Assembly (NCBI GenBank): GCA_009692425.1
Contig: SHZF01000017.1
Coordinates: 5,714-69,713 of the forward strand
Direction: 5' to 3'
DNA from: Myxococcales bacterium
Lineage (GTDB): Bacteria > Myxococcota_A > UBA9042
DNA length: 64,000 bases
Shown piece after piece: positions 1-64,000 of the stretch. Made by a program: the position numbers and the translations under genes. The notes under the pieces are model-generated. The model made no database searches. It was not told the DNA's origin and worked only from the letters and a program-made list of their open reading frames with translations. Numbering within the stretch: position 1 is the first letter of the stretch; each line of letters starts with the position of its first letter.

Positions 1-687
1 CCGGTTGCGCAGGAGGTCCTGGATTTCGTGCTGGGTCCCGCAGGCCACGAGGCGACCGCGAAACAGCAGCACGAGCCACGAGGCGACGGCCTCGACCTCC
101 TCGAGGATGTGGCTCGACAACACGACGCACGCTCCCCCCTGGACGGCCTCGTGCATCAGCGCGGCGACTTCGAGCCGCCACACGGGGTCGAGCCCGTTGA
201 GCGGCTCGTCGAGCAGGATGAGGTCGGCCGGCAGGGCGAACGCCTGCGCCAGTTTGACGCGCTGCCGCTGACCGCGCGACAGCGTGCCGAGCGGTGCATC
301 GGCCATCGTTGCCAGTCCGAGCCGATCGAGCGTGGCGCGCGCCCTTGCTTCGGCCGCGTGCGCTCCCAGGCCCGCACAACGCAGCAGGGCGGTGCAGAAT
401 TGGGCTGCCGTGTCGCGGCGCGGCAGTTGGTCCCCGTCCGACACGAAGGCGATGCGGTTCGCGAGCCGCACATCGTGGCGCTGCACGCCAGTGCCCCACG
501 CCACCTGGCCTGAGCGCGGCAGCAGCAACCCGGCGGCGACGTGGAGGAAAGTTGTCTTGCCGGCGCCGTTCGGCCCCAGCAGCCCGACGAGCCCGGGCTC
601 GAGGTGCACCGTCACGTCGAGCAGGCCGACGCGCGACCCGTACATGCGGGTGACGCGCTCGAATGTGAGGGAGGTGGGGGCAGTCAT
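1..687 (-). CDS. ABC transporter ATP-binding protein (partial; C-terminus lies beyond window start)
   Basis: Reverse-complement translation from CAT at 685-687 reads MTAPTSLTFERVTRMYGSRVGLLDVTVHLEPGLVGLLGPNGAGKTTFLH (Walker A), later LSRGQRQRV (signature-like) and LILLDEPLNGLD (Walker B). It is absent from the ORF track only because it runs off the window edge. Confidence 0.8.
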   Translation of the reverse strand, partial: MTAPTSLTFERVTRMYGSRVGLLDVTVHLEPGLVGLLGPNGAGKTTFLHVAAGLLLPRSGQVAWGTGVQRHDVRLANRIAFVSDGDQLPRRDTAAQFCTALLRCAGLGAHAAEARARATLDRLGLATMADAPLGTLSRGQRQRVKLAQAFALPADLILLDEPLNGLDPVWRLEVAALMHEAVQGGACVVLSSHILEEVEAVASWLVLLFRGRLVACGTQHEIQDLLRNR

Positions 688-702
688 GGCGGGTGGTTCT
701 CG

Positions 703-1728
703 TCAGGCGCTGCGGCTGCGGCCGAGCGGGGGCGCAGCCAGAAAGCGCTGGAGTAGAGTCCATGCGCCGGCGGCGAGTGCGACCCAGAGTGCGGCGCCAA
801 ACAGCGCGTCGAGGCGGGCGGCGCGTGGCAGGGATTCCGGCTGAAAGGGTGCAGACAGCAACACGAAGAAGCTGCCGAGGGCGTGGTGCAGGTCGAGCGC
901 GCGCGCCGCCGAATCGCGCCCCCACGCGCGCTGCAGCACCCACGACACGGCGACGCTGCCGAGAATCGTACCGCCGAACACGAGCGGGGCCGTGCCGGGT
1001 CCGCGCGCGATGACGCCGGCGGCCAACGCGACCAGGCTGGCGGCGCCCGCGGCGATGACCGTGGCGACCGCGCCCGCAACGAAGGTGCCTAGCCACAGCA
1101 GCGGCGCCTTCCAGCCCACCAGGGTCGTGCCCCCGAGTTCGGTGCCGAGGAAGAGCGCGTGGGCCGCCAACAACAGCGTGAACGGCACCAGCAAGGCGCC
1201 AGCGCACAGGCTCGCCGCCGCACCCCAGCGCGCCAGTCCGTAGTGGCCGCGCTCGACGGGCCTGCTGAAATACAGCAGCAGCGCGCCACTGGCGGCGTCG
1301 CGGGCAATGACGGCGGCGACCTTGCCGGCAAGCAGGAGCAGCAACCAAGCGTGCAGCGCCGTGAGCAGCCAGCCGAGGTTCGTGAACAGGAACGCGGTCT
1401 GCTCCGGCGCCTTGACGGTGATCTGTTCGATCTTGGCGCGCGCCAGCACGTAGATCGAGAGGCCCGCCGCCGGCGCGAAGAATGCCGCAAAGGCGGCCTT
1501 GGCCAGCAGGCCGCGCGTCAGATCGCGCAGGAACACGCCAACCAACGCAGCGAGGCGGCGCGCGGCGGGCACGACGGCTCCTTCGTAACGCGAAAACCCG
1601 CCCGGCTTGAGCACGGCGCGACCCGCGCTCGCTCCGGCATCCGTGCGCGCGGTGGGGCCCGGCAGAGCCGCTCCCGCAGGCCCGGAAGCCGCAGCGCGCG
1701 CCGACGCAGCCGGGGAAGTCAGGGTCAT
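703..1728 (-). CDS. ABC-2 type transporter permease (multi-TM membrane protein)
   Basis: 341-aa ORF with several hydrophobic helices (LLLLLAGKVAAVIA, LLVPFTLLLAAHALFL, WLGTFVAGAVATVIAAGAASLVALAAGVI). It sits between two ABC ATPase genes, and its start overlaps the stop of the upstream ATPase. Confidence 0.6.
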   Translation of the reverse strand: MTLTSPAASARAAASGPAGAALPGPTARTDAGASAGRAVLKPGGFSRYEGAVVPAARRLAALVGVFLRDLTRGLLAKAAFAAFFAPAAGLSIYVLARAKIEQITVKAPEQTAFLFTNLGWLLTALHAWLLLLLAGKVAAVIARDAASGALLLYFSRPVERGHYGLARWGAAASLCAGALLVPFTLLLAAHALFLGTELGGTTLVGWKAPLLWLGTFVAGAVATVIAAGAASLVALAAGVIARGPGTAPLVFGGTILGSVAVSWVLQRAWGRDSAARALDLHHALGSFFVLLSAPFQPESLPRAARLDALFGAALWVALAAGAWTLLQRFLAAPPLGRSRSA

Positions 1729-2741
1729 CGCGACGCCTCCGCCTGGGTGCCGACCTTGCGCAGCGGGTCATCGATGTGCAGGTGGCGGACGAAGGCGTGC
1801 GCCATGTCTTCTTCGGCCCGGCCGAATCCCGCGATGCCGGTGCCGCACGCCGCGGCGATGCGCCAGAACTGGGCGAGGTCGGCTTCGTCGAGGTGGACCG
1901 TCAAGTCGGCACCGATCGGGTCGGAGCGGACGCCTCCTTCGCGCAGCGCCGCCGCGAGGCCGTCGCGGTCGCCGTGGACGCGAACGCGCCAGGCGGGCCC
2001 CGAAGCACCTTGCCGGAAGCGCTCGATGGGCCCCACGAAGCCGAGTTGACCCTTGGACAGCAGGACCACGTGGTCGGCCACCGCCTCGACATCGGCCAGT
2101 ACGTGAGTGGACAACAGCACGGAAGTGCCCGAACGCCCGATTTCGGCCACCAGTTCGAGCATCTGGGCGCGCCCCTCCGGGTCGAGGCCAGCGGTCGGTT
2201 CGTCGAGCAGCAGCAGTTGCGGACCGTGAACGAACGCCATCGCCATGCGTGCGCGCTGCCGCATGCCCAAGGAGTAGCCTGCGGCCGGGCGGTAGCGGGT
2301 CTCGCGCACGCCGGCCAGGTCGAGCGCCTCGTGGGCGCGCGCGGTCGCGTCCACCCGCGGCAGCCCGCACAGGTTGGCGGCGTGGACGACCTGTTCGATG
2401 CCCGTGAGTTCAGGGAACAGGCAGTCGTCCTCCGGCATGAAGCCGACGAGGGCGCGCACGGCCAGCGCAGCGTCCGGCATCGGTCGGCCCAGCACCCAGA
2501 CTTCGCCTTCGTCGGCCGGTTCGAGCCCGAGCAGCAGGCGGAAAAGTGTCGACTTGCCCGACCCGTTCGGCCCCAGCACGCCGGTCACGCCGGCCGGCAG
2601 CGCGAGGTCGAGGCCACGCAGGGCACGCGTCTCGCCGTACGACTTCGTCACCCCGCGCAACACGGCCACGCCTGCGTGCGACGCAAGGCCAGTCGGTGGC
2701 GCGTCGGGCAGGCGCAGGGCGGTGTCTCGGGCAGCCGACAT
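1725..2741 (-). CDS. ABC transporter ATP-binding protein
   Basis: From the internal Met (MSAARDTALRL...) the ORF has GPNGSGKST (Walker A), a YSLGMRQRA signature and LLLLDEPTAGLD (Walker B). The upstream 157 aa of the 495-aa ORF are low-complexity and overlap the plus-strand lipoprotein gene, so I chose start 2741. Confidence 0.8.
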   Translation of the reverse strand: MSAARDTALRLPDAPPTGLASHAGVAVLRGVTKSYGETRALRGLDLALPAGVTGVLGPNGSGKSTLFRLLLGLEPADEGEVWVLGRPMPDAALAVRALVGFMPEDDCLFPELTGIEQVVHAANLCGLPRVDATARAHEALDLAGVRETRYRPAAGYSLGMRQRARMAMAFVHGPQLLLLDEPTAGLDPEGRAQMLELVAEIGRSGTSVLLSTHVLADVEAVADHVVLLSKGQLGFVGPIERFRQGASGPAWRVRVHGDRDGLAAALREGGVRSDPIGADLTVHLDEADLAQFWRIAAACGTGIAGFGRAEEDMAHAFVRHLHIDDPLRKVGTQAEASR

Positions 2742-2790
2742 GAGCACGCAGTGTGGCACGCACGACCGGATGCGGCTAGGCTGCGCCCGC

Positions 2791-3585
2791 ATGGACCGCA
2801 CCCCAGTTGCCGCCTCGCTCTTCTTGCTGCGCGCCGTTGCGCCGCTGGGAGCCATTTTGGCTTGTGCCGACCCGCCCGCAGCGCCGCCGCCTGTGCCCCT
2901 CGACGCCAAGACCGACGTGACACCGGCGCGGACGTTCGGCGCACGCTGTGGGTCCGACTCGCCGTGCGCGGCGGGGCTGACGTGCCAGGACAGCGAGTTT
3001 GCCCCGTTTCCCTGGTGCGCGCGGGCGTGCCCGATCGAGCGCGTCAAGGACCACTGCGACGCGATCGCCGGCGAGCCGCCAGGCTTCTGCGTGCAGATGC
3101 CCAAGGGTTGGCGAGGGCCCGCAGACCCGTTCTGCGTACCGGAGTGCGCCAACCTCGCCCAATGCCAGGGCCACGCGCCGGGTTGGGAGGAGTGCGACAA
3201 GCTCAAGTACAAGAAATCCCCGCTGTATGGCGACTTGCCGACGCGCGTTTGCCAGGCCCCGTCGGCGCACGGCCAGATTCACGTCGACCCCGCAACTTGC
3301 GAGTGGGAGGCCCGCGTGACAGACCCAATGCTCCAATCGGCCAAAGGTCTGTGCAAGGCCTTCTGTCTGTTCAAGAAGGATTGCCAGTTGCGCCAGCCGG
3401 CCGAAACCGCGGCGTGCTGCGGCTGGACCTGTTTCCAGTGGTTGACGCCCGGCGCCAACGTCGACGCCCCGCGCGAGGCCGCGCTGAAGTGCCACATCAA
3501 GTCGTACAGCGCGAACACCCGCACGCCCAACGTTTGCACGGCGTGGAAAGACGACTGCAAGGGCATGCAATCCGTGCCGATGTAA
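2791..3585 (+). CDS. cysteine-rich secreted lipoprotein (about 26 Cys)
   Basis: ATG at 2791. Signal peptide with lipobox (LLRAVAPLGAILAC). The mature part is packed with Cys in spaced pairs (CARAC, CVPEC, CQGH, CCGWTC). There is no recognisable catalytic motif. Confidence 0.55.
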   Translation: MDRTPVAASLFLLRAVAPLGAILACADPPAAPPPVPLDAKTDVTPARTFGARCGSDSPCAAGLTCQDSEFAPFPWCARACPIERVKDHCDAIAGEPPGFCVQMPKGWRGPADPFCVPECANLAQCQGHAPGWEECDKLKYKKSPLYGDLPTRVCQAPSAHGQIHVDPATCEWEARVTDPMLQSAKGLCKAFCLFKKDCQLRQPAETAACCGWTCFQWLTPGANVDAPREAALKCHIKSYSANTRTPNVCTAWKDDCKGMQSVPM

Positions 3586-3699
3586 CCGTTTTTTTGCGAG
3601 CCTGTGCGACGCTGGCATCATGCAAGCGGCAGTGAATGTCGGCGCCGGGGCCGACGTTGCTGTCAGGACAGGGCGGCGACGCCTGCCGGGAGTCTGTTC

Positions 3700-4311
3700 A
3701 TGCGTACCCTTATCCTCTCCCTGAGTGCGCTCGCCACATTGCTTGTCGCCGCACCCGCGACCGCGCTGGACGTCTACATCAACGGCACGAAGGCAACCGG
3801 CCTCAAGAACGTCGACCTCGTCAACTGCCAGGTCCGTTTCGACGGCGATGGCAACCTCCACATCATCTCGCCCGGCTACACGATCCAGACCGACAAGGAC
3901 GGCGTTCCGCGCCTGGGCGGCGAGTCCGACCTCGTCGGTGTCAAGGATACGCTCGCCGGCAAGCTGAAGATGCGCTACGTGTTGGTGTATCGGCCGAATC
4001 CGAAAGTGAATTACCAGTTCGACGTATCCGTGAACAACAAGCCTTTCAAGAAGATCGGGCTCGACCAGGGGCCGTTCACGGTCGAGGTCACCCAAGATCT
4101 GCGACCGGGCGCGAACACGATCAAGGTCGTCGGCAAGCCGGGCGATGCGCCGCCGGCCGGCAACGAGACCGATGTCGCCACGCTGCAAATCTTTCGCGGC
4201 GAGGAGAAAGACGGCCGCTTCGTGGCCAAGCCGCCCGCCGTGTGGGAGTTCGCGCGCGCCGCCATCGACCGCACGGCGCTCGACCGGGCCTATTCCGTCG
4301 TCGCCGAGTAG
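3700..4311 (+). CDS. secreted hypothetical protein
   Basis: ATG at 3700 gives MRTLILSLSALATLLVAAPATA followed by an AxA-type cleavage site. The mature protein is beta-rich with no known motif. Confidence 0.55.
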   Translation: MRTLILSLSALATLLVAAPATALDVYINGTKATGLKNVDLVNCQVRFDGDGNLHIISPGYTIQTDKDGVPRLGGESDLVGVKDTLAGKLKMRYVLVYRPNPKVNYQFDVSVNNKPFKKIGLDQGPFTVEVTQDLRPGANTIKVVGKPGDAPPAGNETDVATLQIFRGEEKDGRFVAKPPAVWEFARAAIDRTALDRAYSVVAE

Positions 4312-4423
4312 CTCCGTGGCGAGCCAGCGCGCGCAAAGCGGTCAGCGGCCGGTCGACCTGCGGCGCGTGCTCGCGTGCGATGGTGTCACCGCATGGCTGT
4401 TCGGTGCGGGGCGCGTCGATGCA

Positions 4424-5614
4424 ATGGCGGTGGCGCCCGGCCATGAGCCGCTCTGGCAGCCCGGGGATTGGCTCGACCTCAGCGGAGGGCACCCGCGACG
4501 GTTGGGGCGCGCCCACGAGCCAAGGCAGTTTCCCCATCCAGACGGAGACTTCGCGCGGCTGAGCGCGGGCCATGGCCGGGCCTGGCTGGGCGTGCGCGCC
4601 CGCGCGGTGCTGCTGCGAGCCATCCGTGCATTCTTCGACCAGCGCGGCTTCGTCGAAGTGGATCCGCCGACGCTCGCGGCGTGTCCCGGCCTAGAACTGC
4701 ACTTGGACGCTGTGCGCGCCGAACTGCGCGAAGGCATGGGCGGTGCACCGGTGACGCGCTGGCTGACGACGAGCCCGGAGTATCACTGCAAGCGCCTGCT
4801 TTCGGCCGGCTTTTCTCGGATCTACAGCCTGGGACATGTGTTCCGTTCCGGCGAACGCGGCACCCACCACAATCCCGAGTTCTCCATGCTGGAGTGGTAC
4901 CGCGCCGGGGCGCCGTGGACCGCTATCGTGCGCGACACCCGTGCGCTCGTGCGTCACTGCGCGCGCCGGCTGGAAACGGCACCCGAACTCGCTGCACTGT
5001 GGCAGGTGCCCGCACGCCGGCCGCGCCTGGATGTCGAGGCTCCCTGGCAGCGCATGTCTGTGCGGGCGGCGCTGCGGGAGTTTGCCGGTTTCGACCCCGG
5101 GCGCATGGACGACGCCGGTTACGTGGAGCGGCGGGCGCGGACAGCAGGGCTCGAAGTGCGCGCAGGCGATGGGGTTCGCGACATCTTGACGCGGGCCCTG
5201 GCAGAGCGCGTCGAACCTGCGCTGGTGGCGCGCAGCGAGCCGCCTGAGTCGGCCGCACAGTTCGTGGTGCTTGCGCCATTCCCGGCGTGCATGGCGTCGC
5301 TGGCACGCACGGTGCCCGGGCGGCCGTGGCTGGCCGAGCGCTTTGAGGTCTATGCGGGCGGCGTCGAACTGGCGAACGGCTTCGGCGAACTCACCGACCC
5401 ACACGAGCAGCGCGCCCGCTTCGAGGCAGACCTGGCCGAACGCCGGCGCACGGGTCGCCCGGAATACCCGATCGACGACCGGTTCTTGCGCGCCCTGCAC
5501 GACGGCTGTCCGCAGGCAGCGGGCGTGGCCCTCGGCGTCGATCGCCTGTTGATGGCCTTGACGGGGCTCAACGACATTGCCGACGTGCTGCCGTTTCCGT
5601 TCGAGCTGGCGTAG
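4424..5614 (+). CDS. epmA: EF-P beta-lysyl ligase EpmA (class II LysRS paralog PoxA/GenX)
   Basis: Class II aaRS core motifs are present: SPEYHCKRLL, FRSGERGTHHNPEFSMLEWY, ERFEVYAGGVELANGFGEL, GVALGVDRLLM. The length and the absence of an anticodon-binding domain match the EpmA family. Start chosen at the first ATG after the upstream stop (MAVAPGHEPLWQP). Confidence 0.8.
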   Translation: MAVAPGHEPLWQPGDWLDLSGGHPRRLGRAHEPRQFPHPDGDFARLSAGHGRAWLGVRARAVLLRAIRAFFDQRGFVEVDPPTLAACPGLELHLDAVRAELREGMGGAPVTRWLTTSPEYHCKRLLSAGFSRIYSLGHVFRSGERGTHHNPEFSMLEWYRAGAPWTAIVRDTRALVRHCARRLETAPELAALWQVPARRPRLDVEAPWQRMSVRAALREFAGFDPGRMDDAGYVERRARTAGLEVRAGDGVRDILTRALAERVEPALVARSEPPESAAQFVVLAPFPACMASLARTVPGRPWLAERFEVYAGGVELANGFGELTDPHEQRARFEADLAERRRTGRPEYPIDDRFLRALHDGCPQAAGVALGVDRLLMALTGLNDIADVLPFPFELA

Positions 5615-5718
5615 CGCTCCCAGCCGCCCACCGGCCCATCCTGCGCTTGCCGCCCCACAGCCACTGGACTACCGTGTCCGCGCCTGCGGCTAGGACCGCG
5701 CGTGTGGAGGGCTTTTCC

Positions 5719-6693
5719 ATGCTCGACAACTTCGGTCCGCTCGTCGTCGGCGCGATCGGCCTCGGCTTCCTGCTCGGCTCGTTCGTGACGGTGCGGCAGG
5801 GCACGGTCGGCGTGGTCACCATGTTCGGCAAGTACCGGCGCGTGCTGCACGCAGGCCTGAACTTCAAGCTGCCGTGGCTCGAGGCCATCCAGTCGCGCAT
5901 CAGCGTGCAGAACCGCTCGGTGGAACTCGAATTCCAGGCGATCACCGTCGATCAGGCCCAGGTCGGGTTCAAGGCGATGCTGCTCTACTCGGTGCTCAAC
6001 CACGACGAAGAGACGATCAAGAACGTCGCCTTCAAGTTCATCGACGAGCGCAGCTTCATGCAGGCGCTGGTACGCACCGTCGAGGGCTCGGTGCGCTCGT
6101 TCGTCGCCACGAAGCGCCAGTCAGAAATCCTCAAGCTGCGCAAAGAGATCGTCGATGAGGTGAAGGACCAACTCGACGCCTCGTTGGAGACGTGGGGCTA
6201 CCACCTGATCGACCTGCAGATGAACGACATCTTCTTCGACCAGTCGATCATGGACTCGATGGCGCGCGTCGTCGCGTCGGCCAACCTGCGCGCTGCCGCG
6301 GAGAACGAAGGCCAGGCGCTGCTCATCACGAAGACCAAGCAGGCAGAGGCCGAGGGCCGCGCCATTCAGATCACGGCGGAGGCCCAGCGCGAGGCGAGCC
6401 GGATGCAGGGCCAGGGCGTCGCCCAGTTTCGCGAGGAGATGGCCAAGGGCGTGCGGCAGTCGATCGCGGAGATGACGTCGGCGGGGCTCGACCCGTCGTT
6501 CCTGCTGTTCTTCATGTGGACAGAGGCGCTCAAGCATGTCGCCGAAAACGGCAAGGGCAACATGATCTTCCTCGACGGCTCGGTCGAGGGGATGGAGCGC
6601 ACGCTGCGCGAGATGATGGGCGTGGCGCGTATGGACAAGGGCTTCGACCGCACCCAGGCGCTGGCGGTGGGGCGCAAGCCGCCGGCCCCGTGA
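5719..6693 (+). CDS. SPFH/band-7 (stomatin/prohibitin-like) membrane protein
   Basis: N-terminal TM segment (LVVGAIGLGFLLGSF), then GTVGVVTMFGKYRRVLHAGLNFKLPWLE, which is typical of a band-7 domain. The C-terminal half is coiled-coil rich. GGAGGG RBS 8 nt upstream of ATG 5719. Confidence 0.8.
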   Translation: MLDNFGPLVVGAIGLGFLLGSFVTVRQGTVGVVTMFGKYRRVLHAGLNFKLPWLEAIQSRISVQNRSVELEFQAITVDQAQVGFKAMLLYSVLNHDEETIKNVAFKFIDERSFMQALVRTVEGSVRSFVATKRQSEILKLRKEIVDEVKDQLDASLETWGYHLIDLQMNDIFFDQSIMDSMARVVASANLRAAAENEGQALLITKTKQAEAEGRAIQITAEAQREASRMQGQGVAQFREEMAKGVRQSIAEMTSAGLDPSFLLFFMWTEALKHVAENGKGNMIFLDGSVEGMERTLREMMGVARMDKGFDRTQALAVGRKPPAP

Positions 6694-6893
6694 CGAGCCA
6701 TTGCGCCTGATCACGCCGGGCATCTGCGCCAGAACGCCGCGGCCCGACTGGAACTCTGCACGGACATTCATTATCGTCAACTCGGCAGGGCGGACCCGCG
6801 CCGGCACGAACGCGCCAACCTGCCAAAACCGTTGCCAACCACGATCCGTTGCGCGACAACGCGGACGCTGCCGCCCGCAGACTGAGCCCCACC

Positions 6894-8546
6894 ATGGTTG
6901 AGCCCTCCGCCGACGACGATTTCGAGGCGCTGCTGCGCGAAGACGGCGGTCGCCCGATGGCCCGGGTCGAGACGGGGCAGGCCGTGCGCGGCCGCGTGCT
7001 GCACGTCGGCGACAAGCACGCGGTCCTCGATCTCGGCCACGGGCTCGAAGGGATGCTCGACCTCGGCGGCTTCGTCGACAAGGACGGCTCCGTGCGGATG
7101 CGCGTCGGCGACAGCATCGATGCGTTCGTGCAGCGGGCAGGCGGGCGCATGGTCCTGCTGACGCGCGCGCTCGGCCGTGGCCAGGCGTCGATGCAGGCGC
7201 TCCAGGAGGCGGCCGCAAGCGGGTTGCCCGTCGAGGGGACGGTCACAGCCACGAACAAGGGTGGCTATGCAGTCGATGTGTCTGGAGTTGCGTGCTTTTG
7301 TCCGCACGCCCAGATCGACCTGCGCCGCGTCGATGACCCGCTGCGCTTCGTCGGCCAACACTTGCGGTTTCGCGTCACCGAAGTGCGCGGTGGCCGCGAC
7401 GTCGTGTTGTCACGCCGCGCCCTGCTCGAGGCGGACAACGCGCGCAAGGCGGAACAGACGCGCCAGACCCTGGCGCCCGGCGTGCGGGTCTCTGGCACCG
7501 TGACGGCCGTGCGCGACTTTGGCGCCTTCGTCGATGTCGGCGGGCTGGAAGGCTTTGTACCGGCGAGCGAACTGGCGTGGGGGCGCAGGCGACCCGAAGA
7601 CGTCGTCGGCGCGGGCGATGTGGTCGAAGTCGAGGTCATGCGCATCGAGAGCGGCGTGCGCGGCGAGCGCGTCGTCCTGTCGTTGAAGGCTTCGTCGCAG
7701 GATCCCTTCCAGGCGATTGCGGCGGCGCTGGAGCCGGGGGTGGTGCTCGACGGGACGGTGACGCGCGTAGAGGCATTCGGGGCATTCGTCGAACTCGTCC
7801 CGGGCGTCGAAGGGCTCGTGCATGTCAGCGCATTTGGCCGCCGCATCGGCAAGCCCGCCGACGTCGCACAGCCCGGGCTTGCCGCCATCGTGAAGGTCGA
7901 CGGCGTGGACCCCGTGCAGCGCCGCGTAAGTCTTTTCTGGGTCGAGCGCGATCAGTTGGATGCGGTGCTGGACCCCGACGCGCGCGGCCCCGACGCGCGC
8001 GGCGGTTTGCGGGTGCGCGGCCGGGCCCGACCTCCGGCGCCCGACCCGCGTGGCCCGCGACTGCGCACCGAGCGCGACACCGACGCCGAAGGGACGGCAC
8101 AAGCCGCGGCCCGCCTCGCCGCGGCACCGCGCGTGCCGATGCAGGACGCGCCCAAGCTGGCACCCGGCATACTGCTCGAAGTGACGGTCGACAAGGTGGA
8201 GCCGTTTGGCGCGTTCGTGGCGTGGCCGGGGGGCCGCGGGCTCGTGCCGGTCGCCGAACTCGGGCTGCCGCACGGTACCGATGCGCGCCGCGCGGTTCCC
8301 GTAGGCACCGTGTTCAAAGCGGCAGTGCTTGAGGTGCGTCCTGACGGCAAGGTGCGCCTGTCGAAGCGTGCGGCGGTCGACGCCGAGGAACGCGCCGAGG
8401 CCCAAGCTTGGCTCACGCAGGCCGCGAACTCGTCCAGGGCGGGGTCGGGAGTTCCGGGCTCTGGTGTCGGCACGCTGGGCGAAGCGCTGCTGCAGAAATT
8501 TGGTCCGGGGGGCTTCAAACCAGTTGGCCGCGTCGGTCGGCGCTGA
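6894..8546 (+). CDS. S1 RNA-binding domain protein (multiple S1 repeats, RpsA-like)
   Basis: Repeated S1-like blocks (GxVxGxVtxVxdFGAFVdlgGveGlvhvSe...) occur at least four times, for example GTVTAVRDFGAFVDVGGLEGFVPASEL and GTVTRVEAFGAFVELVPGVEGLVHVSAF. Confidence 0.7.
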   Translation: MVEPSADDDFEALLREDGGRPMARVETGQAVRGRVLHVGDKHAVLDLGHGLEGMLDLGGFVDKDGSVRMRVGDSIDAFVQRAGGRMVLLTRALGRGQASMQALQEAAASGLPVEGTVTATNKGGYAVDVSGVACFCPHAQIDLRRVDDPLRFVGQHLRFRVTEVRGGRDVVLSRRALLEADNARKAEQTRQTLAPGVRVSGTVTAVRDFGAFVDVGGLEGFVPASELAWGRRRPEDVVGAGDVVEVEVMRIESGVRGERVVLSLKASSQDPFQAIAAALEPGVVLDGTVTRVEAFGAFVELVPGVEGLVHVSAFGRRIGKPADVAQPGLAAIVKVDGVDPVQRRVSLFWVERDQLDAVLDPDARGPDARGGLRVRGRARPPAPDPRGPRLRTERDTDAEGTAQAAARLAAAPRVPMQDAPKLAPGILLEVTVDKVEPFGAFVAWPGGRGLVPVAELGLPHGTDARRAVPVGTVFKAAVLEVRPDGKVRLSKRAAVDAEERAEAQAWLTQAANSSRAGSGVPGSGVGTLGEALLQKFGPGGFKPVGRVGRR

Positions 8547-8553
8547 CGGAACG

Positions 8554-10611
8554 ATGCACGCGACGAATGCCAACGTGAGGCAACTGCCGCCCGAGGAACA
8601 GGGGGTTGCGCGCTGGCAGCCTCAGCCGATCGCGGCGGCCTGGCACGAGGTCCTGGCAACGCGGTCGGCGCAACGGGTGGGGCCGGCACTCGACGCGACC
8701 GTCGATGTCGTAGTGCGCCTGCTCGCCATCGTGGCGTTGCGCGACTACCTCGATGGACCCGCAGACCCGATGGTCGAGGAAGCGATCGAGCGGTTGGATC
8801 GACCGCAGTTGGTCGACTGGCTCGATCTGGTGGCGGCATGTGCGGCAGCCGTTGCCGGGCGTGGCGAGCCGAGCCCGTTCGCCCCGGAGTGGCTGCTTTG
8901 GGCGCGCACCCCCAAGGGCAACATTGGCCCTGGACTGGCGGCCGCGCGCCGTGCGGCGGCCGAGCGGGCGCACGTGACCGCGCATGGTGGAAACCCTGAC
9001 CCCGACGATGCGACCGGTGGTGCCGCGGCCGACGACGCGGGCTTGCGGGCAACGGTCGCCCTGCTCGATTCCATGCGCTGGTTCGGCGCCTATCGGCTGG
9101 TTCGCGTCGTCGATCTGACGACGCGGCGCCACGGCGGATTCGACGGACACCTGCAATTTTTTGTCGGCGCGGAAGAAGCCCCCGAACCGGTCGCTGCCGG
9201 CTGGACCGGCCACCTGTTGCAAGATGTCGTCTACCTGGCCAACCCGACGGCAACGGCGTTTGTCGAGTTGTCGCCGCTCGTCCGCGTGCTGCCGCACCCG
9301 CGCACGCGGCGCCCCGCCCTGTTCGTGCTCGAGGCCGCGCCGCGGCTGCAGCGGCTCGAATTGCGCCACACGGCAACCGGCGTGCGCGTCGAGACGACCA
9401 TTGTGGGTCCAGCCGGCGAAATGCAGCTGCGGCAGTGGCTCGCTGCGCGCCGGGAGCACGGTGCGCGCGTCGCCAACGTCGTGCTCGCGGGCCCGCTCGC
9501 CGTGGATGGCGACGACGACGCATTTGCGCCACACCGCCAAGAGCGGCCGCGTCGCGCCATCCCGGACCTCGCGCCGCAGCGCGTGCGGCGAACGCGCGCC
9601 AGTTCGAGCATGGCCCTGCCGGGGGCGACGCACCGCACACGTCTGCTGGTGGGCGCCCAAATCGCAGTCGCCGCGTTGCTGGTCGGCGCCACGGTGCGCC
9701 TGCTCGGTCCGCGCGTGCGCACGCCGACTCTCGACCCGGACACCGTAGCCGCCGCGCCGCGCAAGCCCGTGGGTTCGTCCGAAGCGCAGATCGCAGGCGA
9801 CGTGAGCACACGCGTCTCGACCGGTGTCGCTGGCGCTGCCGCCCCGAGTTTGCCCCAGCCGGTCGCGACGGTGCGGCCAGAGTCGATCCCTGCAGCCGCA
9901 CGTGAGCCAGTCTTGCCCGCCGCTCCCCAGCCTCGCGCGCCTGCTGCGTTTGCTTTGCCCGCGGCGCCTGCTGCGTCTGCTTTGCCCGCGACGGCGGCTG
10001 CTGCCGCTGCCGCGCTCGCCCCTTCCATCGACCTGCCTCCCGACCGGGCGGCACCACCGGAACCTTCCCGACGCGAGGCGTCCCGCGCAGACGCCCCGCG
10101 CGCAGTTGGAGATGACGCAGACGCCCCGCGCGCACCGGGACATTACGCAGGTACCGCGCCCGACGTGCTGGGGCCGGAGCCCGACCACGCCCGGCTCGCC
10201 CAGGCGGCCCATGCGCTGCGGCCGAGCTACGCCGCGCTGCAATGGGAGCAGGCTCTGTTGCTCGGCGACGCCTCGGCCGGCGACGCGCTGACGGCGATGG
10301 GCCGCCCTCCGGCGACCCCTGCAGACCCCGCCGACCTCGCACGCCGGCTGCACCGCGAAGGGAGTTCGATCATCTACGGCGGCGTCCTCAAACCCGCCGA
10401 CCGCCGCCGCCTGGCCAAGGACCTCTACGCCGACGCGGCGCGGCGTGGACTGCGCGCCGGACTGCTCGGCGTCGCGCGCATCGCCCTGTATGGGGAATGG
10501 AACCGGGGGCAATGCCGCGCATTCGTGGACGCCTTCCTCGCCGCGACGGGTCCGGCGACTGCCGCCGAGACCCACGAGGCCCGCGGTCTGGCGAACAAGT
10601 GCGCTCCCTAG
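8554..10611 (+). CDS. hypothetical membrane protein with Pro/Ala-rich low-complexity region
   Basis: Coherent 685-aa ORF starting immediately after the S1-protein stop. One predicted TM helix (LLVGAQIAVAALLVGATV) is followed by a P/A-rich segment containing an in-frame tandem duplication. The overlapping 796-aa minus-strand ORF is Arg/Pro-rich noise. Confidence 0.5.
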   Translation: MHATNANVRQLPPEEQGVARWQPQPIAAAWHEVLATRSAQRVGPALDATVDVVVRLLAIVALRDYLDGPADPMVEEAIERLDRPQLVDWLDLVAACAAAVAGRGEPSPFAPEWLLWARTPKGNIGPGLAAARRAAAERAHVTAHGGNPDPDDATGGAAADDAGLRATVALLDSMRWFGAYRLVRVVDLTTRRHGGFDGHLQFFVGAEEAPEPVAAGWTGHLLQDVVYLANPTATAFVELSPLVRVLPHPRTRRPALFVLEAAPRLQRLELRHTATGVRVETTIVGPAGEMQLRQWLAARREHGARVANVVLAGPLAVDGDDDAFAPHRQERPRRAIPDLAPQRVRRTRASSSMALPGATHRTRLLVGAQIAVAALLVGATVRLLGPRVRTPTLDPDTVAAAPRKPVGSSEAQIAGDVSTRVSTGVAGAAAPSLPQPVATVRPESIPAAAREPVLPAAPQPRAPAAFALPAAPAASALPATAAAAAAALAPSIDLPPDRAAPPEPSRREASRADAPRAVGDDADAPRAPGHYAGTAPDVLGPEPDHARLAQAAHALRPSYAALQWEQALLLGDASAGDALTAMGRPPATPADPADLARRLHREGSSIIYGGVLKPADRRRLAKDLYADAARRGLRAGLLGVARIALYGEWNRGQCRAFVDAFLAATGPATAAETHEARGLANKCAP
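9937..9990 (+). repeat. 27-bp in-frame tandem duplication (x2, one mismatch)
   Basis: gcgcctgctgcgtttgctttgcccgcg followed immediately by gcgcctgctgcgtctgctttgcccgcg; this encodes APAAFALPA-APAASALPA. Confidence 0.7.
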
Positions 10612-10669
10612 CCGATCGGGCAGTTTCTCCGTTGCGTTCGCCGCTTATTCGGGCCAGCATGCCACTCTG

Positions 10670-13600
10670 ATGAGCATGGCCGCCGAACCCCAGAACGCCG
10701 CGCCGCGTCGCGCCGACCCGCCGCCTGCCGAGGACCTGATGGCCCCCGTGGCGGTCTCAGGCGACGCCCCGCTGCCCGCCGAACGCACACCCGACGCCGA
10801 ACGCGCGCCAGGGTGGCCGTTGCCGCCCGTCACGCGTCCAGTTGTGCCAACGCCGGCCGAACCGTTGCGCGCGCTCCAGCCCGCAGTGAGCCGACCGGTC
10901 GGCGACGGGCTGCTGCCGCGCGACCTGCGCCATCCGTCGGGCATGGTCGAGCGCTTCGGCCTGCTCGTGCGCTGGTTCGCTTGGGTGTTTTTTGACAAGG
11001 TCCAATTCCCCGCGCGCATCGGCAACGACGTTGCCGCCGTGGCCCGCGAGGGCGCGGTGGTGTACGCACTGCACACCATCAGCGTGCTCGACTACCTCTA
11101 CCTGAACCACGTGCTGCCGCGGCACGGCCTGCCGCTGTCGCAATGGGCGAATGGCGTGTCGATGACCCTGTTCCAGCCGTGGCGGCGCGCCCTGGCTGGC
11201 TGGTTCGCGCGCGCCGTCCTGCGCCGCCCGCAGCCGGCCGAAACCGATGTGCTGCATGGCCACCTGCGCCGACGCCACGCCGTGACCGTTTTTCTGCGGC
11301 GCGCACACTCGCTCGTCGACGTGCTGACCGGGCGGCCTGACCCCGCGTGGTTGGGTGAACTGTTGGCGGCGCAACGGCAGGTGGGCTTTCCCATCCACGT
11401 CGTGCCGATGGTCCTGGTCTGGCAACGCGACCCTGAAACGCCGAGCACGTCCATCCTGGACGCCTTTTTCGGCGACCCGGAGGCGCCCGGCCGCCTGCGC
11501 AAGCTTCTGTCTTTCCTGATGAATTACCGAAGGGCCCACGTGCAGGCGGGCGAACCCATCGACCTGCAGCGCTTCCTGACGGCGCACGCGGCCCTGCGCG
11601 GAGAAGACCTGCTCGTCGGGCGGTTGCGCTTCCTGCTCGTGCAGGCCCTGAAGGCCGAGCAGCGGGTCATTCGCGGCGCTCCGGTCAAGCCGCCCCACGA
11701 GGTGCGCCACGAACTGCTCGCCGACCCCGAGGTCAGCGCCGACCTCGAAAGGGTCGCGCAGCAGACCGGCCAGCCCATCGCCATGGTGCGCGCCATCGCC
11801 GACCGAGACCTCCGCGAGATCGGTGCCGATTTTCGCATGTGGATGGTCGCGACGTTTTCGTTCGTCCTGACTCTCATCTGGGCCCGCATCTACGAGGGCA
11901 TCGAAGTCGATGAGGAAGGCCTGGACCGCGTACGCGAAGCCGGCCGCCGCGCGCCCGTCGTGATCGTGCCGAGCCACAAGAGCCACATCGACTACCTCGT
12001 CATCAGCTACATCTTCTACCGCCACGGCCTGATTCCGCCGCACATCGCGGCCGGCGACAACCTGAGCTTCTTTCCGCTCGGGTGGACATTTCGCCGCGCC
12101 GGCGCCTTCTTCTTGCGCCGGTCGTTTTCGGGCGCGCCCATCTACGCGGCAGCGTTTCGCCACTACGTGCGCAAGTTGCTCAAGGACGGGCACTGGATCG
12201 AGTTCTTCCCCGAAGGCGGACGCTCGCGCACGGGCAAGCTGCTGCCGCCGAAGATGGGCCTCATGCGCAACGTGCTCGAGGCCGTCGCCGACGGCGTGCA
12301 GACCGACGTTTGGCTGATGCCGACCAACTTCGGCTACGAGCGCCTGATCGAGGAGAAATCGTACAAGAAGGAACTCGAAGGCGGCGAAAAGACTAAAGAA
12401 TCGATGGGAGAGGTGCTCAAGGCCACGAGCATCCTCGTTCACAAGTACGGCCGCATCCGTGTCCAATTCGGCGCGCCGGTCAGCGTGCGCGCCCTGCTCG
12501 AAGAACATGGCGCCCTCGTCGCGGGAGTGGCGCGCGACCCCCACGCGTTCGACCGTGCAGTCAAGGTGGCGGCGTGGCGCGTGCTGGGGCGCATCAACGA
12601 GGCGGCCGTCATCACGCCCACAGCGCTCGTGGCCGCCGTCCTGCTGACCAAGATCGGCAAGGGCATCGGGCGCGAGGACCTGCTGCTGCGCGTCGGCTTC
12701 CTGCTCGAGGGTGCCGTGAAGCGCAAGGCGGTGCTGTCGGAGCCATTGGTGACGGCGATCAAGATGCGGCGCGCCCAGTTGCACGATGCAGGCCAGCGCG
12801 ACCACCACCGTCACGCCGAGTCGGGTGGCGTCGCAGATCCTCTCGGCGAGCAGTCGGAGCGCGCGCGCCGCATGGGTCAGGCCGTGGCCGGAGTCGTCGA
12901 ACCCGTGCTGCAGATGTTTGCCGAGGGCCACTGGGTGGTGAGAAAGACGTTTGATTCTGAAGATGTGCTGTTGGTCAAGAAGGCGGGCCGGCTGCACCTC
13001 GACTACTACAAGAACAACCTCCTGCACCTGTACGTGCCCGAGGCGCTGCTGGCAGCGAGCCTGTTGGCGTTGCGAGAGTCGAACCTCGGCGGGGCGCGGG
13101 CCAACGGGGCTGGCGCGCTTGATCCGGTGGAGTTGCAGGAGCAGACGAAGTTCTTGTCGCGGCTGCTGAAATTCGAGTTCGTGTACGAGCCGGGCATCTC
13201 TTTCGAGCAGCAGTACCAGCGCACGGTGGATGAATTCTGCGCCGAGGGCTGGCTGGCGCGCGACGCCGATGGCCGGCTCCAATTGGCGGCGACGGTGGTG
13301 CCGGCTGTGCGGCTCTACGCCAAGCTCATCCAGAATTTCATCGAGTCCTACTGGGTCGTGGGGCGCGCGCTCGACGGCCTGAAGAAGGGCGCGATGACCG
13401 AAAAAGCCTTCCTCGAGCACGTCCAGGCCGAGGCCGAAAAGGCGTTCGATCTGGGCGCAGTGCAGTGCTACGAGGCCGTGAGCAAGGTCAACCTCTCGAA
13501 TGCGCTGAAGATCTTTATCGAACAGGGCTTCGTGCGCCGGGCATTTGAGGGCAGCGGCAAGAAGAGCCAGCCCGTGCTCAGTGTGGTGGTCGGCGAGGAA

Positions 13601-13678
13601 ACCGGGAAGAATCTGGCCTGTCTCGTGGAACGAATCGCACAGTTGCAGGCGCCGTGGCGGGCCGACAAGACGACCTAG
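10670..13678 (+). CDS. plsB: glycerol-3-phosphate 1-O-acyltransferase PlsB (with about 200-aa N-terminal extension)
   Basis: Acyltransferase blocks are present: VPSHKSHIDYLVISY (HxxxxD), FFLRRSF, FFPEGGRSRTGKLLPPKMGL. The length and downstream conserved regions match PlsB. Start chosen at MSMAAEPQ after the upstream gene stop. Confidence 0.8.
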   Translation: MSMAAEPQNAAPRRADPPPAEDLMAPVAVSGDAPLPAERTPDAERAPGWPLPPVTRPVVPTPAEPLRALQPAVSRPVGDGLLPRDLRHPSGMVERFGLLVRWFAWVFFDKVQFPARIGNDVAAVAREGAVVYALHTISVLDYLYLNHVLPRHGLPLSQWANGVSMTLFQPWRRALAGWFARAVLRRPQPAETDVLHGHLRRRHAVTVFLRRAHSLVDVLTGRPDPAWLGELLAAQRQVGFPIHVVPMVLVWQRDPETPSTSILDAFFGDPEAPGRLRKLLSFLMNYRRAHVQAGEPIDLQRFLTAHAALRGEDLLVGRLRFLLVQALKAEQRVIRGAPVKPPHEVRHELLADPEVSADLERVAQQTGQPIAMVRAIADRDLREIGADFRMWMVATFSFVLTLIWARIYEGIEVDEEGLDRVREAGRRAPVVIVPSHKSHIDYLVISYIFYRHGLIPPHIAAGDNLSFFPLGWTFRRAGAFFLRRSFSGAPIYAAAFRHYVRKLLKDGHWIEFFPEGGRSRTGKLLPPKMGLMRNVLEAVADGVQTDVWLMPTNFGYERLIEEKSYKKELEGGEKTKESMGEVLKATSILVHKYGRIRVQFGAPVSVRALLEEHGALVAGVARDPHAFDRAVKVAAWRVLGRINEAAVITPTALVAAVLLTKIGKGIGREDLLLRVGFLLEGAVKRKAVLSEPLVTAIKMRRAQLHDAGQRDHHRHAESGGVADPLGEQSERARRMGQAVAGVVEPVLQMFAEGHWVVRKTFDSEDVLLVKKAGRLHLDYYKNNLLHLYVPEALLAASLLALRESNLGGARANGAGALDPVELQEQTKFLSRLLKFEFVYEPGISFEQQYQRTVDEFCAEGWLARDADGRLQLAATVVPAVRLYAKLIQNFIESYWVVGRALDGLKKGAMTEKAFLEHVQAEAEKAFDLGAVQCYEAVSKVNLSNALKIFIEQGFVRRAFEGSGKKSQPVLSVVVGEETGKNLACLVERIAQLQAPWRADKTT

Positions 13679-13694
13679 CCCGCTTGAAAGACCC

Positions 13695-15389
13695 ATGAAA
13701 TCGTTCGATCTGCATGTGCCCGTCGGGCCCGAATCGGCTCCCGGTGCCGGCGAACCTGCCGTGTTGCGCGCGGCGGCGGCGGCGACGGGCCTAGCGCCCG
13801 ACCGCGTGGGCACGGTGGTCATCCGGCGGCGTTCGCTCGATCTGCGCAAGCGCCGTCAGCCACAGTGGGTGTTGCGCTGCGACGTGTTCCAGACCGACGA
13901 AGTGCCGCCGTCGGGGGCCTTGCCGCCGCTCGTGCGGCCGTGGCGCCTGGGTAGGCCGCTGCCGGGCTTGCACCCCATCATCGTCGGCAGCGGTCCGGCC
14001 GGGCTTTTCGCGGCCCTGCAGTTTGCCGATGCCGGCGTGCGCTGCACGCTGCTCGAGCGCGGAGCGGCGGTCGAAGGGCGCAATCTCGACGTCCGCGACC
14101 TGCGCGCCGCGGGCACCCTCGACCCGGAGTCGAACCTGTGCTTCGGTGAGGGCGGCGCCGGCACCTACTCGGACGGCAAGCTTTTCACGCGCTCGAAACA
14201 CCCATTGGTGCGCGAGGTCTACGAACGCCTGGTGGCGCTCGGCGCAGGCCCGCAACTGCTGGTCGATCACCATCCGCACATCGGCACGAACCGGCTGATC
14301 CCGATGGTGCGGCGCCTGCGCGAGGCCCTGCTCGAAGCGGGCCATGACCTGCGCTTCGGCGCGCGCGTCGATGACTTGATCGTCAGGCCCGGCAGCGTAC
14401 GTCCCACGGTCGTCGGCGTGCGCCTGCAAGACGGCACCGAGATCATCGGCGGGCCGGTGCTGCTGGCCACGGGCCACTCGGCGCGCGACACCTACGCCAT
14501 GCTGGCCCGCCACGGCGTCGCGCTGCAGCGCAAGGACTTCGCAGTCGGCGCGCGCATCGAACATCCGCAGGCGTTGGTCGATGCGGTGCAACTCGGCGAC
14601 CTGGCGGGGCATGCGGCGATCGGGCCGGCGGAGTACTTCCTGGCGTGCCAGGTGCCAGGGCACGACGACGGGGCACGCGGCGTGTACTCGTTCTGCATGT
14701 GCCCCGGCGGATTCGTGCTGCCGACGCCGACGCAGGCCGGGCGACTGAACGTCAACGGCATGTCCAATTCCAACCGCGGCAGCGGCTTTGCCAACGCGGC
14801 ACTGGTGGCACAGGTGCGCGCTCACGAGTTCTGGCTCGAACGACCGGGCGATCTCGATGCCGATGCCGAATTCGGCGCCCACGTGGCCGGCGGTGCCTTG
14901 CTCGGGCTGGCGCTGCAGGATCGCTTGGAGGCGGCGTGCTTCGAGTCGGGTGGCGGAGGCTGCGTGGCACCGGCGCAGGGGGTGCTCGATTTCGTGGCCG
15001 GTCGTGACCCGGTGGCGCTGCCGGAACGATCGACCTACCGCCCCGACTTGCGCCTGGCGCGGGTCGATCGCCTGCTGCCCAGTCGCATCACGCGGGCGCT
15101 GCGCCTGGCGATGAGCGAGATCGACCGGCGCCAGTTGCGCGGGTACCTGAGTCAGTTCGGCGTCGTCATGGGCGTCGAGACGACGACGAGCGCGCCCGTA
15201 CGCATCGTGCGCGGCGACGATCTGCAGTCGATCAGCCACGCGGGACTGTATCCGTGCGCCGAGGGTGCCGGCTACGCGGGCGGCATCGTGTCGTCCGCGA
15301 TCGACGGGATGGAGGCCGCCCGCGCGGTCCTCGCGTGCCACAGTAGCGTTACGATGCCGGTCGCCGCCGCCGTGCGTCCTGCGGTTTGA
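13695..15389 (+). CDS. FAD-dependent oxidoreductase (COG2509-like)
   Basis: N-terminal Rossmann dinucleotide motif IIVGSGPAGLFAALQFADAG...LLERG with GEGGAGTYSDGKL. The C-terminal domain is typical of uncharacterised FAD-dependent dehydrogenases. Confidence 0.7.
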   Translation: MKSFDLHVPVGPESAPGAGEPAVLRAAAAATGLAPDRVGTVVIRRRSLDLRKRRQPQWVLRCDVFQTDEVPPSGALPPLVRPWRLGRPLPGLHPIIVGSGPAGLFAALQFADAGVRCTLLERGAAVEGRNLDVRDLRAAGTLDPESNLCFGEGGAGTYSDGKLFTRSKHPLVREVYERLVALGAGPQLLVDHHPHIGTNRLIPMVRRLREALLEAGHDLRFGARVDDLIVRPGSVRPTVVGVRLQDGTEIIGGPVLLATGHSARDTYAMLARHGVALQRKDFAVGARIEHPQALVDAVQLGDLAGHAAIGPAEYFLACQVPGHDDGARGVYSFCMCPGGFVLPTPTQAGRLNVNGMSNSNRGSGFANAALVAQVRAHEFWLERPGDLDADAEFGAHVAGGALLGLALQDRLEAACFESGGGGCVAPAQGVLDFVAGRDPVALPERSTYRPDLRLARVDRLLPSRITRALRLAMSEIDRRQLRGYLSQFGVVMGVETTTSAPVRIVRGDDLQSISHAGLYPCAEGAGYAGGIVSSAIDGMEAARAVLACHSSVTMPVAAAVRPAV

Positions 15390-16410
15390 CGTCAAGCAGG
15401 TCGGGCCGCGCGGCGCGAACGTGGGCCAGGTAGAACGGAGCCTCGCGTTGGCGTTCAAGACGGCCGACGTCCGCTTCGTCTTCGAGCCAACGCTGAATCG
15501 CGCCCAGCCATGGACCGGGCGGCAGGCCCGTCTCGCTCAAGACCAGCGAACCGAAGCCTTTGGGCAAAGCGGGCAGCTTGGCGTCTCCCGCGGCAATCTC
15601 GGGGATGCGCTCGTTCAACTGGCTGGCCAGCGAGCGGACCTCGGCAATGCGTTGGCTGCGTCGCGTCGTGTAGTCCGATTGGCTGAACGCGAGCACATCG
15701 TCGAGGTGCGGACCCATGTCGCGGATGAGGCGGCGCACGGCCGAATCGGTCCACTCCGCGGTGTAGACGTTGGCGCGCGCGTGGTTGGCGATCACCCACG
15801 CGATGCGATCGCGCAGTTCGGGCTCCATGTGGAATCGACCGGCGACACCCTCCATCAGGCTCGCGGACAACTCCTCGTGGCGAAAGAAGTGGACCTTGCC
15901 TTGCCGCACGGTGCGCGTCCACACCTTGCCCGCGTCGTGCATGAGCGCGACCCAGCGCACGACGAGCGACGGCGGGCATTTCTCGACCACCTGCAGCGTG
16001 TGGTCGAAGATGTCCTTGTGGTGCACCGGACAGGACTTGTGGAAGTCGATCATGCAAACGACTTCGGGCACCAGCAGTTGCAGGGCGCGGGCATCGTGCA
16101 GCCAGCGCAGCCCCGTCGCCGCGCGCGGGGCCACCAACACCGCACCGAAGCGCTCCTGCCACACCGCGCGATCCAGCCCCAGCAAGTTGCCGGCATCGCG
16201 TTGGGCGTGGCGCGTCAGGTCCGGCGCCGGCCGCAATCCCGAGGCGGCGGCCCACACGGCGACGTCGAGAATCCGGTGGGCGCCTTCGCGCAGCAATACG
16301 CGCAGGTCGCCGGCAGGCCGCAGCCGACCCTGGCTGGCCTCGTCGGGATCGGCGTGGCAGCCGAGGGCGGCCAGGCGTTCGAGCGTCGTCGGCAGGTCGG
16401 TCACAGGCAC
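15349..16410 (-). CDS. HD-domain phosphohydrolase-like protein
   Basis: HD-domain residues in FHKSCPVHHKDIFDHTLQVV...LMHDAGK. The N-terminal 47 codons of the ORF are low-complexity, so I tentatively placed the start at an internal GTG (VPVTDLPTTLERL). Confidence 0.55.
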   Translation of the reverse strand: MPVTDLPTTLERLAALGCHADPDEASQGRLRPAGDLRVLLREGAHRILDVAVWAAASGLRPAPDLTRHAQRDAGNLLGLDRAVWQERFGAVLVAPRAATGLRWLHDARALQLLVPEVVCMIDFHKSCPVHHKDIFDHTLQVVEKCPPSLVVRWVALMHDAGKVWTRTVRQGKVHFFRHEELSASLMEGVAGRFHMEPELRDRIAWVIANHARANVYTAEWTDSAVRRLIRDMGPHLDDVLAFSQSDYTTRRSQRIAEVRSLASQLNERIPEIAAGDAKLPALPKGFGSLVLSETGLPPGPWLGAIQRWLEDEADVGRLERQREAPFYLAHVRAARPDLLDVKPQDARRRRPAS

Positions 16411-16622
16411 GGTGTTGGGTCCTTGCCCGCTGGGCGATGAACGGCAGGCGGTCGCGGTGTAGCGGCGGGGCGGGCCGCGGTCAATCCCTGACGCGTGCGC
16501 CCCCGTCGATTCGCAGGCGGAGGAGCAAACGTCAGGGCGTCGACTGTACAATCTTGACCCCTGCCCTGCGTCCGACGCATCCTGCCTCCGCGCACCGCCC
16601 GCACCGGTGCGTGGGGCCCCCG

Positions 16623-17657
16623 ATGGTCGATACCCGCTTTGTCGCAGCGCACCTCCGGTTCGTCGCGTTGACTCTGCCGCTGGCCGTCCTCGCCGCGTCG
16701 TGCGGCGCGCCCCAGTTCATGCGCGAGCCCGGTGCGCCCAAGTACAAGGCGCTGCACTACACGCACCCGGTCATGGTCGCGCCACGCCTCGACATGTTGC
16801 CCGAGCCGCGCCAGATCGTGGGGTTGATGGCGACGCTGACGAGGGGTGGCGCCGGCGATCGCGCCAAGGTCGCCGGCAAGTTCCGCTCTGAGGCCCGCAA
16901 GTACGGCTGCGACGCGGTGGCCGAGGTCAGCTTCGAGACACTCGAAAAGAAGGGGACGCGCCCCGTGCGCGTGCTCGGCAAGGACGGTCGGCCGGAGACG
17001 GTGCAGGAAGCGTTCGTGGTGCGCGACTATCGCTGGACGGGCAAATGCGTGCGCACCGCCGATGTCGGTCTGGACCCTGGCGCGGCACCCACAGCGCGCG
17101 TGGCCACCGACGACGCGGCCGTCAAGGAATTGCTGGCGTCGGCGACGAACGAGCCGGTCGATCCGGTGCCGGCGCCACCGGCGGGCGGCGCGGGCCCCAA
17201 AGAGGCGACGGTCGCCGCCACGCACCCGATCGTGGCCGACTTCGCCCAGCGCCTCGACCGCTATGCCGACACCTACCTGCGCAACTGGCGGGAAAAGCTC
17301 CGCGCGCCCGGCCTCGACGCGATGGATGTGCTGGAAGCCTGGAACGAACTCGCCTTCCAAGTCTCCGGCCCGGGAGGCTTCTGGCGCCGCACCGTGCCGC
17401 AGAACTGGTGGGGTTGCGCCGGCTCAGTTCCGGCCGAGACGTGCAAGAACATGGAAGCCGCCACGCGGGACCTGGCGCGCTGGGACCGCATGCAGGCGGC
17501 CATCGGCGCGATCGAGCCCCAGCAGGCGCTCAGCTTCCTGCGCAAGCAAAAGCCGAAACTGGCCGAGTACCTCGACGCGGTCGTGCCGGACGAGGCGAAC
17601 CAGTCGAGCATGGAGCACACCGGGTTCTTCAAGGCCCACTTTCAGGCCTCGCCGTGA
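16623..17657 (+). CDS. hypothetical lipoprotein
   Basis: MVDTRFVAAHLRFVALTLPLAVLAASCG is a lipoprotein signal peptide with lipobox. The mature protein has no recognisable domain. Confidence 0.55.
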   Translation: MVDTRFVAAHLRFVALTLPLAVLAASCGAPQFMREPGAPKYKALHYTHPVMVAPRLDMLPEPRQIVGLMATLTRGGAGDRAKVAGKFRSEARKYGCDAVAEVSFETLEKKGTRPVRVLGKDGRPETVQEAFVVRDYRWTGKCVRTADVGLDPGAAPTARVATDDAAVKELLASATNEPVDPVPAPPAGGAGPKEATVAATHPIVADFAQRLDRYADTYLRNWREKLRAPGLDAMDVLEAWNELAFQVSGPGGFWRRTVPQNWWGCAGSVPAETCKNMEAATRDLARWDRMQAAIGAIEPQQALSFLRKQKPKLAEYLDAVVPDEANQSSMEHTGFFKAHFQASP

Positions 17658-17911
17658 GGGCCCGTGCAAGAATTACCCAGTCGACCGGCCATCTCGGTGT
17701 TGCATCGTGAAATCTCTTCGGCACGGTCCCTTGTCGCTGATCGGGTCGCCAAGTCCGCGGCGGAAGCCGACTCGCAGCGACACGAAGGCGATCGACTTGT
17801 TCTTGCGCGCGCCGTGACCCAGGCTGCCAGGCAGGCGAATTCGACAACCCGGCGAACCCGTGCGATGGGTGCCCCAGGCTGGCTGCGCGCAGCCCGCCGT
17901 ACCTGAGGTCC

Positions 17912-18769
17912 ATGTCCACTGGCAATGTCGCGAAACTGCGAGAGCTCAGGGGCGTCATCGAGGCCGCGATCGGTCCGGTTCATGCTCCGTTGGGCATCAT
18001 CCTGGGCTCCGGGCTTGGCGCGGTGGCCGATGCCGTCACCGATGCGCGCCGCCTGCCGTATGGCCGGTTGCCGCACCTGTCGCCTTCCACTGTCATCGGA
18101 CACAAGGGCGAGTTCGTGGCCGGGCGCTGGCGTGGCCGCGACGTGGTCGTGCTGTCGGGGCGCGTGCACCGCTACGAAGGGCACAGTCACGATGCGGTTG
18201 CGCTGCCGGTGCGCTTGTTGGGCGCGCTCGGCGTCGATACCGTCATCGTCACAAACGCGGCGGGCGCACTGCACACCCGGCTGCAGCCCGGCGACCTGAT
18301 GCTGCTCGCGGACCACATCAACCTGAGCGGCGGCAATCCGCTCACCGGCAAGAATGACGCGCCCCTCGGGCCGCGTTTTCCCGACATGACGGCGGCCTAC
18401 GACGTCGAACTGCGGGCGCTCGCGAAATCGGTTGCCGCACGTCTCGGCCAGGACCTGCACGAAGGGGTCTATGTCGGCCTGCAGGGACCGAGCTACGAGA
18501 CCCCGGCCGAAGTGCGCATGCTGGCCCAGTTGGGCGGCGATGCGGTCGGCATGTCGACCGTGTCCGAAGTGATCGCGGCACGCCACATGGGCCTGCGCGT
18601 ACTCGGGCTGTCCTGCATCACGAATCTCGGCGCGGGTCTCGGCTCCGGCACGCTCGATCACAGCCACGTCGGCGCGGTGGCCCAGGCGGCATCGGAGCGC
18701 ATGATCGCGCTGCTCGCCGGCGTGGTCGATGGCCTGCCGAGCCTGGCTTGTCGCCCGAGGCCGTTCTGA
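17912..18769 (+). CDS. purine nucleoside phosphorylase (trimeric PNP-I family)
   Basis: LGIILGSGLG, VIGHKGEFVAGRWRGRDVVVLSGRVHRYEGH, GMSTVSEV and LSCITN match the PNP/MTAP family. GAGGT RBS upstream of ATG 17912. The stop overlaps the cdd start (TGATG). Confidence 0.85.
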   Translation: MSTGNVAKLRELRGVIEAAIGPVHAPLGIILGSGLGAVADAVTDARRLPYGRLPHLSPSTVIGHKGEFVAGRWRGRDVVVLSGRVHRYEGHSHDAVALPVRLLGALGVDTVIVTNAAGALHTRLQPGDLMLLADHINLSGGNPLTGKNDAPLGPRFPDMTAAYDVELRALAKSVAARLGQDLHEGVYVGLQGPSYETPAEVRMLAQLGGDAVGMSTVSEVIAARHMGLRVLGLSCITNLGAGLGSGTLDHSHVGAVAQAASERMIALLAGVVDGLPSLACRPRPF

Positions 18770-19236
18770 TGGCGTTGCCTGCTGTCCCCGACCCCAACGC
18801 GGCCTTGGCCGGCCGACCGGACCTCGCCGAGTTGGCGGCGGCGGCTTCCCACGCACGCAGCCGGGCCTATGCTCCGTATTCTGGCTTTCTCGTGGGCGCT
18901 GCGCTGCGCGGCAAGTCCGGGCGTGTCTATACCGGCGTCAACGTCGAGAACGCGTCGTTTCCCGTGAGCATTTGTGCGGAACGCGCGGCGCTCGTGCACG
19001 CGGTCAGCGAAGGGGAGCAGGCCTTCGACGAGATTGCGGTTGCGACCGATGCCCGCGAGCCGGCGGCACCATGTGGGCTGTGCCGGCAGATGCTGGCGGA
19101 GTTCGGGCTGGACCTCGAGGTCACGGTCGTCGGCGCCCAGGGTGTGGCGTGGCGCCGACCCCTGGGCGAGTTGCTGCCCCACGCGTTCACCCCAGGCTCG
19201 TTCGAGCCGCGGCCGGCGCGCCTCGCCGGGCACTGA
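18769..19236 (+). CDS. cdd: cytidine deaminase
   Basis: Zinc-binding CDA motifs CAERAA (H/C-A-E) and PCGLCRQ are present. 155 aa. Translationally coupled to the PNP gene. Confidence 0.85.
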   Translation: MALPAVPDPNAALAGRPDLAELAAAASHARSRAYAPYSGFLVGAALRGKSGRVYTGVNVENASFPVSICAERAALVHAVSEGEQAFDEIAVATDAREPAAPCGLCRQMLAEFGLDLEVTVVGAQGVAWRRPLGELLPHAFTPGSFEPRPARLAGH

Positions 19237-19241
19237 TCGGG

Positions 19242-20975
19242 TCAACTCCGCCGCGGCACGACACTCTGGCGCTGCCACCACCATGCGAGCAGGGTGGCGG
19301 CGGAGTCGCCCTGGATCCCGTAGCTGGCCGTCATCGCGCGGCCCATCTCCGTCAATGCGCGCAGCCGATCCGTGTCGTCTTCGGCTTGTTGCGCCGCCTG
19401 CAGCGCGGCCGTGCCGTCGTGCCACGCCGACCCGTCGCTCGGCGCCGGCAAGGCTTGAACGTGCGCCGCGGCCAGCTTGATGGCGCGGGACGACAGCGCA
19501 GTTCCGCCGAAATCGCGCACGGCGAGCGCCGTCAGCACCGGTGATGCCAGCGCGGCGGCCACTTGCCACAGCGCGGCGGGGTCGCGCGGCACGATCGTGA
19601 GGCACGGCACGGAAGGCACGGCGACACCCGCCGCATCGACCCAGGGCTCGAGCACGCGCGTCTGCGTCGCCAGCAGGATCTTGGGCACCAGGCGCTGCGC
19701 CAGCCACGGTCCCAGTTTCGTGTGGGCCTCCACGCGGTCGCGGTCCACGCGCGGGGCCTGCCAGACCTGGCCATGGACGCGCGTCGCTCGCTCGCCCCAG
19801 CGGCAGCGAGCGAGGTCGATGAGGCCGACGGTCACCAGCGGCGGAAACCGATCGCGGACGTTCGCGGGCACCGCCGCGTCTTCGACCAGGCAACCGCGCA
19901 GCCCGTAGTACTGGTCGCGAAAATCAGCAGTGGCGGTGCAGCACCACGCCAGCGGACGAGATCCCTGGCAGTGGATTGCAGGAAGATCTGACGGCTCTGC
20001 ACCAAGGCTCGCCCACGTCGGTCGCTGGGCGATGCCGCGGGCGTCGGCTGGTTCCATCCATTCCAGGCCGCGGCCACGCCAGCGCGGCACGTCGGCGGGA
20101 TGGTCGGGGTCGCCCGTGCCAAGCGCGGTGCGTGTCAGGACGGGTGCAATCACGTCGACCTGGGCGTCGAACACGTCGCGCCCGCCGAGCCACAGGCCTG
20201 TCAGCACGGCGCGGGCCAGCGTCGCCGCGCGCACTGGGGCCGCGTCGCGCGTGGCCAGCAGCGAACGCGGCTGGATCAGGCACACCACGCCGCCGTCCGG
20301 CACCGCGTCGAGGGCCGCCAGCAGGAAAAGCGCAGACGCGTCGGTGTAGGCGTTCACCGCGCTGCCGAAACGGGCGCGCAACCGGTCGCGCCGCGCGCGG
20401 TCGTGGGCCGTCGGGCCCTTCAGTTGGCCGAGGAAGGGCGGATTGCCGAGCACGCACGCGAATGTGGCCGGCGCGGGGTCGAGCAGTCCGTCGCCGCACA
20501 CGATGTGGTCCGCGAGTTCGGCCAGCGGTGGCGCCGCCGGGTCGGCGTGGCGGGCGAGTGCGAGGCGAGCCAGGTCCACTGCACCGGGGTCGATGTCGGT
20601 CCCCCACAACGAATGCTGGGCAACGGTGCTGCGGGCGAGCGCCAGGGGGCATTGGTGCACATGCGCCCACGCCGACGCCAGAATCTCGAGTGCGGCGCAC
20701 AGCCACACCCCGTCGCCACAGGCCGGATCCCAGACGGTCAGGTGCGCCAGCGCAAGGGCCGGTTCGGTTGCTGCCAGGGCGCGTGTCACGAGCGGCGCCA
20801 GCACCAGTTCAGTCAGGCGGCGCGCGACATCGGGCGGTGTGTAGAAGGCGCCGAGTCGCCGCCGTTCGGTGCCGAGTCCGGCGTCGTACGATGAGCGCGC
20901 GGTGGGGTCGGCCGGGCGAGCGAGCGCTTCGAATGGCACAGGCAGCCCCTGTGCGCGTGTGCGTGCCGGGCCCAT
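19242..20975 (-). CDS. N6-adenine DNA methyltransferase, gamma class (Eco57I/TaqI-like)
   Basis: Motif X GAFYTPPDVARRL, motif I DPACGDGVWL and motif IV VLGNPPFLG appear in gamma-class order. A C-terminal region of about 280 aa is a presumptive target-recognition domain. Start CAT at 20973-20975. Confidence 0.75.
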   Translation of the reverse strand: MGPARTRAQGLPVPFEALARPADPTARSSYDAGLGTERRRLGAFYTPPDVARRLTELVLAPLVTRALAATEPALALAHLTVWDPACGDGVWLCAALEILASAWAHVHQCPLALARSTVAQHSLWGTDIDPGAVDLARLALARHADPAAPPLAELADHIVCGDGLLDPAPATFACVLGNPPFLGQLKGPTAHDRARRDRLRARFGSAVNAYTDASALFLLAALDAVPDGGVVCLIQPRSLLATRDAAPVRAATLARAVLTGLWLGGRDVFDAQVDVIAPVLTRTALGTGDPDHPADVPRWRGRGLEWMEPADARGIAQRPTWASLGAEPSDLPAIHCQGSRPLAWCCTATADFRDQYYGLRGCLVEDAAVPANVRDRFPPLVTVGLIDLARCRWGERATRVHGQVWQAPRVDRDRVEAHTKLGPWLAQRLVPKILLATQTRVLEPWVDAAGVAVPSVPCLTIVPRDPAALWQVAAALASPVLTALAVRDFGGTALSSRAIKLAAAHVQALPAPSDGSAWHDGTAALQAAQQAEDDTDRLRALTEMGRAMTASYGIQGDSAATLLAWWWQRQSVVPRRS

Positions 20976-20978
20976 CGC

Positions 20979-22133
20979 CTACGCCAACGCCCGCCCGACC
21001 GCCGCCCCCACCGCCCGCTGCAAGCCCGCCAGTTCCCCGTCCACGGTCGCCGCCGGCGTGCGCCACACCGAATGCGGTCGCTCGATGCCGGCCGGCGCCA
21101 GCCCGAGCACCTCGTCGCCCGCCACCGCCACGCGCACGGCGTCGGCGCGCGCCGCCCTTCCCAACGGACCCGCGCTCCAACTCAGCGCAAGCGTGCCGAT
21201 CCGATCCGGCAGGTCGGAGTCATCGGCGCCGCCGGCCACGAGCATGTGGGTGCGCAGGCCGTCGGGCAGGCTCTCCAAGGCCAGGGGCGTCGCGAGCGCG
21301 TCGCCCCACGGCGCCGGCAGCAGGTGCGCGAGCTGTTGGTGTGCCGAGAGCGCATCGTTGACGGGGAAAAGCAGGCGCTCGGCCGACTCCAGCGCGCGCG
21401 CCGTGCAGCCGGCCTCGTCGGGTTGCAGGGCGAGCGACGAGCGCAGCACGCCCGTCAGGTGGTCGCGCGGGCCCGGGCTGACGCGCAGATCGTGCAGGGT
21501 CCACGCCGCGCCGGGACTGCGCGCGATCCAACCGCGCAAGCGTGCCAGCCCGGTACCTGGGGCGCAGTCGATGGCGACGGCGTTCGTGTGGTCGCACGCG
21601 GGGAAGCGCCAGATGTTGCGCGGCCGCCGCAGGTCCATGCGCGCCAGATCGACATCGCGGTCCGCGCCGCCCGCCCTGGCACACGGAGCGAGCAGGACGA
21701 CGTCGGCCCGCGCCGGTGCCGCGTCGGTGAGCGCCTGGACCCAGCCTGCGGTGCCGAGCGCCGGGCCGCGCACGAACACGAGTTCCCAAGGGCGCTGGCT
21801 GTGCCCCTGCAGGACGGCGTGCAGCGCGGCGAGCCAGCCGACTGCGACGTCGGGTCCACCCAGGCCCGCGAGGTCATCGCGCCAGGTGCCGCGCCCGCCA
21901 GGCCCGGGTGGGTCGACGTCGACAGCGACCAACCACAGCGGCGCGTCGCCGACCGGGGCCGCCGGTCCGGCCGTGCGCACACATACGGCGTCGCCATGCT
22001 CCAACGCAACAGCCTGCTCGCGCACGCTGCAGCCCGCCGCAAAAAGCAGGTCGAGCAGCGCGAAGCGAAAGCCGAGCGCGTCGTCGTGGCGGGCGTGCAA
22101 CAGGCGCGCCGCGCGGGCGAGGTCGAATGGCAT
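20979..22133 (-). CDS. hypothetical protein co-transcribed with the methyltransferase
   Basis: 384-aa coherent ORF from MPFDLARAARLLHARHDD. AGGAGG RBS (reverse complement of 22136-22141) 5 nt upstream of the start at 22133. Its stop lies 4 nt before the methyltransferase start. No motif recognised. Confidence 0.5.
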   Translation of the reverse strand: MPFDLARAARLLHARHDDALGFRFALLDLLFAAGCSVREQAVALEHGDAVCVRTAGPAAPVGDAPLWLVAVDVDPPGPGGRGTWRDDLAGLGGPDVAVGWLAALHAVLQGHSQRPWELVFVRGPALGTAGWVQALTDAAPARADVVLLAPCARAGGADRDVDLARMDLRRPRNIWRFPACDHTNAVAIDCAPGTGLARLRGWIARSPGAAWTLHDLRVSPGPRDHLTGVLRSSLALQPDEAGCTARALESAERLLFPVNDALSAHQQLAHLLPAPWGDALATPLALESLPDGLRTHMLVAGGADDSDLPDRIGTLALSWSAGPLGRAARADAVRVAVAGDEVLGLAPAGIERPHSVWRTPAATVDGELAGLQRAVGAAVGRALA

Positions 22134-22135
22134 GG

Positions 22136-22141
22136 GGCCTC
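22136..22141 (-). promoter_or_regulatory. Shine-Dalgarno AGGAGG for the 20979-22133 gene
   Basis: Sequence cctcct at 22136-22141 on the plus strand is AGGAGG on the minus strand, 5 nt upstream of the ATG. Confidence 0.6.
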
Positions 22142-22306
22142 CTGCGCTGGATTCCGGGACAGGCGCCGGATTATGAGTGCGCCGTGGGCCCCGAAGCAAC
22201 GTCCGCGGCACCAGCGCGAGGTTGCCGTGGAGGTGGCCGCGCGCATTCTTCAGGTTCCTCTGGCACACTGCCGCCCGCCGCCCGCACGGCCCGGGCCTGA
22301 GGTTGC

Positions 22307-23203
22307 ATGCGTCCCGTCCGCGAACTCCGCGTCGCCGCCCAAGACGGCACCGACCTGTGCGCCTACGACACCGGCGGCGGCGACGGCCCCACGCTGCTGC
22401 TCTGCAACGGGCTCGGCGGCAACCTCGACGCCTGGCAATACTTTGTCGACGAGTTCGGCGGGCGGCACCGCATCGTGTCGTGGGACTACCGCGGCCTGTA
22501 CAAGTCGGGCGCGCCGCAGGGCAACGACTACACGGTGTCGACCCAGTGTGAAGACGGCCGCGCGGTGCTCGATGCCCTCGGGGTCAAGCAGGCGATCTTC
22601 GTCGGCTGGTCGATGGGGGTCCAGGTCAGCTTCGAACTGTACCGCCACCACCGCGAACGCGCGCTCGGCTTGATCCTGATCAACGGCACCTACGGCCGAC
22701 CGCTGGCGACGGCGTTTGCGCCGGTCCTGCGTGGCAGTCCGATCGTGCCGCTGCTGCCCGCCGTCACCCGGGCGCTCGAAGCGGTCGCCCACCTGTCGGC
22801 GCCGGTGCAACCGCTCGCCCAGAAGATCGCGCAGACGAGGATCTCCCTGAAGGTTCTCAAGTTGCTCGGCCTCGTCAGCGCCAGCCTCGATGAGCGCGTG
22901 TTTCTCGAACTGGCCGGCAACGTCGCCGCACTCGACATGCCGCGCTACATGGCGACGCTGAACAGCCTGGCCGACCACTGCGCCGAGGCGATGCTGCCGC
23001 GCATCGACGTGCCGGTGCTGATCGTGACCGGCGACCGCGATCTGTTCACGCCGGTCGAGCAGAGCCGCAACATGGCGATGCGGATTCCGGGCGCCGAACT
23101 GCTGGTGATTCCGTCGGGCACGCACTACACGCCGCTCGAGTTTCCCGAGTTGATCCACCTGCGTGTGCGCAAGTTCGTCAAGGAGCGGCTCGGCCATGGC
23201 TAG
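22307..23203 (+). CDS. alpha/beta-fold hydrolase
   Basis: Nucleophile elbow GWSMG, HGxxG-like LLLCNGLGGN, and acid/His region (TGDRDLFTP ... GTHYTPLEFPE). Confidence 0.75.
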   Translation: MRPVRELRVAAQDGTDLCAYDTGGGDGPTLLLCNGLGGNLDAWQYFVDEFGGRHRIVSWDYRGLYKSGAPQGNDYTVSTQCEDGRAVLDALGVKQAIFVGWSMGVQVSFELYRHHRERALGLILINGTYGRPLATAFAPVLRGSPIVPLLPAVTRALEAVAHLSAPVQPLAQKIAQTRISLKVLKLLGLVSASLDERVFLELAGNVAALDMPRYMATLNSLADHCAEAMLPRIDVPVLIVTGDRDLFTPVEQSRNMAMRIPGAELLVIPSGTHYTPLEFPELIHLRVRKFVKERLGHG

Positions 23204-23233
23204 GCCGCGGCGCCTTGCTCGGACCCTACGCGC

Positions 23234-24043
23234 CTACATCCCCTTGCGCGCCGACTCCTCCACCATCCGCCGCGCATCCTGCACCGTGAACGGCAACTCC
23301 ATCTTGGGCGCTCCCAACGGCGCCGGCACCCACTCTTCGGGCACGGGGGTCAAGGTCGGCCCCCACTGCGACCCCGGCGCGTCGTCGGGATGCACGCCTT
23401 CGACCACGTAGTCGTGCTTGGGCCCAGCGTGCGTCGACCACGCCTCGACGCCAAAACGCACCTCCCACGGGTCTTCGATGAGGATGCGCCGGAAGCTCGC
23501 CCGCATCCGCCGCACGAAATCCACCGTCCACACCTGCGCCAGTTCCGGCTTGGGGATGCGCGCCGTCCTCACCTCGCGCAGTTCCTGCCCGGGCTCGCCA
23601 CCCAGCCCGCGCACGCGCTGCAGCGGCAACGGCTCGGTCAAATCGACGTCCATCTCCATGCGCCCGATGTTGCGCAGCGTGAACTGCGGCATCTGGTTGT
23701 CGTGGATGGCGTCCATGACGGAGGCCGGCACCATCGAATCGGTGCCCTCCTTGAAGCCGCGCGCGTATGTCTCCTGGAACTGCGAGCGCTTGACGACCGA
23801 TTCGCTCAGCCGATCGGGCTTGAACTCGTGGGGGCGAAAAACGAAAATCCCCGTCGCCAGCTTGATGTTGCGGTCCAGGACACAGTGGCGCGCCGTCGAA
23901 AACCGCTGGCGTCGCGTCACCCGCCCGGCCAGCGGCCACGCGAACATGATCGGCACGTGCAGCAAGTCCCTGGCCCGCGCTTCTAGGTGCCCGCCGTCCG
24001 GCTCGGCACGGGGGCGCCGGATGGTTGCAGGGTCAAGGTCCAT
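23234..24043 (-). CDS. hypothetical protein (last gene of the AAA/DUF1257/DUF2997 operon)
   Basis: 269-aa coherent ORF. It starts 8 nt after the stop of the DUF2997-like gene. No known motif. Confidence 0.5.
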   Translation of the reverse strand: MDLDPATIRRPRAEPDGGHLEARARDLLHVPIMFAWPLAGRVTRRQRFSTARHCVLDRNIKLATGIFVFRPHEFKPDRLSESVVKRSQFQETYARGFKEGTDSMVPASVMDAIHDNQMPQFTLRNIGRMEMDVDLTEPLPLQRVRGLGGEPGQELREVRTARIPKPELAQVWTVDFVRRMRASFRRILIEDPWEVRFGVEAWSTHAGPKHDYVVEGVHPDDAPGSQWGPTLTPVPEEWVPAPLGAPKMELPFTVQDARRMVEESARKGM

Positions 24044-24050
24044 GGGGAGC

Positions 24051-24263
24051 CTACGCGTCGCCGCCCTGATCGACCTTTTCGGTCTGATCCTGCTGTTGGT
24101 AGAACTCCGAAGTGTGCTGGCGCTCCTTGACGATGCCGAGCGCCAGTTCGATCTCGCGCGTCAGCCGCTCGCAATCGGGGCCCTTGAGGCCGACGACCTT
24201 GATCGACACCTCGCCGTGGTCGTCGATGGTGAACTCGATCTCGCGGCGGGTGGCCATCTTCAA
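24051..24263 (-). CDS. small DUF2997-like protein
   Basis: 70-aa ORF MKMATRREIEFTIDDHGEVSIKVVGLKGPDCERLTREIE... Its size and pattern resemble the small proteins that travel with DUF1257 and AAA ATPase genes. The family name is from memory and not verified. Confidence 0.55.
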   Translation of the reverse strand: MKMATRREIEFTIDDHGEVSIKVVGLKGPDCERLTREIELALGIVKERQHTSEFYQQQDQTEKVDQGGDA

Positions 24264-24300
24264 CTCCTGGCGTTGGCTCGGCGCGCTCCAACCTGACGCG

Positions 24301-24711
24301 CTACTCGCTCCAGCTGGAAACCTTGATGTGAATCTGCTGGTTCTCGTCGATCTTCTCTTCTTCGAGGGTGTAGCCGCGCTTCGTCACCTCTTCCTTCACG
24401 GTGTGGTAAGCATAGCGCTGCACGACCTTGCGCGTGAACTGGTCCTGATTGTAGCCCGCCGTCATCTCGACGAATTCCCAGTCGGCCACGAACGCCACGT
24501 TGCCGGTTTCCGCATCCACTGTGACACCGATGTCGTACGTTTTTGAGGCGTGGATCGCGATCTTCGCGCCGGTGGTCTGGCCGAGGTAGCCCTTGACCTT
24601 GACCGTCTCGTTCTCGTGGGCCTGGGTGAACGCGAAGCCGAGTTCCTTGAGCACGAGCACCAGGCGCGCGACATTGTTGATTTTCGTCTGGACGGTCGTG
24701 AAGTGGGACAT
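24301..24711 (-). CDS. DUF1257-like protein
   Basis: From internal Met MSHFTTVQTKINNVARLVLVLKELGFAF... (CAT at 24709-24711). The 30 codons upstream in the ORF are low-complexity. The stop sits 6 nt after the AAA ATPase gene stop. Confidence 0.6.
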   Translation of the reverse strand: MSHFTTVQTKINNVARLVLVLKELGFAFTQAHENETVKVKGYLGQTTGAKIAIHASKTYDIGVTVDAETGNVAFVADWEFVEMTAGYNQDQFTRKVVQRYAYHTVKEEVTKRGYTLEEEKIDENQQIHIKVSSWSE

Positions 24712-24716
24712 GGGGT

Positions 24717-26378
24717 CTACATCTCCAACCGCGCCTGTTTCTCGTCCGTTGGCGCCGCCTCGTCGGGCGGACTGGCCCGGCGCGCGCGCGACTTTGACCA
24801 CTCTCGCATTTCTGCGAGCCGCTCGCGCATGGTCATGCTCAACGGAATGATTTCCTTGATGTTCTGGATCAGCCTATCCGTCGTGATGTCCGTCTTGCCG
24901 AAGCCCTCGTCGTACGCGTCGTAGAGCGCGGCCACGATCACCTCTTCGAGTTCCGAGCCGGAATAGCCGCCCGAGGCTGCCACGAGCCGGTCCAGGTCGT
25001 AGCCGCCCGGATCGCGGTGGCGCTTCTTCAGGTGGATATCGAAAATAGCCTTGCGTTCCTCGCGGTTGGGCAGATCCACGAAGAAGATTTCATCGAAACG
25101 GCCCTTGCGCAGCAACTCGGGCGGCAGCATCGAGACGTCGTTGGCGGTCGCGATCACGAACACCGGGCTCGTCTTCTCCTGCAGCCACGTCAAGAACGTC
25201 GCGAACACACGCGCCGTCGTGCCGCCGTCCGACGAACCCGACGACTTCGTGCCCGAAAACCCCTTCTCCAGTTCGTCGAGCCACAGGATCGCGGGCGCCA
25301 CGGCTTCAGCCGTCTTGATGGCGCGGCGCATGTTCTCTTCGGACGAACCGACGAGGCTGCCGAACACCTTGCCGACGTCCAGGCGCAAGAGCGGCATCTG
25401 CCACCCCTGAGAAATCGCCTTTGCCGCCAGCGACTTGCCGCAACCAGGCACTCCCAGCAGCAGGATGCCCTTGGGCGGCGGCAGGCCGAACTCCTGGGCC
25501 GCGGGCGTAAACGCGTGGCGGCGCTTGTTGAGCCACTCCTTCAGGTAGAAAAGCCCACCGACCGACTCCATGCCGAGCGTCGTCTCGTAGAATTCGAGGA
25601 TGCCGGACTTGCGGATGATGTGCTTCTTCTCCGCCAGGATCGTCTTGAGACTGAAGCCCTTGTCGCGCACGGAAGTCTTTTGGAAGACTTGCGTCGCCTC
25701 CGACTCGGTCAGCCCGAGCGCGGCCTCGGCGATCTCGCGCTGCATTTCTGGATTCTCAAGCACCTTCGCGAAGTTCTTGCCATAGCGCTGCGACTTGGCG
25801 CCCGCGAACGCCTGCTCGCGCACGATGTCTTCGAGGGTCTGGCGGTCGGGCAGATCGAAATCGACGACGACGAGGTCCTTCTCCAGTTCCATCGGAATTT
25901 TGACGGTCGGGCTCAGGAACACGATCGACCGCTTCGCCTGGGTCGGGTCCTTGAACTGGCCAGGGATGTCGCGCACGCGGCGCGCCACCATGGGGTCGTT
26001 GAAAAACGGATGAAAATCGCGGAGCACCACGATCGCGTCGCGCGTCAGGTTGTTCGCGATCCAGTCGAGCGCGCGGATCGGGTCGCGGATGTCGCCCGGC
26101 ACGTCGGCCTGGTCGCAGCGAAATCCCTGGCTGCAGCTCCACTTGATCAGCTGACGCGGCTTCCACGTCGTTACATCCCAACGCTCGCGCAAGTGGGGAC
26201 TGTCGAGCACGGCGACATCGCGCAGCCAGCTCTCGACGCGGTCCTCCTCGGCCGACACGATGTAGATCAGCTTGTACTGGGCGCGGACGAGGTAGTGCAG
26301 TTCATCGACGGCGGCGGGCACGGTGCGCCCGGGCGACGCGGCGACGGCCTCAGCTATGGGAGAAGCGCTTGTAGTCAT
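24717..26378 (-). CDS. AAA+ ATPase (classic AAA/FtsH-Cdc48 clade) with about 300-aa N-terminal domain of unknown function
   Basis: Walker [19 protein letters not shown], Walker [12 protein letters not shown], sensor-1 [23 protein letters not shown] and Arg-finger region are present. The N-terminal 300 aa are uncharacterised. Confidence 0.8.
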
Positions 26379-26386
26379 TCAATTTC

Positions 26387-28273
26387 CTACGATCCAAGAG
26401 ACTTCCGCACCGACGCCACCATGCGCTCCTGCTCCTTGAGATCCTGAGCGAGCACGATCGCGATGTCGTTCATCAGTTCGATGGAGTCGCCCAGATCGCC
26501 GGCCGCCGCCTTGTGCTTCTCCATCTGTTGCGCGTAGCGCTTGATCAGGTTGGCATTCGACGCCGACGCCGACACCGTATCGGCCAGCGCTTCGAGGGTC
26601 TCGGGCACATCGGCCGGCACGGTCGGCCCCTTGGGCGCTTGGTTCTCGGCGAGTGCTTCGTTCAGCCGCACTTCGGTGTCGCGCAGCTTGGCTTCGAGGG
26701 TCTCGACCCGCTTCTGGCCCTGGGCGAGTTCGGCTTCGAGCGCTTTCGTCGCCGCGCCCGTCGCCTCGACGGCTTCGAACTTGACCTGGGCGCGCGCGAG
26801 TTCCTTCTGCACGCTCGACAGTTCCTCGCGCAGTCGCTCGATTTCGCGCGCCTTCGCCTTGAAGTCGGGGTGCTCGCTCACATCGACCAACGCGGCCGGC
26901 TTGCGTTCGGCGGCTGTCTTGGCGGCCTCCAGTTCGGCCTTCATCGCCTCGGCACTGCGCTGGGCTTGCATGGCGCGCTCCTGCAGTTCGTCCACGCGGC
27001 GGGTCGCGTTGTGGTAGTCCTGCAACAACTGGCGCTTTTCGTGTTCCAAGTCGCTGATGCCGACGCCCATGCGGACCTGCCTGATTTCCATGTCCTTTTC
27101 GCGCAGGTCGATCTGCAATTGCTGGATCTTGTCTTCCTTCTCCTGAATGACTTCCTGTAGCAGGTTGATCTTGCGCTCCAGACGCCCTTGGTCGTTGGAC
27201 TCGCGGTTGAAGCTCGACTGCAGCGACTCATTCTCGTCGCGGGCGGCGCGCAGTTCGTACTCCAACAGGTCGAGCTGCCGCTGCAACTCCTCGATCTGTC
27301 GGTCTTTCTGCGTGATGCGGACCTTCAGCCCAGACAACTGCTCCGTGGCGTCGGTCGCCTTCTCGCGTGCGGCCTGGATTTGCTGCTCGAACTCGGTGGC
27401 GCGCCGCTCTGCCTCGAACAGCCGGTCTTCCTGCTCGCGCAATTCCGCCCGCGTCTTTTCGAGCTCCTTCTGGATGACCTGGTTGTGCTCCTTGAGCTTG
27501 ACGTACTTCTCGCTCAGGCCCTCCAACTCGACTGAATAGCGCATCGCGCGCGGCTCGATCGCCTTGACGTCGGCCTCCGCTCGCGTCGCCCGCGCCTCGG
27601 CCTCGGCGAGCGACTGTTCGAGCGCGCGCACCCGGCGGCCCAGTTCACCCGCGTCGCCACCGCCAGCGGACGTCGGCGCCGGTCGAGCGGTCGGCTGCGA
27701 TACCACGGGGGCCTGACCCGTCGGCACGGCAGTCCGCGCCGCGGCGGGCCGGTCCGCGGACTGCGGTTCGGGGCGGGCACTCGGACCGGCCGCCGGGCTC
27801 GGTTCGCGCCGGGTGGTCGCCGCGCCGATGGCGCCTGCGCGGGCCGCGTGCTGCTGCGTCTGCTTGTCGGCCACCAATGCGACGAGCTTGGCCTGATCTT
27901 CGGCCTTGAAGCCTGTGGTCGGCATTGCCTTGGCGACGGGTCGTTCGGCTTGCGGCGCACCGCCGCCATCCTTTTTCGATGAACCTGGGCGCAGGAAGAT
28001 TTCGAGCACTTCGCCGCAACGGACCGTGTCGCCCTCGCGGATGACTGCGCGCTGGGTGCGCTCGTTGTTGACGAAGCTGCCGTTCGACGAGCCGAGGTCC
28101 TTGATGTAGTAGCCGTCCTCGTCCCAACCGATGCGGCCGTGGTTGCGCGAAACGGTTGTCTCTTTCGAGTAGACGGTCGACCCCGGGTTGCGCCCGATGG
28201 TCACCGGTTCCATGTCCGGCCCCGCCGGGTGCTGGACCCAGTTGCCCGACACGTCGCGCCACTCAAGGTACAT
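26387..28273 (-). CDS. FHA-domain protein with about 400-aa coiled-coil
   Basis: N-terminal FHA motifs VTIGRNPGSTVYSKETTVSRNHGRIGWDEDGYYIKDLGSSNGSFVNNERT. The rest is a heptad-rich E/R/K/Q segment. Its stop lies 9 nt before the AAA gene start. Confidence 0.75.
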   Translation of the reverse strand: MYLEWRDVSGNWVQHPAGPDMEPVTIGRNPGSTVYSKETTVSRNHGRIGWDEDGYYIKDLGSSNGSFVNNERTQRAVIREGDTVRCGEVLEIFLRPGSSKKDGGGAPQAERPVAKAMPTTGFKAEDQAKLVALVADKQTQQHAARAGAIGAATTRREPSPAAGPSARPEPQSADRPAAARTAVPTGQAPVVSQPTARPAPTSAGGGDAGELGRRVRALEQSLAEAEARATRAEADVKAIEPRAMRYSVELEGLSEKYVKLKEHNQVIQKELEKTRAELREQEDRLFEAERRATEFEQQIQAAREKATDATEQLSGLKVRITQKDRQIEELQRQLDLLEYELRAARDENESLQSSFNRESNDQGRLERKINLLQEVIQEKEDKIQQLQIDLREKDMEIRQVRMGVGISDLEHEKRQLLQDYHNATRRVDELQERAMQAQRSAEAMKAELEAAKTAAERKPAALVDVSEHPDFKAKAREIERLREELSSVQKELARAQVKFEAVEATGAATKALEAELAQGQKRVETLEAKLRDTEVRLNEALAENQAPKGPTVPADVPETLEALADTVSASASNANLIKRYAQQMEKHKAAAGDLGDSIELMNDIAIVLAQDLKEQERMVASVRKSLGS

Positions 28274-28376
28274 GCGGCCAAGCCTCCGGGAGCGCGTACC
28301 CTGTACAGCCGAATTCGCGCGCCCCGAGTCTAGTGCAGCGTCAACCGCCCGTGCAAGGTACGGCGGGAACCGGTGT

Positions 28377-29567
28377 TCAGAAACCCTTCGCCATCACGGC
28401 GGGCATGCCGCGCTCGATCTCGCGCACGCTGTGGGTCATGACAGCCAAGCTGTGCCGGTCATAGGCTTCGACAACCATCGCGATGCCGATCTGCTCGTCG
28501 GGAAAGTCGCGCAGGTCCTTGACCTGGGCCCGCCGCAGCCCGTCGCCGCGCCACATGATCTCGAAGCGGTTGCCGCGCGCCACGTTGTCGTCGGCACCCT
28601 TGTCGATGTAGACGTAGTGCCAGGCGCCCGCCGCCGTTGTCTCGTGGTGGAAATCGACGATCGTGCCGACGAGTTCGACCTTGTTCGGCACCGGCTTCAC
28701 CAGTTGCAGTGGCTCGAACACGTTGGTGACGAGGTCGCCGCGCGAAATTTCGCTGTAGGCACGCGTCAGCAGCACCGTCGCCAGCGGGCGCGCGGTTGCC
28801 AGCACCTTGCCCTCGCCCAAGAAGTTGATCTTGAAGCCGACGACCTTGCCCGTCAGGGGATGCACGACCTCGCGCTCGACCCGGTAGAAGGTGAAGCGGT
28901 CGGCGTCGCGCACGCACGGCCCCGAGAACACTTCGGGTTCGGCCGGGTTCTTGTCGAGCGAGACGATCTCACCGTCCCTGGAGTCGGCCGCGTCGTCGGC
29001 CTTGGCCTTGTCGGTCGCTTCGCGGCAGCGCCGCATCAGGAAACGCACGTACACTTCATCCAACGTGCCGAGCATGTTGCGCTCTTCGCGGCTGGCCTCG
29101 ATCGTGCCCGACTCCCGGTAGTCGCGGCTGGTGATGTACCCCACGCGGCGCGCGAGCTCCGTTGGGGCCGACTTGACGCCTTCGTAGCGCGAGCCGGCAA
29201 ACGTCAGCGCCTTCTGGGCGATACCCTGCGGCGGCTTGCGCGACAGGTAGAGCAGATCGCCGGCGTAGATCAGGTGCGGATTCGTGATCTGCGGGTTGTA
29301 CGACCACAGCGACGGCCAATACCACGGCTCGTCGTAGAGGCCCTCGGCAATGGACCACAGCGTGTCGCCCGGCTCGACGACGTAGGTGCGCTCGCCGGCC
29401 ACGTTCGACTGCTCGACGCGGATGGCCGGCTGCGACACGTCGGGCACGGACACCTGGGCGGCGGCGAGGCCCGGCACAGCAGCCGCAAGCACAGCGGTCG
29501 CAAGCACGGCGCTTGCAAGCACAGCGCTCGCGTGCGCGGCGATGGCGGCGGTGGCGCGCGCGCTCAT
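28377..29567 (-). CDS. LysM-domain secreted protein
   Basis: Signal peptide, then LysM motif YVVEPGDTLWSIAEGLYDEPWYWPSLWSYNPQITNPHLIYAGDLLYL. Large C-terminal domain of unknown function. Confidence 0.7.
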   Translation of the reverse strand: MSARATAAIAAHASAVLASAVLATAVLAAAVPGLAAAQVSVPDVSQPAIRVEQSNVAGERTYVVEPGDTLWSIAEGLYDEPWYWPSLWSYNPQITNPHLIYAGDLLYLSRKPPQGIAQKALTFAGSRYEGVKSAPTELARRVGYITSRDYRESGTIEASREERNMLGTLDEVYVRFLMRRCREATDKAKADDAADSRDGEIVSLDKNPAEPEVFSGPCVRDADRFTFYRVEREVVHPLTGKVVGFKINFLGEGKVLATARPLATVLLTRAYSEISRGDLVTNVFEPLQLVKPVPNKVELVGTIVDFHHETTAAGAWHYVYIDKGADDNVARGNRFEIMWRGDGLRRAQVKDLRDFPDEQIGIAMVVEAYDRHSLAVMTHSVREIERGMPAVMAKGF

Positions 29568-30553
29568 GGCTCGCCCCTCGGTTTCTGCAGTTCACCGGCG
29601 GCCAACTGCCCTGCCGGCGTCGTCGGGAACTGGCGCACCAGCTGCCGCAGCACGTCGTGGGCACCCTTGTCGTCGCCGAGTTGGCTGTACGAGCGCCCGA
29701 GCTTGAGCAGGGCGTCGGGCACCTTGTTCGCGCGCGGGTACTCCTTGCAGACCCGCAAGAAGGCCTGGGCCGCCTTGAGCCACAAGGACTGCGCGTAATA
29801 GCTCTCGCCAATCCAATAGAGCGCGTTGTCGGCGAGCTCGTGGTCGGGGTAGAGGCGCTGCAAGTTCTCGAATTTCGTGCGTGCCGGCTGCAACTGCCCG
29901 CTGTCGAGCAGGGCCTTGGCGTGGGTGTAGAGCGCGGCGGCGGGGTCGAGGTTGGGGCGCAGCGGCACGGCCGACGTGTCCTGCTGTGGCGGCGGGTCGT
30001 CGGCAGGTCCGCTGGGTCCATTGGCGGGTTCGGGGTCGGCGCCGGTACCGGGCACGAGGATGTCGGGGCTGCCATCGCGCCGGGCGCTGCGGACGGGCTC
30101 CGTCGCCGTGCGGCCAGGCTGGGCCCCTTCGATCGGCGGCACGGGCCCGGGCTCGACGCGCACGGTCGGCAGCCGCGGAATCCAACCGTCGTCTCGGCTG
30201 CCATCGGCGCGGCGCCCGCCATCGACGCGGGCACTGTCGACCCGCGCGGTGTCGATCTTCTCTTCGATCATGACGAGGCGGTTGCGAAACTCATCGAACT
30301 GCACGCGAGCGGCGGCCTGGCTGCGCTTGAGGTCATCGAGTTCGTCGCGCAGGGCCCGCGTATCGCTTTGGGCCTGGGCCAACTGAGCACCGCTGCAGGC
30401 CCATGCCGACACGGCGCACGCGATCGCCACAACGAGCGCGGCGCGCTGGCGCCAAGTGGTGCCACGGGCGTGTCGGGTGGCGGGGTCAGAGGCGGGCAGA
30501 AGTTCCGTTCGCACGCAATCTCGCTCGGGCGCTGGGAAGGGCCCCGCGGCCAT
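29564..30553 (-). CDS. YbgF/CpoB-like periplasmic TPR protein (TM anchor, coiled coil, TPR)
   Basis: TM segment AALVVAIACAVSAWA, a coiled-coil, then C-terminal TPR-like repeats (YPDHELADNALYWIGESYYAQ ... YPRANKVPDALLKLGRSYSQLGD) as in Tol-Pal-associated CpoB. The start is uncertain. Confidence 0.55.
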   Translation of the reverse strand: MAAGPFPAPERDCVRTELLPASDPATRHARGTTWRQRAALVVAIACAVSAWACSGAQLAQAQSDTRALRDELDDLKRSQAAARVQFDEFRNRLVMIEEKIDTARVDSARVDGGRRADGSRDDGWIPRLPTVRVEPGPVPPIEGAQPGRTATEPVRSARRDGSPDILVPGTGADPEPANGPSGPADDPPPQQDTSAVPLRPNLDPAAALYTHAKALLDSGQLQPARTKFENLQRLYPDHELADNALYWIGESYYAQSLWLKAAQAFLRVCKEYPRANKVPDALLKLGRSYSQLGDDKGAHDVLRQLVRQFPTTPAGQLAAGELQKPRGEP

Positions 30554-30610
30554 ACCCCCGGGGACAGGGTCAGCCGATACCTTCGCGATCTACCGGGCGG
30601 GCGCGGGAAG

Positions 30611-31045
30611 TCAAGATTTGCCGGACGATCCGCCCGCTGCGGCGCGCAAAACCCGCCACGCAGCGCGGACGATGGCAACCGGTCGAGGGGCGACGGTGGC
30701 CCACGCGAGGCCGGTGCGCCGGGCGATTGCAGCCACCACGCCCATGCCAGGGACCGGGACCCGCCCGCCTCGCCACTCGATCGCGGCCACGCGACCGATG
30801 ATCGCAGACGCGGGCAGTTCCGGGTCGGCGGCCAGGTTCGTATCGCCGCGCGTGCGGATGCGATTGCCGTCGATGGCACGCACGCGGTGGACGAACACGG
30901 CGCCCGTGCGCGTGCCGACGAAAGCAACGACGTCGCCCGGACACAAGGCGGCAACTCCCACGCGCTCCAGGCCGACGCGCAAGGGGGCGGCGAGCGGCCA
31001 CATCGAGCGGCCGGCGACGTCGTACCAGTCCAATGGGTCGCACAC
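30611..31045 (-). CDS. S26/S24-family (signal-peptidase-like) serine peptidase, last gene of the rSAM cassette
   Basis: GRSMWPLAA matches the signal-peptidase Ser box (SM-P). CPGDVVAFVG...VHRVRAIDGNRIRTRGDTNLAADPE resembles the S26/S24 beta-barrel, including the conserved basic residue. Start tentatively GTG (VCDPLDWYDVAGRSMWP) at 31045. The longer 489-aa ORF overlaps the rSAM gene out of frame and is rejected. Confidence 0.5.
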   Translation of the reverse strand: MCDPLDWYDVAGRSMWPLAAPLRVGLERVGVAALCPGDVVAFVGTRTGAVFVHRVRAIDGNRIRTRGDTNLAADPELPASAIIGRVAAIEWRGGRVPVPGMGVVAAIARRTGLAWATVAPRPVAIVRAAWRVLRAAAGGSSGKS

Positions 31046-31131
31046 TTTGCCGGGAGGCGTCACGTTGCCGGGGAGCGTGTCGTTCACTTTGCCGGGGAGC
31101 GTGTCGTTCACTTTGCCGGGGGCTGCACGCG
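31040..31131 (-). repeat. three to four degenerate copies of a 24-bp unit spanning the rSAM stop codon
   Basis: cactttgccggggagcgtgtcgtt occurs perfectly at 31085-31108, with degenerate copies immediately before and after. On the minus strand the rSAM 3' end ...CCGGCAAAGTGA is re-iterated as ACGACACGCTCCCCGGCAAAGTGA. Confidence 0.7.
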
Positions 31132-32286
31132 GGCGCCCTGGCCCTTCTTTGGGCGGTAGATCGGAAAAACGAACCGCTCCGGGCGCGGCAGGCGTGGGCC
31201 GCCGCTGGGCACGCCTTGCCACACCTCCGGACCCAGCGGTTGGCCGGTCGCGGCTTCGTAGGCGGCCATCCGGTAGCGTGTTTGCTCGTGGAACTGCACG
31301 GGAGCCTTGCGAAAGTCGCCTGTCTGCTTGAACGCCTCGCCAGGGCAGTACGCACAATGGCCGCTGCCGCCACACGACGTGCAACTCGTCCGATCGCGGT
31401 TCTTCCACGCCACGATCTGCTGGCGCTCCACCGAGCCGCGCCAGATGGCGGCAAACGACTGTTCGCGCAGGTTGCCCAGCGCCATGGGGAACTGCGCGCA
31501 CGGCCACACCGCGCCATCGGGGGTCACGTAGGCCCGGCTGCGACCGGCACTGCACGCGCCCTGGCCCTGGCGTTCCGACACCGGTGGCCGCGGGGGAGCC
31601 GGCGTCAAGCGCAGGCGTTTCTCCTCGGCGCGCTGGAAGTCGGCCGGCGGCATGGCGAGCACGTCGAGGTCCTCGTTGCCCAGGTGGTTGCGGAAGATGT
31701 CGTTGCCGAACACCACGTTGCAGCCCTGCGCGCTGAAGCAGGCGAAGAGGGCTTCCATCTCGTCGATCGTGTTGCTCTGCACGACGCAACTGACGCGCAC
31801 GGCCACGCCCGCCGCGCGCAGTTCGGCGATGCCCGCGCACGTCGCCGCCAACGATCCGGCGCGCTGGGTAAAGGCGTCGTGCACGGCGGGGCGCAACGAG
31901 TAGACGCTGACATGGACTTGCGCGATGCGCAGCGCGGCGAGGTGGCGGGCGCGCGCGGCGTCGATCAACCCGGCGTGCGATTTCAGGGTCTGCGCGAACC
32001 CGCGCTGGGCCGCATACGCCAGCAGTTCGTCCATGTCGGCGCGTTCGAACAGTTCGCCGCCCGACCAGAGCAGCTTCCACACGCCGAAGTCGGCAAGTTG
32101 GTCGACGAGGGCCCGCAGTTCAGCCCCCGTCATCTCCGGCCAGGTCGTGCGGTTGTCGAGGTAGCAGTGTTTGCACGCCAGTCCACAGCGGTAGGTCGCG
32201 TCGATGTGGACGGTCTGCGGGACGTCGGCGCGCTGCACCGCGGCGTGCAAGGCCTGTGCGATTTCCCTGGAAGCGGCCGTGATCAC
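31108..32286 (-). CDS. radical SAM / SPASM-domain peptide-modifying enzyme
   Basis: CGLACKHC is the canonical CxxxCxxC, with HIDATYR ahead of it. C-terminal SPASM-type Cys cluster: CSAGRSRAYVTPDGAVWPC...CTSCGGSGHCAYCPG. I chose the GTG start at 32286 because it overlaps the HprK-like stop as GTGA (translational coupling). The alternative ATG at 32355 would overlap that gene by 73 nt. Confidence 0.8.
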   Translation of the reverse strand: MITAASREIAQALHAAVQRADVPQTVHIDATYRCGLACKHCYLDNRTTWPEMTGAELRALVDQLADFGVWKLLWSGGELFERADMDELLAYAAQRGFAQTLKSHAGLIDAARARHLAALRIAQVHVSVYSLRPAVHDAFTQRAGSLAATCAGIAELRAAGVAVRVSCVVQSNTIDEMEALFACFSAQGCNVVFGNDIFRNHLGNEDLDVLAMPPADFQRAEEKRLRLTPAPPRPPVSERQGQGACSAGRSRAYVTPDGAVWPCAQFPMALGNLREQSFAAIWRGSVERQQIVAWKNRDRTSCTSCGGSGHCAYCPGEAFKQTGDFRKAPVQFHEQTRYRMAAYEAATGQPLGPEVWQGVPSGGPRLPRPERFVFPIYRPKKGQGARVQPPAK

Positions 32287-33158
32287 GCGGACTCCTGCTG
32301 GGCTGCGTACGCCGCCAGGGTCTCGGCAATGGTCTCTGGCGAATCGTCGAGACAATGCGACAGGAGTCCCACCGGAACGTCCCGACCGAGGGCCGCCGCA
32401 GCGTCGAGCAACCAGGGCGTGGCGGCGCCGCCGGCATAGTAGGCCCGCGCCAGGACGAGTGCGGCCCGCTCACCTGCAGGCGCGGCGACGACCTCGGTGC
32501 GGGTGCGCACGTTGGGCAGCAACACGAACAGGCCCCCGAGCGGCAGCACAAGCGCGTGTTCGCCAGGCAGGCCGCGCCACTCCGCATGGTGCCAGGCGGT
32601 CCAACCTGCCGGCGTCGGCACAAGGTACGCGATCTCGTCGTGGCTCGCCACGCCCGGAAACCGCCTGGCGAGCGTCGTCTTGCCCACTCCGCTGTGCCCC
32701 GCGATGACCCACGCACGCCCGCCCGCCTGCAAGGTCGCCGCGTGCAGGGCGATGCCGCCGCGCACCAGGACTTCTGCGAGGCCCGCCGTGAGCATGCCTT
32801 CGACGGCCGCGTCGTGGACCCCTTCCGGCTGTTCGTGGGGCACGTGCAGGGTCAGCGTTCCTTGGGCCGAGGTCCGGTCCAACTCGACCGACGCCCACGG
32901 GGCGCGCGCGGCATAGCCGTTGGCGTCAAAGCGACTGAACACGACGGATTCTTGGCGGCTGCCAGGCACCGCGCGGTAGCCAAACCGGATCGCAGCGGGC
33001 CCTTGTCGTTCCAGCCAACGTCGCCTGAACACAGGCCCGCAGTGGGCCGGAACCTCGAATTGCAGCGTCACGGGTCCAAACCGGACATCCGGACGCCGAA
33101 CCGGCAGGCCGCGCGCGTGAAGGTCTTCGAGCAGCGAACCCGCTCGGCTGCCGGGCAT
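32283..33158 (-). CDS. HPr-kinase C-terminal-domain-like P-loop protein (HprK-related)
   Basis: HAATLQAGGRAWVIAGHSGVGKTTLA is a P-loop in the HprK/P C-domain context. 291 aa. The start lies 3 nt after the precursor ORF stop. Confidence 0.7.
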   Translation of the reverse strand: MPGSRAGSLLEDLHARGLPVRRPDVRFGPVTLQFEVPAHCGPVFRRRWLERQGPAAIRFGYRAVPGSRQESVVFSRFDANGYAARAPWASVELDRTSAQGTLTLHVPHEQPEGVHDAAVEGMLTAGLAEVLVRGGIALHAATLQAGGRAWVIAGHSGVGKTTLARRFPGVASHDEIAYLVPTPAGWTAWHHAEWRGLPGEHALVLPLGGLFVLLPNVRTRTEVVAAPAGERAALVLARAYYAGGAATPWLLDAAAALGRDVPVGLLSHCLDDSPETIAETLAAYAAQQESA

Positions 33159-33160
33159 CG

Positions 33161-33334
33161 TCAGTCCGTCGTGGAGTTAAGGGTGTCGCAGCCAGGGATG
33201 TTGGTACCCAGCAATTCGAGCAGTTCGGCGTCGACCGTCTGGATCGCTGGCGCCGCGTAGGGAGCCTTGGCGGGCACACCTGTGCTGCCGTCGCTCTCGC
33301 CCTGCGGCGTGTTCGGAGAGTCGTTCATCTGCAT
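33161..33334 (-). CDS. candidate RiPP precursor peptide (57 aa)
   Basis: MQMNDSPNTPQGESDGSTGVPAKAPYAAPAIQTVDAELLELLGTNIPGCDTLNSTTD. AGGAG RBS (reverse complement of 33340-33344) 6 nt upstream. Stop TGA at 33161-33163 lies 3 nt before the HprK-like start. Leader-like amphipathic ELLELL segment; single Cys in a C-terminal GCDTLNSTTD tail. Confidence 0.5.
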   Translation of the reverse strand: MQMNDSPNTPQGESDGSTGVPAKAPYAAPAIQTVDAELLELLGTNIPGCDTLNSTTD

Positions 33335-33393
33335 GGCCCTGCTCCTGGTGGCGCGCCTCAGCGCCGCGCCAAAGGGGAAAAACGCCCCCGTCG

Positions 33394-36300
33394 TCAGTAC
33401 ATGATCACGAGCGACCCGTCCGTGGATCCGATGGCCGCGTCCGCGACGCCGTCGCCCGTGAAGTCGTCGAGCGGCGCGATGCCCACACCGCCCCATGAGT
33501 TCGAACCGATGCCCCACTTCGGGTCGCCGGGCTTGAACGGGTTGCCGAATTCGATGTCGGCCACGGCGTAGCTCGCGGCAGTTCCCGTCGCCGAAGCTCC
33601 GGCCGCGCCGGGCCGCACCAAACCGTGCCGAATGGTCACGATGGACGATGCGCCTGGCATGAAAAACGCCGGCCGGCCGTGGATCAGGTCGACACTGCCG
33701 CCGCCAGCCGCGCCGACCTTGCCGAAGCGCTGCAGCCCGGCCACGAATGCGTCGGCCACAAACCCGTGGGGAACCTGGTAGAGCCCCGTTTCGCCGGGCA
33801 CCGGCGTAGTTAGCAGGAACGCCACGCCGCCGAGCGATTTGTTCAGCGCACTCCCGCGCAGCCAGTAGATGCCGCCCGTCTTGCCGAACGAAGAGCCGCC
33901 CTGCTGCTGGATCACGAGATCGACCAGGCCGTCGCCATCGAACTCGACGGCATCCATCTGGAAGCCGATCACGTTCGCGCCGAACTGCGTCGCCGACGTC
34001 CCCGCGCTCACGTGGACGGCACTCGCGCTCGCTGGCAGCGTGGTGTCGTACTGGGCAAACTCGAGCACCTGATCCCCCGCCGCCGGCCGCCCCTTGACGA
34101 GGCGCACGCACTCCGCCGACGTCGACTGTTGGATGCCCACGTCTTCATACTGGGTGCCCTTGCCGTCGCCATCGAGCAGCAGGTTGCCGAGGCCCCAGAT
34201 CGCCGCCCCGAAGACTGGCGCACTGACCGGATTCTTGATGTTCAGCGTGATGACATTGTTGTCCTTGCGCTGCGTGGCGTTGTCGATGTCGATCGTCAGC
34301 GTCTTGCCGTCCGCGAGCGTCGCGTTGCCGGGCACGATCAGGACACGGGTGTAGGTGACCGTCGCCGTCGGAAAGGTGGTGACGCCGAACGAGTCGATCG
34401 GCAGGCCGGCCGCCGACTTGGCTCCGGTGAAGTTGCCGGTCACGTTCATGCGCAGGACGCCGAACGGCAACGGGTTCACGATGCCCGTCACGATCAGCGC
34501 CGGCGTCTTGCCCAGCGTGCCGGCCTTCTTGCCCAGGTACACGTGCACGCTGCGCAGCTTGCCCACGCCGATGCCGTTGCCGACCACGAGATCGCCGATG
34601 CCGTCGCCGTTCATGTCGGCTGCGCGCCCCGTCGTGGCACCCAGGCCGCCGTCCTTGTTGTCGAAGCAGGTGTAGCCAGTGCCGTCGAGGCTGTCGATCG
34701 TCAGCGCCGCCAACAGGCCGTCGGCGCCCGCCTTGCGGCCGTAGACGACACACAGGGGAGCTTTTTCGCCGCCGCCCGCCACGAAGTCCGCCAGGCCGTC
34801 GCCGTTGAGATCGCCGACTGGGAAAGCCCGCGAACGGAACTCGGGCACGTCGAACAGGCCCTTGGTCACCACCTGCAGGTAGCGCAGCCGCAAGTCCTTC
34901 GTCGTGATGACGTTGGAAACCGGCGAGCGGTTGCCCGCGGCGTCGACCGCCTGGATCGCGAATGCGTACTGGGTGATGCCGTCGTCGACCATCGGATTGA
35001 ACTTGCAGACGTCCGAGCCCACGCGCGGGTCGGGACCGTCTACCTGAATCGTTTCGTTGCCGCCAGCGTCCGTCGGGGTCGAAATCTTCGCAAACGGCAG
35101 GGCCTTGGCATCGCACGCCGCCTTGAACTCGGTCTCGTTGGCGAGCGCCGTCTTCTTGACGTAGCGCACGTCGTAGCTCGCCGCCTTGCCCGTCAGCCCG
35201 TCGTCGCCAACCGCCGTGAAGCGCAGCGCGATGCCGGGCAGCCGCGGCTTGAGGTCGCTCGCCTGCAAGGGCAGGAGCACGGGCGCGGCCGGCGGCGTCC
35301 AGTCCGCCTTGATCGCAATGGAGGCCTCGGCCGTATTGCCCAGCGCATCTTGCACGGTGGCGCGCACGATGTTGGTCGCGTTCTCCTGCAAGGTCGCGTG
35401 CTGCACCTCGACGGTGGCCGTACCGGCGGTGTCGAACGTCTTCGGCAACGTGACGGACTTCTGTGCCAGGTCGGCAGCCGCGCCACCCGCGACCGTGCGC
35501 TGCAGCGCAGTCACCTTGCCACCCTTGAGGCCGCTGTCGGTGACCTGCAAGAGCAAGTGGAGTTGGTGGCCGGGCGTGGCGGGGTCGGTGTCGGACGGTT
35601 TGCCGACCGTGCCGCTGACGCCCCCTGGGGTCGCGACGCTCTGCACGGTGCCTGCAACCCACTGTGCCACGGGATTCGTCAAGTCGGCGAGCACACCGAT
35701 CGCCCCCGTGCTGCCCTTTGCGGTGCCGACGGTCACGCCCTCGAGCGAGAACTTGGCGCCATCGGCCACCGTCACATCGAAGGTGGCGACGGACGCGGTC
35801 GGCGCCTTGCTCGCGACCTCCTTGCCATCCTTCAACAGCTGGACCGCCGTGACCGTGCCGCACGGGCCGAAGAACTCCACCATGACCTTGGCAGCCACGC
35901 TCGCGCAGTTCTTGCCCTTGTCGGCGCAGGACTGTGTCGTGAAGGCGCCGCCTTGCGGAAGCCCCTTCATCGACAGGAGGCAGCCCGACAGCTTGACGGC
36001 GAAACCCTGCTCGACCTTGGCCGTGTTGCCCGAGGAGTCCTTCGCCGTCAGCCGCGCCGAATAGTTCGGGGTGGCGCCGAACGGCACGGTCAGCAAGATC
36101 GTCGGCTCCTGCTTGCCGGGTGCGGTGACCGTGCCGCTGCCCACGGGCGCGTAGCCGGCACACTTGGCGAACGTCGCATCGCAGTCCGCGCCCAATTCGA
36201 GCGTCCATGATACAGCGTCGGTCGTGGTGAACTGCACCGTGACCTGGTAACCGCCCACGGCGGGCGCCGCGTCGGCAGCGTCAGCAAACGTCGCACCCTG

Positions 36301-39300
36301 CGCAGGTGCATCGATCTTCAACACGGGGGGCTTGGTATCGACCCCAACGACGGCCGGCGTCGTCTGGACCGTCGCGGTGTTGCCGCACGCGTCGATGAGC
36401 TCTGCCGTCAGTTCATGCTGACCGTCACCGAGCACGCCGTACTTCGCGTGGGGATACTTGGTCGCGCCGCTGGCGAACGCTTCGGTCGCCTTCGTCACGC
36501 CGGCGTCCTTCAACACCGCGGCTTTGCCCTCGACATCGACCGTGCCGGCGTCCGCGATCAGTTCGATGTCGAGTGGATCGCCCGCCAGCAGGGTCGCCTT
36601 GCCTGTAGCCGGCACCGCAAACGTCGCCGCCGGCTTCGTCGTGTTGACTTGCCACGTCTGCGCGGCCGACTCCTTGCCCTTGTTGCCGACCGCGTCCAGC
36701 GCCTTGGCGACGACCGTGACGGCCCCTTCGACCGGGATCGGCACGTTGAGGGTGACGGTCTTGTTCTGCGACTGCGCCGTCGCCGCGATGGCATCGTTGA
36801 CCAGCACGAACACCAGCGCATCCTCGTTGGCCAAGGTGGCGACGAACTTGAACGTGCCGCCGGCCTTCGTGTCGGGTGCGGCGTCGAGCTTGCCCGACAG
36901 GCAACCGGCGGGCACATCGGCAGCGCTCGGCCCGACCAGCGACGCCAGCACCGGCACGATGCTGTCGAGCACGATGGTGCGGTCCTTGCCGGTGATGGAC
37001 GGGCTGCCGAGCGACGACGTCCAGTCGATGCCGGTCCCTGCGTCGGACGTCTCGGCGGTGAAGTGGTACTTGCCGTCCGTCAGCGCCGACATGTCAAAAT
37101 CGATCAGGTTGTTCTGCGACTTCGTGATCGAGACGACTTCGTTGTACCCGGCTTGCTTGCACGGGCCCTTGCCGACGCCCGGCGTGTCGGAGCACAGCCG
37201 CACCAGCGCGCCCGACGGCATGCCGATCACGTTGACGGTGATGGTCTTGGACGAATCCGCGTTCCACGGGGTCGCACACGTTCCGCCCGCGCAGACGCCG
37301 AGGCCGCACTCCGCCGTCGCCGTGCACGGCTTGGCCACGATGCCCAGGGGGGACTGGAACTGGATTTCAGGCTGCTTCGAAATCACAGTCGCGACCACGG
37401 TCTTCGAAGCCGGGTTGCCCGCCGCGTCTGCGGTCGCGAACACGATCTTGACCTTGTTGCCGTCGGGCAGCGTGACGACCCCGAAGCTCACCGCACCGAT
37501 CTGACCGTCGGACACGTCGGCAGCGACCGTGGCCGGATAGCTGCCGTTCTTGGCGCCGTTGTCGTCGAACACGTCGGCAACGACCTTCGTGCCGGCGCTG
37601 ACGCCCGACACCTGCACCTGCAGGTTGACCTGCATGCCGTCCGCCGGGTTCTGGTTCACGTCGTCGAGCGCCGCCAGCGTGAAGGTCGCGGCGCCGCCCT
37701 TGGCCGGCGAAGACAGGCTGCCGAAGACCGGCGCGGTGCGGTCGATCTTGATCGTGACGACTTTGGATGTCGCCGTCTGGTTGGCCGCATCGACCACCTT
37801 GGCGGTCAGTTCACACGTCGTCTGATCGGCCAGCACGATGCCGGTGAACGGCGCTTTGCCCGCAGCTACGACGCCCGCCACCGCCTTGGATGCCGCGCCG
37901 CACTTGACGGTCAGGGTCACCGCGCTGTCGTCCTCGGCATCCGTCGTCGCCACATCGACCTGGGTCACACAGTTCGCCACGCCTGGCAGACACGCAGCCG
38001 CCGTCAGGTTCAGGTTCGACCCGTCGGTCGGCGCGGTGATCGTGGCCGTGGGCAACTTGTTCTTGAAGCCGAGGTCGATCGCCGCGGAGTAGCCGATCGC
38101 CTTGGGCGTGGCGGCGAGGTAGGCGCCGACTTGCAGCGTAGTTGAGCCCTTCGACAGGCCGCTGATTTCGAACGAGTACGTGCCATCGCCGACATCGGTC
38201 ACCGGGGCAGCGACCTTGGCGCCGTTGACGAGCACGTCGAGCGTCGCGCCGGGCATGGCCGCGCCGTTGGGCTTGGCGACCTTGACCTTGACCGTCAGCT
38301 TGTCGGTGATCACGCTGCCTGAGCCAAGCGGTTGCAGGAACGTGACGACCGGCGCCTCGGAAACGAGCGTGATCGTGCTGACCGCCGTCTTGGTGACGTT
38401 GCCGACCGTGTCGGTGGCGGTCGCATGGACCGCATTCGGTCCCGCCTGCAGCGAGATGCCCTCGAAGACCACCTTGCCCTTGCCGAGCAGGCCGGATTGA
38501 CAGGAAACCTTGGCGCCGCCGACGTATACGCACGCACTGGCCGCGTCGGCACTGGTCACGGTCAATTCGACATCGATCTGGTAGCCGGGCTTGGGGTCCG
38601 AGTCGAGGTCGTCGGCAGCCGTCAGGGTCGCTTTCGAAGGCAGCGTGATGGCGACGCTCGGCCCCTTGGAGTCGAGCGTGAAGTTGCGCTTGACGGTGGA
38701 ACAGGTCTGCTCCGAAGCGACGTTGCCGAGCAGATCGGTGGCGTCGAACGTGATGACGTAGGCGCCATCGGGCAGCGTCTCGGCCGGCGCTCCGACTTGG
38801 AGGGCGAGCGTGGTCGACAGCAGACCCTTCTTGGGCTGGCCGACCGCCAGCGCCGGATACGCGCCCCCGCCCGGCACGGCAATGACGGCCTTGACGTCGC
38901 GGTTCTCGAGGTTCGTGGTCGTCAGCGCCACGTTGAACGACGCCGTGGTCAGCGTGACGTCGCCTGCCGGCAGCGCCACTTTCAAGCATGGCGCGGGCAG
39001 GGCCACGGTGACGGCAACGTCCTTTTCCGACTGGCTGGGGTTCGGCGCATTGTCCTTGGCCATGCACGTCACAGCGGAGCCCAGGCTCTCCACGTCGATG
39101 ACGACGGGGACCGCCAACGAAGTCGCGGCTGCGTCGGAAAACTTCGCCGAGCCCGATGCCGTCGGCGGATACGCCACGTTTGGCCCGGACTTGCGGCAGA
39201 AGATCGACACCTCCGTGCTGAGGTCCGGTGCGGCCTGAAAGTTCACCGTCACGGTCGTCTCGTACGTGAGCGCCGTTTCGGGCTTGCCGTCGTTCTTGGC

Positions 39301-40530
39301 GTACAGCACCGAGCCGCCGACCGGGTCTGCGATGACCATCTTCCCCTGCCCGGCAAAGACCACGTACGTCGTCGACAGCGACTTTTCGAGGCCGCAGCCA
39401 TTCTTCGCGGTGATCTGCAGCGCGTAGCTGCCCGATGACGGAAACGAGACGGGAATCGAGAACGTATTGTCGATGTCGAGGCTGACGGCCGGCAGGTCCT
39501 TGCCGTCGAGCTTGGCCGTGATGCCGTTCTTGTCGGCCGTCGTCAGCGTCGATGCGGTGCCGACGATCACGGTCTGGATGCCGGGCGCGGCCGCGTCCTT
39601 GTCGTCGCTGTTCTTCAGCACATTCTTCTTGTCCGGCGTGGGCTGCAGGATCGTCAGGGTCGGCGCCTTCGTGCCGACGCTCACCGCCAGCGGGTCCGAA
39701 GGGGTCGAGGGGCGGCCCGGATGGTCCTCGTCGCTGACGAACGCCTGCACGGTCGCGGTCTTGCCGTCGACTTCATCGTTGCTGGGCGGCGTGAGCGTCG
39801 CCGTGATGAGTGCGGAACCGCCGACGAGCAACACCTTGGCCGTATCGGACTTCGCGCCCTCCGTCGTCGTGACCGCGAGCCGGGCGTGCGTGCAGCCGAC
39901 CGACTTCGTCGTTACCTTGAAGTTGGCCTGCAGGCCGGGCGTCTGAGGGTCCACGTCCGTATTCTGGCAGCCGGCCGTGAACGCCTTGACGTCGGCCAGG
40001 CAACTGTCGGTGCAGTCGAGCTTGATCGACTTGATCTCTGACGAGGCGTCGCCGCCGGGCACCTTCGCGACCACGGAGATGTTCGGAGCCACCGTGCTGC
40101 ACTCCAGCGTGATCTTGAGGCGCGCTGCATTGCTCTGCGCCTTGGCGGTCGCCTTCGTCACGCCGTCGATCTGGACTTGGAGGTCGGTGCCGTTCGGCAC
40201 GTTCGTCGTCGTCACAACGACATCGACCTGCACGCCCAGTTCCGGGTACTTGTCTGCGTCGAGTGCGACCGTCGCCGTCGATGCGGTTTCGAGCACGTTG
40301 CCGTCCTTCGTTTCGACGAAAAAGGCAACGGTGGGCTTGACGACCGGGACGTCCTGCGTGTCGCCGCCGCCCGCGTCCGACGTCGCGTCGGCGGGGCACG
40401 CCACTTTGCCGCAGGGCCCCCCGACAGGTTCGTCATCGCTACAGGCTGCGAGTCCCGCGCACAGGCTGGCGGCGACAAGCGCTCGCAAGGACACGGAAAC
40501 ATGGCCGTGCTGCTTGAGTACCCCGATCAT
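33394..40530 (-). CDS. giant cell-surface lipoprotein (2378 aa) with Ig-like repeats and C-terminal FG-GAP/VCBS repeats
   Basis: AAGGAGAG RBS, then MIGVLKQHGHVSVSLRALVAASLCAGLAAC (lipobox). A long beta-rich T/A/V/G-rich repeat region follows. C-terminal Ca-binding FG-GAP-like motifs: DLNGDGLADFVAGG, DMNGDGIGDLVVGN, FDGDGLVDLVIQQ, DDFTGDGVADAAIGS. Plus-strand ORFs across this span are antisense shadows. Confidence 0.8.
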   Translation of the reverse strand: MIGVLKQHGHVSVSLRALVAASLCAGLAACSDDEPVGGPCGKVACPADATSDAGGGDTQDVPVVKPTVAFFVETKDGNVLETASTATVALDADKYPELGVQVDVVVTTTNVPNGTDLQVQIDGVTKATAKAQSNAARLKITLECSTVAPNISVVAKVPGGDASSEIKSIKLDCTDSCLADVKAFTAGCQNTDVDPQTPGLQANFKVTTKSVGCTHARLAVTTTEGAKSDTAKVLLVGGSALITATLTPPSNDEVDGKTATVQAFVSDEDHPGRPSTPSDPLAVSVGTKAPTLTILQPTPDKKNVLKNSDDKDAAAPGIQTVIVGTASTLTTADKNGITAKLDGKDLPAVSLDIDNTFSIPVSFPSSGSYALQITAKNGCGLEKSLSTTYVVFAGQGKMVIADPVGGSVLYAKNDGKPETALTYETTVTVNFQAAPDLSTEVSIFCRKSGPNVAYPPTASGSAKFSDAAATSLAVPVVIDVESLGSAVTCMAKDNAPNPSQSEKDVAVTVALPAPCLKVALPAGDVTLTTASFNVALTTTNLENRDVKAVIAVPGGGAYPALAVGQPKKGLLSTTLALQVGAPAETLPDGAYVITFDATDLLGNVASEQTCSTVKRNFTLDSKGPSVAITLPSKATLTAADDLDSDPKPGYQIDVELTVTSADAASACVYVGGAKVSCQSGLLGKGKVVFEGISLQAGPNAVHATATDTVGNVTKTAVSTITLVSEAPVVTFLQPLGSGSVITDKLTVKVKVAKPNGAAMPGATLDVLVNGAKVAAPVTDVGDGTYSFEISGLSKGSTTLQVGAYLAATPKAIGYSAAIDLGFKNKLPTATITAPTDGSNLNLTAAACLPGVANCVTQVDVATTDAEDDSAVTLTVKCGAASKAVAGVVAAGKAPFTGIVLADQTTCELTAKVVDAANQTATSKVVTIKIDRTAPVFGSLSSPAKGGAATFTLAALDDVNQNPADGMQVNLQVQVSGVSAGTKVVADVFDDNGAKNGSYPATVAADVSDGQIGAVSFGVVTLPDGNKVKIVFATADAAGNPASKTVVATVISKQPEIQFQSPLGIVAKPCTATAECGLGVCAGGTCATPWNADSSKTITVNVIGMPSGALVRLCSDTPGVGKGPCKQAGYNEVVSITKSQNNLIDFDMSALTDGKYHFTAETSDAGTGIDWTSSLGSPSITGKDRTIVLDSIVPVLASLVGPSAADVPAGCLSGKLDAAPDTKAGGTFKFVATLANEDALVFVLVNDAIAATAQSQNKTVTLNVPIPVEGAVTVVAKALDAVGNKGKESAAQTWQVNTTKPAATFAVPATGKATLLAGDPLDIELIADAGTVDVEGKAAVLKDAGVTKATEAFASGATKYPHAKYGVLGDGQHELTAELIDACGNTATVQTTPAVVGVDTKPPVLKIDAPAQGATFADAADAAPAVGGYQVTVQFTTTDAVSWTLELGADCDATFAKCAGYAPVGSGTVTAPGKQEPTILLTVPFGATPNYSARLTAKDSSGNTAKVEQGFAVKLSGCLLSMKGLPQGGAFTTQSCADKGKNCASVAAKVMVEFFGPCGTVTAVQLLKDGKEVASKAPTASVATFDVTVADGAKFSLEGVTVGTAKGSTGAIGVLADLTNPVAQWVAGTVQSVATPGGVSGTVGKPSDTDPATPGHQLHLLLQVTDSGLKGGKVTALQRTVAGGAAADLAQKSVTLPKTFDTAGTATVEVQHATLQENATNIVRATVQDALGNTAEASIAIKADWTPPAAPVLLPLQASDLKPRLPGIALRFTAVGDDGLTGKAASYDVRYVKKTALANETEFKAACDAKALPFAKISTPTDAGGNETIQVDGPDPRVGSDVCKFNPMVDDGITQYAFAIQAVDAAGNRSPVSNVITTKDLRLRYLQVVTKGLFDVPEFRSRAFPVGDLNGDGLADFVAGGGEKAPLCVVYGRKAGADGLLAALTIDSLDGTGYTCFDNKDGGLGATTGRAADMNGDGIGDLVVGNGIGVGKLRSVHVYLGKKAGTLGKTPALIVTGIVNPLPFGVLRMNVTGNFTGAKSAAGLPIDSFGVTTFPTATVTYTRVLIVPGNATLADGKTLTIDIDNATQRKDNNVITLNIKNPVSAPVFGAAIWGLGNLLLDGDGKGTQYEDVGIQQSTSAECVRLVKGRPAAGDQVLEFAQYDTTLPASASAVHVSAGTSATQFGANVIGFQMDAVEFDGDGLVDLVIQQQGGSSFGKTGGIYWLRGSALNKSLGGVAFLLTTPVPGETGLYQVPHGFVADAFVAGLQRFGKVGAAGGGSVDLIHGRPAFFMPGASSIVTIRHGLVRPGAAGASATGTAASYAVADIEFGNPFKPGDPKWGIGSNSWGGVGIAPLDDFTGDGVADAAIGSTDGSLVIMY

Positions 40531-40642
40531 GCTCTCTCCTTGTTCCTTCGGCCCGGTCCGCTGCAATTGAGTTCAAGGCGATCCAGTGGGTTAGTGCGAT
40601 CTGGGTCTGCGGCGACAGGCTCCGACTCGGGGGGCCGTGCGC

Positions 40643-40936
40643 TCAGACCGGTTGGCGCTCCAGCACGCGGCGGACGACCAACTCATCCAAGAAATTCAAG
40701 ATGTCTGCTAGCGCGCGCGCCAAGCCGACGTCGTAGCGTGCGGCAACGAGCCCAGCCAGGGCCACGGCATCGGCCGTGCCGGCGGCGATGGCTTCGAACA
40801 CATCGACGGCGGTGCCGGGCAGCAGGCGGTGAAACGCGCGGTCGTCCGTCACGACGAAGACTTCGCCCCCGACGCAGCGGTGTGCGGCGAGTGGATGGAC
40901 GCGGTAGCGAACGGCGGTGTCGGTTGGGGTGCTCAT
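40643..40936 (-). CDS. PqqD-family protein (RiPP recognition element-like peptide chaperone)
   Basis: MSTPTDTAVRYRVHPLAAHRCVGGEVFVVTDDRAFHRLLPGTAVDVFEAIAAGTADAVALAGLVAARYDVGLARALADILNFLDELVVRRVLERQ matches the PqqD length and pattern. The longer 251-aa ORF N-terminus is R/P-rich and rejected. Confidence 0.65.
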   Translation of the reverse strand: MSTPTDTAVRYRVHPLAAHRCVGGEVFVVTDDRAFHRLLPGTAVDVFEAIAAGTADAVALAGLVAARYDVGLARALADILNFLDELVVRRVLERQPV

Positions 40937-41425
40937 CGCAGTCAAGCCTTGGGACGGGCAAAAGCCAGCGCCGAATGCGTGTAGGTGGGACGCGGGCCGC
41001 TCGCTGCGGCTGTTGCCCCGGACTTGGTGGCCGACGGCGGCCAAAAAGTTGCGCGCACAATTCTTTGGCTCAGCACCAGCGGCGAGCGCTGAATCCGGCC
41101 TCGTGCCGCAGGGTTCGAATTCGGTCAGCACCCTCCCGACGAGCGGCGCACAGTCGAAGCCGGTCCCGACCCACGACCGACAATGCCCGCTGCCGTGCAT
41201 TGTGCAGCACGGGGGTGGCACTGACAAGGGCACCCGCCGCCCCCGGTCCACCGCCTTCGGCGCAGTTCTGCGTTGTCGCTGCGGAATCGGCGTTCGAAGT
41301 ACCGGGTGTCCGTCTTCAGGCCGACTCCTTGCTCCGCCTTGATCGGCATCCGAATTCGGCGGCCGGGGATGGGAGGCGGTGGTGAATCCTGGCCGCAAGC
41401 CAGCAACACGATTGCAGACTGCCGG

Positions 41426-42097
41426 TCATACGGGCTGGTGGCGCTCCGCGTGGGAATCCTGCAGGTAGCGGGGCAGCAGGTCGTGTGCAGCAAGGCTGGG
41501 CAGGGATTCTGCAAGCTCCGCGATCGCACGTGCGACGGGGGCATCGGCGACACCCACGTCGGTGGCTGCCGGGCCGGCTGCGGCGCGGAGCCACCCTGCG
41601 GCATGCCACCCCGAACCGGCCACTGCCACCGCGCGGCCGCTGGCACGGTGCGGCCACCACCCTGCGAAATCGTCTGCCGTCAGGAGCGTTTCTTCACATG
41701 CGATGCCGGCGTCGGACCAGCCGACGTACGCGACGCCGGTGCGGGCGGGCAGGGCCACCGCGCACGGCCCGGTCCAGCCCGCAGCACGCAGCGCAGCGAC
41801 GAGGGTCGGCAGAGACCCGACGCCGACGCAAGGCACGGCGTGGGCCCAGGCGAGGGCGCGCGCGGTCGCCAGGCCCATGCGCAAGCCGGTAAACGAGCCA
41901 GGTCCGATGTCGCACGCGATGCGCTGCAAGTCCGCGGCATCCAGTCGGGCCGCCGCCAGCAGGGCCCAGATCGCCTCGGTGAGTGGCCGTGCCTGGCCGC
42001 GCGCCACCATGCAGGTGCGCCCTGCAGCGAACCCCGCGTCTGTGCGCAGCCACACGCCGACCGTGGGCGTGGACGTCGTGATCGCCAACACGTTCAA
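41426..42097 (-). CDS. tsaB: tRNA threonylcarbamoyladenosine biosynthesis protein TsaB (YeaZ)
   Basis: MNVLAITTSTPTVGVWL...IACDIGPGSFTGLRMGLATARALAWAHAVPCVGVGSL is the inactive Kae1/TsaD paralog pattern. Confidence 0.8.
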   Translation of the reverse strand: MNVLAITTSTPTVGVWLRTDAGFAAGRTCMVARGQARPLTEAIWALLAAARLDAADLQRIACDIGPGSFTGLRMGLATARALAWAHAVPCVGVGSLPTLVAALRAAGWTGPCAVALPARTGVAYVGWSDAGIACEETLLTADDFAGWWPHRASGRAVAVAGSGWHAAGWLRAAAGPAATDVGVADAPVARAIAELAESLPSLAAHDLLPRYLQDSHAERHQPV

Positions 42098-42107
42098 CGG
42101 ACGGCCC

Positions 42108-43994
42108 CTACCGGATCAGGTTGCTGGCCCAGCTCTGCAAGCCTTCGAGCACGCGCTCCGTGTCGTTCTTCATCACGACGACGAAAAGCAGGCCGAGAAA
42201 GCTCATCCCGACGTAGGCGGCGATTTGGCGCGCGCGCAGGCTCACCGGTTCGCGCTTGATGGCTTCGATGAGCAGGAACAGCAGGTGCCCGCCGTCGACC
42301 AACGGGATCGGCAACAGATTGAGAATCGCCAGGTTGACGCTCAGCCACACCATGAGCTCGAAGAAATACCCCCAGCCGAGGTCGGCCGTCTTCGATGCCA
42401 GTTGGGCCATGAAGATGGGTCCGCCAACCTCCTTGACCGGCACGTGCCCGCGGAAGAGGCCGGCGACGGTCAAGACGGTCACCTGGAGCGCTTCAGTCAT
42501 GCGATCCCGCGTCGAGCGCACGGCGTAGGCCAGCAACGCCGGGTTCTCGATCATCTCCGGCTCGACGTAGTCCTGGACACCGTTCGCTCCAAAGGCCAGG
42601 GCCGGCCGGGCGTCACGGCCGACATCGACGGCAAGCTGCAGCACCGCGTCGCGATCCGCCCAGCCCCGCTGCAGCACCGAGGCGCCGTCGGGTTGGGCCG
42701 CGAGCCAGGTCTCCAGTGCGGTGGCGGGCGGCCGCTGGCGCGCCACGACCGGCTGCAGGCGCGCGACATCGGCGGCGCGGAACATGTGGCGCACCCGCAG
42801 CACGTGGGGCCGCTCCAATGCCTTGTGCATTTTGACGAGCTGGTCTTCGGCCGACAGCGTGCGCAGCGTGGGGTCGGCGCGCACGTCGTCCCACGGCTTC
42901 GAAAGCACGTCGTGCACCGCAAGGAAGCTGCGCGCGGGAACGCCATCGACCGCGACGACCTCGTCGCCCGGCACGAGACCTGCCCCCCGATCGGCCGGCG
43001 ACCCCTTCTCCACGGGGCCGACGATCAGGTGCGCGGGCAGCAGGCCGAGCGCCTCCATCGTCGTCGCCCCCTGCGGCTGAATGCGCACCGTGCGCAGGGC
43101 CGGGTCATGTTGGCGCTCGAAGGCTTGCTGCAACTCGCTGCGCGCGACGGGGGCGTCGAGCCGCAGGTTCGCCACGTCGACGACCAAGGGCGCTCCCGCC
43201 GCGAGCGCGGTGCGCAGCGTGTCGGCCAGTTCGTACAGCCGCAGCGTGGGCCGGCCACCGACGCGCGCGATGCGGTCGCCGCTGCGGATGCCCGCTTGCC
43301 ATGCTGGAGTGCCGGGCCGCACGGCGACGGTCGTGTTCTGGGCGTCGGGGCGCACCTCGATGCGGCCCACGATGTCGATCAGCCCGAGTTCGGGCAGGCG
43401 CACCTGACGGTGACTGGCCGGAGTAATCGCCACACTGTGCCGGCGACCGGCGCGTTCGTATTCCACTGCCGCGCGCCGCCCCGGCCGTGCGGCGATCTGG
43501 CGGCGCAGATCCTCGAACGTGACGATTTCTTCGCCATCGATGCGCACGATGCGATCGCCCGGACGCAGGCCGGCGCGGTCGGCAGGACCGTCGGGCATCA
43601 CCGTGCCCAGCCGGCTCGACATGACGCGGCCATCGACCAGCAACGCGCCAAAAAAGAGGATGAACACCGGCAAGATGATGTTCGCGATCGGACCCGCCGC
43701 GACGATCAGGGCGCGCCGCCATACAGGCTTGGCGGTAAAGGCGTCGGGCGCCAGGTTCGCGGGTTCGTCGGGTGGAGCGCTCGGGTCGTCGCCCAGCATC
43801 CGCACGAAGCCGCCCAGCGGCAGCGCGCGCACGGCGTATTCGGTGCCGCCTCGCTCCCAGCGCAGCACGGTGGGGCCGAAGCCGATCGAGAACGACAGCA
43901 CGCGCACGCCCATCCAGCGCGCGACAAGAAAGTGGCCCAACTCGTGGAACAGCACGAGCGGCACGAGCAATGCAAGAAAGTAGAGCACGAACAT
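42108..43994 (-). CDS. rseP: RIP site-2 metalloprotease RseP
   Basis: HELGHFLVAR (HExxH) in TM1, PDZ domains (GPADRAGLRPGDRIVRIDGEEI; GSPADRGAGLVPGDEVVAVDG), and C-terminal LPIPLVDGGHLL motif. Start at the internal Met (MFVLYFL, CAT at 43992-43994). The upstream 226 codons of the ORF are noise. Confidence 0.85.
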   Translation of the reverse strand: MFVLYFLALLVPLVLFHELGHFLVARWMGVRVLSFSIGFGPTVLRWERGGTEYAVRALPLGGFVRMLGDDPSAPPDEPANLAPDAFTAKPVWRRALIVAAGPIANIILPVFILFFGALLVDGRVMSSRLGTVMPDGPADRAGLRPGDRIVRIDGEEIVTFEDLRRQIAARPGRRAAVEYERAGRRHSVAITPASHRQVRLPELGLIDIVGRIEVRPDAQNTTVAVRPGTPAWQAGIRSGDRIARVGGRPTLRLYELADTLRTALAAGAPLVVDVANLRLDAPVARSELQQAFERQHDPALRTVRIQPQGATTMEALGLLPAHLIVGPVEKGSPADRGAGLVPGDEVVAVDGVPARSFLAVHDVLSKPWDDVRADPTLRTLSAEDQLVKMHKALERPHVLRVRHMFRAADVARLQPVVARQRPPATALETWLAAQPDGASVLQRGWADRDAVLQLAVDVGRDARPALAFGANGVQDYVEPEMIENPALLAYAVRSTRDRMTEALQVTVLTVAGLFRGHVPVKEVGGPIFMAQLASKTADLGWGYFFELMVWLSVNLAILNLLPIPLVDGGHLLFLLIEAIKREPVSLRARQIAAYVGMSFLGLLFVVVMKNDTERVLEGLQSWASNLIR

Positions 43995-44133
43995 GGGGCC
44001 AGCCCGACGCCGGGCGGTCGCCCCAGCCTGACGCTGCCAAGATAGCCCGTTCGGCGTCGGCTCGCCACCCGATTGCAAGCCGTGGGCTGGCACGGTAGAA
44101 GAATCGGCCGGACGCCTTGCGCCCACGGAGACC

Positions 44134-46035
44134 TTGCTCATGCTGGCAGCCCCGCGATGCACCCGGCAGCGAGGCCTTGGCGCGCTGGCTTGGAACCGGG
44201 CTAGGAACGCGGCTTGGAACCGGGCTAGGAACGCGGCCTGGCAGCGGGAATGCCTCTGTTGCGTGGTCCTGCTCGCCGCATGCACGACGGCAACGCCAGA
44301 CGCCACGGACCCGGAACCGGGCGGACCCGGCATCGGATTGCAGTTCGCGGCCTTGCAGGCCGGGTCTTGCACCACGACATCGAACGGCGCCAAGAAGTTG
44401 CCCGACGACGTCGCGACTTTGGCGCTGGCGCTGCGTACCGGCGAGGGCGAGTCGATCGTGCGCGTCACCGGGTCGGACCTCGCCGCCGTGCGCGCCAAAG
44501 GCCAGTGGCTGGTCAAGCTCAAGGCGACCGACCGACTCGACATCGAGGTGTTCGGTTGCGACAAGACCAAGCAGGTCACTTGGTACGGCCGTAGCAACGA
44601 CCACCACATCGACAAAGACAAGGACACGCCGGCCCGCGTGTTCCTGACGCCTGTCGGCAAGGTCGCGTGCACGGGCAGTCAGGGGACGGCCGGGACGCTG
44701 CAGGCCGGTCGCAGCCTGATGGGCGGAACGGCGCTACTGCGCGCCGAAGACGCCGGGGCCGACAACAAGACGACGCTGGTCTCGCCGGGCGGCGATGCGT
44801 TGGTGGTCGGCGGCATCCGCGAGTGGTCGGCGACGAAGGCGGTGGGCGCGGGCGCGACGGCCACCGACATCTACGACCACCGGCTGGGCGGGTTCCGCAA
44901 GGGCCCCGATCTGCTGGTGCCGCGCATCGCCCCGCACGTGCACGTGCTCAGCGACCGCAAGGTCCTGGTGGCGGGCGGGCTGTCGGCGGCGCCGCGGCTG
45001 GGCGACACGAACCTGCCGATGCAGATGCTGGCCCCCGACAAGCCCGGCGCGGGCGTGCCGGACCCCAAGGCGGAGGTCCTCAAGTTGTTCAAGGACGCCG
45101 AAGGCGGGCCCGGCAGCAAGAAGGCGGGGGCCGATGTGGGCGTCGGCGCGTTGCCATGGTCGAGCGCACGGCAGCACGGCACCGCGATCACGTATGCAGG
45201 CGGGCTGCAAGCCGATGGCACCGCGTCGGCGAAAGCGACCCGGCTCGAGGGGCTGGCCGAAGTGGCCACGGGCGGTGCCGGCAAGACGACCGCCATCGTG
45301 CTGGCTGCCGGCAGGGTGCGGCCGGGGCTCGTGACGTTCGGCGACGGCGCACTCGTCGTCTGGGGCGGCACGGCACTGGAGACCGCGATCGGCGAACTCG
45401 TGGTCGACGGCGAGACCCAAGGGAAGGCGCTGGACCTGACCGGCGCGGACAGCGTCGGCGGCAAGCTCGCGTCGGCGGCGCCCCTGGTGGTGCCGCTCGA
45501 CATCGGCGAGACGATCATGACTCTGCTTGTGATCGGGGGAGTGCCGTTCGACGATCCCTACAATGCGGCAAAGGCGCCGACCTACGCCGTCACGATCGAC
45601 CGGAGCAAGAATACGGCGGTCATCAAGCCGATCACGCTCGCTGGCGGCGGCGCGCTGCGGGCGGGGCTGTTCGCGGCCGGGTTCCAGACCGCGTCGCGCC
45701 AGGTGCTCGTCGCCGGCGGATTGTTGGCGGTGACGTCGGTGCCCGAGGTGTGCGGCACGGGCAGCGAGTGCGTGCTCGACGGCGTGCTGCTGTTGACGCC
45801 TCCCGCCGACCTGGGCGCAGACAAGTTCGAACTGGGCGTCGCGCTGCACGGCAAGCTCGGCGGCCCGCGCTTCGGCGTGTTGGCGCTCGGCGTGCCGGCG
45901 GGCGTGCTGCTGGCGGGCGGGCAGTCGAGCCTGTTTCCGCCCCCGACGCCCGAAGCCGCCGACGTCTTCGAGACGCTGGGCCAGGTGGCGACGCCTGCCC
46001 TGGACGGCAAGCGCGTCGCTGACGTGTGCAAGTAG
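44134..46035 (+). CDS. hypothetical lipoprotein
   Basis: Lipobox LLAAC preceded by a long Arg-rich n-region that contains a 24-bp tandem duplication. The mature protein is Gly/Ala-rich with beta-propeller-like repetitiveness. The start is uncertain. Confidence 0.5.
   Translation: MLMLAAPRCTRQRGLGALAWNRARNAAWNRARNAAWQRECLCCVVLLAACTTATPDATDPEPGGPGIGLQFAALQAGSCTTTSNGAKKLPDDVATLALALRTGEGESIVRVTGSDLAAVRAKGQWLVKLKATDRLDIEVFGCDKTKQVTWYGRSNDHHIDKDKDTPARVFLTPVGKVACTGSQGTAGTLQAGRSLMGGTALLRAEDAGADNKTTLVSPGGDALVVGGIREWSATKAVGAGATATDIYDHRLGGFRKGPDLLVPRIAPHVHVLSDRKVLVAGGLSAAPRLGDTNLPMQMLAPDKPGAGVPDPKAEVLKLFKDAEGGPGSKKAGADVGVGALPWSSARQHGTAITYAGGLQADGTASAKATRLEGLAEVATGGAGKTTAIVLAAGRVRPGLVTFGDGALVVWGGTALETAIGELVVDGETQGKALDLTGADSVGGKLASAAPLVVPLDIGETIMTLLVIGGVPFDDPYNAAKAPTYAVTIDRSKNTAVIKPITLAGGGALRAGLFAAGFQTASRQVLVAGGLLAVTSVPEVCGTGSECVLDGVLLLTPPADLGADKFELGVALHGKLGGPRFGVLALGVPAGVLLAGGQSSLFPPPTPEAADVFETLGQVATPALDGKRVADVCK
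44188..44235 (+). repeat. perfect 24-bp tandem duplication (x2)
   Basis: gcttggaaccgggctaggaacgcg occurs twice in a row, encoding AWNRARNA-AWNRARNA. It lies about 200 nt upstream of the rseP start on the other strand. Confidence 0.8.
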
Positions 46036-46042
46036 CCTGATC

Positions 46043-46975
46043 ATGCGCCTGTCCATCGAACGCTCGGCGCTCCTGCGCGACCGCGAACGTGAGCGCTCCG
46101 GTCCGCGGCCGCGCCTGCCCGACTGGCTGCGGGCGCCGCTGCCCGGCGGGGCACGCTATGCCGCGATCAAGGATCGGCTGCGGGCCCGTGGGCTGCACAC
46201 GGTGTGTGAAGAGGCGCAGTGCCCCAACATCGGCGAGTGCTGGCAAGAAGGCACGGCCACGCTGATGCTGATGGGCGATGCTTGTACGCGTGCCTGCCGC
46301 TTCTGCGCAGTGCGCACCCACCCGCGACCTCCTGCGCTCGACGCCGACGAGCCCCGCAAGGTGGCCGAGCAGGTCGCGGTGATGGGCCTCGACTACGTCG
46401 TGCTCACGAGCGTGAACCGCGATGACCTGCCCGACGGCGGCGCGGCGCATTTTGCGGCGACCGTGCGCGCGATCCAGGCGGCCGGTGCCGCGACGCTCGT
46501 CGAAGTGCTGACGCCCGACTTTGAAGGCCGCACAGCCGACGTGGCGACGGTGCTCGCGGCCGGCCCGGACGTCTTCGCCCACAACGTCGAGACCACGGCA
46601 GCGCTGACGCCCGTGCTGCGCGACCGCCGCGCTTCGTACGCCCAGAGCCTCGCGGTACTTGCGTTTGCCGCGCGCGAACGGCCCCACGCGATCACGAAAT
46701 CGTCGATCATGCTGGGTGCGGGCGAGTCCGCTGTCGATGTCGAGGTGACGCTGCGCGATCTCCGGACCGCGGGGGTCCGCGCCGTCACGCTAGGGCAGTA
46801 TTTGCGGCCGTCGCCTTGGCATCACCGGGTCGCGCGCTTCGTCGAGCCCGCGGAATTCGACATGTGGAAGGCGCGCTGTGCGGACCTGGGCTTCGCCTAC
46901 TGCGCGGCGGGTCCGCTGGTGCGCTCCAGTTGGCGGGCCGGCGAGCACTACTTGAAGGCGCTGGCCCGGAGTTGA
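46043..46975 (+). CDS. lipA: lipoyl synthase
   Basis: CEEAQCPNIGEC (auxiliary cluster) and CTRACRFC (radical SAM cluster). Conserved LipA length and C-terminus. Confidence 0.9.
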   Translation: MRLSIERSALLRDRERERSGPRPRLPDWLRAPLPGGARYAAIKDRLRARGLHTVCEEAQCPNIGECWQEGTATLMLMGDACTRACRFCAVRTHPRPPALDADEPRKVAEQVAVMGLDYVVLTSVNRDDLPDGGAAHFAATVRAIQAAGAATLVEVLTPDFEGRTADVATVLAAGPDVFAHNVETTAALTPVLRDRRASYAQSLAVLAFAARERPHAITKSSIMLGAGESAVDVEVTLRDLRTAGVRAVTLGQYLRPSPWHHRVARFVEPAEFDMWKARCADLGFAYCAAGPLVRSSWRAGEHYLKALARS

Positions 46976-47055
46976 GGCTTCGGCAACGGCGAAGGAAGCA
47001 CGACCATGCACGAAGACGGCTGCTCTCGAACGCGGCGGGGCCGCGCAACCGTGGT

Positions 47056-47109
47056 ACTCAGGCGCAGCGTGGCTGCAATGGCACTCAGGCGGAGCGTGGC
47101 GGCAGCGGC
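47056..47109 (+). repeat. 27-bp imperfect tandem duplication spanning the likely start codon of the EEP lipoprotein gene
   Basis: actcaggcgcagcgtggctgcaatggc followed by actcaggcggagcgtggcggcagcggc. This encodes (V)LRRSVAAMA-LRRSVAAAA. Confidence 0.7.
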
Positions 47110-48241
47110 ACTTGGCTGCACCCTGGCGGCAATTGCCATCGCGTGCGGCGAGTCCCCGGCGGCGGGGACCTATTTCAAAGCGTCCGACGTGGCCCTTGCA
47201 GATGCGGCGAACGTCGATGGCAGCCCATCCGCCGACGGCGCTGCCCGCGGCGATGGTGCTGTATTGGGCGATGGCTCGGTGGCCCCGGACGCTGCGGTCG
47301 CGCCAGACGCCGGCCCTGTTGATCTCGGCGCGCCGCCCCTGCCTGCAGGGGTCGTCTTCGCGACTGTGACGCCGCCAGCCCCCGCCGCGCCGGCGCTGCG
47401 CGTCACGACCTACAACGTCATGTGCTCATTTTGCGTGAACAGTTCGCACAAGGACTGGCAGCAGAAGTGGTCCGAGCGCCTGCCGTGGCTGCTGGAAATC
47501 CTGGCGCGCGAGAACCCCGACGTGGCCGGCCTGCAGGAGTTGAGCGACAACGAGGCGTCGGGCAAGGAGATCGCCGACCTGACGGCGACGGCCGGTGTCT
47601 ACGGCGCGGTGTCGTACAAACACAAAGCCGACGATGACCTCGAGATCGACTACCCCGATGCCGCGATCCTGTACCGCAAGAGCCGGTTCGCGCTGCTTGA
47701 AAGCGGTCAGTTCTGGCTGAGCCCGCAACCCGACAAGGCGTTTTCGATCGGGTTTGCCAAGTCCGGCGCGCAGTTTCCGCGCCTCGTCGTGTGGGCGCTG
47801 CTCGACGACAAGGTTGCCAAACGCAAGTTCTACTTTGCTACCACGCACTTCGACAACAATCCGCCCAGCCAGGAACTGAGCGCGCCGCTCGCGCTCGATC
47901 GCTTGCATCCGCTCGCGCAGAAGCACCCACTGGTCTTCGTGGGCGACTACAATGCGAAGCCCGACAACAAGGCGTATGCGATCCTGACGGGCAAGGAGGG
48001 CGGCAAGCCCTGGAAGTTCCAGAACGTCGTGGACCTCGCCACGGTGCGCGCCGTCGAATCGAATGTCGCCGCCCCGCCGGCCGCGCCGTTCGCGTTTGCC
48101 GACCGCATCGACCACATCTTCGTGGCGGGCGCGACGTTCAGCGTCGGGCGCTGGGCCATCGACTGGTTCGTGTATGGCGCCAAGAACCAGTTTCCGTCGG
48201 ACCACGAGTCGATCTATGCCGATGTGGACTGGGTGCCGTGA
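47078..48241 (+). CDS. endonuclease/exonuclease/phosphatase (EEP) family lipoprotein
   Basis: MALRRSVAAAALGCTLAAIAIAC is a lipoprotein signal. EEP signatures: TYNVMCSFC, GLQELS, HFDNNP, GDYN, SDHESIYADV. The ORF extends upstream to 47006, but the signal peptide begins at 47078. Confidence 0.7.
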   Translation: MALRRSVAAAALGCTLAAIAIACGESPAAGTYFKASDVALADAANVDGSPSADGAARGDGAVLGDGSVAPDAAVAPDAGPVDLGAPPLPAGVVFATVTPPAPAAPALRVTTYNVMCSFCVNSSHKDWQQKWSERLPWLLEILARENPDVAGLQELSDNEASGKEIADLTATAGVYGAVSYKHKADDDLEIDYPDAAILYRKSRFALLESGQFWLSPQPDKAFSIGFAKSGAQFPRLVVWALLDDKVAKRKFYFATTHFDNNPPSQELSAPLALDRLHPLAQKHPLVFVGDYNAKPDNKAYAILTGKEGGKPWKFQNVVDLATVRAVESNVAAPPAAPFAFADRIDHIFVAGATFSVGRWAIDWFVYGAKNQFPSDHESIYADVDWVP

Positions 48242-49089
48242 CGGACCCCTCCCCTCCGTTCGACGCCGACGAGCGTGCCGGGCTCGTGCGCACGCTGGCG
48301 GCCGCCCTGCGCTGGGAGGCGTGCAGTGGCGCCACGGATGTCGAACGTCTCGCCTGGGTCCAGCCCGACCGGCAGGGGGAGGGAGCGGCCGAGTTGGTGG
48401 GGCCGCACGTCGTCGTGGCGCCGCACGTCGTCGTGGCGCCGCGCGTCTTTGTGGTGCAGCCCCGGCCGGTGTCCCCCCCGCGTCCTGCGGTACCGACTCC
48501 GGCACGCCCGCCATCGGTCGAACGGGAATTCGTGCTGGCGGGGTTGCGCGCCCGCGTCGGCACCTGCACGCGCTGCCCCTTGCATGTAGCGCGAACCCGG
48601 ATCGTACACGGGGCCGGCAACCCGCACGCCCGGCTGGCGCTCGTCGGGCTGGCGCCGGGGTCGGACGACGATCGAAGCGGCCTGCCGTTCCAAGGCGAGT
48701 CGGGTGCACTGCTTGAACGCATGCTCGGCGCCATGGGCCTGCAGCGCAACGACGTGTGGATGGCCATGCTAGCGATGTGCACCGTGCCGGGCGGCGCGGA
48801 CCCGCCGGCAGAGGCGCTGGCCACGTGCAGTCGCTTCCTGCGCACGCAACTCGACGCCGTGCGCCCCGAAGTCGTCGTCCTGTTCGGAGAGAGCGCGGCC
48901 CGCTTCCTGCTGCGGGAGGCTGCTGCCTGGCCTGCGGCGCGCGGCCAGTGGCACACGCTGCTCGGCGTGCCCACGCTGGCCACGCACGCGCCGGCCGATC
49001 TGCTGCAGCACCCTGAGCGCAAGCGGGAGACGTGGGGCGATCTCCAGCGCGTGATGGCGCGCCTCGGCCTGCCGCGCCGTATGCCCTGA
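48238..49089 (+). CDS. uracil-DNA glycosylase, family 4 (Fe-S type)
   Basis: GTCTRCPLHVARTRIVHGAGNPHARLALVGLAPG is the family-4 UDG motif with Cys ligands. Start GTG at 48238 overlaps the EEP stop (GTGA). The ORF-track entry 47791-49089 covers the same frame. Confidence 0.65.
   Translation: MTDPSPPFDADERAGLVRTLAAALRWEACSGATDVERLAWVQPDRQGEGAAELVGPHVVVAPHVVVAPRVFVVQPRPVSPPRPAVPTPARPPSVEREFVLAGLRARVGTCTRCPLHVARTRIVHGAGNPHARLALVGLAPGSDDDRSGLPFQGESGALLERMLGAMGLQRNDVWMAMLAMCTVPGGADPPAEALATCSRFLRTQLDAVRPEVVVLFGESAARFLLREAAAWPAARGQWHTLLGVPTLATHAPADLLQHPERKRETWGDLQRVMARLGLPRRMP
48403..48438 (+). repeat. perfect 18-bp tandem duplication (x2, plus a degenerate third copy) inside the UDG gene
   Basis: ccgcacgtcgtcgtggcg occurs twice and is followed by ccgcgcgtctttgtggtg. 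This encodes PHVVVA-PHVVVA-PRVFVV. Confidence 0.75.
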
Positions 49090-49117
49090 TGCGGGCCGCC
49101 CTGGGAAACTCGCCCGA

Positions 49118-49633
49118 TTGCCGCGCAAGTGGCAGGATGCCCCGATGGACACCCGGCCCCATCCCGCCATGCCCGTGCCCGACATCGAGACGCTGCGCGA
49201 CTGGCTGCAGTCGGAAATCGACGAAGAGGTCGTGCGTTTCGGCGCGGCGCCCAAGCCCCTTGCCTTGGGCGTCTGGTACGCGACCCACCTGCAAGTCGCT
49301 CGCATCGAGACGCGCCACAGCCTGCCGCTGGCCGTCTTGCAGACCACGTTCTGTGCGTTGCCGCGCCGGCGCCGCGCCGTGCTGCCGCTGATCGCGCACG
49401 CCAACCAGCAACTGGAGCGCGGGCGCTGGTTCGTGCAGCAGGAGCCGTTGCGCCTGACGTACGCCATGGAAGTGCCTGCCCAGCGCCTCGACGCTGGCCG
49501 ACTGGGCCGGGAGTGGCGACGCTTCTACAACGAGGCCGTCGCCCACGGCATCGAGCTGACCCTGCGCCTGCGCGCCGTGACGTACGTCGACCTCCTGCGC
49601 CAGAAACGCCGCGCCCGCGAGCCCACCTCATGA
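49118..49633 (+). CDS. hypothetical protein (possibly YbjN-like fold)
   Basis: 171-aa ORF. Its stop overlaps the next gene start (ATGA). No motif; the fold assignment is a weak guess from the hydrophobic pattern. Confidence 0.4.
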   Translation: MPRKWQDAPMDTRPHPAMPVPDIETLRDWLQSEIDEEVVRFGAAPKPLALGVWYATHLQVARIETRHSLPLAVLQTTFCALPRRRRAVLPLIAHANQQLERGRWFVQQEPLRLTYAMEVPAQRLDAGRLGREWRRFYNEAVAHGIELTLRLRAVTYVDLLRQKRRAREPTS

Positions 49634-50397
49634 CTGCCGGTCTCACGCCAGAAGCCACTGCCGATGCGAACGCTGAGGCCCAGGCGATCGACCTCGTCTC
49701 CCCCGTGCCCGCCGAGTGTTGGCGTGCCTTGCGGGGGTGGCTCGACCGGCTCGGGGTGGACTACGAGCCGAACCTGCACGACGAACTGGGGCTGACCGGC
49801 TACGCGGTGAGGCTGCGCAATTACCTGCTCGGCATCGGGCTCGGCGTCCGCTCGACCGGACCGGCCCTGACACTCACGGCTGTGCTCTGTCGGGGCATGG
49901 ACCGGCCCCAAGTCGCACTGGCCGCGGTCGATCGGGCCAATGGCCAGGTGCGACTCGGGCAGGTGTTGTTCTTCCCCGGACCGCCGGCGGAACTCAGCTT
50001 CTTCGCGACCTGGTCCTTCGACCTGCTCGACGAAGCGACGTTTGCGCTGCTTTTCGATGCCGTGCTGGCCGAATTGAACGATGTCGGGTTTCCCGCGGTC
50101 ATGGCGGTGCGCGGCTACCATCCGACCGACCAAGCGGCGCCGTGGGCCGACCCGGAACTGCAGGCGGAGGCCCCCGAGGCCCCCGACGCCTCTGATGGCG
50201 AACCACCTGCGGACACCGGCACTGCAACCGGCACGAGCGCGTCGAATGAAGCCGGCACGTCGAATGAAGCCGGCGGGTCGGACGCGACCAGCGCCTCGGG
50301 CGAAGCCGGCGCGGTGGGGGATCCGGGCGCTCTCCGGGACCCTGCACCTCGGCCGCCGACCCGACGCCGGGGGCCCCGCGGCCCGCGCCGGAACTGA
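49629..50397 (+). CDS. hypothetical protein with acidic Ser/Gly/Ala/Glu-rich C-terminal tail
   Basis: MTAGLTPEATAD start. The globular N-terminal 170 aa are loosely similar in pattern to the upstream gene product. The tail contains an 18-bp tandem duplication. Confidence 0.45.
50241..50276 (+). repeat. 18-bp tandem duplication (x2, 2 mismatches)
   Basis: gtcgaatgaagccggcac followed by gtcgaatgaagccggcgg, encoding SNEAGT-SNEAGG. Confidence 0.7.
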
Positions 50398-50640
50398 TGC
50401 ATCCCGTGCCCGCGCCCAACTCCGCCACCCCAAGACCTTCCCAGGACGCCGAATTGGGTCCAGATGCTAGGCGGAGCAAGGGGTTGGGGCGAAGACGTAC
50501 TTGGGTAGGTTGAGCACCAACGCCGCCGCGACAACGACGCGGATGGGCCCAAGGCGGCGAATCCGTGCCGCGCGCCTGCGATTGACCGCCTGTCGCGCCG
50601 CCCCTAGACTGGCTTCTGGACCCTCGTCCTGCGGGCTGTC

Positions 50641-52560
50641 GTGACGACTCGAACGCCCGAACCCCCGCACGTCGCGCCGCCCGCGCCTGCGCCCACTTGT
50701 GCCCGGGCCCGGCTGCCCGCTGGTTCTGCGCCCACCCGCCCACGCGCAGCGTTGCCCGTCGCACCGCCAGCCTCGCTGCCAACCTCGTTGCCGGCGACCC
50801 TGGCGGGGTTGCTCGTCGTGACCGCCGGCCTCACGCTGCTCGCGGCGGTCGTCGTCGTCCTTGAGGCGCCGGAGCGGGCCGGAACCCCGCCGATTCTTGC
50901 GCGCTGGAGTCCAGCGGGTCCTGCGGCGGCGGCCGGTCGCGGCAATGTGCCGCCGAGCGCAGCAGCGAGCGCGGGCGACGCGGGGCAATTCCGCGGTGTG
51001 CAGGTGGCCGCAGCACCGACAGGCCGGGCACTGCGAGCGGGTCCCGCCGAAACGCCGACGCCCGATGCCGATGGCCAGAGCGCCCTGCCCGCCGGGACCG
51101 CCACACCCGCCCCGTTCGAGGCCACGGAGCCTGCCGGCCGCAGCCCGCTGCGCCGCTACACTGGTCGCAACATCGTGTTGATGACCGACACGCGCCACGA
51201 GTACGCCCAGGACCTGCTGCTCAAGCTCGACTCGTTCATGCAGCAGGCGGCGGCGGCCATCGCGCGCGTCCTCGACACGCAGTCGAGTCCGCGCCCCACG
51301 CAAATCATCGTGTTCGAGTCGCAGGAGCGCTACCAGGACCATGCGCGCGAGCACGCGCCCGGCCTCGTGAACAATGGCGGTTACTACGACGGCGGCATGC
51401 GCACGGTGGTCACCTACCGCTACAACAACTCGATGCAACTGTATTTCCACGAACTCGTCCACGCGATGATGGGCGAGCAGTTCAACGACCACCACTTCAG
51501 CAGGTACACGCGCCGGCATTGGCCGATCTGGTTCGACGAGGGCATGAGCGAGTACCTCGGCTCCTTCGAGGTGCAGGGGGCGGGCATCCGCATTCCGGCG
51601 CCGAACAAGGGCAAGCTGGCCTACCTCGCCAACGCGATGGCACAAGGCGTGTTCATCGACCTCGTCGGCCTGCTGCGCGCGCCGCCCGACCGCTTCAGCG
51701 GCGTTTCGATGAACATCTACTACGCCGAGTCGTGGGGCCTGCTCGACCACCTTCTGGCGTCGCCGGTCACGCGCGGCCGTGTGCCGTTGTTTTTCCGCAA
51801 GATCCGCTCGGGCGAGGACGGGCTGCAGGCCTTCAAGACCTGTTTCGGCGAAGACCTCGGCCTCATCGACGCGGCGTGGCGGGCGCACATCTATGCGAAG
51901 ACCCGGCCGCCGGCCGGCTGGGTGCCGCTTTTCTCGGGCGAGAGCATCGACGACTGGACGGTACACGAAGGCGGCCAATGGAAGGCGGCGGCGGGCGAGA
52001 TTTCGGGCGCCGGCGACCGCAACTACAACTACTTGATCAAGAGCGAAATTCCGATGACGGACTTCGCCTACGAACTCGAACTCAACATCCAGCGCGGCAC
52101 AGCCGGCCTGATCCTCGGCAACAACTTCCACGGCGAGTACCCGTACTACTACCTGATCGACGTCGCACGCGATGCCGTCATGTTGCGGCGGGCGTACTCG
52201 TCGAGTCAGATCGAGCCGGTGATCCAGGCGTGGGCCGAAGTGCCCCTGGGGGAGTGGGTGCGCTTGCGGGTCACTGTCATCGACCGAGTGCTGCGCCTGC
52301 ACGTCGGCGGGCGCGAAGTGTTGCAGGCACGCGTCGATCGCGAACGCTATTCGCTTTTCGGGCTGTACCTGTACCGGGCGCGGGTGCGCTTCCGAGGCCT
52401 GCAATTGCGGCGCGAACTGCCGGAACGCGCGCTGGCCGGCGTGCCGTCGCAAGGGCCAACTGCTGGAGGACCGGCCGAGCCTGCTCCCGGCTGGACACCC
52501 GCGGGCAACCCGGCGGCGTCGGCAGCGCCGCGGGCCGGCATGGCTCGCGAAGAACGGTAG
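50641..52560 (+). CDS. membrane-anchored putative metalloprotease (HExxH, DUF1570-like) fused to a DUF1080/LamG-like C-terminal domain
   Basis: TM helix LAGLLVVTAGLTLLAAVVVVL. HELVHAMM...WFDEGMSEY is an HExxH with a downstream Glu. C-terminal GWVPLFSGESIDDWTVHEGGQWKAAAGEISG...NYNYLIKSE fits the DUF1080 pattern. The start is uncertain. Confidence 0.55.
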   Translation: MTTRTPEPPHVAPPAPAPTCARARLPAGSAPTRPRAALPVAPPASLPTSLPATLAGLLVVTAGLTLLAAVVVVLEAPERAGTPPILARWSPAGPAAAAGRGNVPPSAAASAGDAGQFRGVQVAAAPTGRALRAGPAETPTPDADGQSALPAGTATPAPFEATEPAGRSPLRRYTGRNIVLMTDTRHEYAQDLLLKLDSFMQQAAAAIARVLDTQSSPRPTQIIVFESQERYQDHAREHAPGLVNNGGYYDGGMRTVVTYRYNNSMQLYFHELVHAMMGEQFNDHHFSRYTRRHWPIWFDEGMSEYLGSFEVQGAGIRIPAPNKGKLAYLANAMAQGVFIDLVGLLRAPPDRFSGVSMNIYYAESWGLLDHLLASPVTRGRVPLFFRKIRSGEDGLQAFKTCFGEDLGLIDAAWRAHIYAKTRPPAGWVPLFSGESIDDWTVHEGGQWKAAAGEISGAGDRNYNYLIKSEIPMTDFAYELELNIQRGTAGLILGNNFHGEYPYYYLIDVARDAVMLRRAYSSSQIEPVIQAWAEVPLGEWVRLRVTVIDRVLRLHVGGREVLQARVDRERYSLFGLYLYRARVRFRGLQLRRELPERALAGVPSQGPTAGGPAEPAPGWTPAGNPAASAAPRAGMAREER

Positions 52561-52580
52561 CGTTCAGCCGCCGCTTGGTA

Positions 52581-53711
52581 TCAGGCAGCCGTTTGCGTCG
52601 CCAGCCCGTCGCGACCCAGTGGACGGAAAGCGCCCATGCCCACCCGGTCGGCAAGCGCGCGGTAGATGCCGGTGCACACGTCGTCGTGGCCGCATCGCGC
52701 GCAACTCTCCGGCTTGCACCAGTATTCGGTGTGGCTGTAAGCGACGCGCTGACCCGTGGCCACTTCGACCGAAAAATCGTCCAGGTAGTAGTCAATGTTG
52801 CGGTGCACGATCTCGGGGGCGAGGCACGCCTGCACGTTGCGAAACACGGCCGGCACGCCCAGGCGATCGGCTTCGGCGAGCAGGGTGCGCACGAGGTCGG
52901 CCGATGCCGCGGGCTCGATCACCAGGGCGTCGGCGTGGCGCAACCCGTCGCCGATCGGCTTGACCACGGCGAACACGATCGGGGGCGGCGCGGCCAACCG
53001 CAGGCGTTCGGCGCGCTCGGCCAGGCCCGCCAGCAGTGCCGGCAACGTCGGGCCGTTGACGAGTGAGGTCGCCACGTAGTCATACACGTGGAAACGGCCG
53101 TCACGCAGCGCCGCGTCGAAGCCCGCCAGTTGCCGGTCGAGCCGCCCTTGCGATCGCGACAGGCGGTCGTAGGTGGCGCCGTCGAGCGTGTCGATGCTGA
53201 TGTGCAGGGTCGCCACGCCGCCCGCGTGCAGGTGGTCCAGCGCACCGGGCTCGGCCAGACGCAGGCCGTTCGTCATGACGATGTGGCGCGCCGGCAGGGC
53301 GGCGGCATGGAGCGCGGCAAATGCGGTGTCGAGGTGGGGATAGATCGTCGGCTCGCCACCGATCAGGATCGCGCGGTCGCAGCGGGCGGCGCGGCCAGCT
53401 TGCACGATCGCGGCGATGTCGCCCGGTGGCAAGAAGCCCTGGGCGTCTTCGTGGGGCGGCACCGCGCAGTACAGGCAGGCCGAATTGCACGGGCGGCCGA
53501 AGTCGATGTAGAAACTTGGGGTGAGCCAATCTGCCAGTTGCAGCGCGGTCGCATCCGGGTGGGCGAGCGGCACGTCGGTGCGGCGCCCATGCACGTCGGC
53601 GACGGCGCGGCCCACGAAGCGGCGCTGGCCGCTCGACACCGCTGGCCGGGGCCGGGGCAGCGCAGCGGTGGTGCCCGCGGCGTCGGTTGGTTTGCGTTCG
53701 GATTCCCGCAT
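52581..53711 (-). CDS. radical SAM protein with C-terminal Cys cluster
   Basis: FGRPCNSACLYCAV contains CxxxCxxC. C-terminal CKPESCARCGHDDVC may bind an auxiliary cluster. Start at the internal Met MRESERKP (CAT at 53709-53711). Confidence 0.7.
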   Translation of the reverse strand: MRESERKPTDAAGTTAALPRPRPAVSSGQRRFVGRAVADVHGRRTDVPLAHPDATALQLADWLTPSFYIDFGRPCNSACLYCAVPPHEDAQGFLPPGDIAAIVQAGRAARCDRAILIGGEPTIYPHLDTAFAALHAAALPARHIVMTNGLRLAEPGALDHLHAGGVATLHISIDTLDGATYDRLSRSQGRLDRQLAGFDAALRDGRFHVYDYVATSLVNGPTLPALLAGLAERAERLRLAAPPPIVFAVVKPIGDGLRHADALVIEPAASADLVRTLLAEADRLGVPAVFRNVQACLAPEIVHRNIDYYLDDFSVEVATGQRVAYSHTEYWCKPESCARCGHDDVCTGIYRALADRVGMGAFRPLGRDGLATQTAA

Positions 53712-53765
53712 GGGCGTGCCGACTCCGGCCGCGACCGCCAGGAGCGCGCGGCGCAGATGACGGAG

Positions 53766-54629
53766 CCTACCACACCGCACCTGACGCTGCTTGGGGCGAC
53801 CGGGCGCTTGGGGCGCGCGCTGCAACGCACCACGACGCAAGCGTGCGTCGGGCTGAGCCGCCGTGTGCCGCTGGCCGCGGGCTTGCACCGACACGTGCGT
53901 GGCGACTGTTGCGACCCGGTTGCGCTGGCCGCCGCGCTGCACGGGGCCGGCGCGGTCGTCCACCTGTGCGCTTTTGACGCGGCGGCCGCCGAGTCAGCCA
54001 ACGCTGCCGCGCACGCCCTGGGGCTGGCAGGCGTGCCGCTCGTGTTTGCCTCTGCGCTGGCCGAGCGTGGCCAGGCAGCTTGGCAGGAACCGGAGGACGC
54101 CGACCTCGCCGCGGACCCTGGGGACGCCTACGGTTGCGGCAAGCACGCGGCACGGGTGGCGTTCGAGCGTGGCTGGCCGGGTCCCGTGCTCAGCGTGCGC
54201 CTGCCGCAGTTGGCCGCTTGGGACGACCCAACGTGCCGCGAGAGCACCTACATCGACAGCGTGCGCGCCACCGGCACAGCCTGGCTGCCCGGCTCCGGCG
54301 AACAGCGACCGGCCGTCGTGCCGACCGACACCGCGGCGGCCTTGATGCTGGCGTGGCTCGCGGCACACCCCCAGGAGTCGGCGCGCGTCGCCGCAGCGCA
54401 TCCCGCGCCCCGGCCCCTGCGCGTGCTGGTCGAAGCCCTGCTGGTGGGCGCCGGCTTGCCGCCGCACACGGCGCCGCATCCGGACTGCCAGTGGCGTGGC
54501 CCTCACAGCAGCAGCGACGAGGCTGTCGCGAGCGGCGCGGCGCTGCGGTGGTTGCCCGCGCCGCAGTGGCCCGACCTCGTCGTCTGGCATCGCGGGCTCG
54601 GCGAACGCCTGGTTGCGCCTGGGCGGTGA
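53766..54629 (+). CDS. NAD(P)-binding epimerase/dehydratase-like protein
   Basis: LTLLGATGRLGRAL is a Rossmann GxxGxxG. 287 aa. Divergent from the radical SAM gene, with a 54-nt intergenic region. Confidence 0.5.
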   Translation, partial: PTTPHLTLLGATGRLGRALQRTTTQACVGLSRRVPLAAGLHRHVRGDCCDPVALAAALHGAGAVVHLCAFDAAAAESANAAAHALGLAGVPLVFASALAERGQAAWQEPEDADLAADPGDAYGCGKHAARVAFERGWPGPVLSVRLPQLAAWDDPTCRESTYIDSVRATGTAWLPGSGEQRPAVVPTDTAAALMLAWLAAHPQESARVAAAHPAPRPLRVLVEALLVGAGLPPHTAPHPDCQWRGPHSSSDEAVASGAALRWLPAPQWPDLVVWHRGLGERLVAPGR

Positions 54630-54671
54630 CGGTGGCTGCCCCGACCGCAGTCCTGCGTCGGGTCCGCTCGC

Positions 54672-55970
54672 TCATGCCGGTCCTCCCCGCACGGGTGTCT
54701 CGCGCATGTCGTGGTCGGTCAGCAGCACGGACGCGACCATGCGCAGTACGGTCGTGACCTGGGGCGAACAGCCGATGAACTGCAGGCGCTCGAATGCCGT
54801 CAACCCGTACGCCTGGACCGCAGGGTACAGCAGCGCGTACGCAAACGCCTGCGTGGCGACCTTCGTCGTGTCCCACGTCAGGGCCACGGGGCCGCGCGCC
54901 AGCAGGAGCGTCACGTCCTCGCGCCCCACCCGCAACGCCCGCTCCCGGTCATAGGCCATCACGCCCGTGTCTGGCGCGATCGCGAGAATGGTGCGCGCAG
55001 CGTCCGCAGCACCCAGGCGGCGAAAAAACTGCAGCGAGCGGTGGTGAGGGCCCCGGCCCTCGATCTCATCGCGTAGGCGCCGCAGCACTTCGCCCACGGC
55101 GGGCATGGCGTCGAGTTGCAGCGTGACCGCCACCGCCGTGCCTTGCCAGTCGCCTTCGACAGTTTCGACCCGTGGCGCAAACGTCTCCGGCTGGTCGGTC
55201 GACGACAGCACGCGGACGCGGCGCGTCAGCAGCCAGAACCTCCCGTGACCGGCCAACGACAACTGGCGCACCACATGGAGCCCGACGCCCATGTTGCGCC
55301 CGGGGTCCTCGCTGCCCGACACACGCGGCTCCAGTGCGACGGTCACGGCGGCGGCGTCGTCCAGTTCGCTGCCACCCACGAAGCTGGCGCGAATGTCGGC
55401 GGCAATGCCTTGGCCGCAGTCTGCCACGCCAATCCGCACGAGGCGTTGGCGCGCGTCGATGCTCGCCGCCCAGTGCGCGCCGTGGGGAGTCTTCGCGTGG
55501 TGAAACACGTTGCGAATCAAGTCCTCGACACACTGGATCATGGCCTGTGCGGTGTTTTCGTCGCTGCCCGTCAGCCGCTCGACCGCCGCGCCGATCGTGC
55601 CGAACTCCGCCTCGGAATGAACGACTTGCGCTGGCACGACGGGGCGGCCCGGCACCGCGGTGGCGACGTGTCCGGCCAGCCGCGACAGGACACCGGCCGC
55701 GTACCCGTGGGGCGTGCGCACGTTGGCCGCAACAGCGAACTGGATGCCCGCGGCCGCGCGATGGGCCGCCCATGCGCTGATCATGGCGGCGCCGACCGGT
55801 TCGACAAAGCGCAGGCCACCTTCCGCAGCATCGACGACGCGCGGAGAGACGACGGGCGGCTCCCAACGCCATGTCGATGCGCCGGCCGACTCCAGCCACG
55901 ACAGCCCTAGAGTTCCGGGCAGGTGCAAGGGATTGTCCATGGTAGGCATGGCGCGCTCCATGACAGGCAT
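54672..55970 (-). CDS. hypothetical protein with histidine-kinase-like ATPase (GHKL) features
   Basis: IGVADCGQGI and GRNMGVGLHVVRQL resemble G1/G2 boxes of GHKL ATPases or anti-sigma-factor kinases. This assignment is weak. Confidence 0.45.
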   Translation of the reverse strand: MPVMERAMPTMDNPLHLPGTLGLSWLESAGASTWRWEPPVVSPRVVDAAEGGLRFVEPVGAAMISAWAAHRAAAGIQFAVAANVRTPHGYAAGVLSRLAGHVATAVPGRPVVPAQVVHSEAEFGTIGAAVERLTGSDENTAQAMIQCVEDLIRNVFHHAKTPHGAHWAASIDARQRLVRIGVADCGQGIAADIRASFVGGSELDDAAAVTVALEPRVSGSEDPGRNMGVGLHVVRQLSLAGHGRFWLLTRRVRVLSSTDQPETFAPRVETVEGDWQGTAVAVTLQLDAMPAVGEVLRRLRDEIEGRGPHHRSLQFFRRLGAADAARTILAIAPDTGVMAYDRERALRVGREDVTLLLARGPVALTWDTTKVATQAFAYALLYPAVQAYGLTAFERLQFIGCSPQVTTVLRMVASVLLTDHDMRETPVRGGPA

Positions 55971-56261
55971 CGCGCGCGGCGACCTTGACGGTTCAGCGGC
56001 TGCACCTTATTCTCTGCACACCGGTGGGTGCTTGTCCACGCGGTACGCGATGGTAGCTTTTGGACACCGCCGCCTGAGTTCGTCAGCGGCCGTGACGGCA
56101 GCCAGCGTCGCAGCGTACCAGCTGCAGTGTTTTCGCAAACGGCGAGTCGTGCCCTGTGTACGCTCGCCGTTTGTGTTTTTCCAGGTCGCCATGCGGGCCA
56201 GGCCAGACGCCCCTTCCCGCACGGCAGCCGGCATGGACACGGCTACGCACGGGGAGGGTTC

Positions 56262-57113
56262 ATGACGGCCGACGACTTCGGGTCGCGCTTGCAGGCCGTC
56301 ATCGCTGAGTCCGATGGCCGACCGATGCTGCTGGCGTACCTGGGTGCCCGGTTGCGCGCACGGGACCCAGACCTCGACTACCGAGCGCTCGGCGTTCGAA
56401 CCCTGCGCGAGGCGATGGCCCGCTGCACGAGCCTCGGCACGTTGGAACGAGATCCGTCGGGCAGCGATTGGATTTTCGTGCCAACGCCCACCACACGGGC
56501 CCCCGCACAGCAGAGCGCGCCGGAGTTCGTCGCCGAGCCGTGGTTCCAGCATGTGTCGCAATACGACCCCGCACATCAGTGCTGGTTCGACCTCGCCTCC
56601 GCAGAACTGCAGGCAGACGCGACCACGGTCGCGCTCGAACCGGAGCGCTACGTGGAAGTCCCGCGCGCCGACATCGAGGTCCAGCGGCAGTGGGCTCATC
56701 GGTGGAGTGCTTCTCTGGCGGATGCCGTGGCGGCTCCGCTGTGCGCCGGCCTCGAGGCGTCCGCCGGCATGGGCGCTTTCAACGCGGCCGTCGTCGCGCA
56801 CGGGTTGGGCACCAGTTGGGCCGGCCACCGGCGCGGTCGGATTACGGAACTCATCAGAAGCTGGGCGAAACAGCACGCGATCGATGCCACGCCCATACTG
56901 AGCCGCGGCCTGCCCGGCGGGTCGCGCCGCCCACCCCGTGCGATCGTGCCGCGCGCCGCCATCGACAAGTTGGACACGCCCACCGCAGCGGCAGACGCAT
57001 CGGCGTTGCGCGCGTTCCTGCACGCGATGGTCGATGGGCTCGCCGACGCGGAGTTGTGCGAGTTTCCGATTCCGCTCCGATTCGCACTGCGCAGCCCGCA
57101 AAACGAACGCTAG
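56262..57113 (+). CDS. hypothetical protein
   Basis: GGGGAGGG RBS upstream of ATG 56262. Coherent 283-aa ORF with no motif. The overlapping 381-aa minus-strand ORF is R/G-rich noise. Confidence 0.45.
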   Translation: MTADDFGSRLQAVIAESDGRPMLLAYLGARLRARDPDLDYRALGVRTLREAMARCTSLGTLERDPSGSDWIFVPTPTTRAPAQQSAPEFVAEPWFQHVSQYDPAHQCWFDLASAELQADATTVALEPERYVEVPRADIEVQRQWAHRWSASLADAVAAPLCAGLEASAGMGAFNAAVVAHGLGTSWAGHRRGRITELIRSWAKQHAIDATPILSRGLPGGSRRPPRAIVPRAAIDKLDTPTAAADASALRAFLHAMVDGLADAELCEFPIPLRFALRSPQNER

Positions 57114-57195
57114 CCTGCCGGCCGCGGCGTCACCGGGACTGCGAGCGTTCAACGACCCGGGGAGGCCCTCGGCTGGTGGATTCGGGCCGCGCAGG

Positions 57196-58179
57196 TCACG
57201 ACGGTGGCTCCAGCAGGACGTCGAGCCGCCGCGGCGCCAGGCGGTACGTCGTTTGGCAGTAGTCGCATGTCATCTCCAGCAGTTCCTTCGACGCCGCCAG
57301 TTCCTCGATGTCGCCTTGCGGCAGCGCGCCCACCATCGCGAGGATGCGGTCCTCCGAACAGCGGCACTGGAACGTCACGGGCGTCCGCGCCACCTGGTCC
57401 CACGGCAGCCCGCGCAGCAGCGCTTCGGCCCAGGCGCGCGCATCCGGGTCGGCCTCGCTCATGCCGTCGCGCAGCGGTGCCAGGCCTTCGAGGTTGTGCG
57501 TCAGGGCTCGCAGGTGCTCGCGCCGGCCGTCGGGCATCAACTGGACGAGGTAGCCGGCCGCCGCGATGACCCCGCGCGCATCGGCCTGCACATCGACATC
57601 GAGCAGGCTCAGGATCTGCTCGCTTTCGAGCAGGTAGCGCATCATGTCGTGGGCCACGCGCTCGCCCTGCAGTTCGACCGTGCTGCGCCACACCCGCCCG
57701 CTGGCGTCGTGGCTGCGCGTCACCTGCAGCGTGCCCTCGCCCAGCAGGAAGCCGTAATCGGAACGCAACGCAGTCGGCCGTTGCACGTAGGCGCGCAGCC
57801 CGCCGTTCTCCCAGCCATCGACGATGATCTGGCCCACCGGACCCTTGTGCGTCACCAGCATCTGGATGCGCTCGTCGGGATGCAGCGTCTGCCGCACCAG
57901 CGCCGTGGCCACCGCGATCTCGCCAACCAGGCACGCGACGTCGGGCGAACACTCCAAGCGCAGCGTGGCCTCGCGCACCGTCGCGGTCGCACGCGCCAGC
58001 AGCAGTCGCGCCTCGCCGCCGCGGGTGAGGCCACGCCAGAGCATGTCGTCGTGCAGCGCGGGTGCCGGCTCCAGCCACTGCGTCGGGCCTGTCGCGCGCT
58101 CAGCCACCAGCCGCTTGTAGCGTTCGACGGCTGTCTCGGTCGCCGCCGCCGCGACCGGTGCCTCGCGGTCCGTGCTCAT
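57196..58179 (-). CDS. hslO: redox-regulated chaperone Hsp33
   Basis: C-terminal zinc centre FQCRCSEDR...CDYCQTTY (CxC...CxxC). The N-terminal domain is conserved. Start at MSTDREAP. Confidence 0.85.
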   Translation of the reverse strand: MSTDREAPVAAAATETAVERYKRLVAERATGPTQWLEPAPALHDDMLWRGLTRGGEARLLLARATATVREATLRLECSPDVACLVGEIAVATALVRQTLHPDERIQMLVTHKGPVGQIIVDGWENGGLRAYVQRPTALRSDYGFLLGEGTLQVTRSHDASGRVWRSTVELQGERVAHDMMRYLLESEQILSLLDVDVQADARGVIAAAGYLVQLMPDGRREHLRALTHNLEGLAPLRDGMSEADPDARAWAEALLRGLPWDQVARTPVTFQCRCSEDRILAMVGALPQGDIEELAASKELLEMTCDYCQTTYRLAPRRLDVLLEPPS

Positions 58180-58198
58180 CGGAATCCACCCGCCCGGC

Positions 58199-60121
58199 TC
58201 ACCGGAATTCGCCGTCCGTCGTGACGCGCAACACCTCGCCAAACGTCGTCAGCCCGAGCGCCATCTTCTTGATGGCCGCCTCGCGCAGGGTGAGCATGCC
58301 GCCTGCCACCGCCTCGCGCTGCAGTTCGTCCGTGGGTCGCCGATCGACGATGAGCCGGCGCACCTTGTCGGTCACCGCCATCACCTCGAACACGCCCGTG
58401 CGCCCCTTGAGCCCGGTGTCGCGGCACAGCGCACAGCCCGCACCCGCGTGGACGGGGAAGCGCTCGCCAGGCCGCCGATCCAGCCCCAGCACCCGCATCT
58501 GGTCGGGGTTCAACTCGGTCTCGAAGCGGCAGGCCATGCAGACCGTACGCAGCAGTCGCTGCGCCACCACGCCGACCAGCGTGCTGCCGACGAGGAACGG
58601 CTCGATGCCCAGATCGAAAAGTCGCGCAATCGTCGAAGGCGCGTCGTTCGTGTGCACGGTGGACAGCACCAGGTGGCCGGTCATCGCGGCCTGGATCGCG
58701 TTCTGGGCGGTCTCCTGGTCGCGGATTTCGCCCACCATCACCACGTCGGGGTCCTGGCGCAGGATGTGGCGCAGGGCGTCGGCAAACGTCAGCCCGATGC
58801 GCGGGTTGACTGCGGTCTGGTTGAACGCCTCGACCACCATCTCGATCGGGTCCTCGATCGTCGTGATGTTCAGCGTCGGCTGGGCGATCGCGCGCAGGGC
58901 CGAATACAGCGTCGTCGTCTTGCCCGAACCGGTCGGCCCGCACACCAGCACGAGCCCATGGGGCCGCGCCACGAACCTGCGAAACTGCTCATACTCGTTT
59001 GGGAACATTCCAATCGAGGCGATGTCTTGCAACAGCACCTGCGGGTCGAAGATGCGCATCACCACTTTTTCGCCAAACGCCGTGGGCAGCGTCGAGATGC
59101 GCAGTTCGACTTCGATGTCCTTGTGTTGGATCTTGATGCGGCCATCTTGCGGTCGCCGCTTCTCGGCGATGTCGAGCCGAGCCAAAGTCTTGATTCTACT
59201 GGTAATCGCGTGGTGCACGATCTTCGGCAGCTCGTGCACCGTGTGCAGGACGCCGTCGATGCGCAAACGCACCAGCGACTTGTCGCGCTTGGGCTCCACG
59301 TGGATGTCCGACGCTGCCTGTTCGAGCGCGTAGCCCAACAGGAAATCGACCGCGCGCACCACGTTCTTGTCGTCGCCATCGACCGCTTCGCCGGCCTGAC
59401 CGAGCCGCACCAGCTGTTCGAGGTTGCCGATGTCGTGCAGGCCCTCGCCGAGGTCCGCCGCCGCACCGCGAATGGTGGCGCGAAAGTGAAAGATCTCAAA
59501 AATCTGGCGCAGGATGTCCTGGCGCACCGCGACGACCAGTTCCACGGGCAATTCGGTGCGCGCCTGTAGGTTGACGGCGACTTCCTTGGCGAACGGGTCA
59601 TCGACGGCGACCACCAGCTTGCCGCCTTCCTTGGCCATCGGCAGCACGGAGTTGCGGCGGGCAAACGCATGGCTCACCGAACCGACCACGAGGCGGGCGT
59701 CGATCTTCAGCGCGTCGACCCGCACGTAGCGCAGCCCGGTCGCCTGGGCGAGCGCCTGCTGGATGCGCTCTTCGCTCAGGGTGGTCCCCTGCGGCGTCTG
59801 CAGCGCAAACGAAGCCACGAGTTCGGCGGGCATCACTACGGCGGCCTCTTCGCCCGCTTCGAGCGTCCGGTTGCGCTCGATGAGGCGCCGGCGCCTTTCG
59901 GCATGAATGCGCACCTCATGGGCCTGCGCTGCGCTCAACAGTCCCGAGCCGTGCAGGACTTCGAGCAACAGGTCGAGCGACAGCGGCCCCGCGTGCCCGC
60001 GCGCATCGACCCCGGCGGGCGCGCCATCCTGGACGAGCACCGGCAACGGACGCGAAGGCCGCCCGGTGGGCAGCAGTGCTGCGCCCGACTCGACCCCACC
60101 CGGTGGTCCATTCTTGGTCAT
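58199..60121 (-). CDS. GspE/PilB-family secretion ATPase (type II secretion / type IV pilus)
   Basis: Walker A LVCGPTGSGKTTTL, Asp box, Walker B DPDVVMVGEIRD, His box LVLSTVHTN and tetracysteine motif CMACRF...CALCRDTG. An N-terminal GSPII_E_N-like domain is also present. Confidence 0.85.
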   Translation of the reverse strand: MTKNGPPGGVESGAALLPTGRPSRPLPVLVQDGAPAGVDARGHAGPLSLDLLLEVLHGSGLLSAAQAHEVRIHAERRRRLIERNRTLEAGEEAAVVMPAELVASFALQTPQGTTLSEERIQQALAQATGLRYVRVDALKIDARLVVGSVSHAFARRNSVLPMAKEGGKLVVAVDDPFAKEVAVNLQARTELPVELVVAVRQDILRQIFEIFHFRATIRGAAADLGEGLHDIGNLEQLVRLGQAGEAVDGDDKNVVRAVDFLLGYALEQAASDIHVEPKRDKSLVRLRIDGVLHTVHELPKIVHHAITSRIKTLARLDIAEKRRPQDGRIKIQHKDIEVELRISTLPTAFGEKVVMRIFDPQVLLQDIASIGMFPNEYEQFRRFVARPHGLVLVCGPTGSGKTTTLYSALRAIAQPTLNITTIEDPIEMVVEAFNQTAVNPRIGLTFADALRHILRQDPDVVMVGEIRDQETAQNAIQAAMTGHLVLSTVHTNDAPSTIARLFDLGIEPFLVGSTLVGVVAQRLLRTVCMACRFETELNPDQMRVLGLDRRPGERFPVHAGAGCALCRDTGLKGRTGVFEVMAVTDKVRRLIVDRRPTDELQREAVAGGMLTLREAAIKKMALGLTTFGEVLRVTTDGEFR

Positions 60122-60134
60122 GGAGGAACTCGCG

Positions 60135-61121
60135 CTATGCGAAAGCGTCTTCGTCCCGGTCGCCCGGGCCTGCCCTGTGTGGGGCGAGGAAGTCGTGCAG
60201 GGCGCGGTCGAGCAGGAAGCGGGGCTGCGCGTGCTGCAAGGCGTGCAGGGCGGACGGCAGTGCGCCCGGATAGCGCTCGTCCATCTCCTTGAGCAACTGC
60301 CCCATCTGCGCGCGCTTGAGGTCCGGCTGGCGCGAGCACAGGTTGCACGGAATGAGCGGATACTCCTGCAGTTCAGCCCACTTCACCAACCACGCCTCGG
60401 GTACGTAGGCGAGCGGCCGAATCACGGTGTTCACGCCGTCGTCGGCACGCAGCACCGCCGGCATCGCCTTCAACTGGCCGCAAAAGAACAGGTTGAGCAG
60501 CAGCGTCGTGATGATGTCGTCGCGGTGGTGGCCGAGCGCGACCTTGGTGCACCCCAGCCTCTTCGCGGTGTCGTACAGGATGCCGCGCCGCAGCCGCGAG
60601 CACAGCGAGCACGTCGTCTTGCCCGGTTCGAGCTTGTCGAGGACGATCTGGTACGTGTGCTGGTGGATGATCTCGTAGGGGATTCCCGTCGATTTCAGGT
60701 GGCCCTCGAGCCGGTCGAGCGGGAAGCCGGGGTGGCCCTGATCGAGGTGGACGGCGACGATCGTGAAGTCGATCGGGGCCTTGCGGCGGGTGTATTCCAA
60801 GAAGTGGAGCAGGCCGTACGAGTCCTTGCCGCCCGACATGCACACCATGACCTTGTCGCCATCGGCCAGCATGCCGAAGTCCTTGCTGGCATCGGCGACG
60901 AGGTGGGCGAGGCGGCGCTCGAGCGTGTACGCATCGGCAGGCACGGCGCCGCGGGCGGGCACTTTGATGTCGACGAGGCTGTCGGCGAGCAGCGCACGCG
61001 GCAGCGCGGCGGGCCGGACGACGTGCGGCGCGCTGTGATCCGGTGCGGGCGAATCGACCGCTGGCACCGCAAGACGATCCGAGGCAGTGCGCAGGCTGCG
61101 CGGCAGGGCGACGACGGACAA
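60135..61121 (-). CDS. ttcA: tRNA 2-thiocytidine(32) synthetase TtcA
   Basis: PP-loop CMSGGKDS, plus CSLCSRLRRG and CNLCSRQ Fe-S ligand motifs. Confidence 0.85.
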   Translation of the reverse strand: MSVVALPRSLRTASDRLAVPAVDSPAPDHSAPHVVRPAALPRALLADSLVDIKVPARGAVPADAYTLERRLAHLVADASKDFGMLADGDKVMVCMSGGKDSYGLLHFLEYTRRKAPIDFTIVAVHLDQGHPGFPLDRLEGHLKSTGIPYEIIHQHTYQIVLDKLEPGKTTCSLCSRLRRGILYDTAKRLGCTKVALGHHRDDIITTLLLNLFFCGQLKAMPAVLRADDGVNTVIRPLAYVPEAWLVKWAELQEYPLIPCNLCSRQPDLKRAQMGQLLKEMDERYPGALPSALHALQHAQPRFLLDRALHDFLAPHRAGPGDRDEDAFA

Positions 61122-61226
61122 GGGCAGCTTCCCACCTTCGGCACCAAGCCGCCGGTCGCGCGAGTCTATCGCAATCCTGTGGACAGGGCGATCGCGACCA
61201 GTACCTTCGTGCAGTACCTTCGGGTA

Positions 61227-61673
61227 CTAGTCTTTCTTCTTCTTCTTCTCGGCCTTGCCCTCGTGGGCCTCGGCTGCCGCAGCGTCGCCCTCCGCGGCGG
61301 GCGCGGCATCGGCAGCCCCAGAATCGGCAGCCCCAGAATCGGCAGCCGCTGTAACGGGAGCCGCTGTAACGGGGGCCGCTTCGACGGGAGCCTCTGCTTT
61401 GGCGGGCTTCTTAGATTCGGGCGCCGCAGCGGGCCCTGCGGCGGAAACGGCACCAGATACGGCAATGCGCTCGAGGATCGACTTCTGCTTGTACGCGGGC
61501 ACCAGGCTCTCGACGGCCTGGGCGATGCGCTGCGCCGCGCCGGAGTCGTAGGCGTCGGACTTCTTGACGCCGGCCTTGTCGAGCACCTCGCCGGCCACGG
61601 CGCGGGCGGTCAGGTAGTCGAACTTGGCTTCAAGCGCGCTGATGAGCGTGTCATGCGAAAGCTGGGTGGCCAT
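61227..61673 (-). CDS. hypothetical protein with Ala/Pro-rich repeat tail ending KAEKKKKKD
   Basis: Start MATQLSHDTLISALEAKF. The C-terminal tail contains two 15-bp tandem duplications (APVTA x2, DSGAA x2) and a lysine-rich end. Confidence 0.5.
   Translation of the reverse strand: MATQLSHDTLISALEAKFDYLTARAVAGEVLDKAGVKKSDAYDSGAAQRIAQAVESLVPAYKQKSILERIAVSGAVSAAGPAAAPESKKPAKAEAPVEAAPVTAAPVTAAADSGAADSGAADAAPAAEGDAAAAEAHEGKAEKKKKKD
61321..61384 (-). repeat. two adjacent 15-bp tandem duplications
   Basis: ggcagccccagaatc x2 (61321-61350) then gccgctgtaacggg x2 (61355-61384). Confidence 0.7.
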
Positions 61674-61912
61674 TCTCGGTTCCTCCAAGGCGCGCCTACA
61701 GCGCATGGAATCTGGTGCGGCGTGCGGACTGCGGGCGGTTGCCCGTGCGGGCTGCCGACTGTGGTGCCAAGCCTAGCCCGGGTCGCCAGCGGCGGCAAGA
61801 TCGGGGCTGCGGGCCCAGCCGAGCGCGCCAGATCGCCGTTGCGAGTGTGCCGGCTTGCGGTATGCTGTACAGCCCACGTCCTCGACGTGGTGAAAGGTGC
61901 CCGGGATCGCTG

Positions 61913-63778
61913 ATGGAAAACCGCTCGCCACCCGCGCCCGCCCTGATCGCCCGCCTGCGCAGCGCAGGGCCTGCGCTGGCCGTGCTGCTCACGTTCGGCG
62001 TCCAAGCGTGCAGCGACACGGTCGTTCACGGCATGCTGATCGTCACCGACGCCAAGGGCGACACCTCGAAAAAGCTGTTCGGGGACACGACCAAGCCGAC
62101 GACCACCGGCTCCGACGGCAGCGTTTCAGTCACGTCGGACGCAGAAGACCAGGCCCCGCTGCAGCGCGAGATCATCGTGCTGCTCAACACCGACGCGCCG
62201 CAAGTCATGGGGCCCACCGCATTCCTGCCGATTCAGGCCAAGGTGGTCGATTACGCGCTCGGTGCGCCGGCCGACGGTGTCGCCGTATTCTGGAAGCTGG
62301 TCGCCAACCAGGGCTTCGACGGTCCCGGCCCGGGGTCGCTCGACGCCGAAATGACGCCGACCGATCTCAAGGGGCTCATCGGCAATGTGTTCCGCGCCAA
62401 CAAGGGCCCGGCCGTCAACTACAAGGTCGAGCTGTCGTGCGAAGGAGCAGAGTCCGTCACGGTCGACATCACAGTGACCGACACGCCCAAGGGCCACCTG
62501 CGCGTGCACATGACCTACGACAACCAGGTGCCGCTCGGCCAGGTCGCCGTGCGCGTGATGCCGGCGCCGTTCACGTGCGCGTCGTTCAAGCCGACCCAGC
62601 CGGCGCAGAACTTCCTCGCGTCCAAGACGACGGTGATCGAAGACACGCCCGAGTTCCAGAACCTGCCCGGCGAGAAGAAGTACGGCGTCTACGTGATCGG
62701 CAAGGACCCCGACGGCCACCTGACGGCCGCCGGCTGTGCGGACGCGATCCTGATCGTCGACAAGCAGACCACCGACGTCACGGTGTCGGTCTTTGCGCTC
62801 GCCCTGTTCGCGCCCGGCCCGTACGACATGGTGAACCACTTCGACTTCACCGGCGCGATCCCCGGCCAGCTCGGCAAGGTGCTCGACACGGCCGTGCAAA
62901 TCTTCTATGATCCCGGGGCCTTCATCATCAGCCAGATCAAGAACCTGATCAAGCAGTTGCTGCCGTCGATCATCGTGGACGCCGTCTTCGGCCTGTTCGA
63001 GAACCAACTCGCCAAGGTCGTCACCGACTGGCTGCTGACGAAAAGCCCGCCCTGGTTGCAGGACTTCTTCCAGATGGGCCAGGACGTGCTGCAGATCGTC
63101 AAGAACCTTGAAATGTTGGGGGTGTTGACCTTGTTCAAGGTGTCGAACGACTTCTTCGTCAAGGGCGAGATCTCGTTTACCGGTGTGAACCTGTACTGGA
63201 AGCTCGGCTGCGACAAAAAAGACCCCAATTACAAGACCTGCGGCAAGATTCCGCTCGACATGAAGGCGGCAGTCAACGACCCGAACTTCCCGTTCAACCT
63301 GCTCGCCGGCACGCTGACGGGCACGATCAGCCAGCAGAAGAAGCTCGCGATCGACTCGGGCACGATCAAGCTGAACTACGGCAAGCTGATCCTGTACGTG
63401 CTGATGTTCGTGGTGCTCAAGAAGATTACGGGCGAGACGAGCTTTACTGGTGCCATGCAGAAGCTGATCGGCTGCGAGGGCATCGCCAAGGGCATCGGCG
63501 GGTCGATCCTCGGCAAGCTCGGCCTGAGCGAGAACACCGTGAAGAATGCCTGCAATTCGGCGGTCGCGCTGATCGTGCTGCCGATCGAGCAGTTGCTGGG
63601 TGGCCTCGCGCTCGATTCGAAGCTGAGCCTGAACGGCACATGCACGATGGTCGACGAGAACGACGACCTCAAGGTCGACATGCTGATCGACGGCGTGTGG
63701 GTGGGCAACATCGTGGCCGACACGCCGGGCAAGCCGTTCAAGGGCGACTTCACGGCGGTGCGGCAGGCTGGCTTCTAG
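61913..63778 (+). CDS. hypothetical lipoprotein (621 aa)
   Basis: MENRSPPAPALIARLRSAGPALAVLLTFGVQAC is a lipoprotein signal. There is no known domain. Confidence 0.55.
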   Translation: MENRSPPAPALIARLRSAGPALAVLLTFGVQACSDTVVHGMLIVTDAKGDTSKKLFGDTTKPTTTGSDGSVSVTSDAEDQAPLQREIIVLLNTDAPQVMGPTAFLPIQAKVVDYALGAPADGVAVFWKLVANQGFDGPGPGSLDAEMTPTDLKGLIGNVFRANKGPAVNYKVELSCEGAESVTVDITVTDTPKGHLRVHMTYDNQVPLGQVAVRVMPAPFTCASFKPTQPAQNFLASKTTVIEDTPEFQNLPGEKKYGVYVIGKDPDGHLTAAGCADAILIVDKQTTDVTVSVFALALFAPGPYDMVNHFDFTGAIPGQLGKVLDTAVQIFYDPGAFIISQIKNLIKQLLPSIIVDAVFGLFENQLAKVVTDWLLTKSPPWLQDFFQMGQDVLQIVKNLEMLGVLTLFKVSNDFFVKGEISFTGVNLYWKLGCDKKDPNYKTCGKIPLDMKAAVNDPNFPFNLLAGTLTGTISQQKKLAIDSGTIKLNYGKLILYVLMFVVLKKITGETSFTGAMQKLIGCEGIAKGIGGSILGKLGLSENTVKNACNSAVALIVLPIEQLLGGLALDSKLSLNGTCTMVDENDDLKVDMLIDGVWVGNIVADTPGKPFKGDFTAVRQAGF

Positions 63779-63844
63779 CCGCCGCGCGTTTCCCTTCGGC
63801 GCAGCAACGCCCTACCATCGCGCCCCCTTTCGCTGTGCGGTCCC

Positions 63845-64000
63845 ATGCTCCTGCGCGCCCTGCTTCCCAGCCTGCTTGTCGTTCCGGCGTGCGGCGGATT
63901 CGTGCTCGACCGCTTGGAAGGCGAGCCGACGACGACCCATCCGTTCACCGAGTCCGTCAGCCAGCGCACCCACCCGGCGATCGACGGCGTGCAGCGCTTC
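63845..64000 (+). CDS. hypothetical lipoprotein, N-terminal fragment (runs off window)
   Basis: MLLRALLPSLLVVPACGGF is a lipobox-type signal. Only 52 codons are present. Confidence 0.3.
   Translation, partial: MLLRALLPSLLVVPACGGFVLDRLEGEPTTTHPFTESVSQRTHPAIDGVQRF

Follow-up and report, generated by a model that had tools for sequence, protein, structure and literature searches.

A PqqD-family RRE gene and a predicted radical SAM peptide cassette with a conserved giant lipoprotein gene between them in Myxococcota

The closest characterised system to the locus considered here is the family of linear polyphosphorylated peptides (LPP) of Bacillota (LppA/B/K/S/N/D). The LPP leader has the consensus YxxPxVLxHQxIxFETxxS, the YxxP part of which is essential for RRE binding (PMC13381572). 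Cleavage by LppS after T-1 requires the RRE, and LppK polyphosphorylates Ser3 of the LppA core (PMC13381572). More generally, RREs of the lasso and LPP systems bind the leader motif [Y/W]xxPx[L/V/I/F/A] (PMC13381572).

The locus found in the window (here and below, the whole 64-kb stretch of DNA that was analysed) shares with LPP a discrete RRE, with LppB (9x8z) matched at E=1.6e-8, and an HprK-like P-loop enzyme. It also has an archaeal-type Ser/His peptidase, in which the 39-residue spacing of Ser and His is the same as in LppS (S29/H68). The leader motif is YxxPx(V/I/L), and where the precursors have a Ser/Thr at position 19, as most core ones do, its distance from the tyrosine equals that of the phosphorylated S3 of LppA. 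However, the NTP transferase and the MsbA-type exporter are absent between the PqqD-like gene and the peptidase gene, both in the window and in loci L004-L008, and the remaining part of the leader consensus, VLxHQxIxFET, does not occur in the precursors. Instead, the locus contains an additional rSAM/SPASM enzyme, a conserved core cysteine, and the gene of a 2378-aa lipoprotein situated between the RRE and precursor genes. Unlike LPP, it belongs to Myxococcota, where it is passed on vertically among housekeeping envelope genes. The combination of RRE, HprK-like kinase and SipW-like peptidase was described recently, with reports so far confined to Bacillota; the locus extends it to Myxococcota and links it with radical-SAM chemistry. 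The locus can be described as an LPP-like triad that in Myxococcota is accompanied by an rSAM/SPASM enzyme and has a giant lipoprotein gene retained within the operon. No published description of the combination of RRE, HprK-like, SipW-like and rSAM proteins with a giant lipoprotein was found in a literature search.

PqqE works with a separate RRE. The situation in the considered locus is analogous, as a discrete PqqD-family RRE is combined with an rSAM/SPASM enzyme that has no RRE. However, identification of the former as a bona fide PqqD of the pqqABCDE pathway was rejected. The partner rSAM enzyme scores 69 bits against the PqqE model TIGR02109 (cut-off 381), and the precursor has no family match, is unrelated to PqqA and carries a different motif. 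Moreover, pqqB and pqqC do not belong to the operon, and the RRE resembles the lasso B1 proteins more closely than it does PqqD.

The lasso B1 proteins (TbiB1, TfuB1/FusB1) are the best full-length solved homologues of the RRE, and the motif [Y/W]xxPx[L/V/I] is the same. On the other hand, the operon encodes neither a B2 cysteine protease nor a lasso cyclase, and removal of the leader is assigned to the SipW-like serine peptidase.

The SynChlorMet cassette also includes a PqqD-like gene. The top NCBIfam matches of the P-loop protein are ScmC, HprK_rel_B and HprK_rel_A, the P-loop protein of one relative is labelled ScmC (PF27840) in precomputed Pfam annotation, and the rSAM enzyme weakly resembles ScmE and the GeoRSP rSAM. 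However, the scores are far from the cut-offs (27.8 vs 125 for ScmC, 76.6 vs 400 for ScmE). A literature search for published characterisation of SynChlorMet/HprK-rSAM systems found none. Finally, the sactipeptide and ranthipeptide maturases (SkfB, SuiB, AlbA, StsB) are similar to the rSAM enzyme in having the full set of SPASM cysteines and a substrate cysteine, SkfB being its best solved homologue. They differ in that the enzyme of the locus has no fused RRE and scores under the cut-off of every family model, its chemistry being predicted. Indeed, no NCBIfam model reached its cut-off for any protein of the cassette.

Organisation of the locus

The features of the locus are listed in Table 1. 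A search of the 64 kb identified one RRE, one precursor, one ScmC-like gene and one peptidase, and the 97-aa ORF is the sole PqqD-like ORF among the six-frame ORFs (hmmsearch). The average GC content of the window is about 69%.

Table 1. Features of the candidate peptide cassette and its upstream flank; positions are those of the window.
Feature	Position	Strand	Evidence
TsaB, upstream of the RRE gene (RseP likewise upstream)	41426-42097		
Discrete RRE, PqqD family, lasso-B1 type, 97 aa	40643..40936	-	Pfam and profile matches, position of orthologues
Giant lipoprotein gene, 2378 aa	33394..40530	-	Pfam domains, lipobox in translation, orthologues at same position
Candidate precursor peptide, 57 aa	33161..33334	-	Small ORF kept directly 5' of ScmC-like gene
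Leader recognition motif YAAPAIQT	33236..33259	-	[Y/W]xxPx[V/I/L]x[S/T] across 42 precursors
Cys49, sole Cys of the window precursor	33188..33190	-	Precursor alignment
ScmC-like P-loop protein, PEPCK/HprK fold, 291 aa	32283..33158	-	Walker A, AlphaFold2 model, Foldseek
rSAM/SPASM enzyme without fused RRE, 392 aa	31108..32286	-	Pfam Radical_SAM and SPASM
Archaeal/ER-type signal-peptidase-I-like protein, 166 aa from GTG	30611..31111	-	Ser/His motifs, profile matches

The giant ORF starts with the ATG at 40530 and ends with the stop codon at 33394-33396. The preliminary description placed the PqqD-like gene on the same strand, 112 nt 5' of the lipoprotein gene, with tsaB and rseP further upstream, and all these coordinates were confirmed. 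It also placed the stop of the lipoprotein gene 60 nt before the precursor; the arrangement is as described, and the distance to the precursor ATG (33334) is 59 nt. The precursor and the P-loop gene are separated by 2 nt. The start codons of the rSAM gene (GTG at 32286) and the peptidase gene (GTG at 31111) overlap the stop codons of the preceding P-loop and rSAM genes, respectively, both as GTGA. The short spacers on both sides of the giant gene (112 and 59 nt), the overlaps of start and stop codons and the lack of terminator-like sites are signs of co-expression that can be read from the sequence. Indeed, when the two spacers flanking the giant gene were scanned for promoters and terminators and their RNA was folded, nothing exceeded shuffled controls, i.e. 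neither a terminator-like site nor an unusual RNA structure was seen there.

In this layout, the RRE gene lies 7.3 kb from the precursor and 8.4 kb from the rSAM gene. RRE-based genome mining usually expects the RRE to be beside the modifying enzyme or fused with it. Mining tools limited to a short search range would split or miss a cluster with a giant gene inside the operon.

Predicted roles of the cassette proteins

The 97-aa protein matches the Pfam PqqD family (PF05402) at 26.4 bits, the gathering cut-off being 23.4, over residues 41-90. The family profile, constructed from 29 orthologues and more distant relatives, matches the lasso proteins TbiB1 (5v1u, E=6e-12, profile positions 11-93 of 97) and TfuB1 (6jx3, E=8e-11), followed by LppB, PbaB1 (9x90, E=3e-7) and the PqqD structures (5sxy and 3g2b, E=4e-5). 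Judged by these alignments, it is a full-length homologue of the discrete leader-binding RREs. The ORF is not a chance one, as orthologues with 32-55% identity occupy the same position in 30 species-level genomes.

A small ORF directly 5' of the ScmC-like gene is kept in 42 loci, and this conservation identifies the 57-aa ORF of the window as a real, if predicted, precursor gene. The motif common to the loci is (R/K)x(P)[Y/W]xxPx[V/I/L]x[S/T]...LLx[S/T]xC, after which comes a tail of variable sequence, in many cases with cysteines. Position 4 of the leader motif is proline and position 6 is V, I or L in all 42 precursors, and position 8 is S or T in 40 of them. The first cysteine is situated 19-25 residues past the Y/W in 41 of the 42 precursors. 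A Ser/Thr 19 residues from the tyrosine occurs in 24 of 42, including most of the core ones, and corresponds to Thr44 in the window. In one clade of precursors it is replaced by cysteine, and thus the phosphorylation site is uncertain. The LLASGC string of the precursor was considered as a possible lipobox. This was rejected, since the residue at -3 is mostly A or G and that at -1 differs between precursors (G, Q, V, S, T, P), with no signal peptide in front of the string.

In the P-loop protein, the Walker A motif GxSGxGKT is invariant (G154, S156, G159, K160, T162). The family has weak, sub-cut-off matches to TIGR04249 ScmC and HprK_rel_A/B in 23-29 of its 31 members. The AlphaFold2 model (pLDDT 90.8) retrieves PEPCK with E=1e-7 (TM about 0.5) and HPr kinase/phosphorylase 1knx with E=2e-4 in Foldseek. 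The confident model thus indicates a P-loop protein with the PEPCK/HprK fold, for which kinase activity is predicted.

The rSAM enzyme has the Pfam domains Radical_SAM (4.7e-14) and SPASM (7.8e-13). Among the solved homologues, which include SuiB and anSME, the best is SkfB (9e-32) and the second is PqqE (4e-26). The CxxxCxxC motif occupies residues 36-43 (in the numbering of the 394-aa alignment query), and the invariant cysteines are C36, C40, C43, C247, C265, C304, C307, C313 and C316. The enzyme can be aligned with SkfB and SuiB only past their fused N-terminal RREs, and with PqqE from chain residue 27. Since only about 35 residues precede CxxxCxxC and the alignment starts after the fused RREs, the architecture is PqqE-like. 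By this comparison, the enzyme carries no RRE of its own and is predicted to need a discrete one. The nearest solved relatives are peptide maturases forming thioether and C-C bonds, and therefore the conserved cysteine, Cys49 in the window, is inferred to be the most plausible rSAM target. PADLOC yields just generic rSAM/viperin similarity and thus does not support assignment of the locus to a known defence system.

In the peptidase family the motifs GxSMxP, HR(V/L/I) and GD are invariant, with S, H and D conserved throughout. The family profile matches the ER signal peptidases SEC11A/SEC11C at E=2e-6 with the catalytic Ser and His aligned. The model TIGR02228 sigpep_I_arch is matched by 18 of the 22 members and SipW by 6; the window protein taken alone has 26.8 bits, under the cut-off of 51.85. 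Apparently there is no N-terminal membrane anchor, the catalytic serine being about 35 residues from the start. This signal-peptidase-like protein is probably the leader peptidase.

Taken together, these features suggest an operon of six genes, encoding the RRE, the giant lipoprotein, the precursor, the HprK-like P-loop enzyme, the rSAM/SPASM enzyme and the SipW-like peptidase. Judging from the analogous LPP and lasso systems, the 97-aa RRE would clamp the leader at YAAPAI(QT) and hand the peptide to the Ser/His peptidase for removal of the leader. On the same analogy, the RRE would probably also present the peptide to the P-loop enzyme, with likely phosphorylation of a Ser/Thr near LLx[S/T], and to the rSAM enzyme, with a likely cross-link at the conserved cysteine. 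The lipoprotein gene may have entered the junction between the RRE and precursor genes early in the Myxococcota lineage and been kept as a co-transcribed member. We consider it quite probable that the RRE is the leader-binding subunit of such an operon and that the giant gene is an early insert, retained ever since and rarely lost.

Comparative analysis and history of the giant gene

The preliminary description proposed comparison of orthologous loci for the presence or absence of the giant gene. Homologue searches with the PqqD-like and ScmC-like proteins produced 2 and 3 close relatives, respectively, which is too few; the rSAM family was used as the anchor instead. A scan of species-representative genomes yielded 79 loci. 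The 32 core loci, where the rSAM enzyme is 38-58% identical to that of the window, have a fixed gene order: PqqD, giant gene (about 2350 aa), precursor, ScmC-like, rSAM, peptidase. The PqqD-like gene precedes the giant gene in 30 of 30 core loci whose contigs extend that far.

In more distant loci of Myxococcota/Bradymonadia (rSAM identity 31-39%) the full order is kept in L041, L049, L053 and L054. In L044, L045, L046, L048 and L052 the giant gene adjoins the precursor or the ScmC-like gene, and the upstream part is cut or rearranged. Overall, the giant gene is present at 34 of the 36 Myxococcota loci where the junction between PqqD and precursor is visible. A metagenome scan with the PqqD query gave five loci, three of them new, with the giant gene directly downstream in all; it is also the next gene in each of three short contigs found via PqqD homologues. 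The start of the giant gene overlaps the PqqD stop by 4 nt in L005 and L053, and the spacers between the giant gene and the precursor in the relatives are 29-69 nt.

The giant proteins themselves contain Ig-like Big_13 and Big_3_3 domains and FG-GAP repeats at the C-terminus (Pfam), the last FG-GAP repeat being conserved at the extreme C-terminus. The lipobox ...LCAGLAAC|SDDEP is seen in the translation of the window gene, and a simple pattern scan detects a lipobox in 24 of 34 orthologues. In every core locus the same place is occupied by an orthologue with 36-45% identity; in the distant loci the identity falls to 23-31%.

The giant gene is missing from loci L043 and L050. Their order is M16 peptidase, M16 peptidase, PqqD, a gap of 141 nt, precursor, ScmC-like, rSAM, peptidase. 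The spacers contain no remnants of the giant gene and are not homologous to each other. Locus L053 contains the same two M16 genes and PqqD, and the gene of an 1850-aa Big_13/FG-GAP lipoprotein lies exactly at the junction of PqqD and precursor. This giant protein is 25-32% identical to the others, a divergence that approximately matches that of its rSAM enzyme. The outgroup loci L058 (Omnitrophota) and L078 are also compact, with PqqD beside the rSAM, ScmC or precursor gene, without a giant gene, and with precursors of the YxxP type.

As L043 and L050 are compact and L053 has the giant gene at the same junction, the comparison supports a cassette that was compact in the ancestor and into which the giant gene was inserted. 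The preliminary description had considered insertion of the giant gene into an ancestral cassette of PqqD, precursor, HprK and rSAM genes. The compact loci, including L058 and L078, compared with L053, favour this possibility, with the addition that the insertion is ancient. In the neighbour-joining tree of the rSAM enzymes, L043 and L050 group with L053, L048 and L052, deep within the Myxococcota clade bearing giant genes, and the outgroups lacking these genes fall outside it. Thus L043 and L050 are more likely to be secondary losses than the primitive state. The most parsimonious scenario starts from a compact cassette, into which a lipoprotein gene was inserted once, at an early stage, between the RRE and precursor genes, with rare loss afterwards. 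It is of moderate confidence, since the tree was built simply from distances and carries no support values. On the observed distribution, the giant gene is an ancient and nearly always retained member of the predicted operon.

The gene 5' of PqqD is that of TsaB in most loci. However, a CDF-type transporter is found in L015, L019 and L028, an amidohydrolase-like gene on the opposite strand in L030, the M16 peptidases in L043, L050 and L053, and yet another neighbour in L092. Since the upstream neighbour changes and the loci without a giant gene retain PqqD, the latter tracks the cassette rather than tsaB/rseP or the giant gene. By this reasoning it is the RRE of the rSAM cassette, with leader binding predicted. 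The preliminary description had also allowed for the opposite pattern, with the PqqD-like gene associated with tsaB/rseP and never with HprK/rSAM genes; in the compared loci it is the upstream side that varies, and the downstream cassette is constant. In L042 and L047 the pair of rSAM and peptidase genes occurs with PqqD, ScmC and precursor genes absent within 10 kb, and therefore the rSAM enzyme is not always tied to this RRE.

Relation of the giant lipoprotein to the cassette

The second possibility of the preliminary description was that the surface protein is functionally linked to the peptide. The retention of the giant gene, the short spacers and the codon overlaps favour this, and it is not proven. 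Functional coupling of the mature peptide and the lipoprotein seems the most economical reading, with the balance of probability close to even. Conservation of the gene order alone is not a proof of coupling, as much of the neighbourhood is syntenic as well: many loci share RseP-TsaB upstream and TPR-LysM-FHA-AAA genes downstream.

Indeed, the giant gene may be an unrelated old passenger, kept by vertical inheritance and by the cost of disrupting an operon, while PqqD is the RRE of the cassette. We regard this as a serious alternative of slightly less than even probability. It agrees with the synteny of the flanking housekeeping genes, observed in most core loci too, and with the fact that clean loss of the giant gene left a complete cassette in L043 and L050, as well as with the existence of outgroup cassettes without it. 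Moreover, the giant gene has a strong ribosome-binding site of its own, and a motif similar to that of the leader is absent from its product. On the other hand, a passenger would hardly be expected to hold exactly the same junction in 34 of 36 loci at an rSAM identity of 31-39% and a giant protein identity of 23-31%, nor to stay in place while both flanks were rearranged several times. The overlap of its start with the PqqD stop codon in some lineages and the 29-69-nt spacers to the precursor also argue against it.

If the peptide and the lipoprotein are coupled, one could tentatively suggest that the cassette yields, rather than a secreted antibiotic, a small modified peptide whose dedicated partner is the surface lipoprotein of about 2400 aa. 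The peptide might then, still speculatively, serve as a ligand, a cofactor-like subunit, an anchor or a maturation factor. The cassette would be a vertically inherited, near-housekeeping envelope module of a freshwater Myxococcota lineage, which is a possible but doubtful assignment. If true, a RiPP pathway would here be put to the service of a giant protein of the cell surface. As the cassette is vertically inherited in an envelope neighbourhood and the lipoprotein gene is almost never lost, it is a tractable candidate in the search for modified ribosomal peptides whose role is physiological, at the cell surface, and not antibiotic.

A different kind of coupling would be that the kinase, the rSAM enzyme or the peptidase acts on the giant lipoprotein itself, the small ORF being one of two targets. 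Enzymes of the rSAM/SPASM type can modify full-size proteins, and anSME is among the solved homologues; LPP precursors reach 200 aa. However, the giant protein lacks the leader motif [Y/W]xxPx[LIV]x[ST] and carries an export signal, whereas the peptidase apparently has no membrane anchor, and there exist cassettes without the giant gene. This makes the giant protein an improbable substrate.

Even less credible is the explanation that the PqqD-like protein serves the giant lipoprotein, e.g. as a chaperone, or the rseP-tsaB genes, and not the rSAM cassette. In nearly all loci its gene directly precedes the giant one, and in most it follows tsaB, as one would expect in this case. However, where the giant gene is absent PqqD remains with the precursor and the enzymes (L043, L050, L058, L078), the upstream neighbour is variable, and the motif appropriate for this type of RRE is found in the precursor, not in the giant protein. 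This explanation is close to refuted.

Finally, the giant gene might have been inserted recently, in this genome or its genus, by a mobile element or horizontal transfer, which is suggested by nothing more than the unusual gene order. This is excluded by comparison of the loci, as all 30 core loci (of 30) and the distant loci of Myxococcota/Bradymonadia have the same arrangement. In addition, the borders of the giant gene show neither repeats nor mobile-element genes, and its GC content (0.665-0.691) is inside the range of the window.

Genomic setting of the cassette

The cassette is surrounded by conserved envelope and housekeeping genes, both in the window (24301-30553 and 41426-44000) and in loci L004-L040. 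This setting is atypical for a RiPP-like cluster, and its conservation suggests vertical inheritance of the cassette. The individual neighbours are listed in the table.

The contigs carrying L014, L021, L030, L036, L038 and L040 come from metagenome-assembled genomes, and the public records list them under the title "Klebsiella pneumoniae" or "uncultured Enterobacteriaceae bacterium". All six contain a complete locus of the Myxococcota type with the same synteny, and a taxonomic mislabel is almost certain in each case.

Features in and around the cassette
Feature	Placement	Coordinates	Strand	Remarks
24-nt tandem repeat	rSAM/peptidase junction	window 31060-31121 (and 31043-31078)		2.6 copies, 97% matches
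RseP, TsaB	upstream of cassette	window 41426-44000
TPR protein	downstream of cassette			TPR_6/YfiO-type matches, YbgF/CpoB-like
LysM protein	downstream of cassette
FHA coiled-coil protein	downstream of cassette
AAA ATPase	downstream of cassette
DUF1257, DUF2997	downstream of cassette			in relatives
Two M16 (insulinase-type) peptidase genes; S41/PDZ peptidase gene (L043, probably L050)	ahead of PqqD	L053 474-3091; L043 2912-8533; L050 2976-8525
ORF weakly matched by ScmC-family HMM		window 17907-18296	+	E=1.7e-4, 16.6 bits

The clade with M16 peptidases

The M16 pair upstream of PqqD is a feature of the clade that contains the giant-less loci L043 and L050 and their giant-bearing relative L053. 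In some RiPP pathways the leader is removed by M16 pairs, so by analogy these genes may be part of an extended cassette in this clade. Farther upstream, L043 has a gene encoding an S41/PDZ peptidase of approximately 1000 aa, and L050 probably has one as well. The 141-nt spacer between PqqD and the precursor in L043 (8812-8952) contains a short tandem repeat, CACGACACCTGAAAGATGCGGTGG, in about two copies; no similarity was found between this spacer and either the L050 spacer or the ends of the giant gene of L053.

Rearranged and reduced cassettes

In the compact cassette of the Omnitrophota outgroup (L058, 138-7145), the peptidase-like and ScmC-like genes flank a gene for a CYTH protein (triphosphate tunnel metalloenzyme). 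The presence of this gene hints at phosphate chemistry, which fits the role of an HprK-like kinase. The peptidase-like protein of the same locus carries a long extension at its C-terminus (335 aa).

Two distant loci have rearranged cassettes. In L052 (1-6765), the rSAM-peptidase and giant-precursor-ScmC blocks lie on opposite strands, and a second ScmC-like match adjoins the rSAM gene; in L045 (6733-11014), an insert of about 2.2 kb separates the ScmC-like and rSAM genes. L042 (8839-11566) and L047 (487-6437), which are also distant, retain only the pair of rSAM and signal-peptidase-like genes; PqqD, the ScmC-like gene and the precursor are all absent within 10 kb. The pair is preceded by a VWA-domain gene in L042 and by TonB/TolA-like, TolB and OmpA/Pal genes in L047.

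In the window, the weak match of the ScmC-family HMM to an ORF outside the cassette (17907-18296) probably reflects P-loop similarity alone. The 24-nt tandem repeat is located exactly at the junction of the rSAM stop and the peptidase start; if translation of the peptidase starts at the GTG at 31111, the repeat would give it a repeated LPGKVNDT at the N-terminus.
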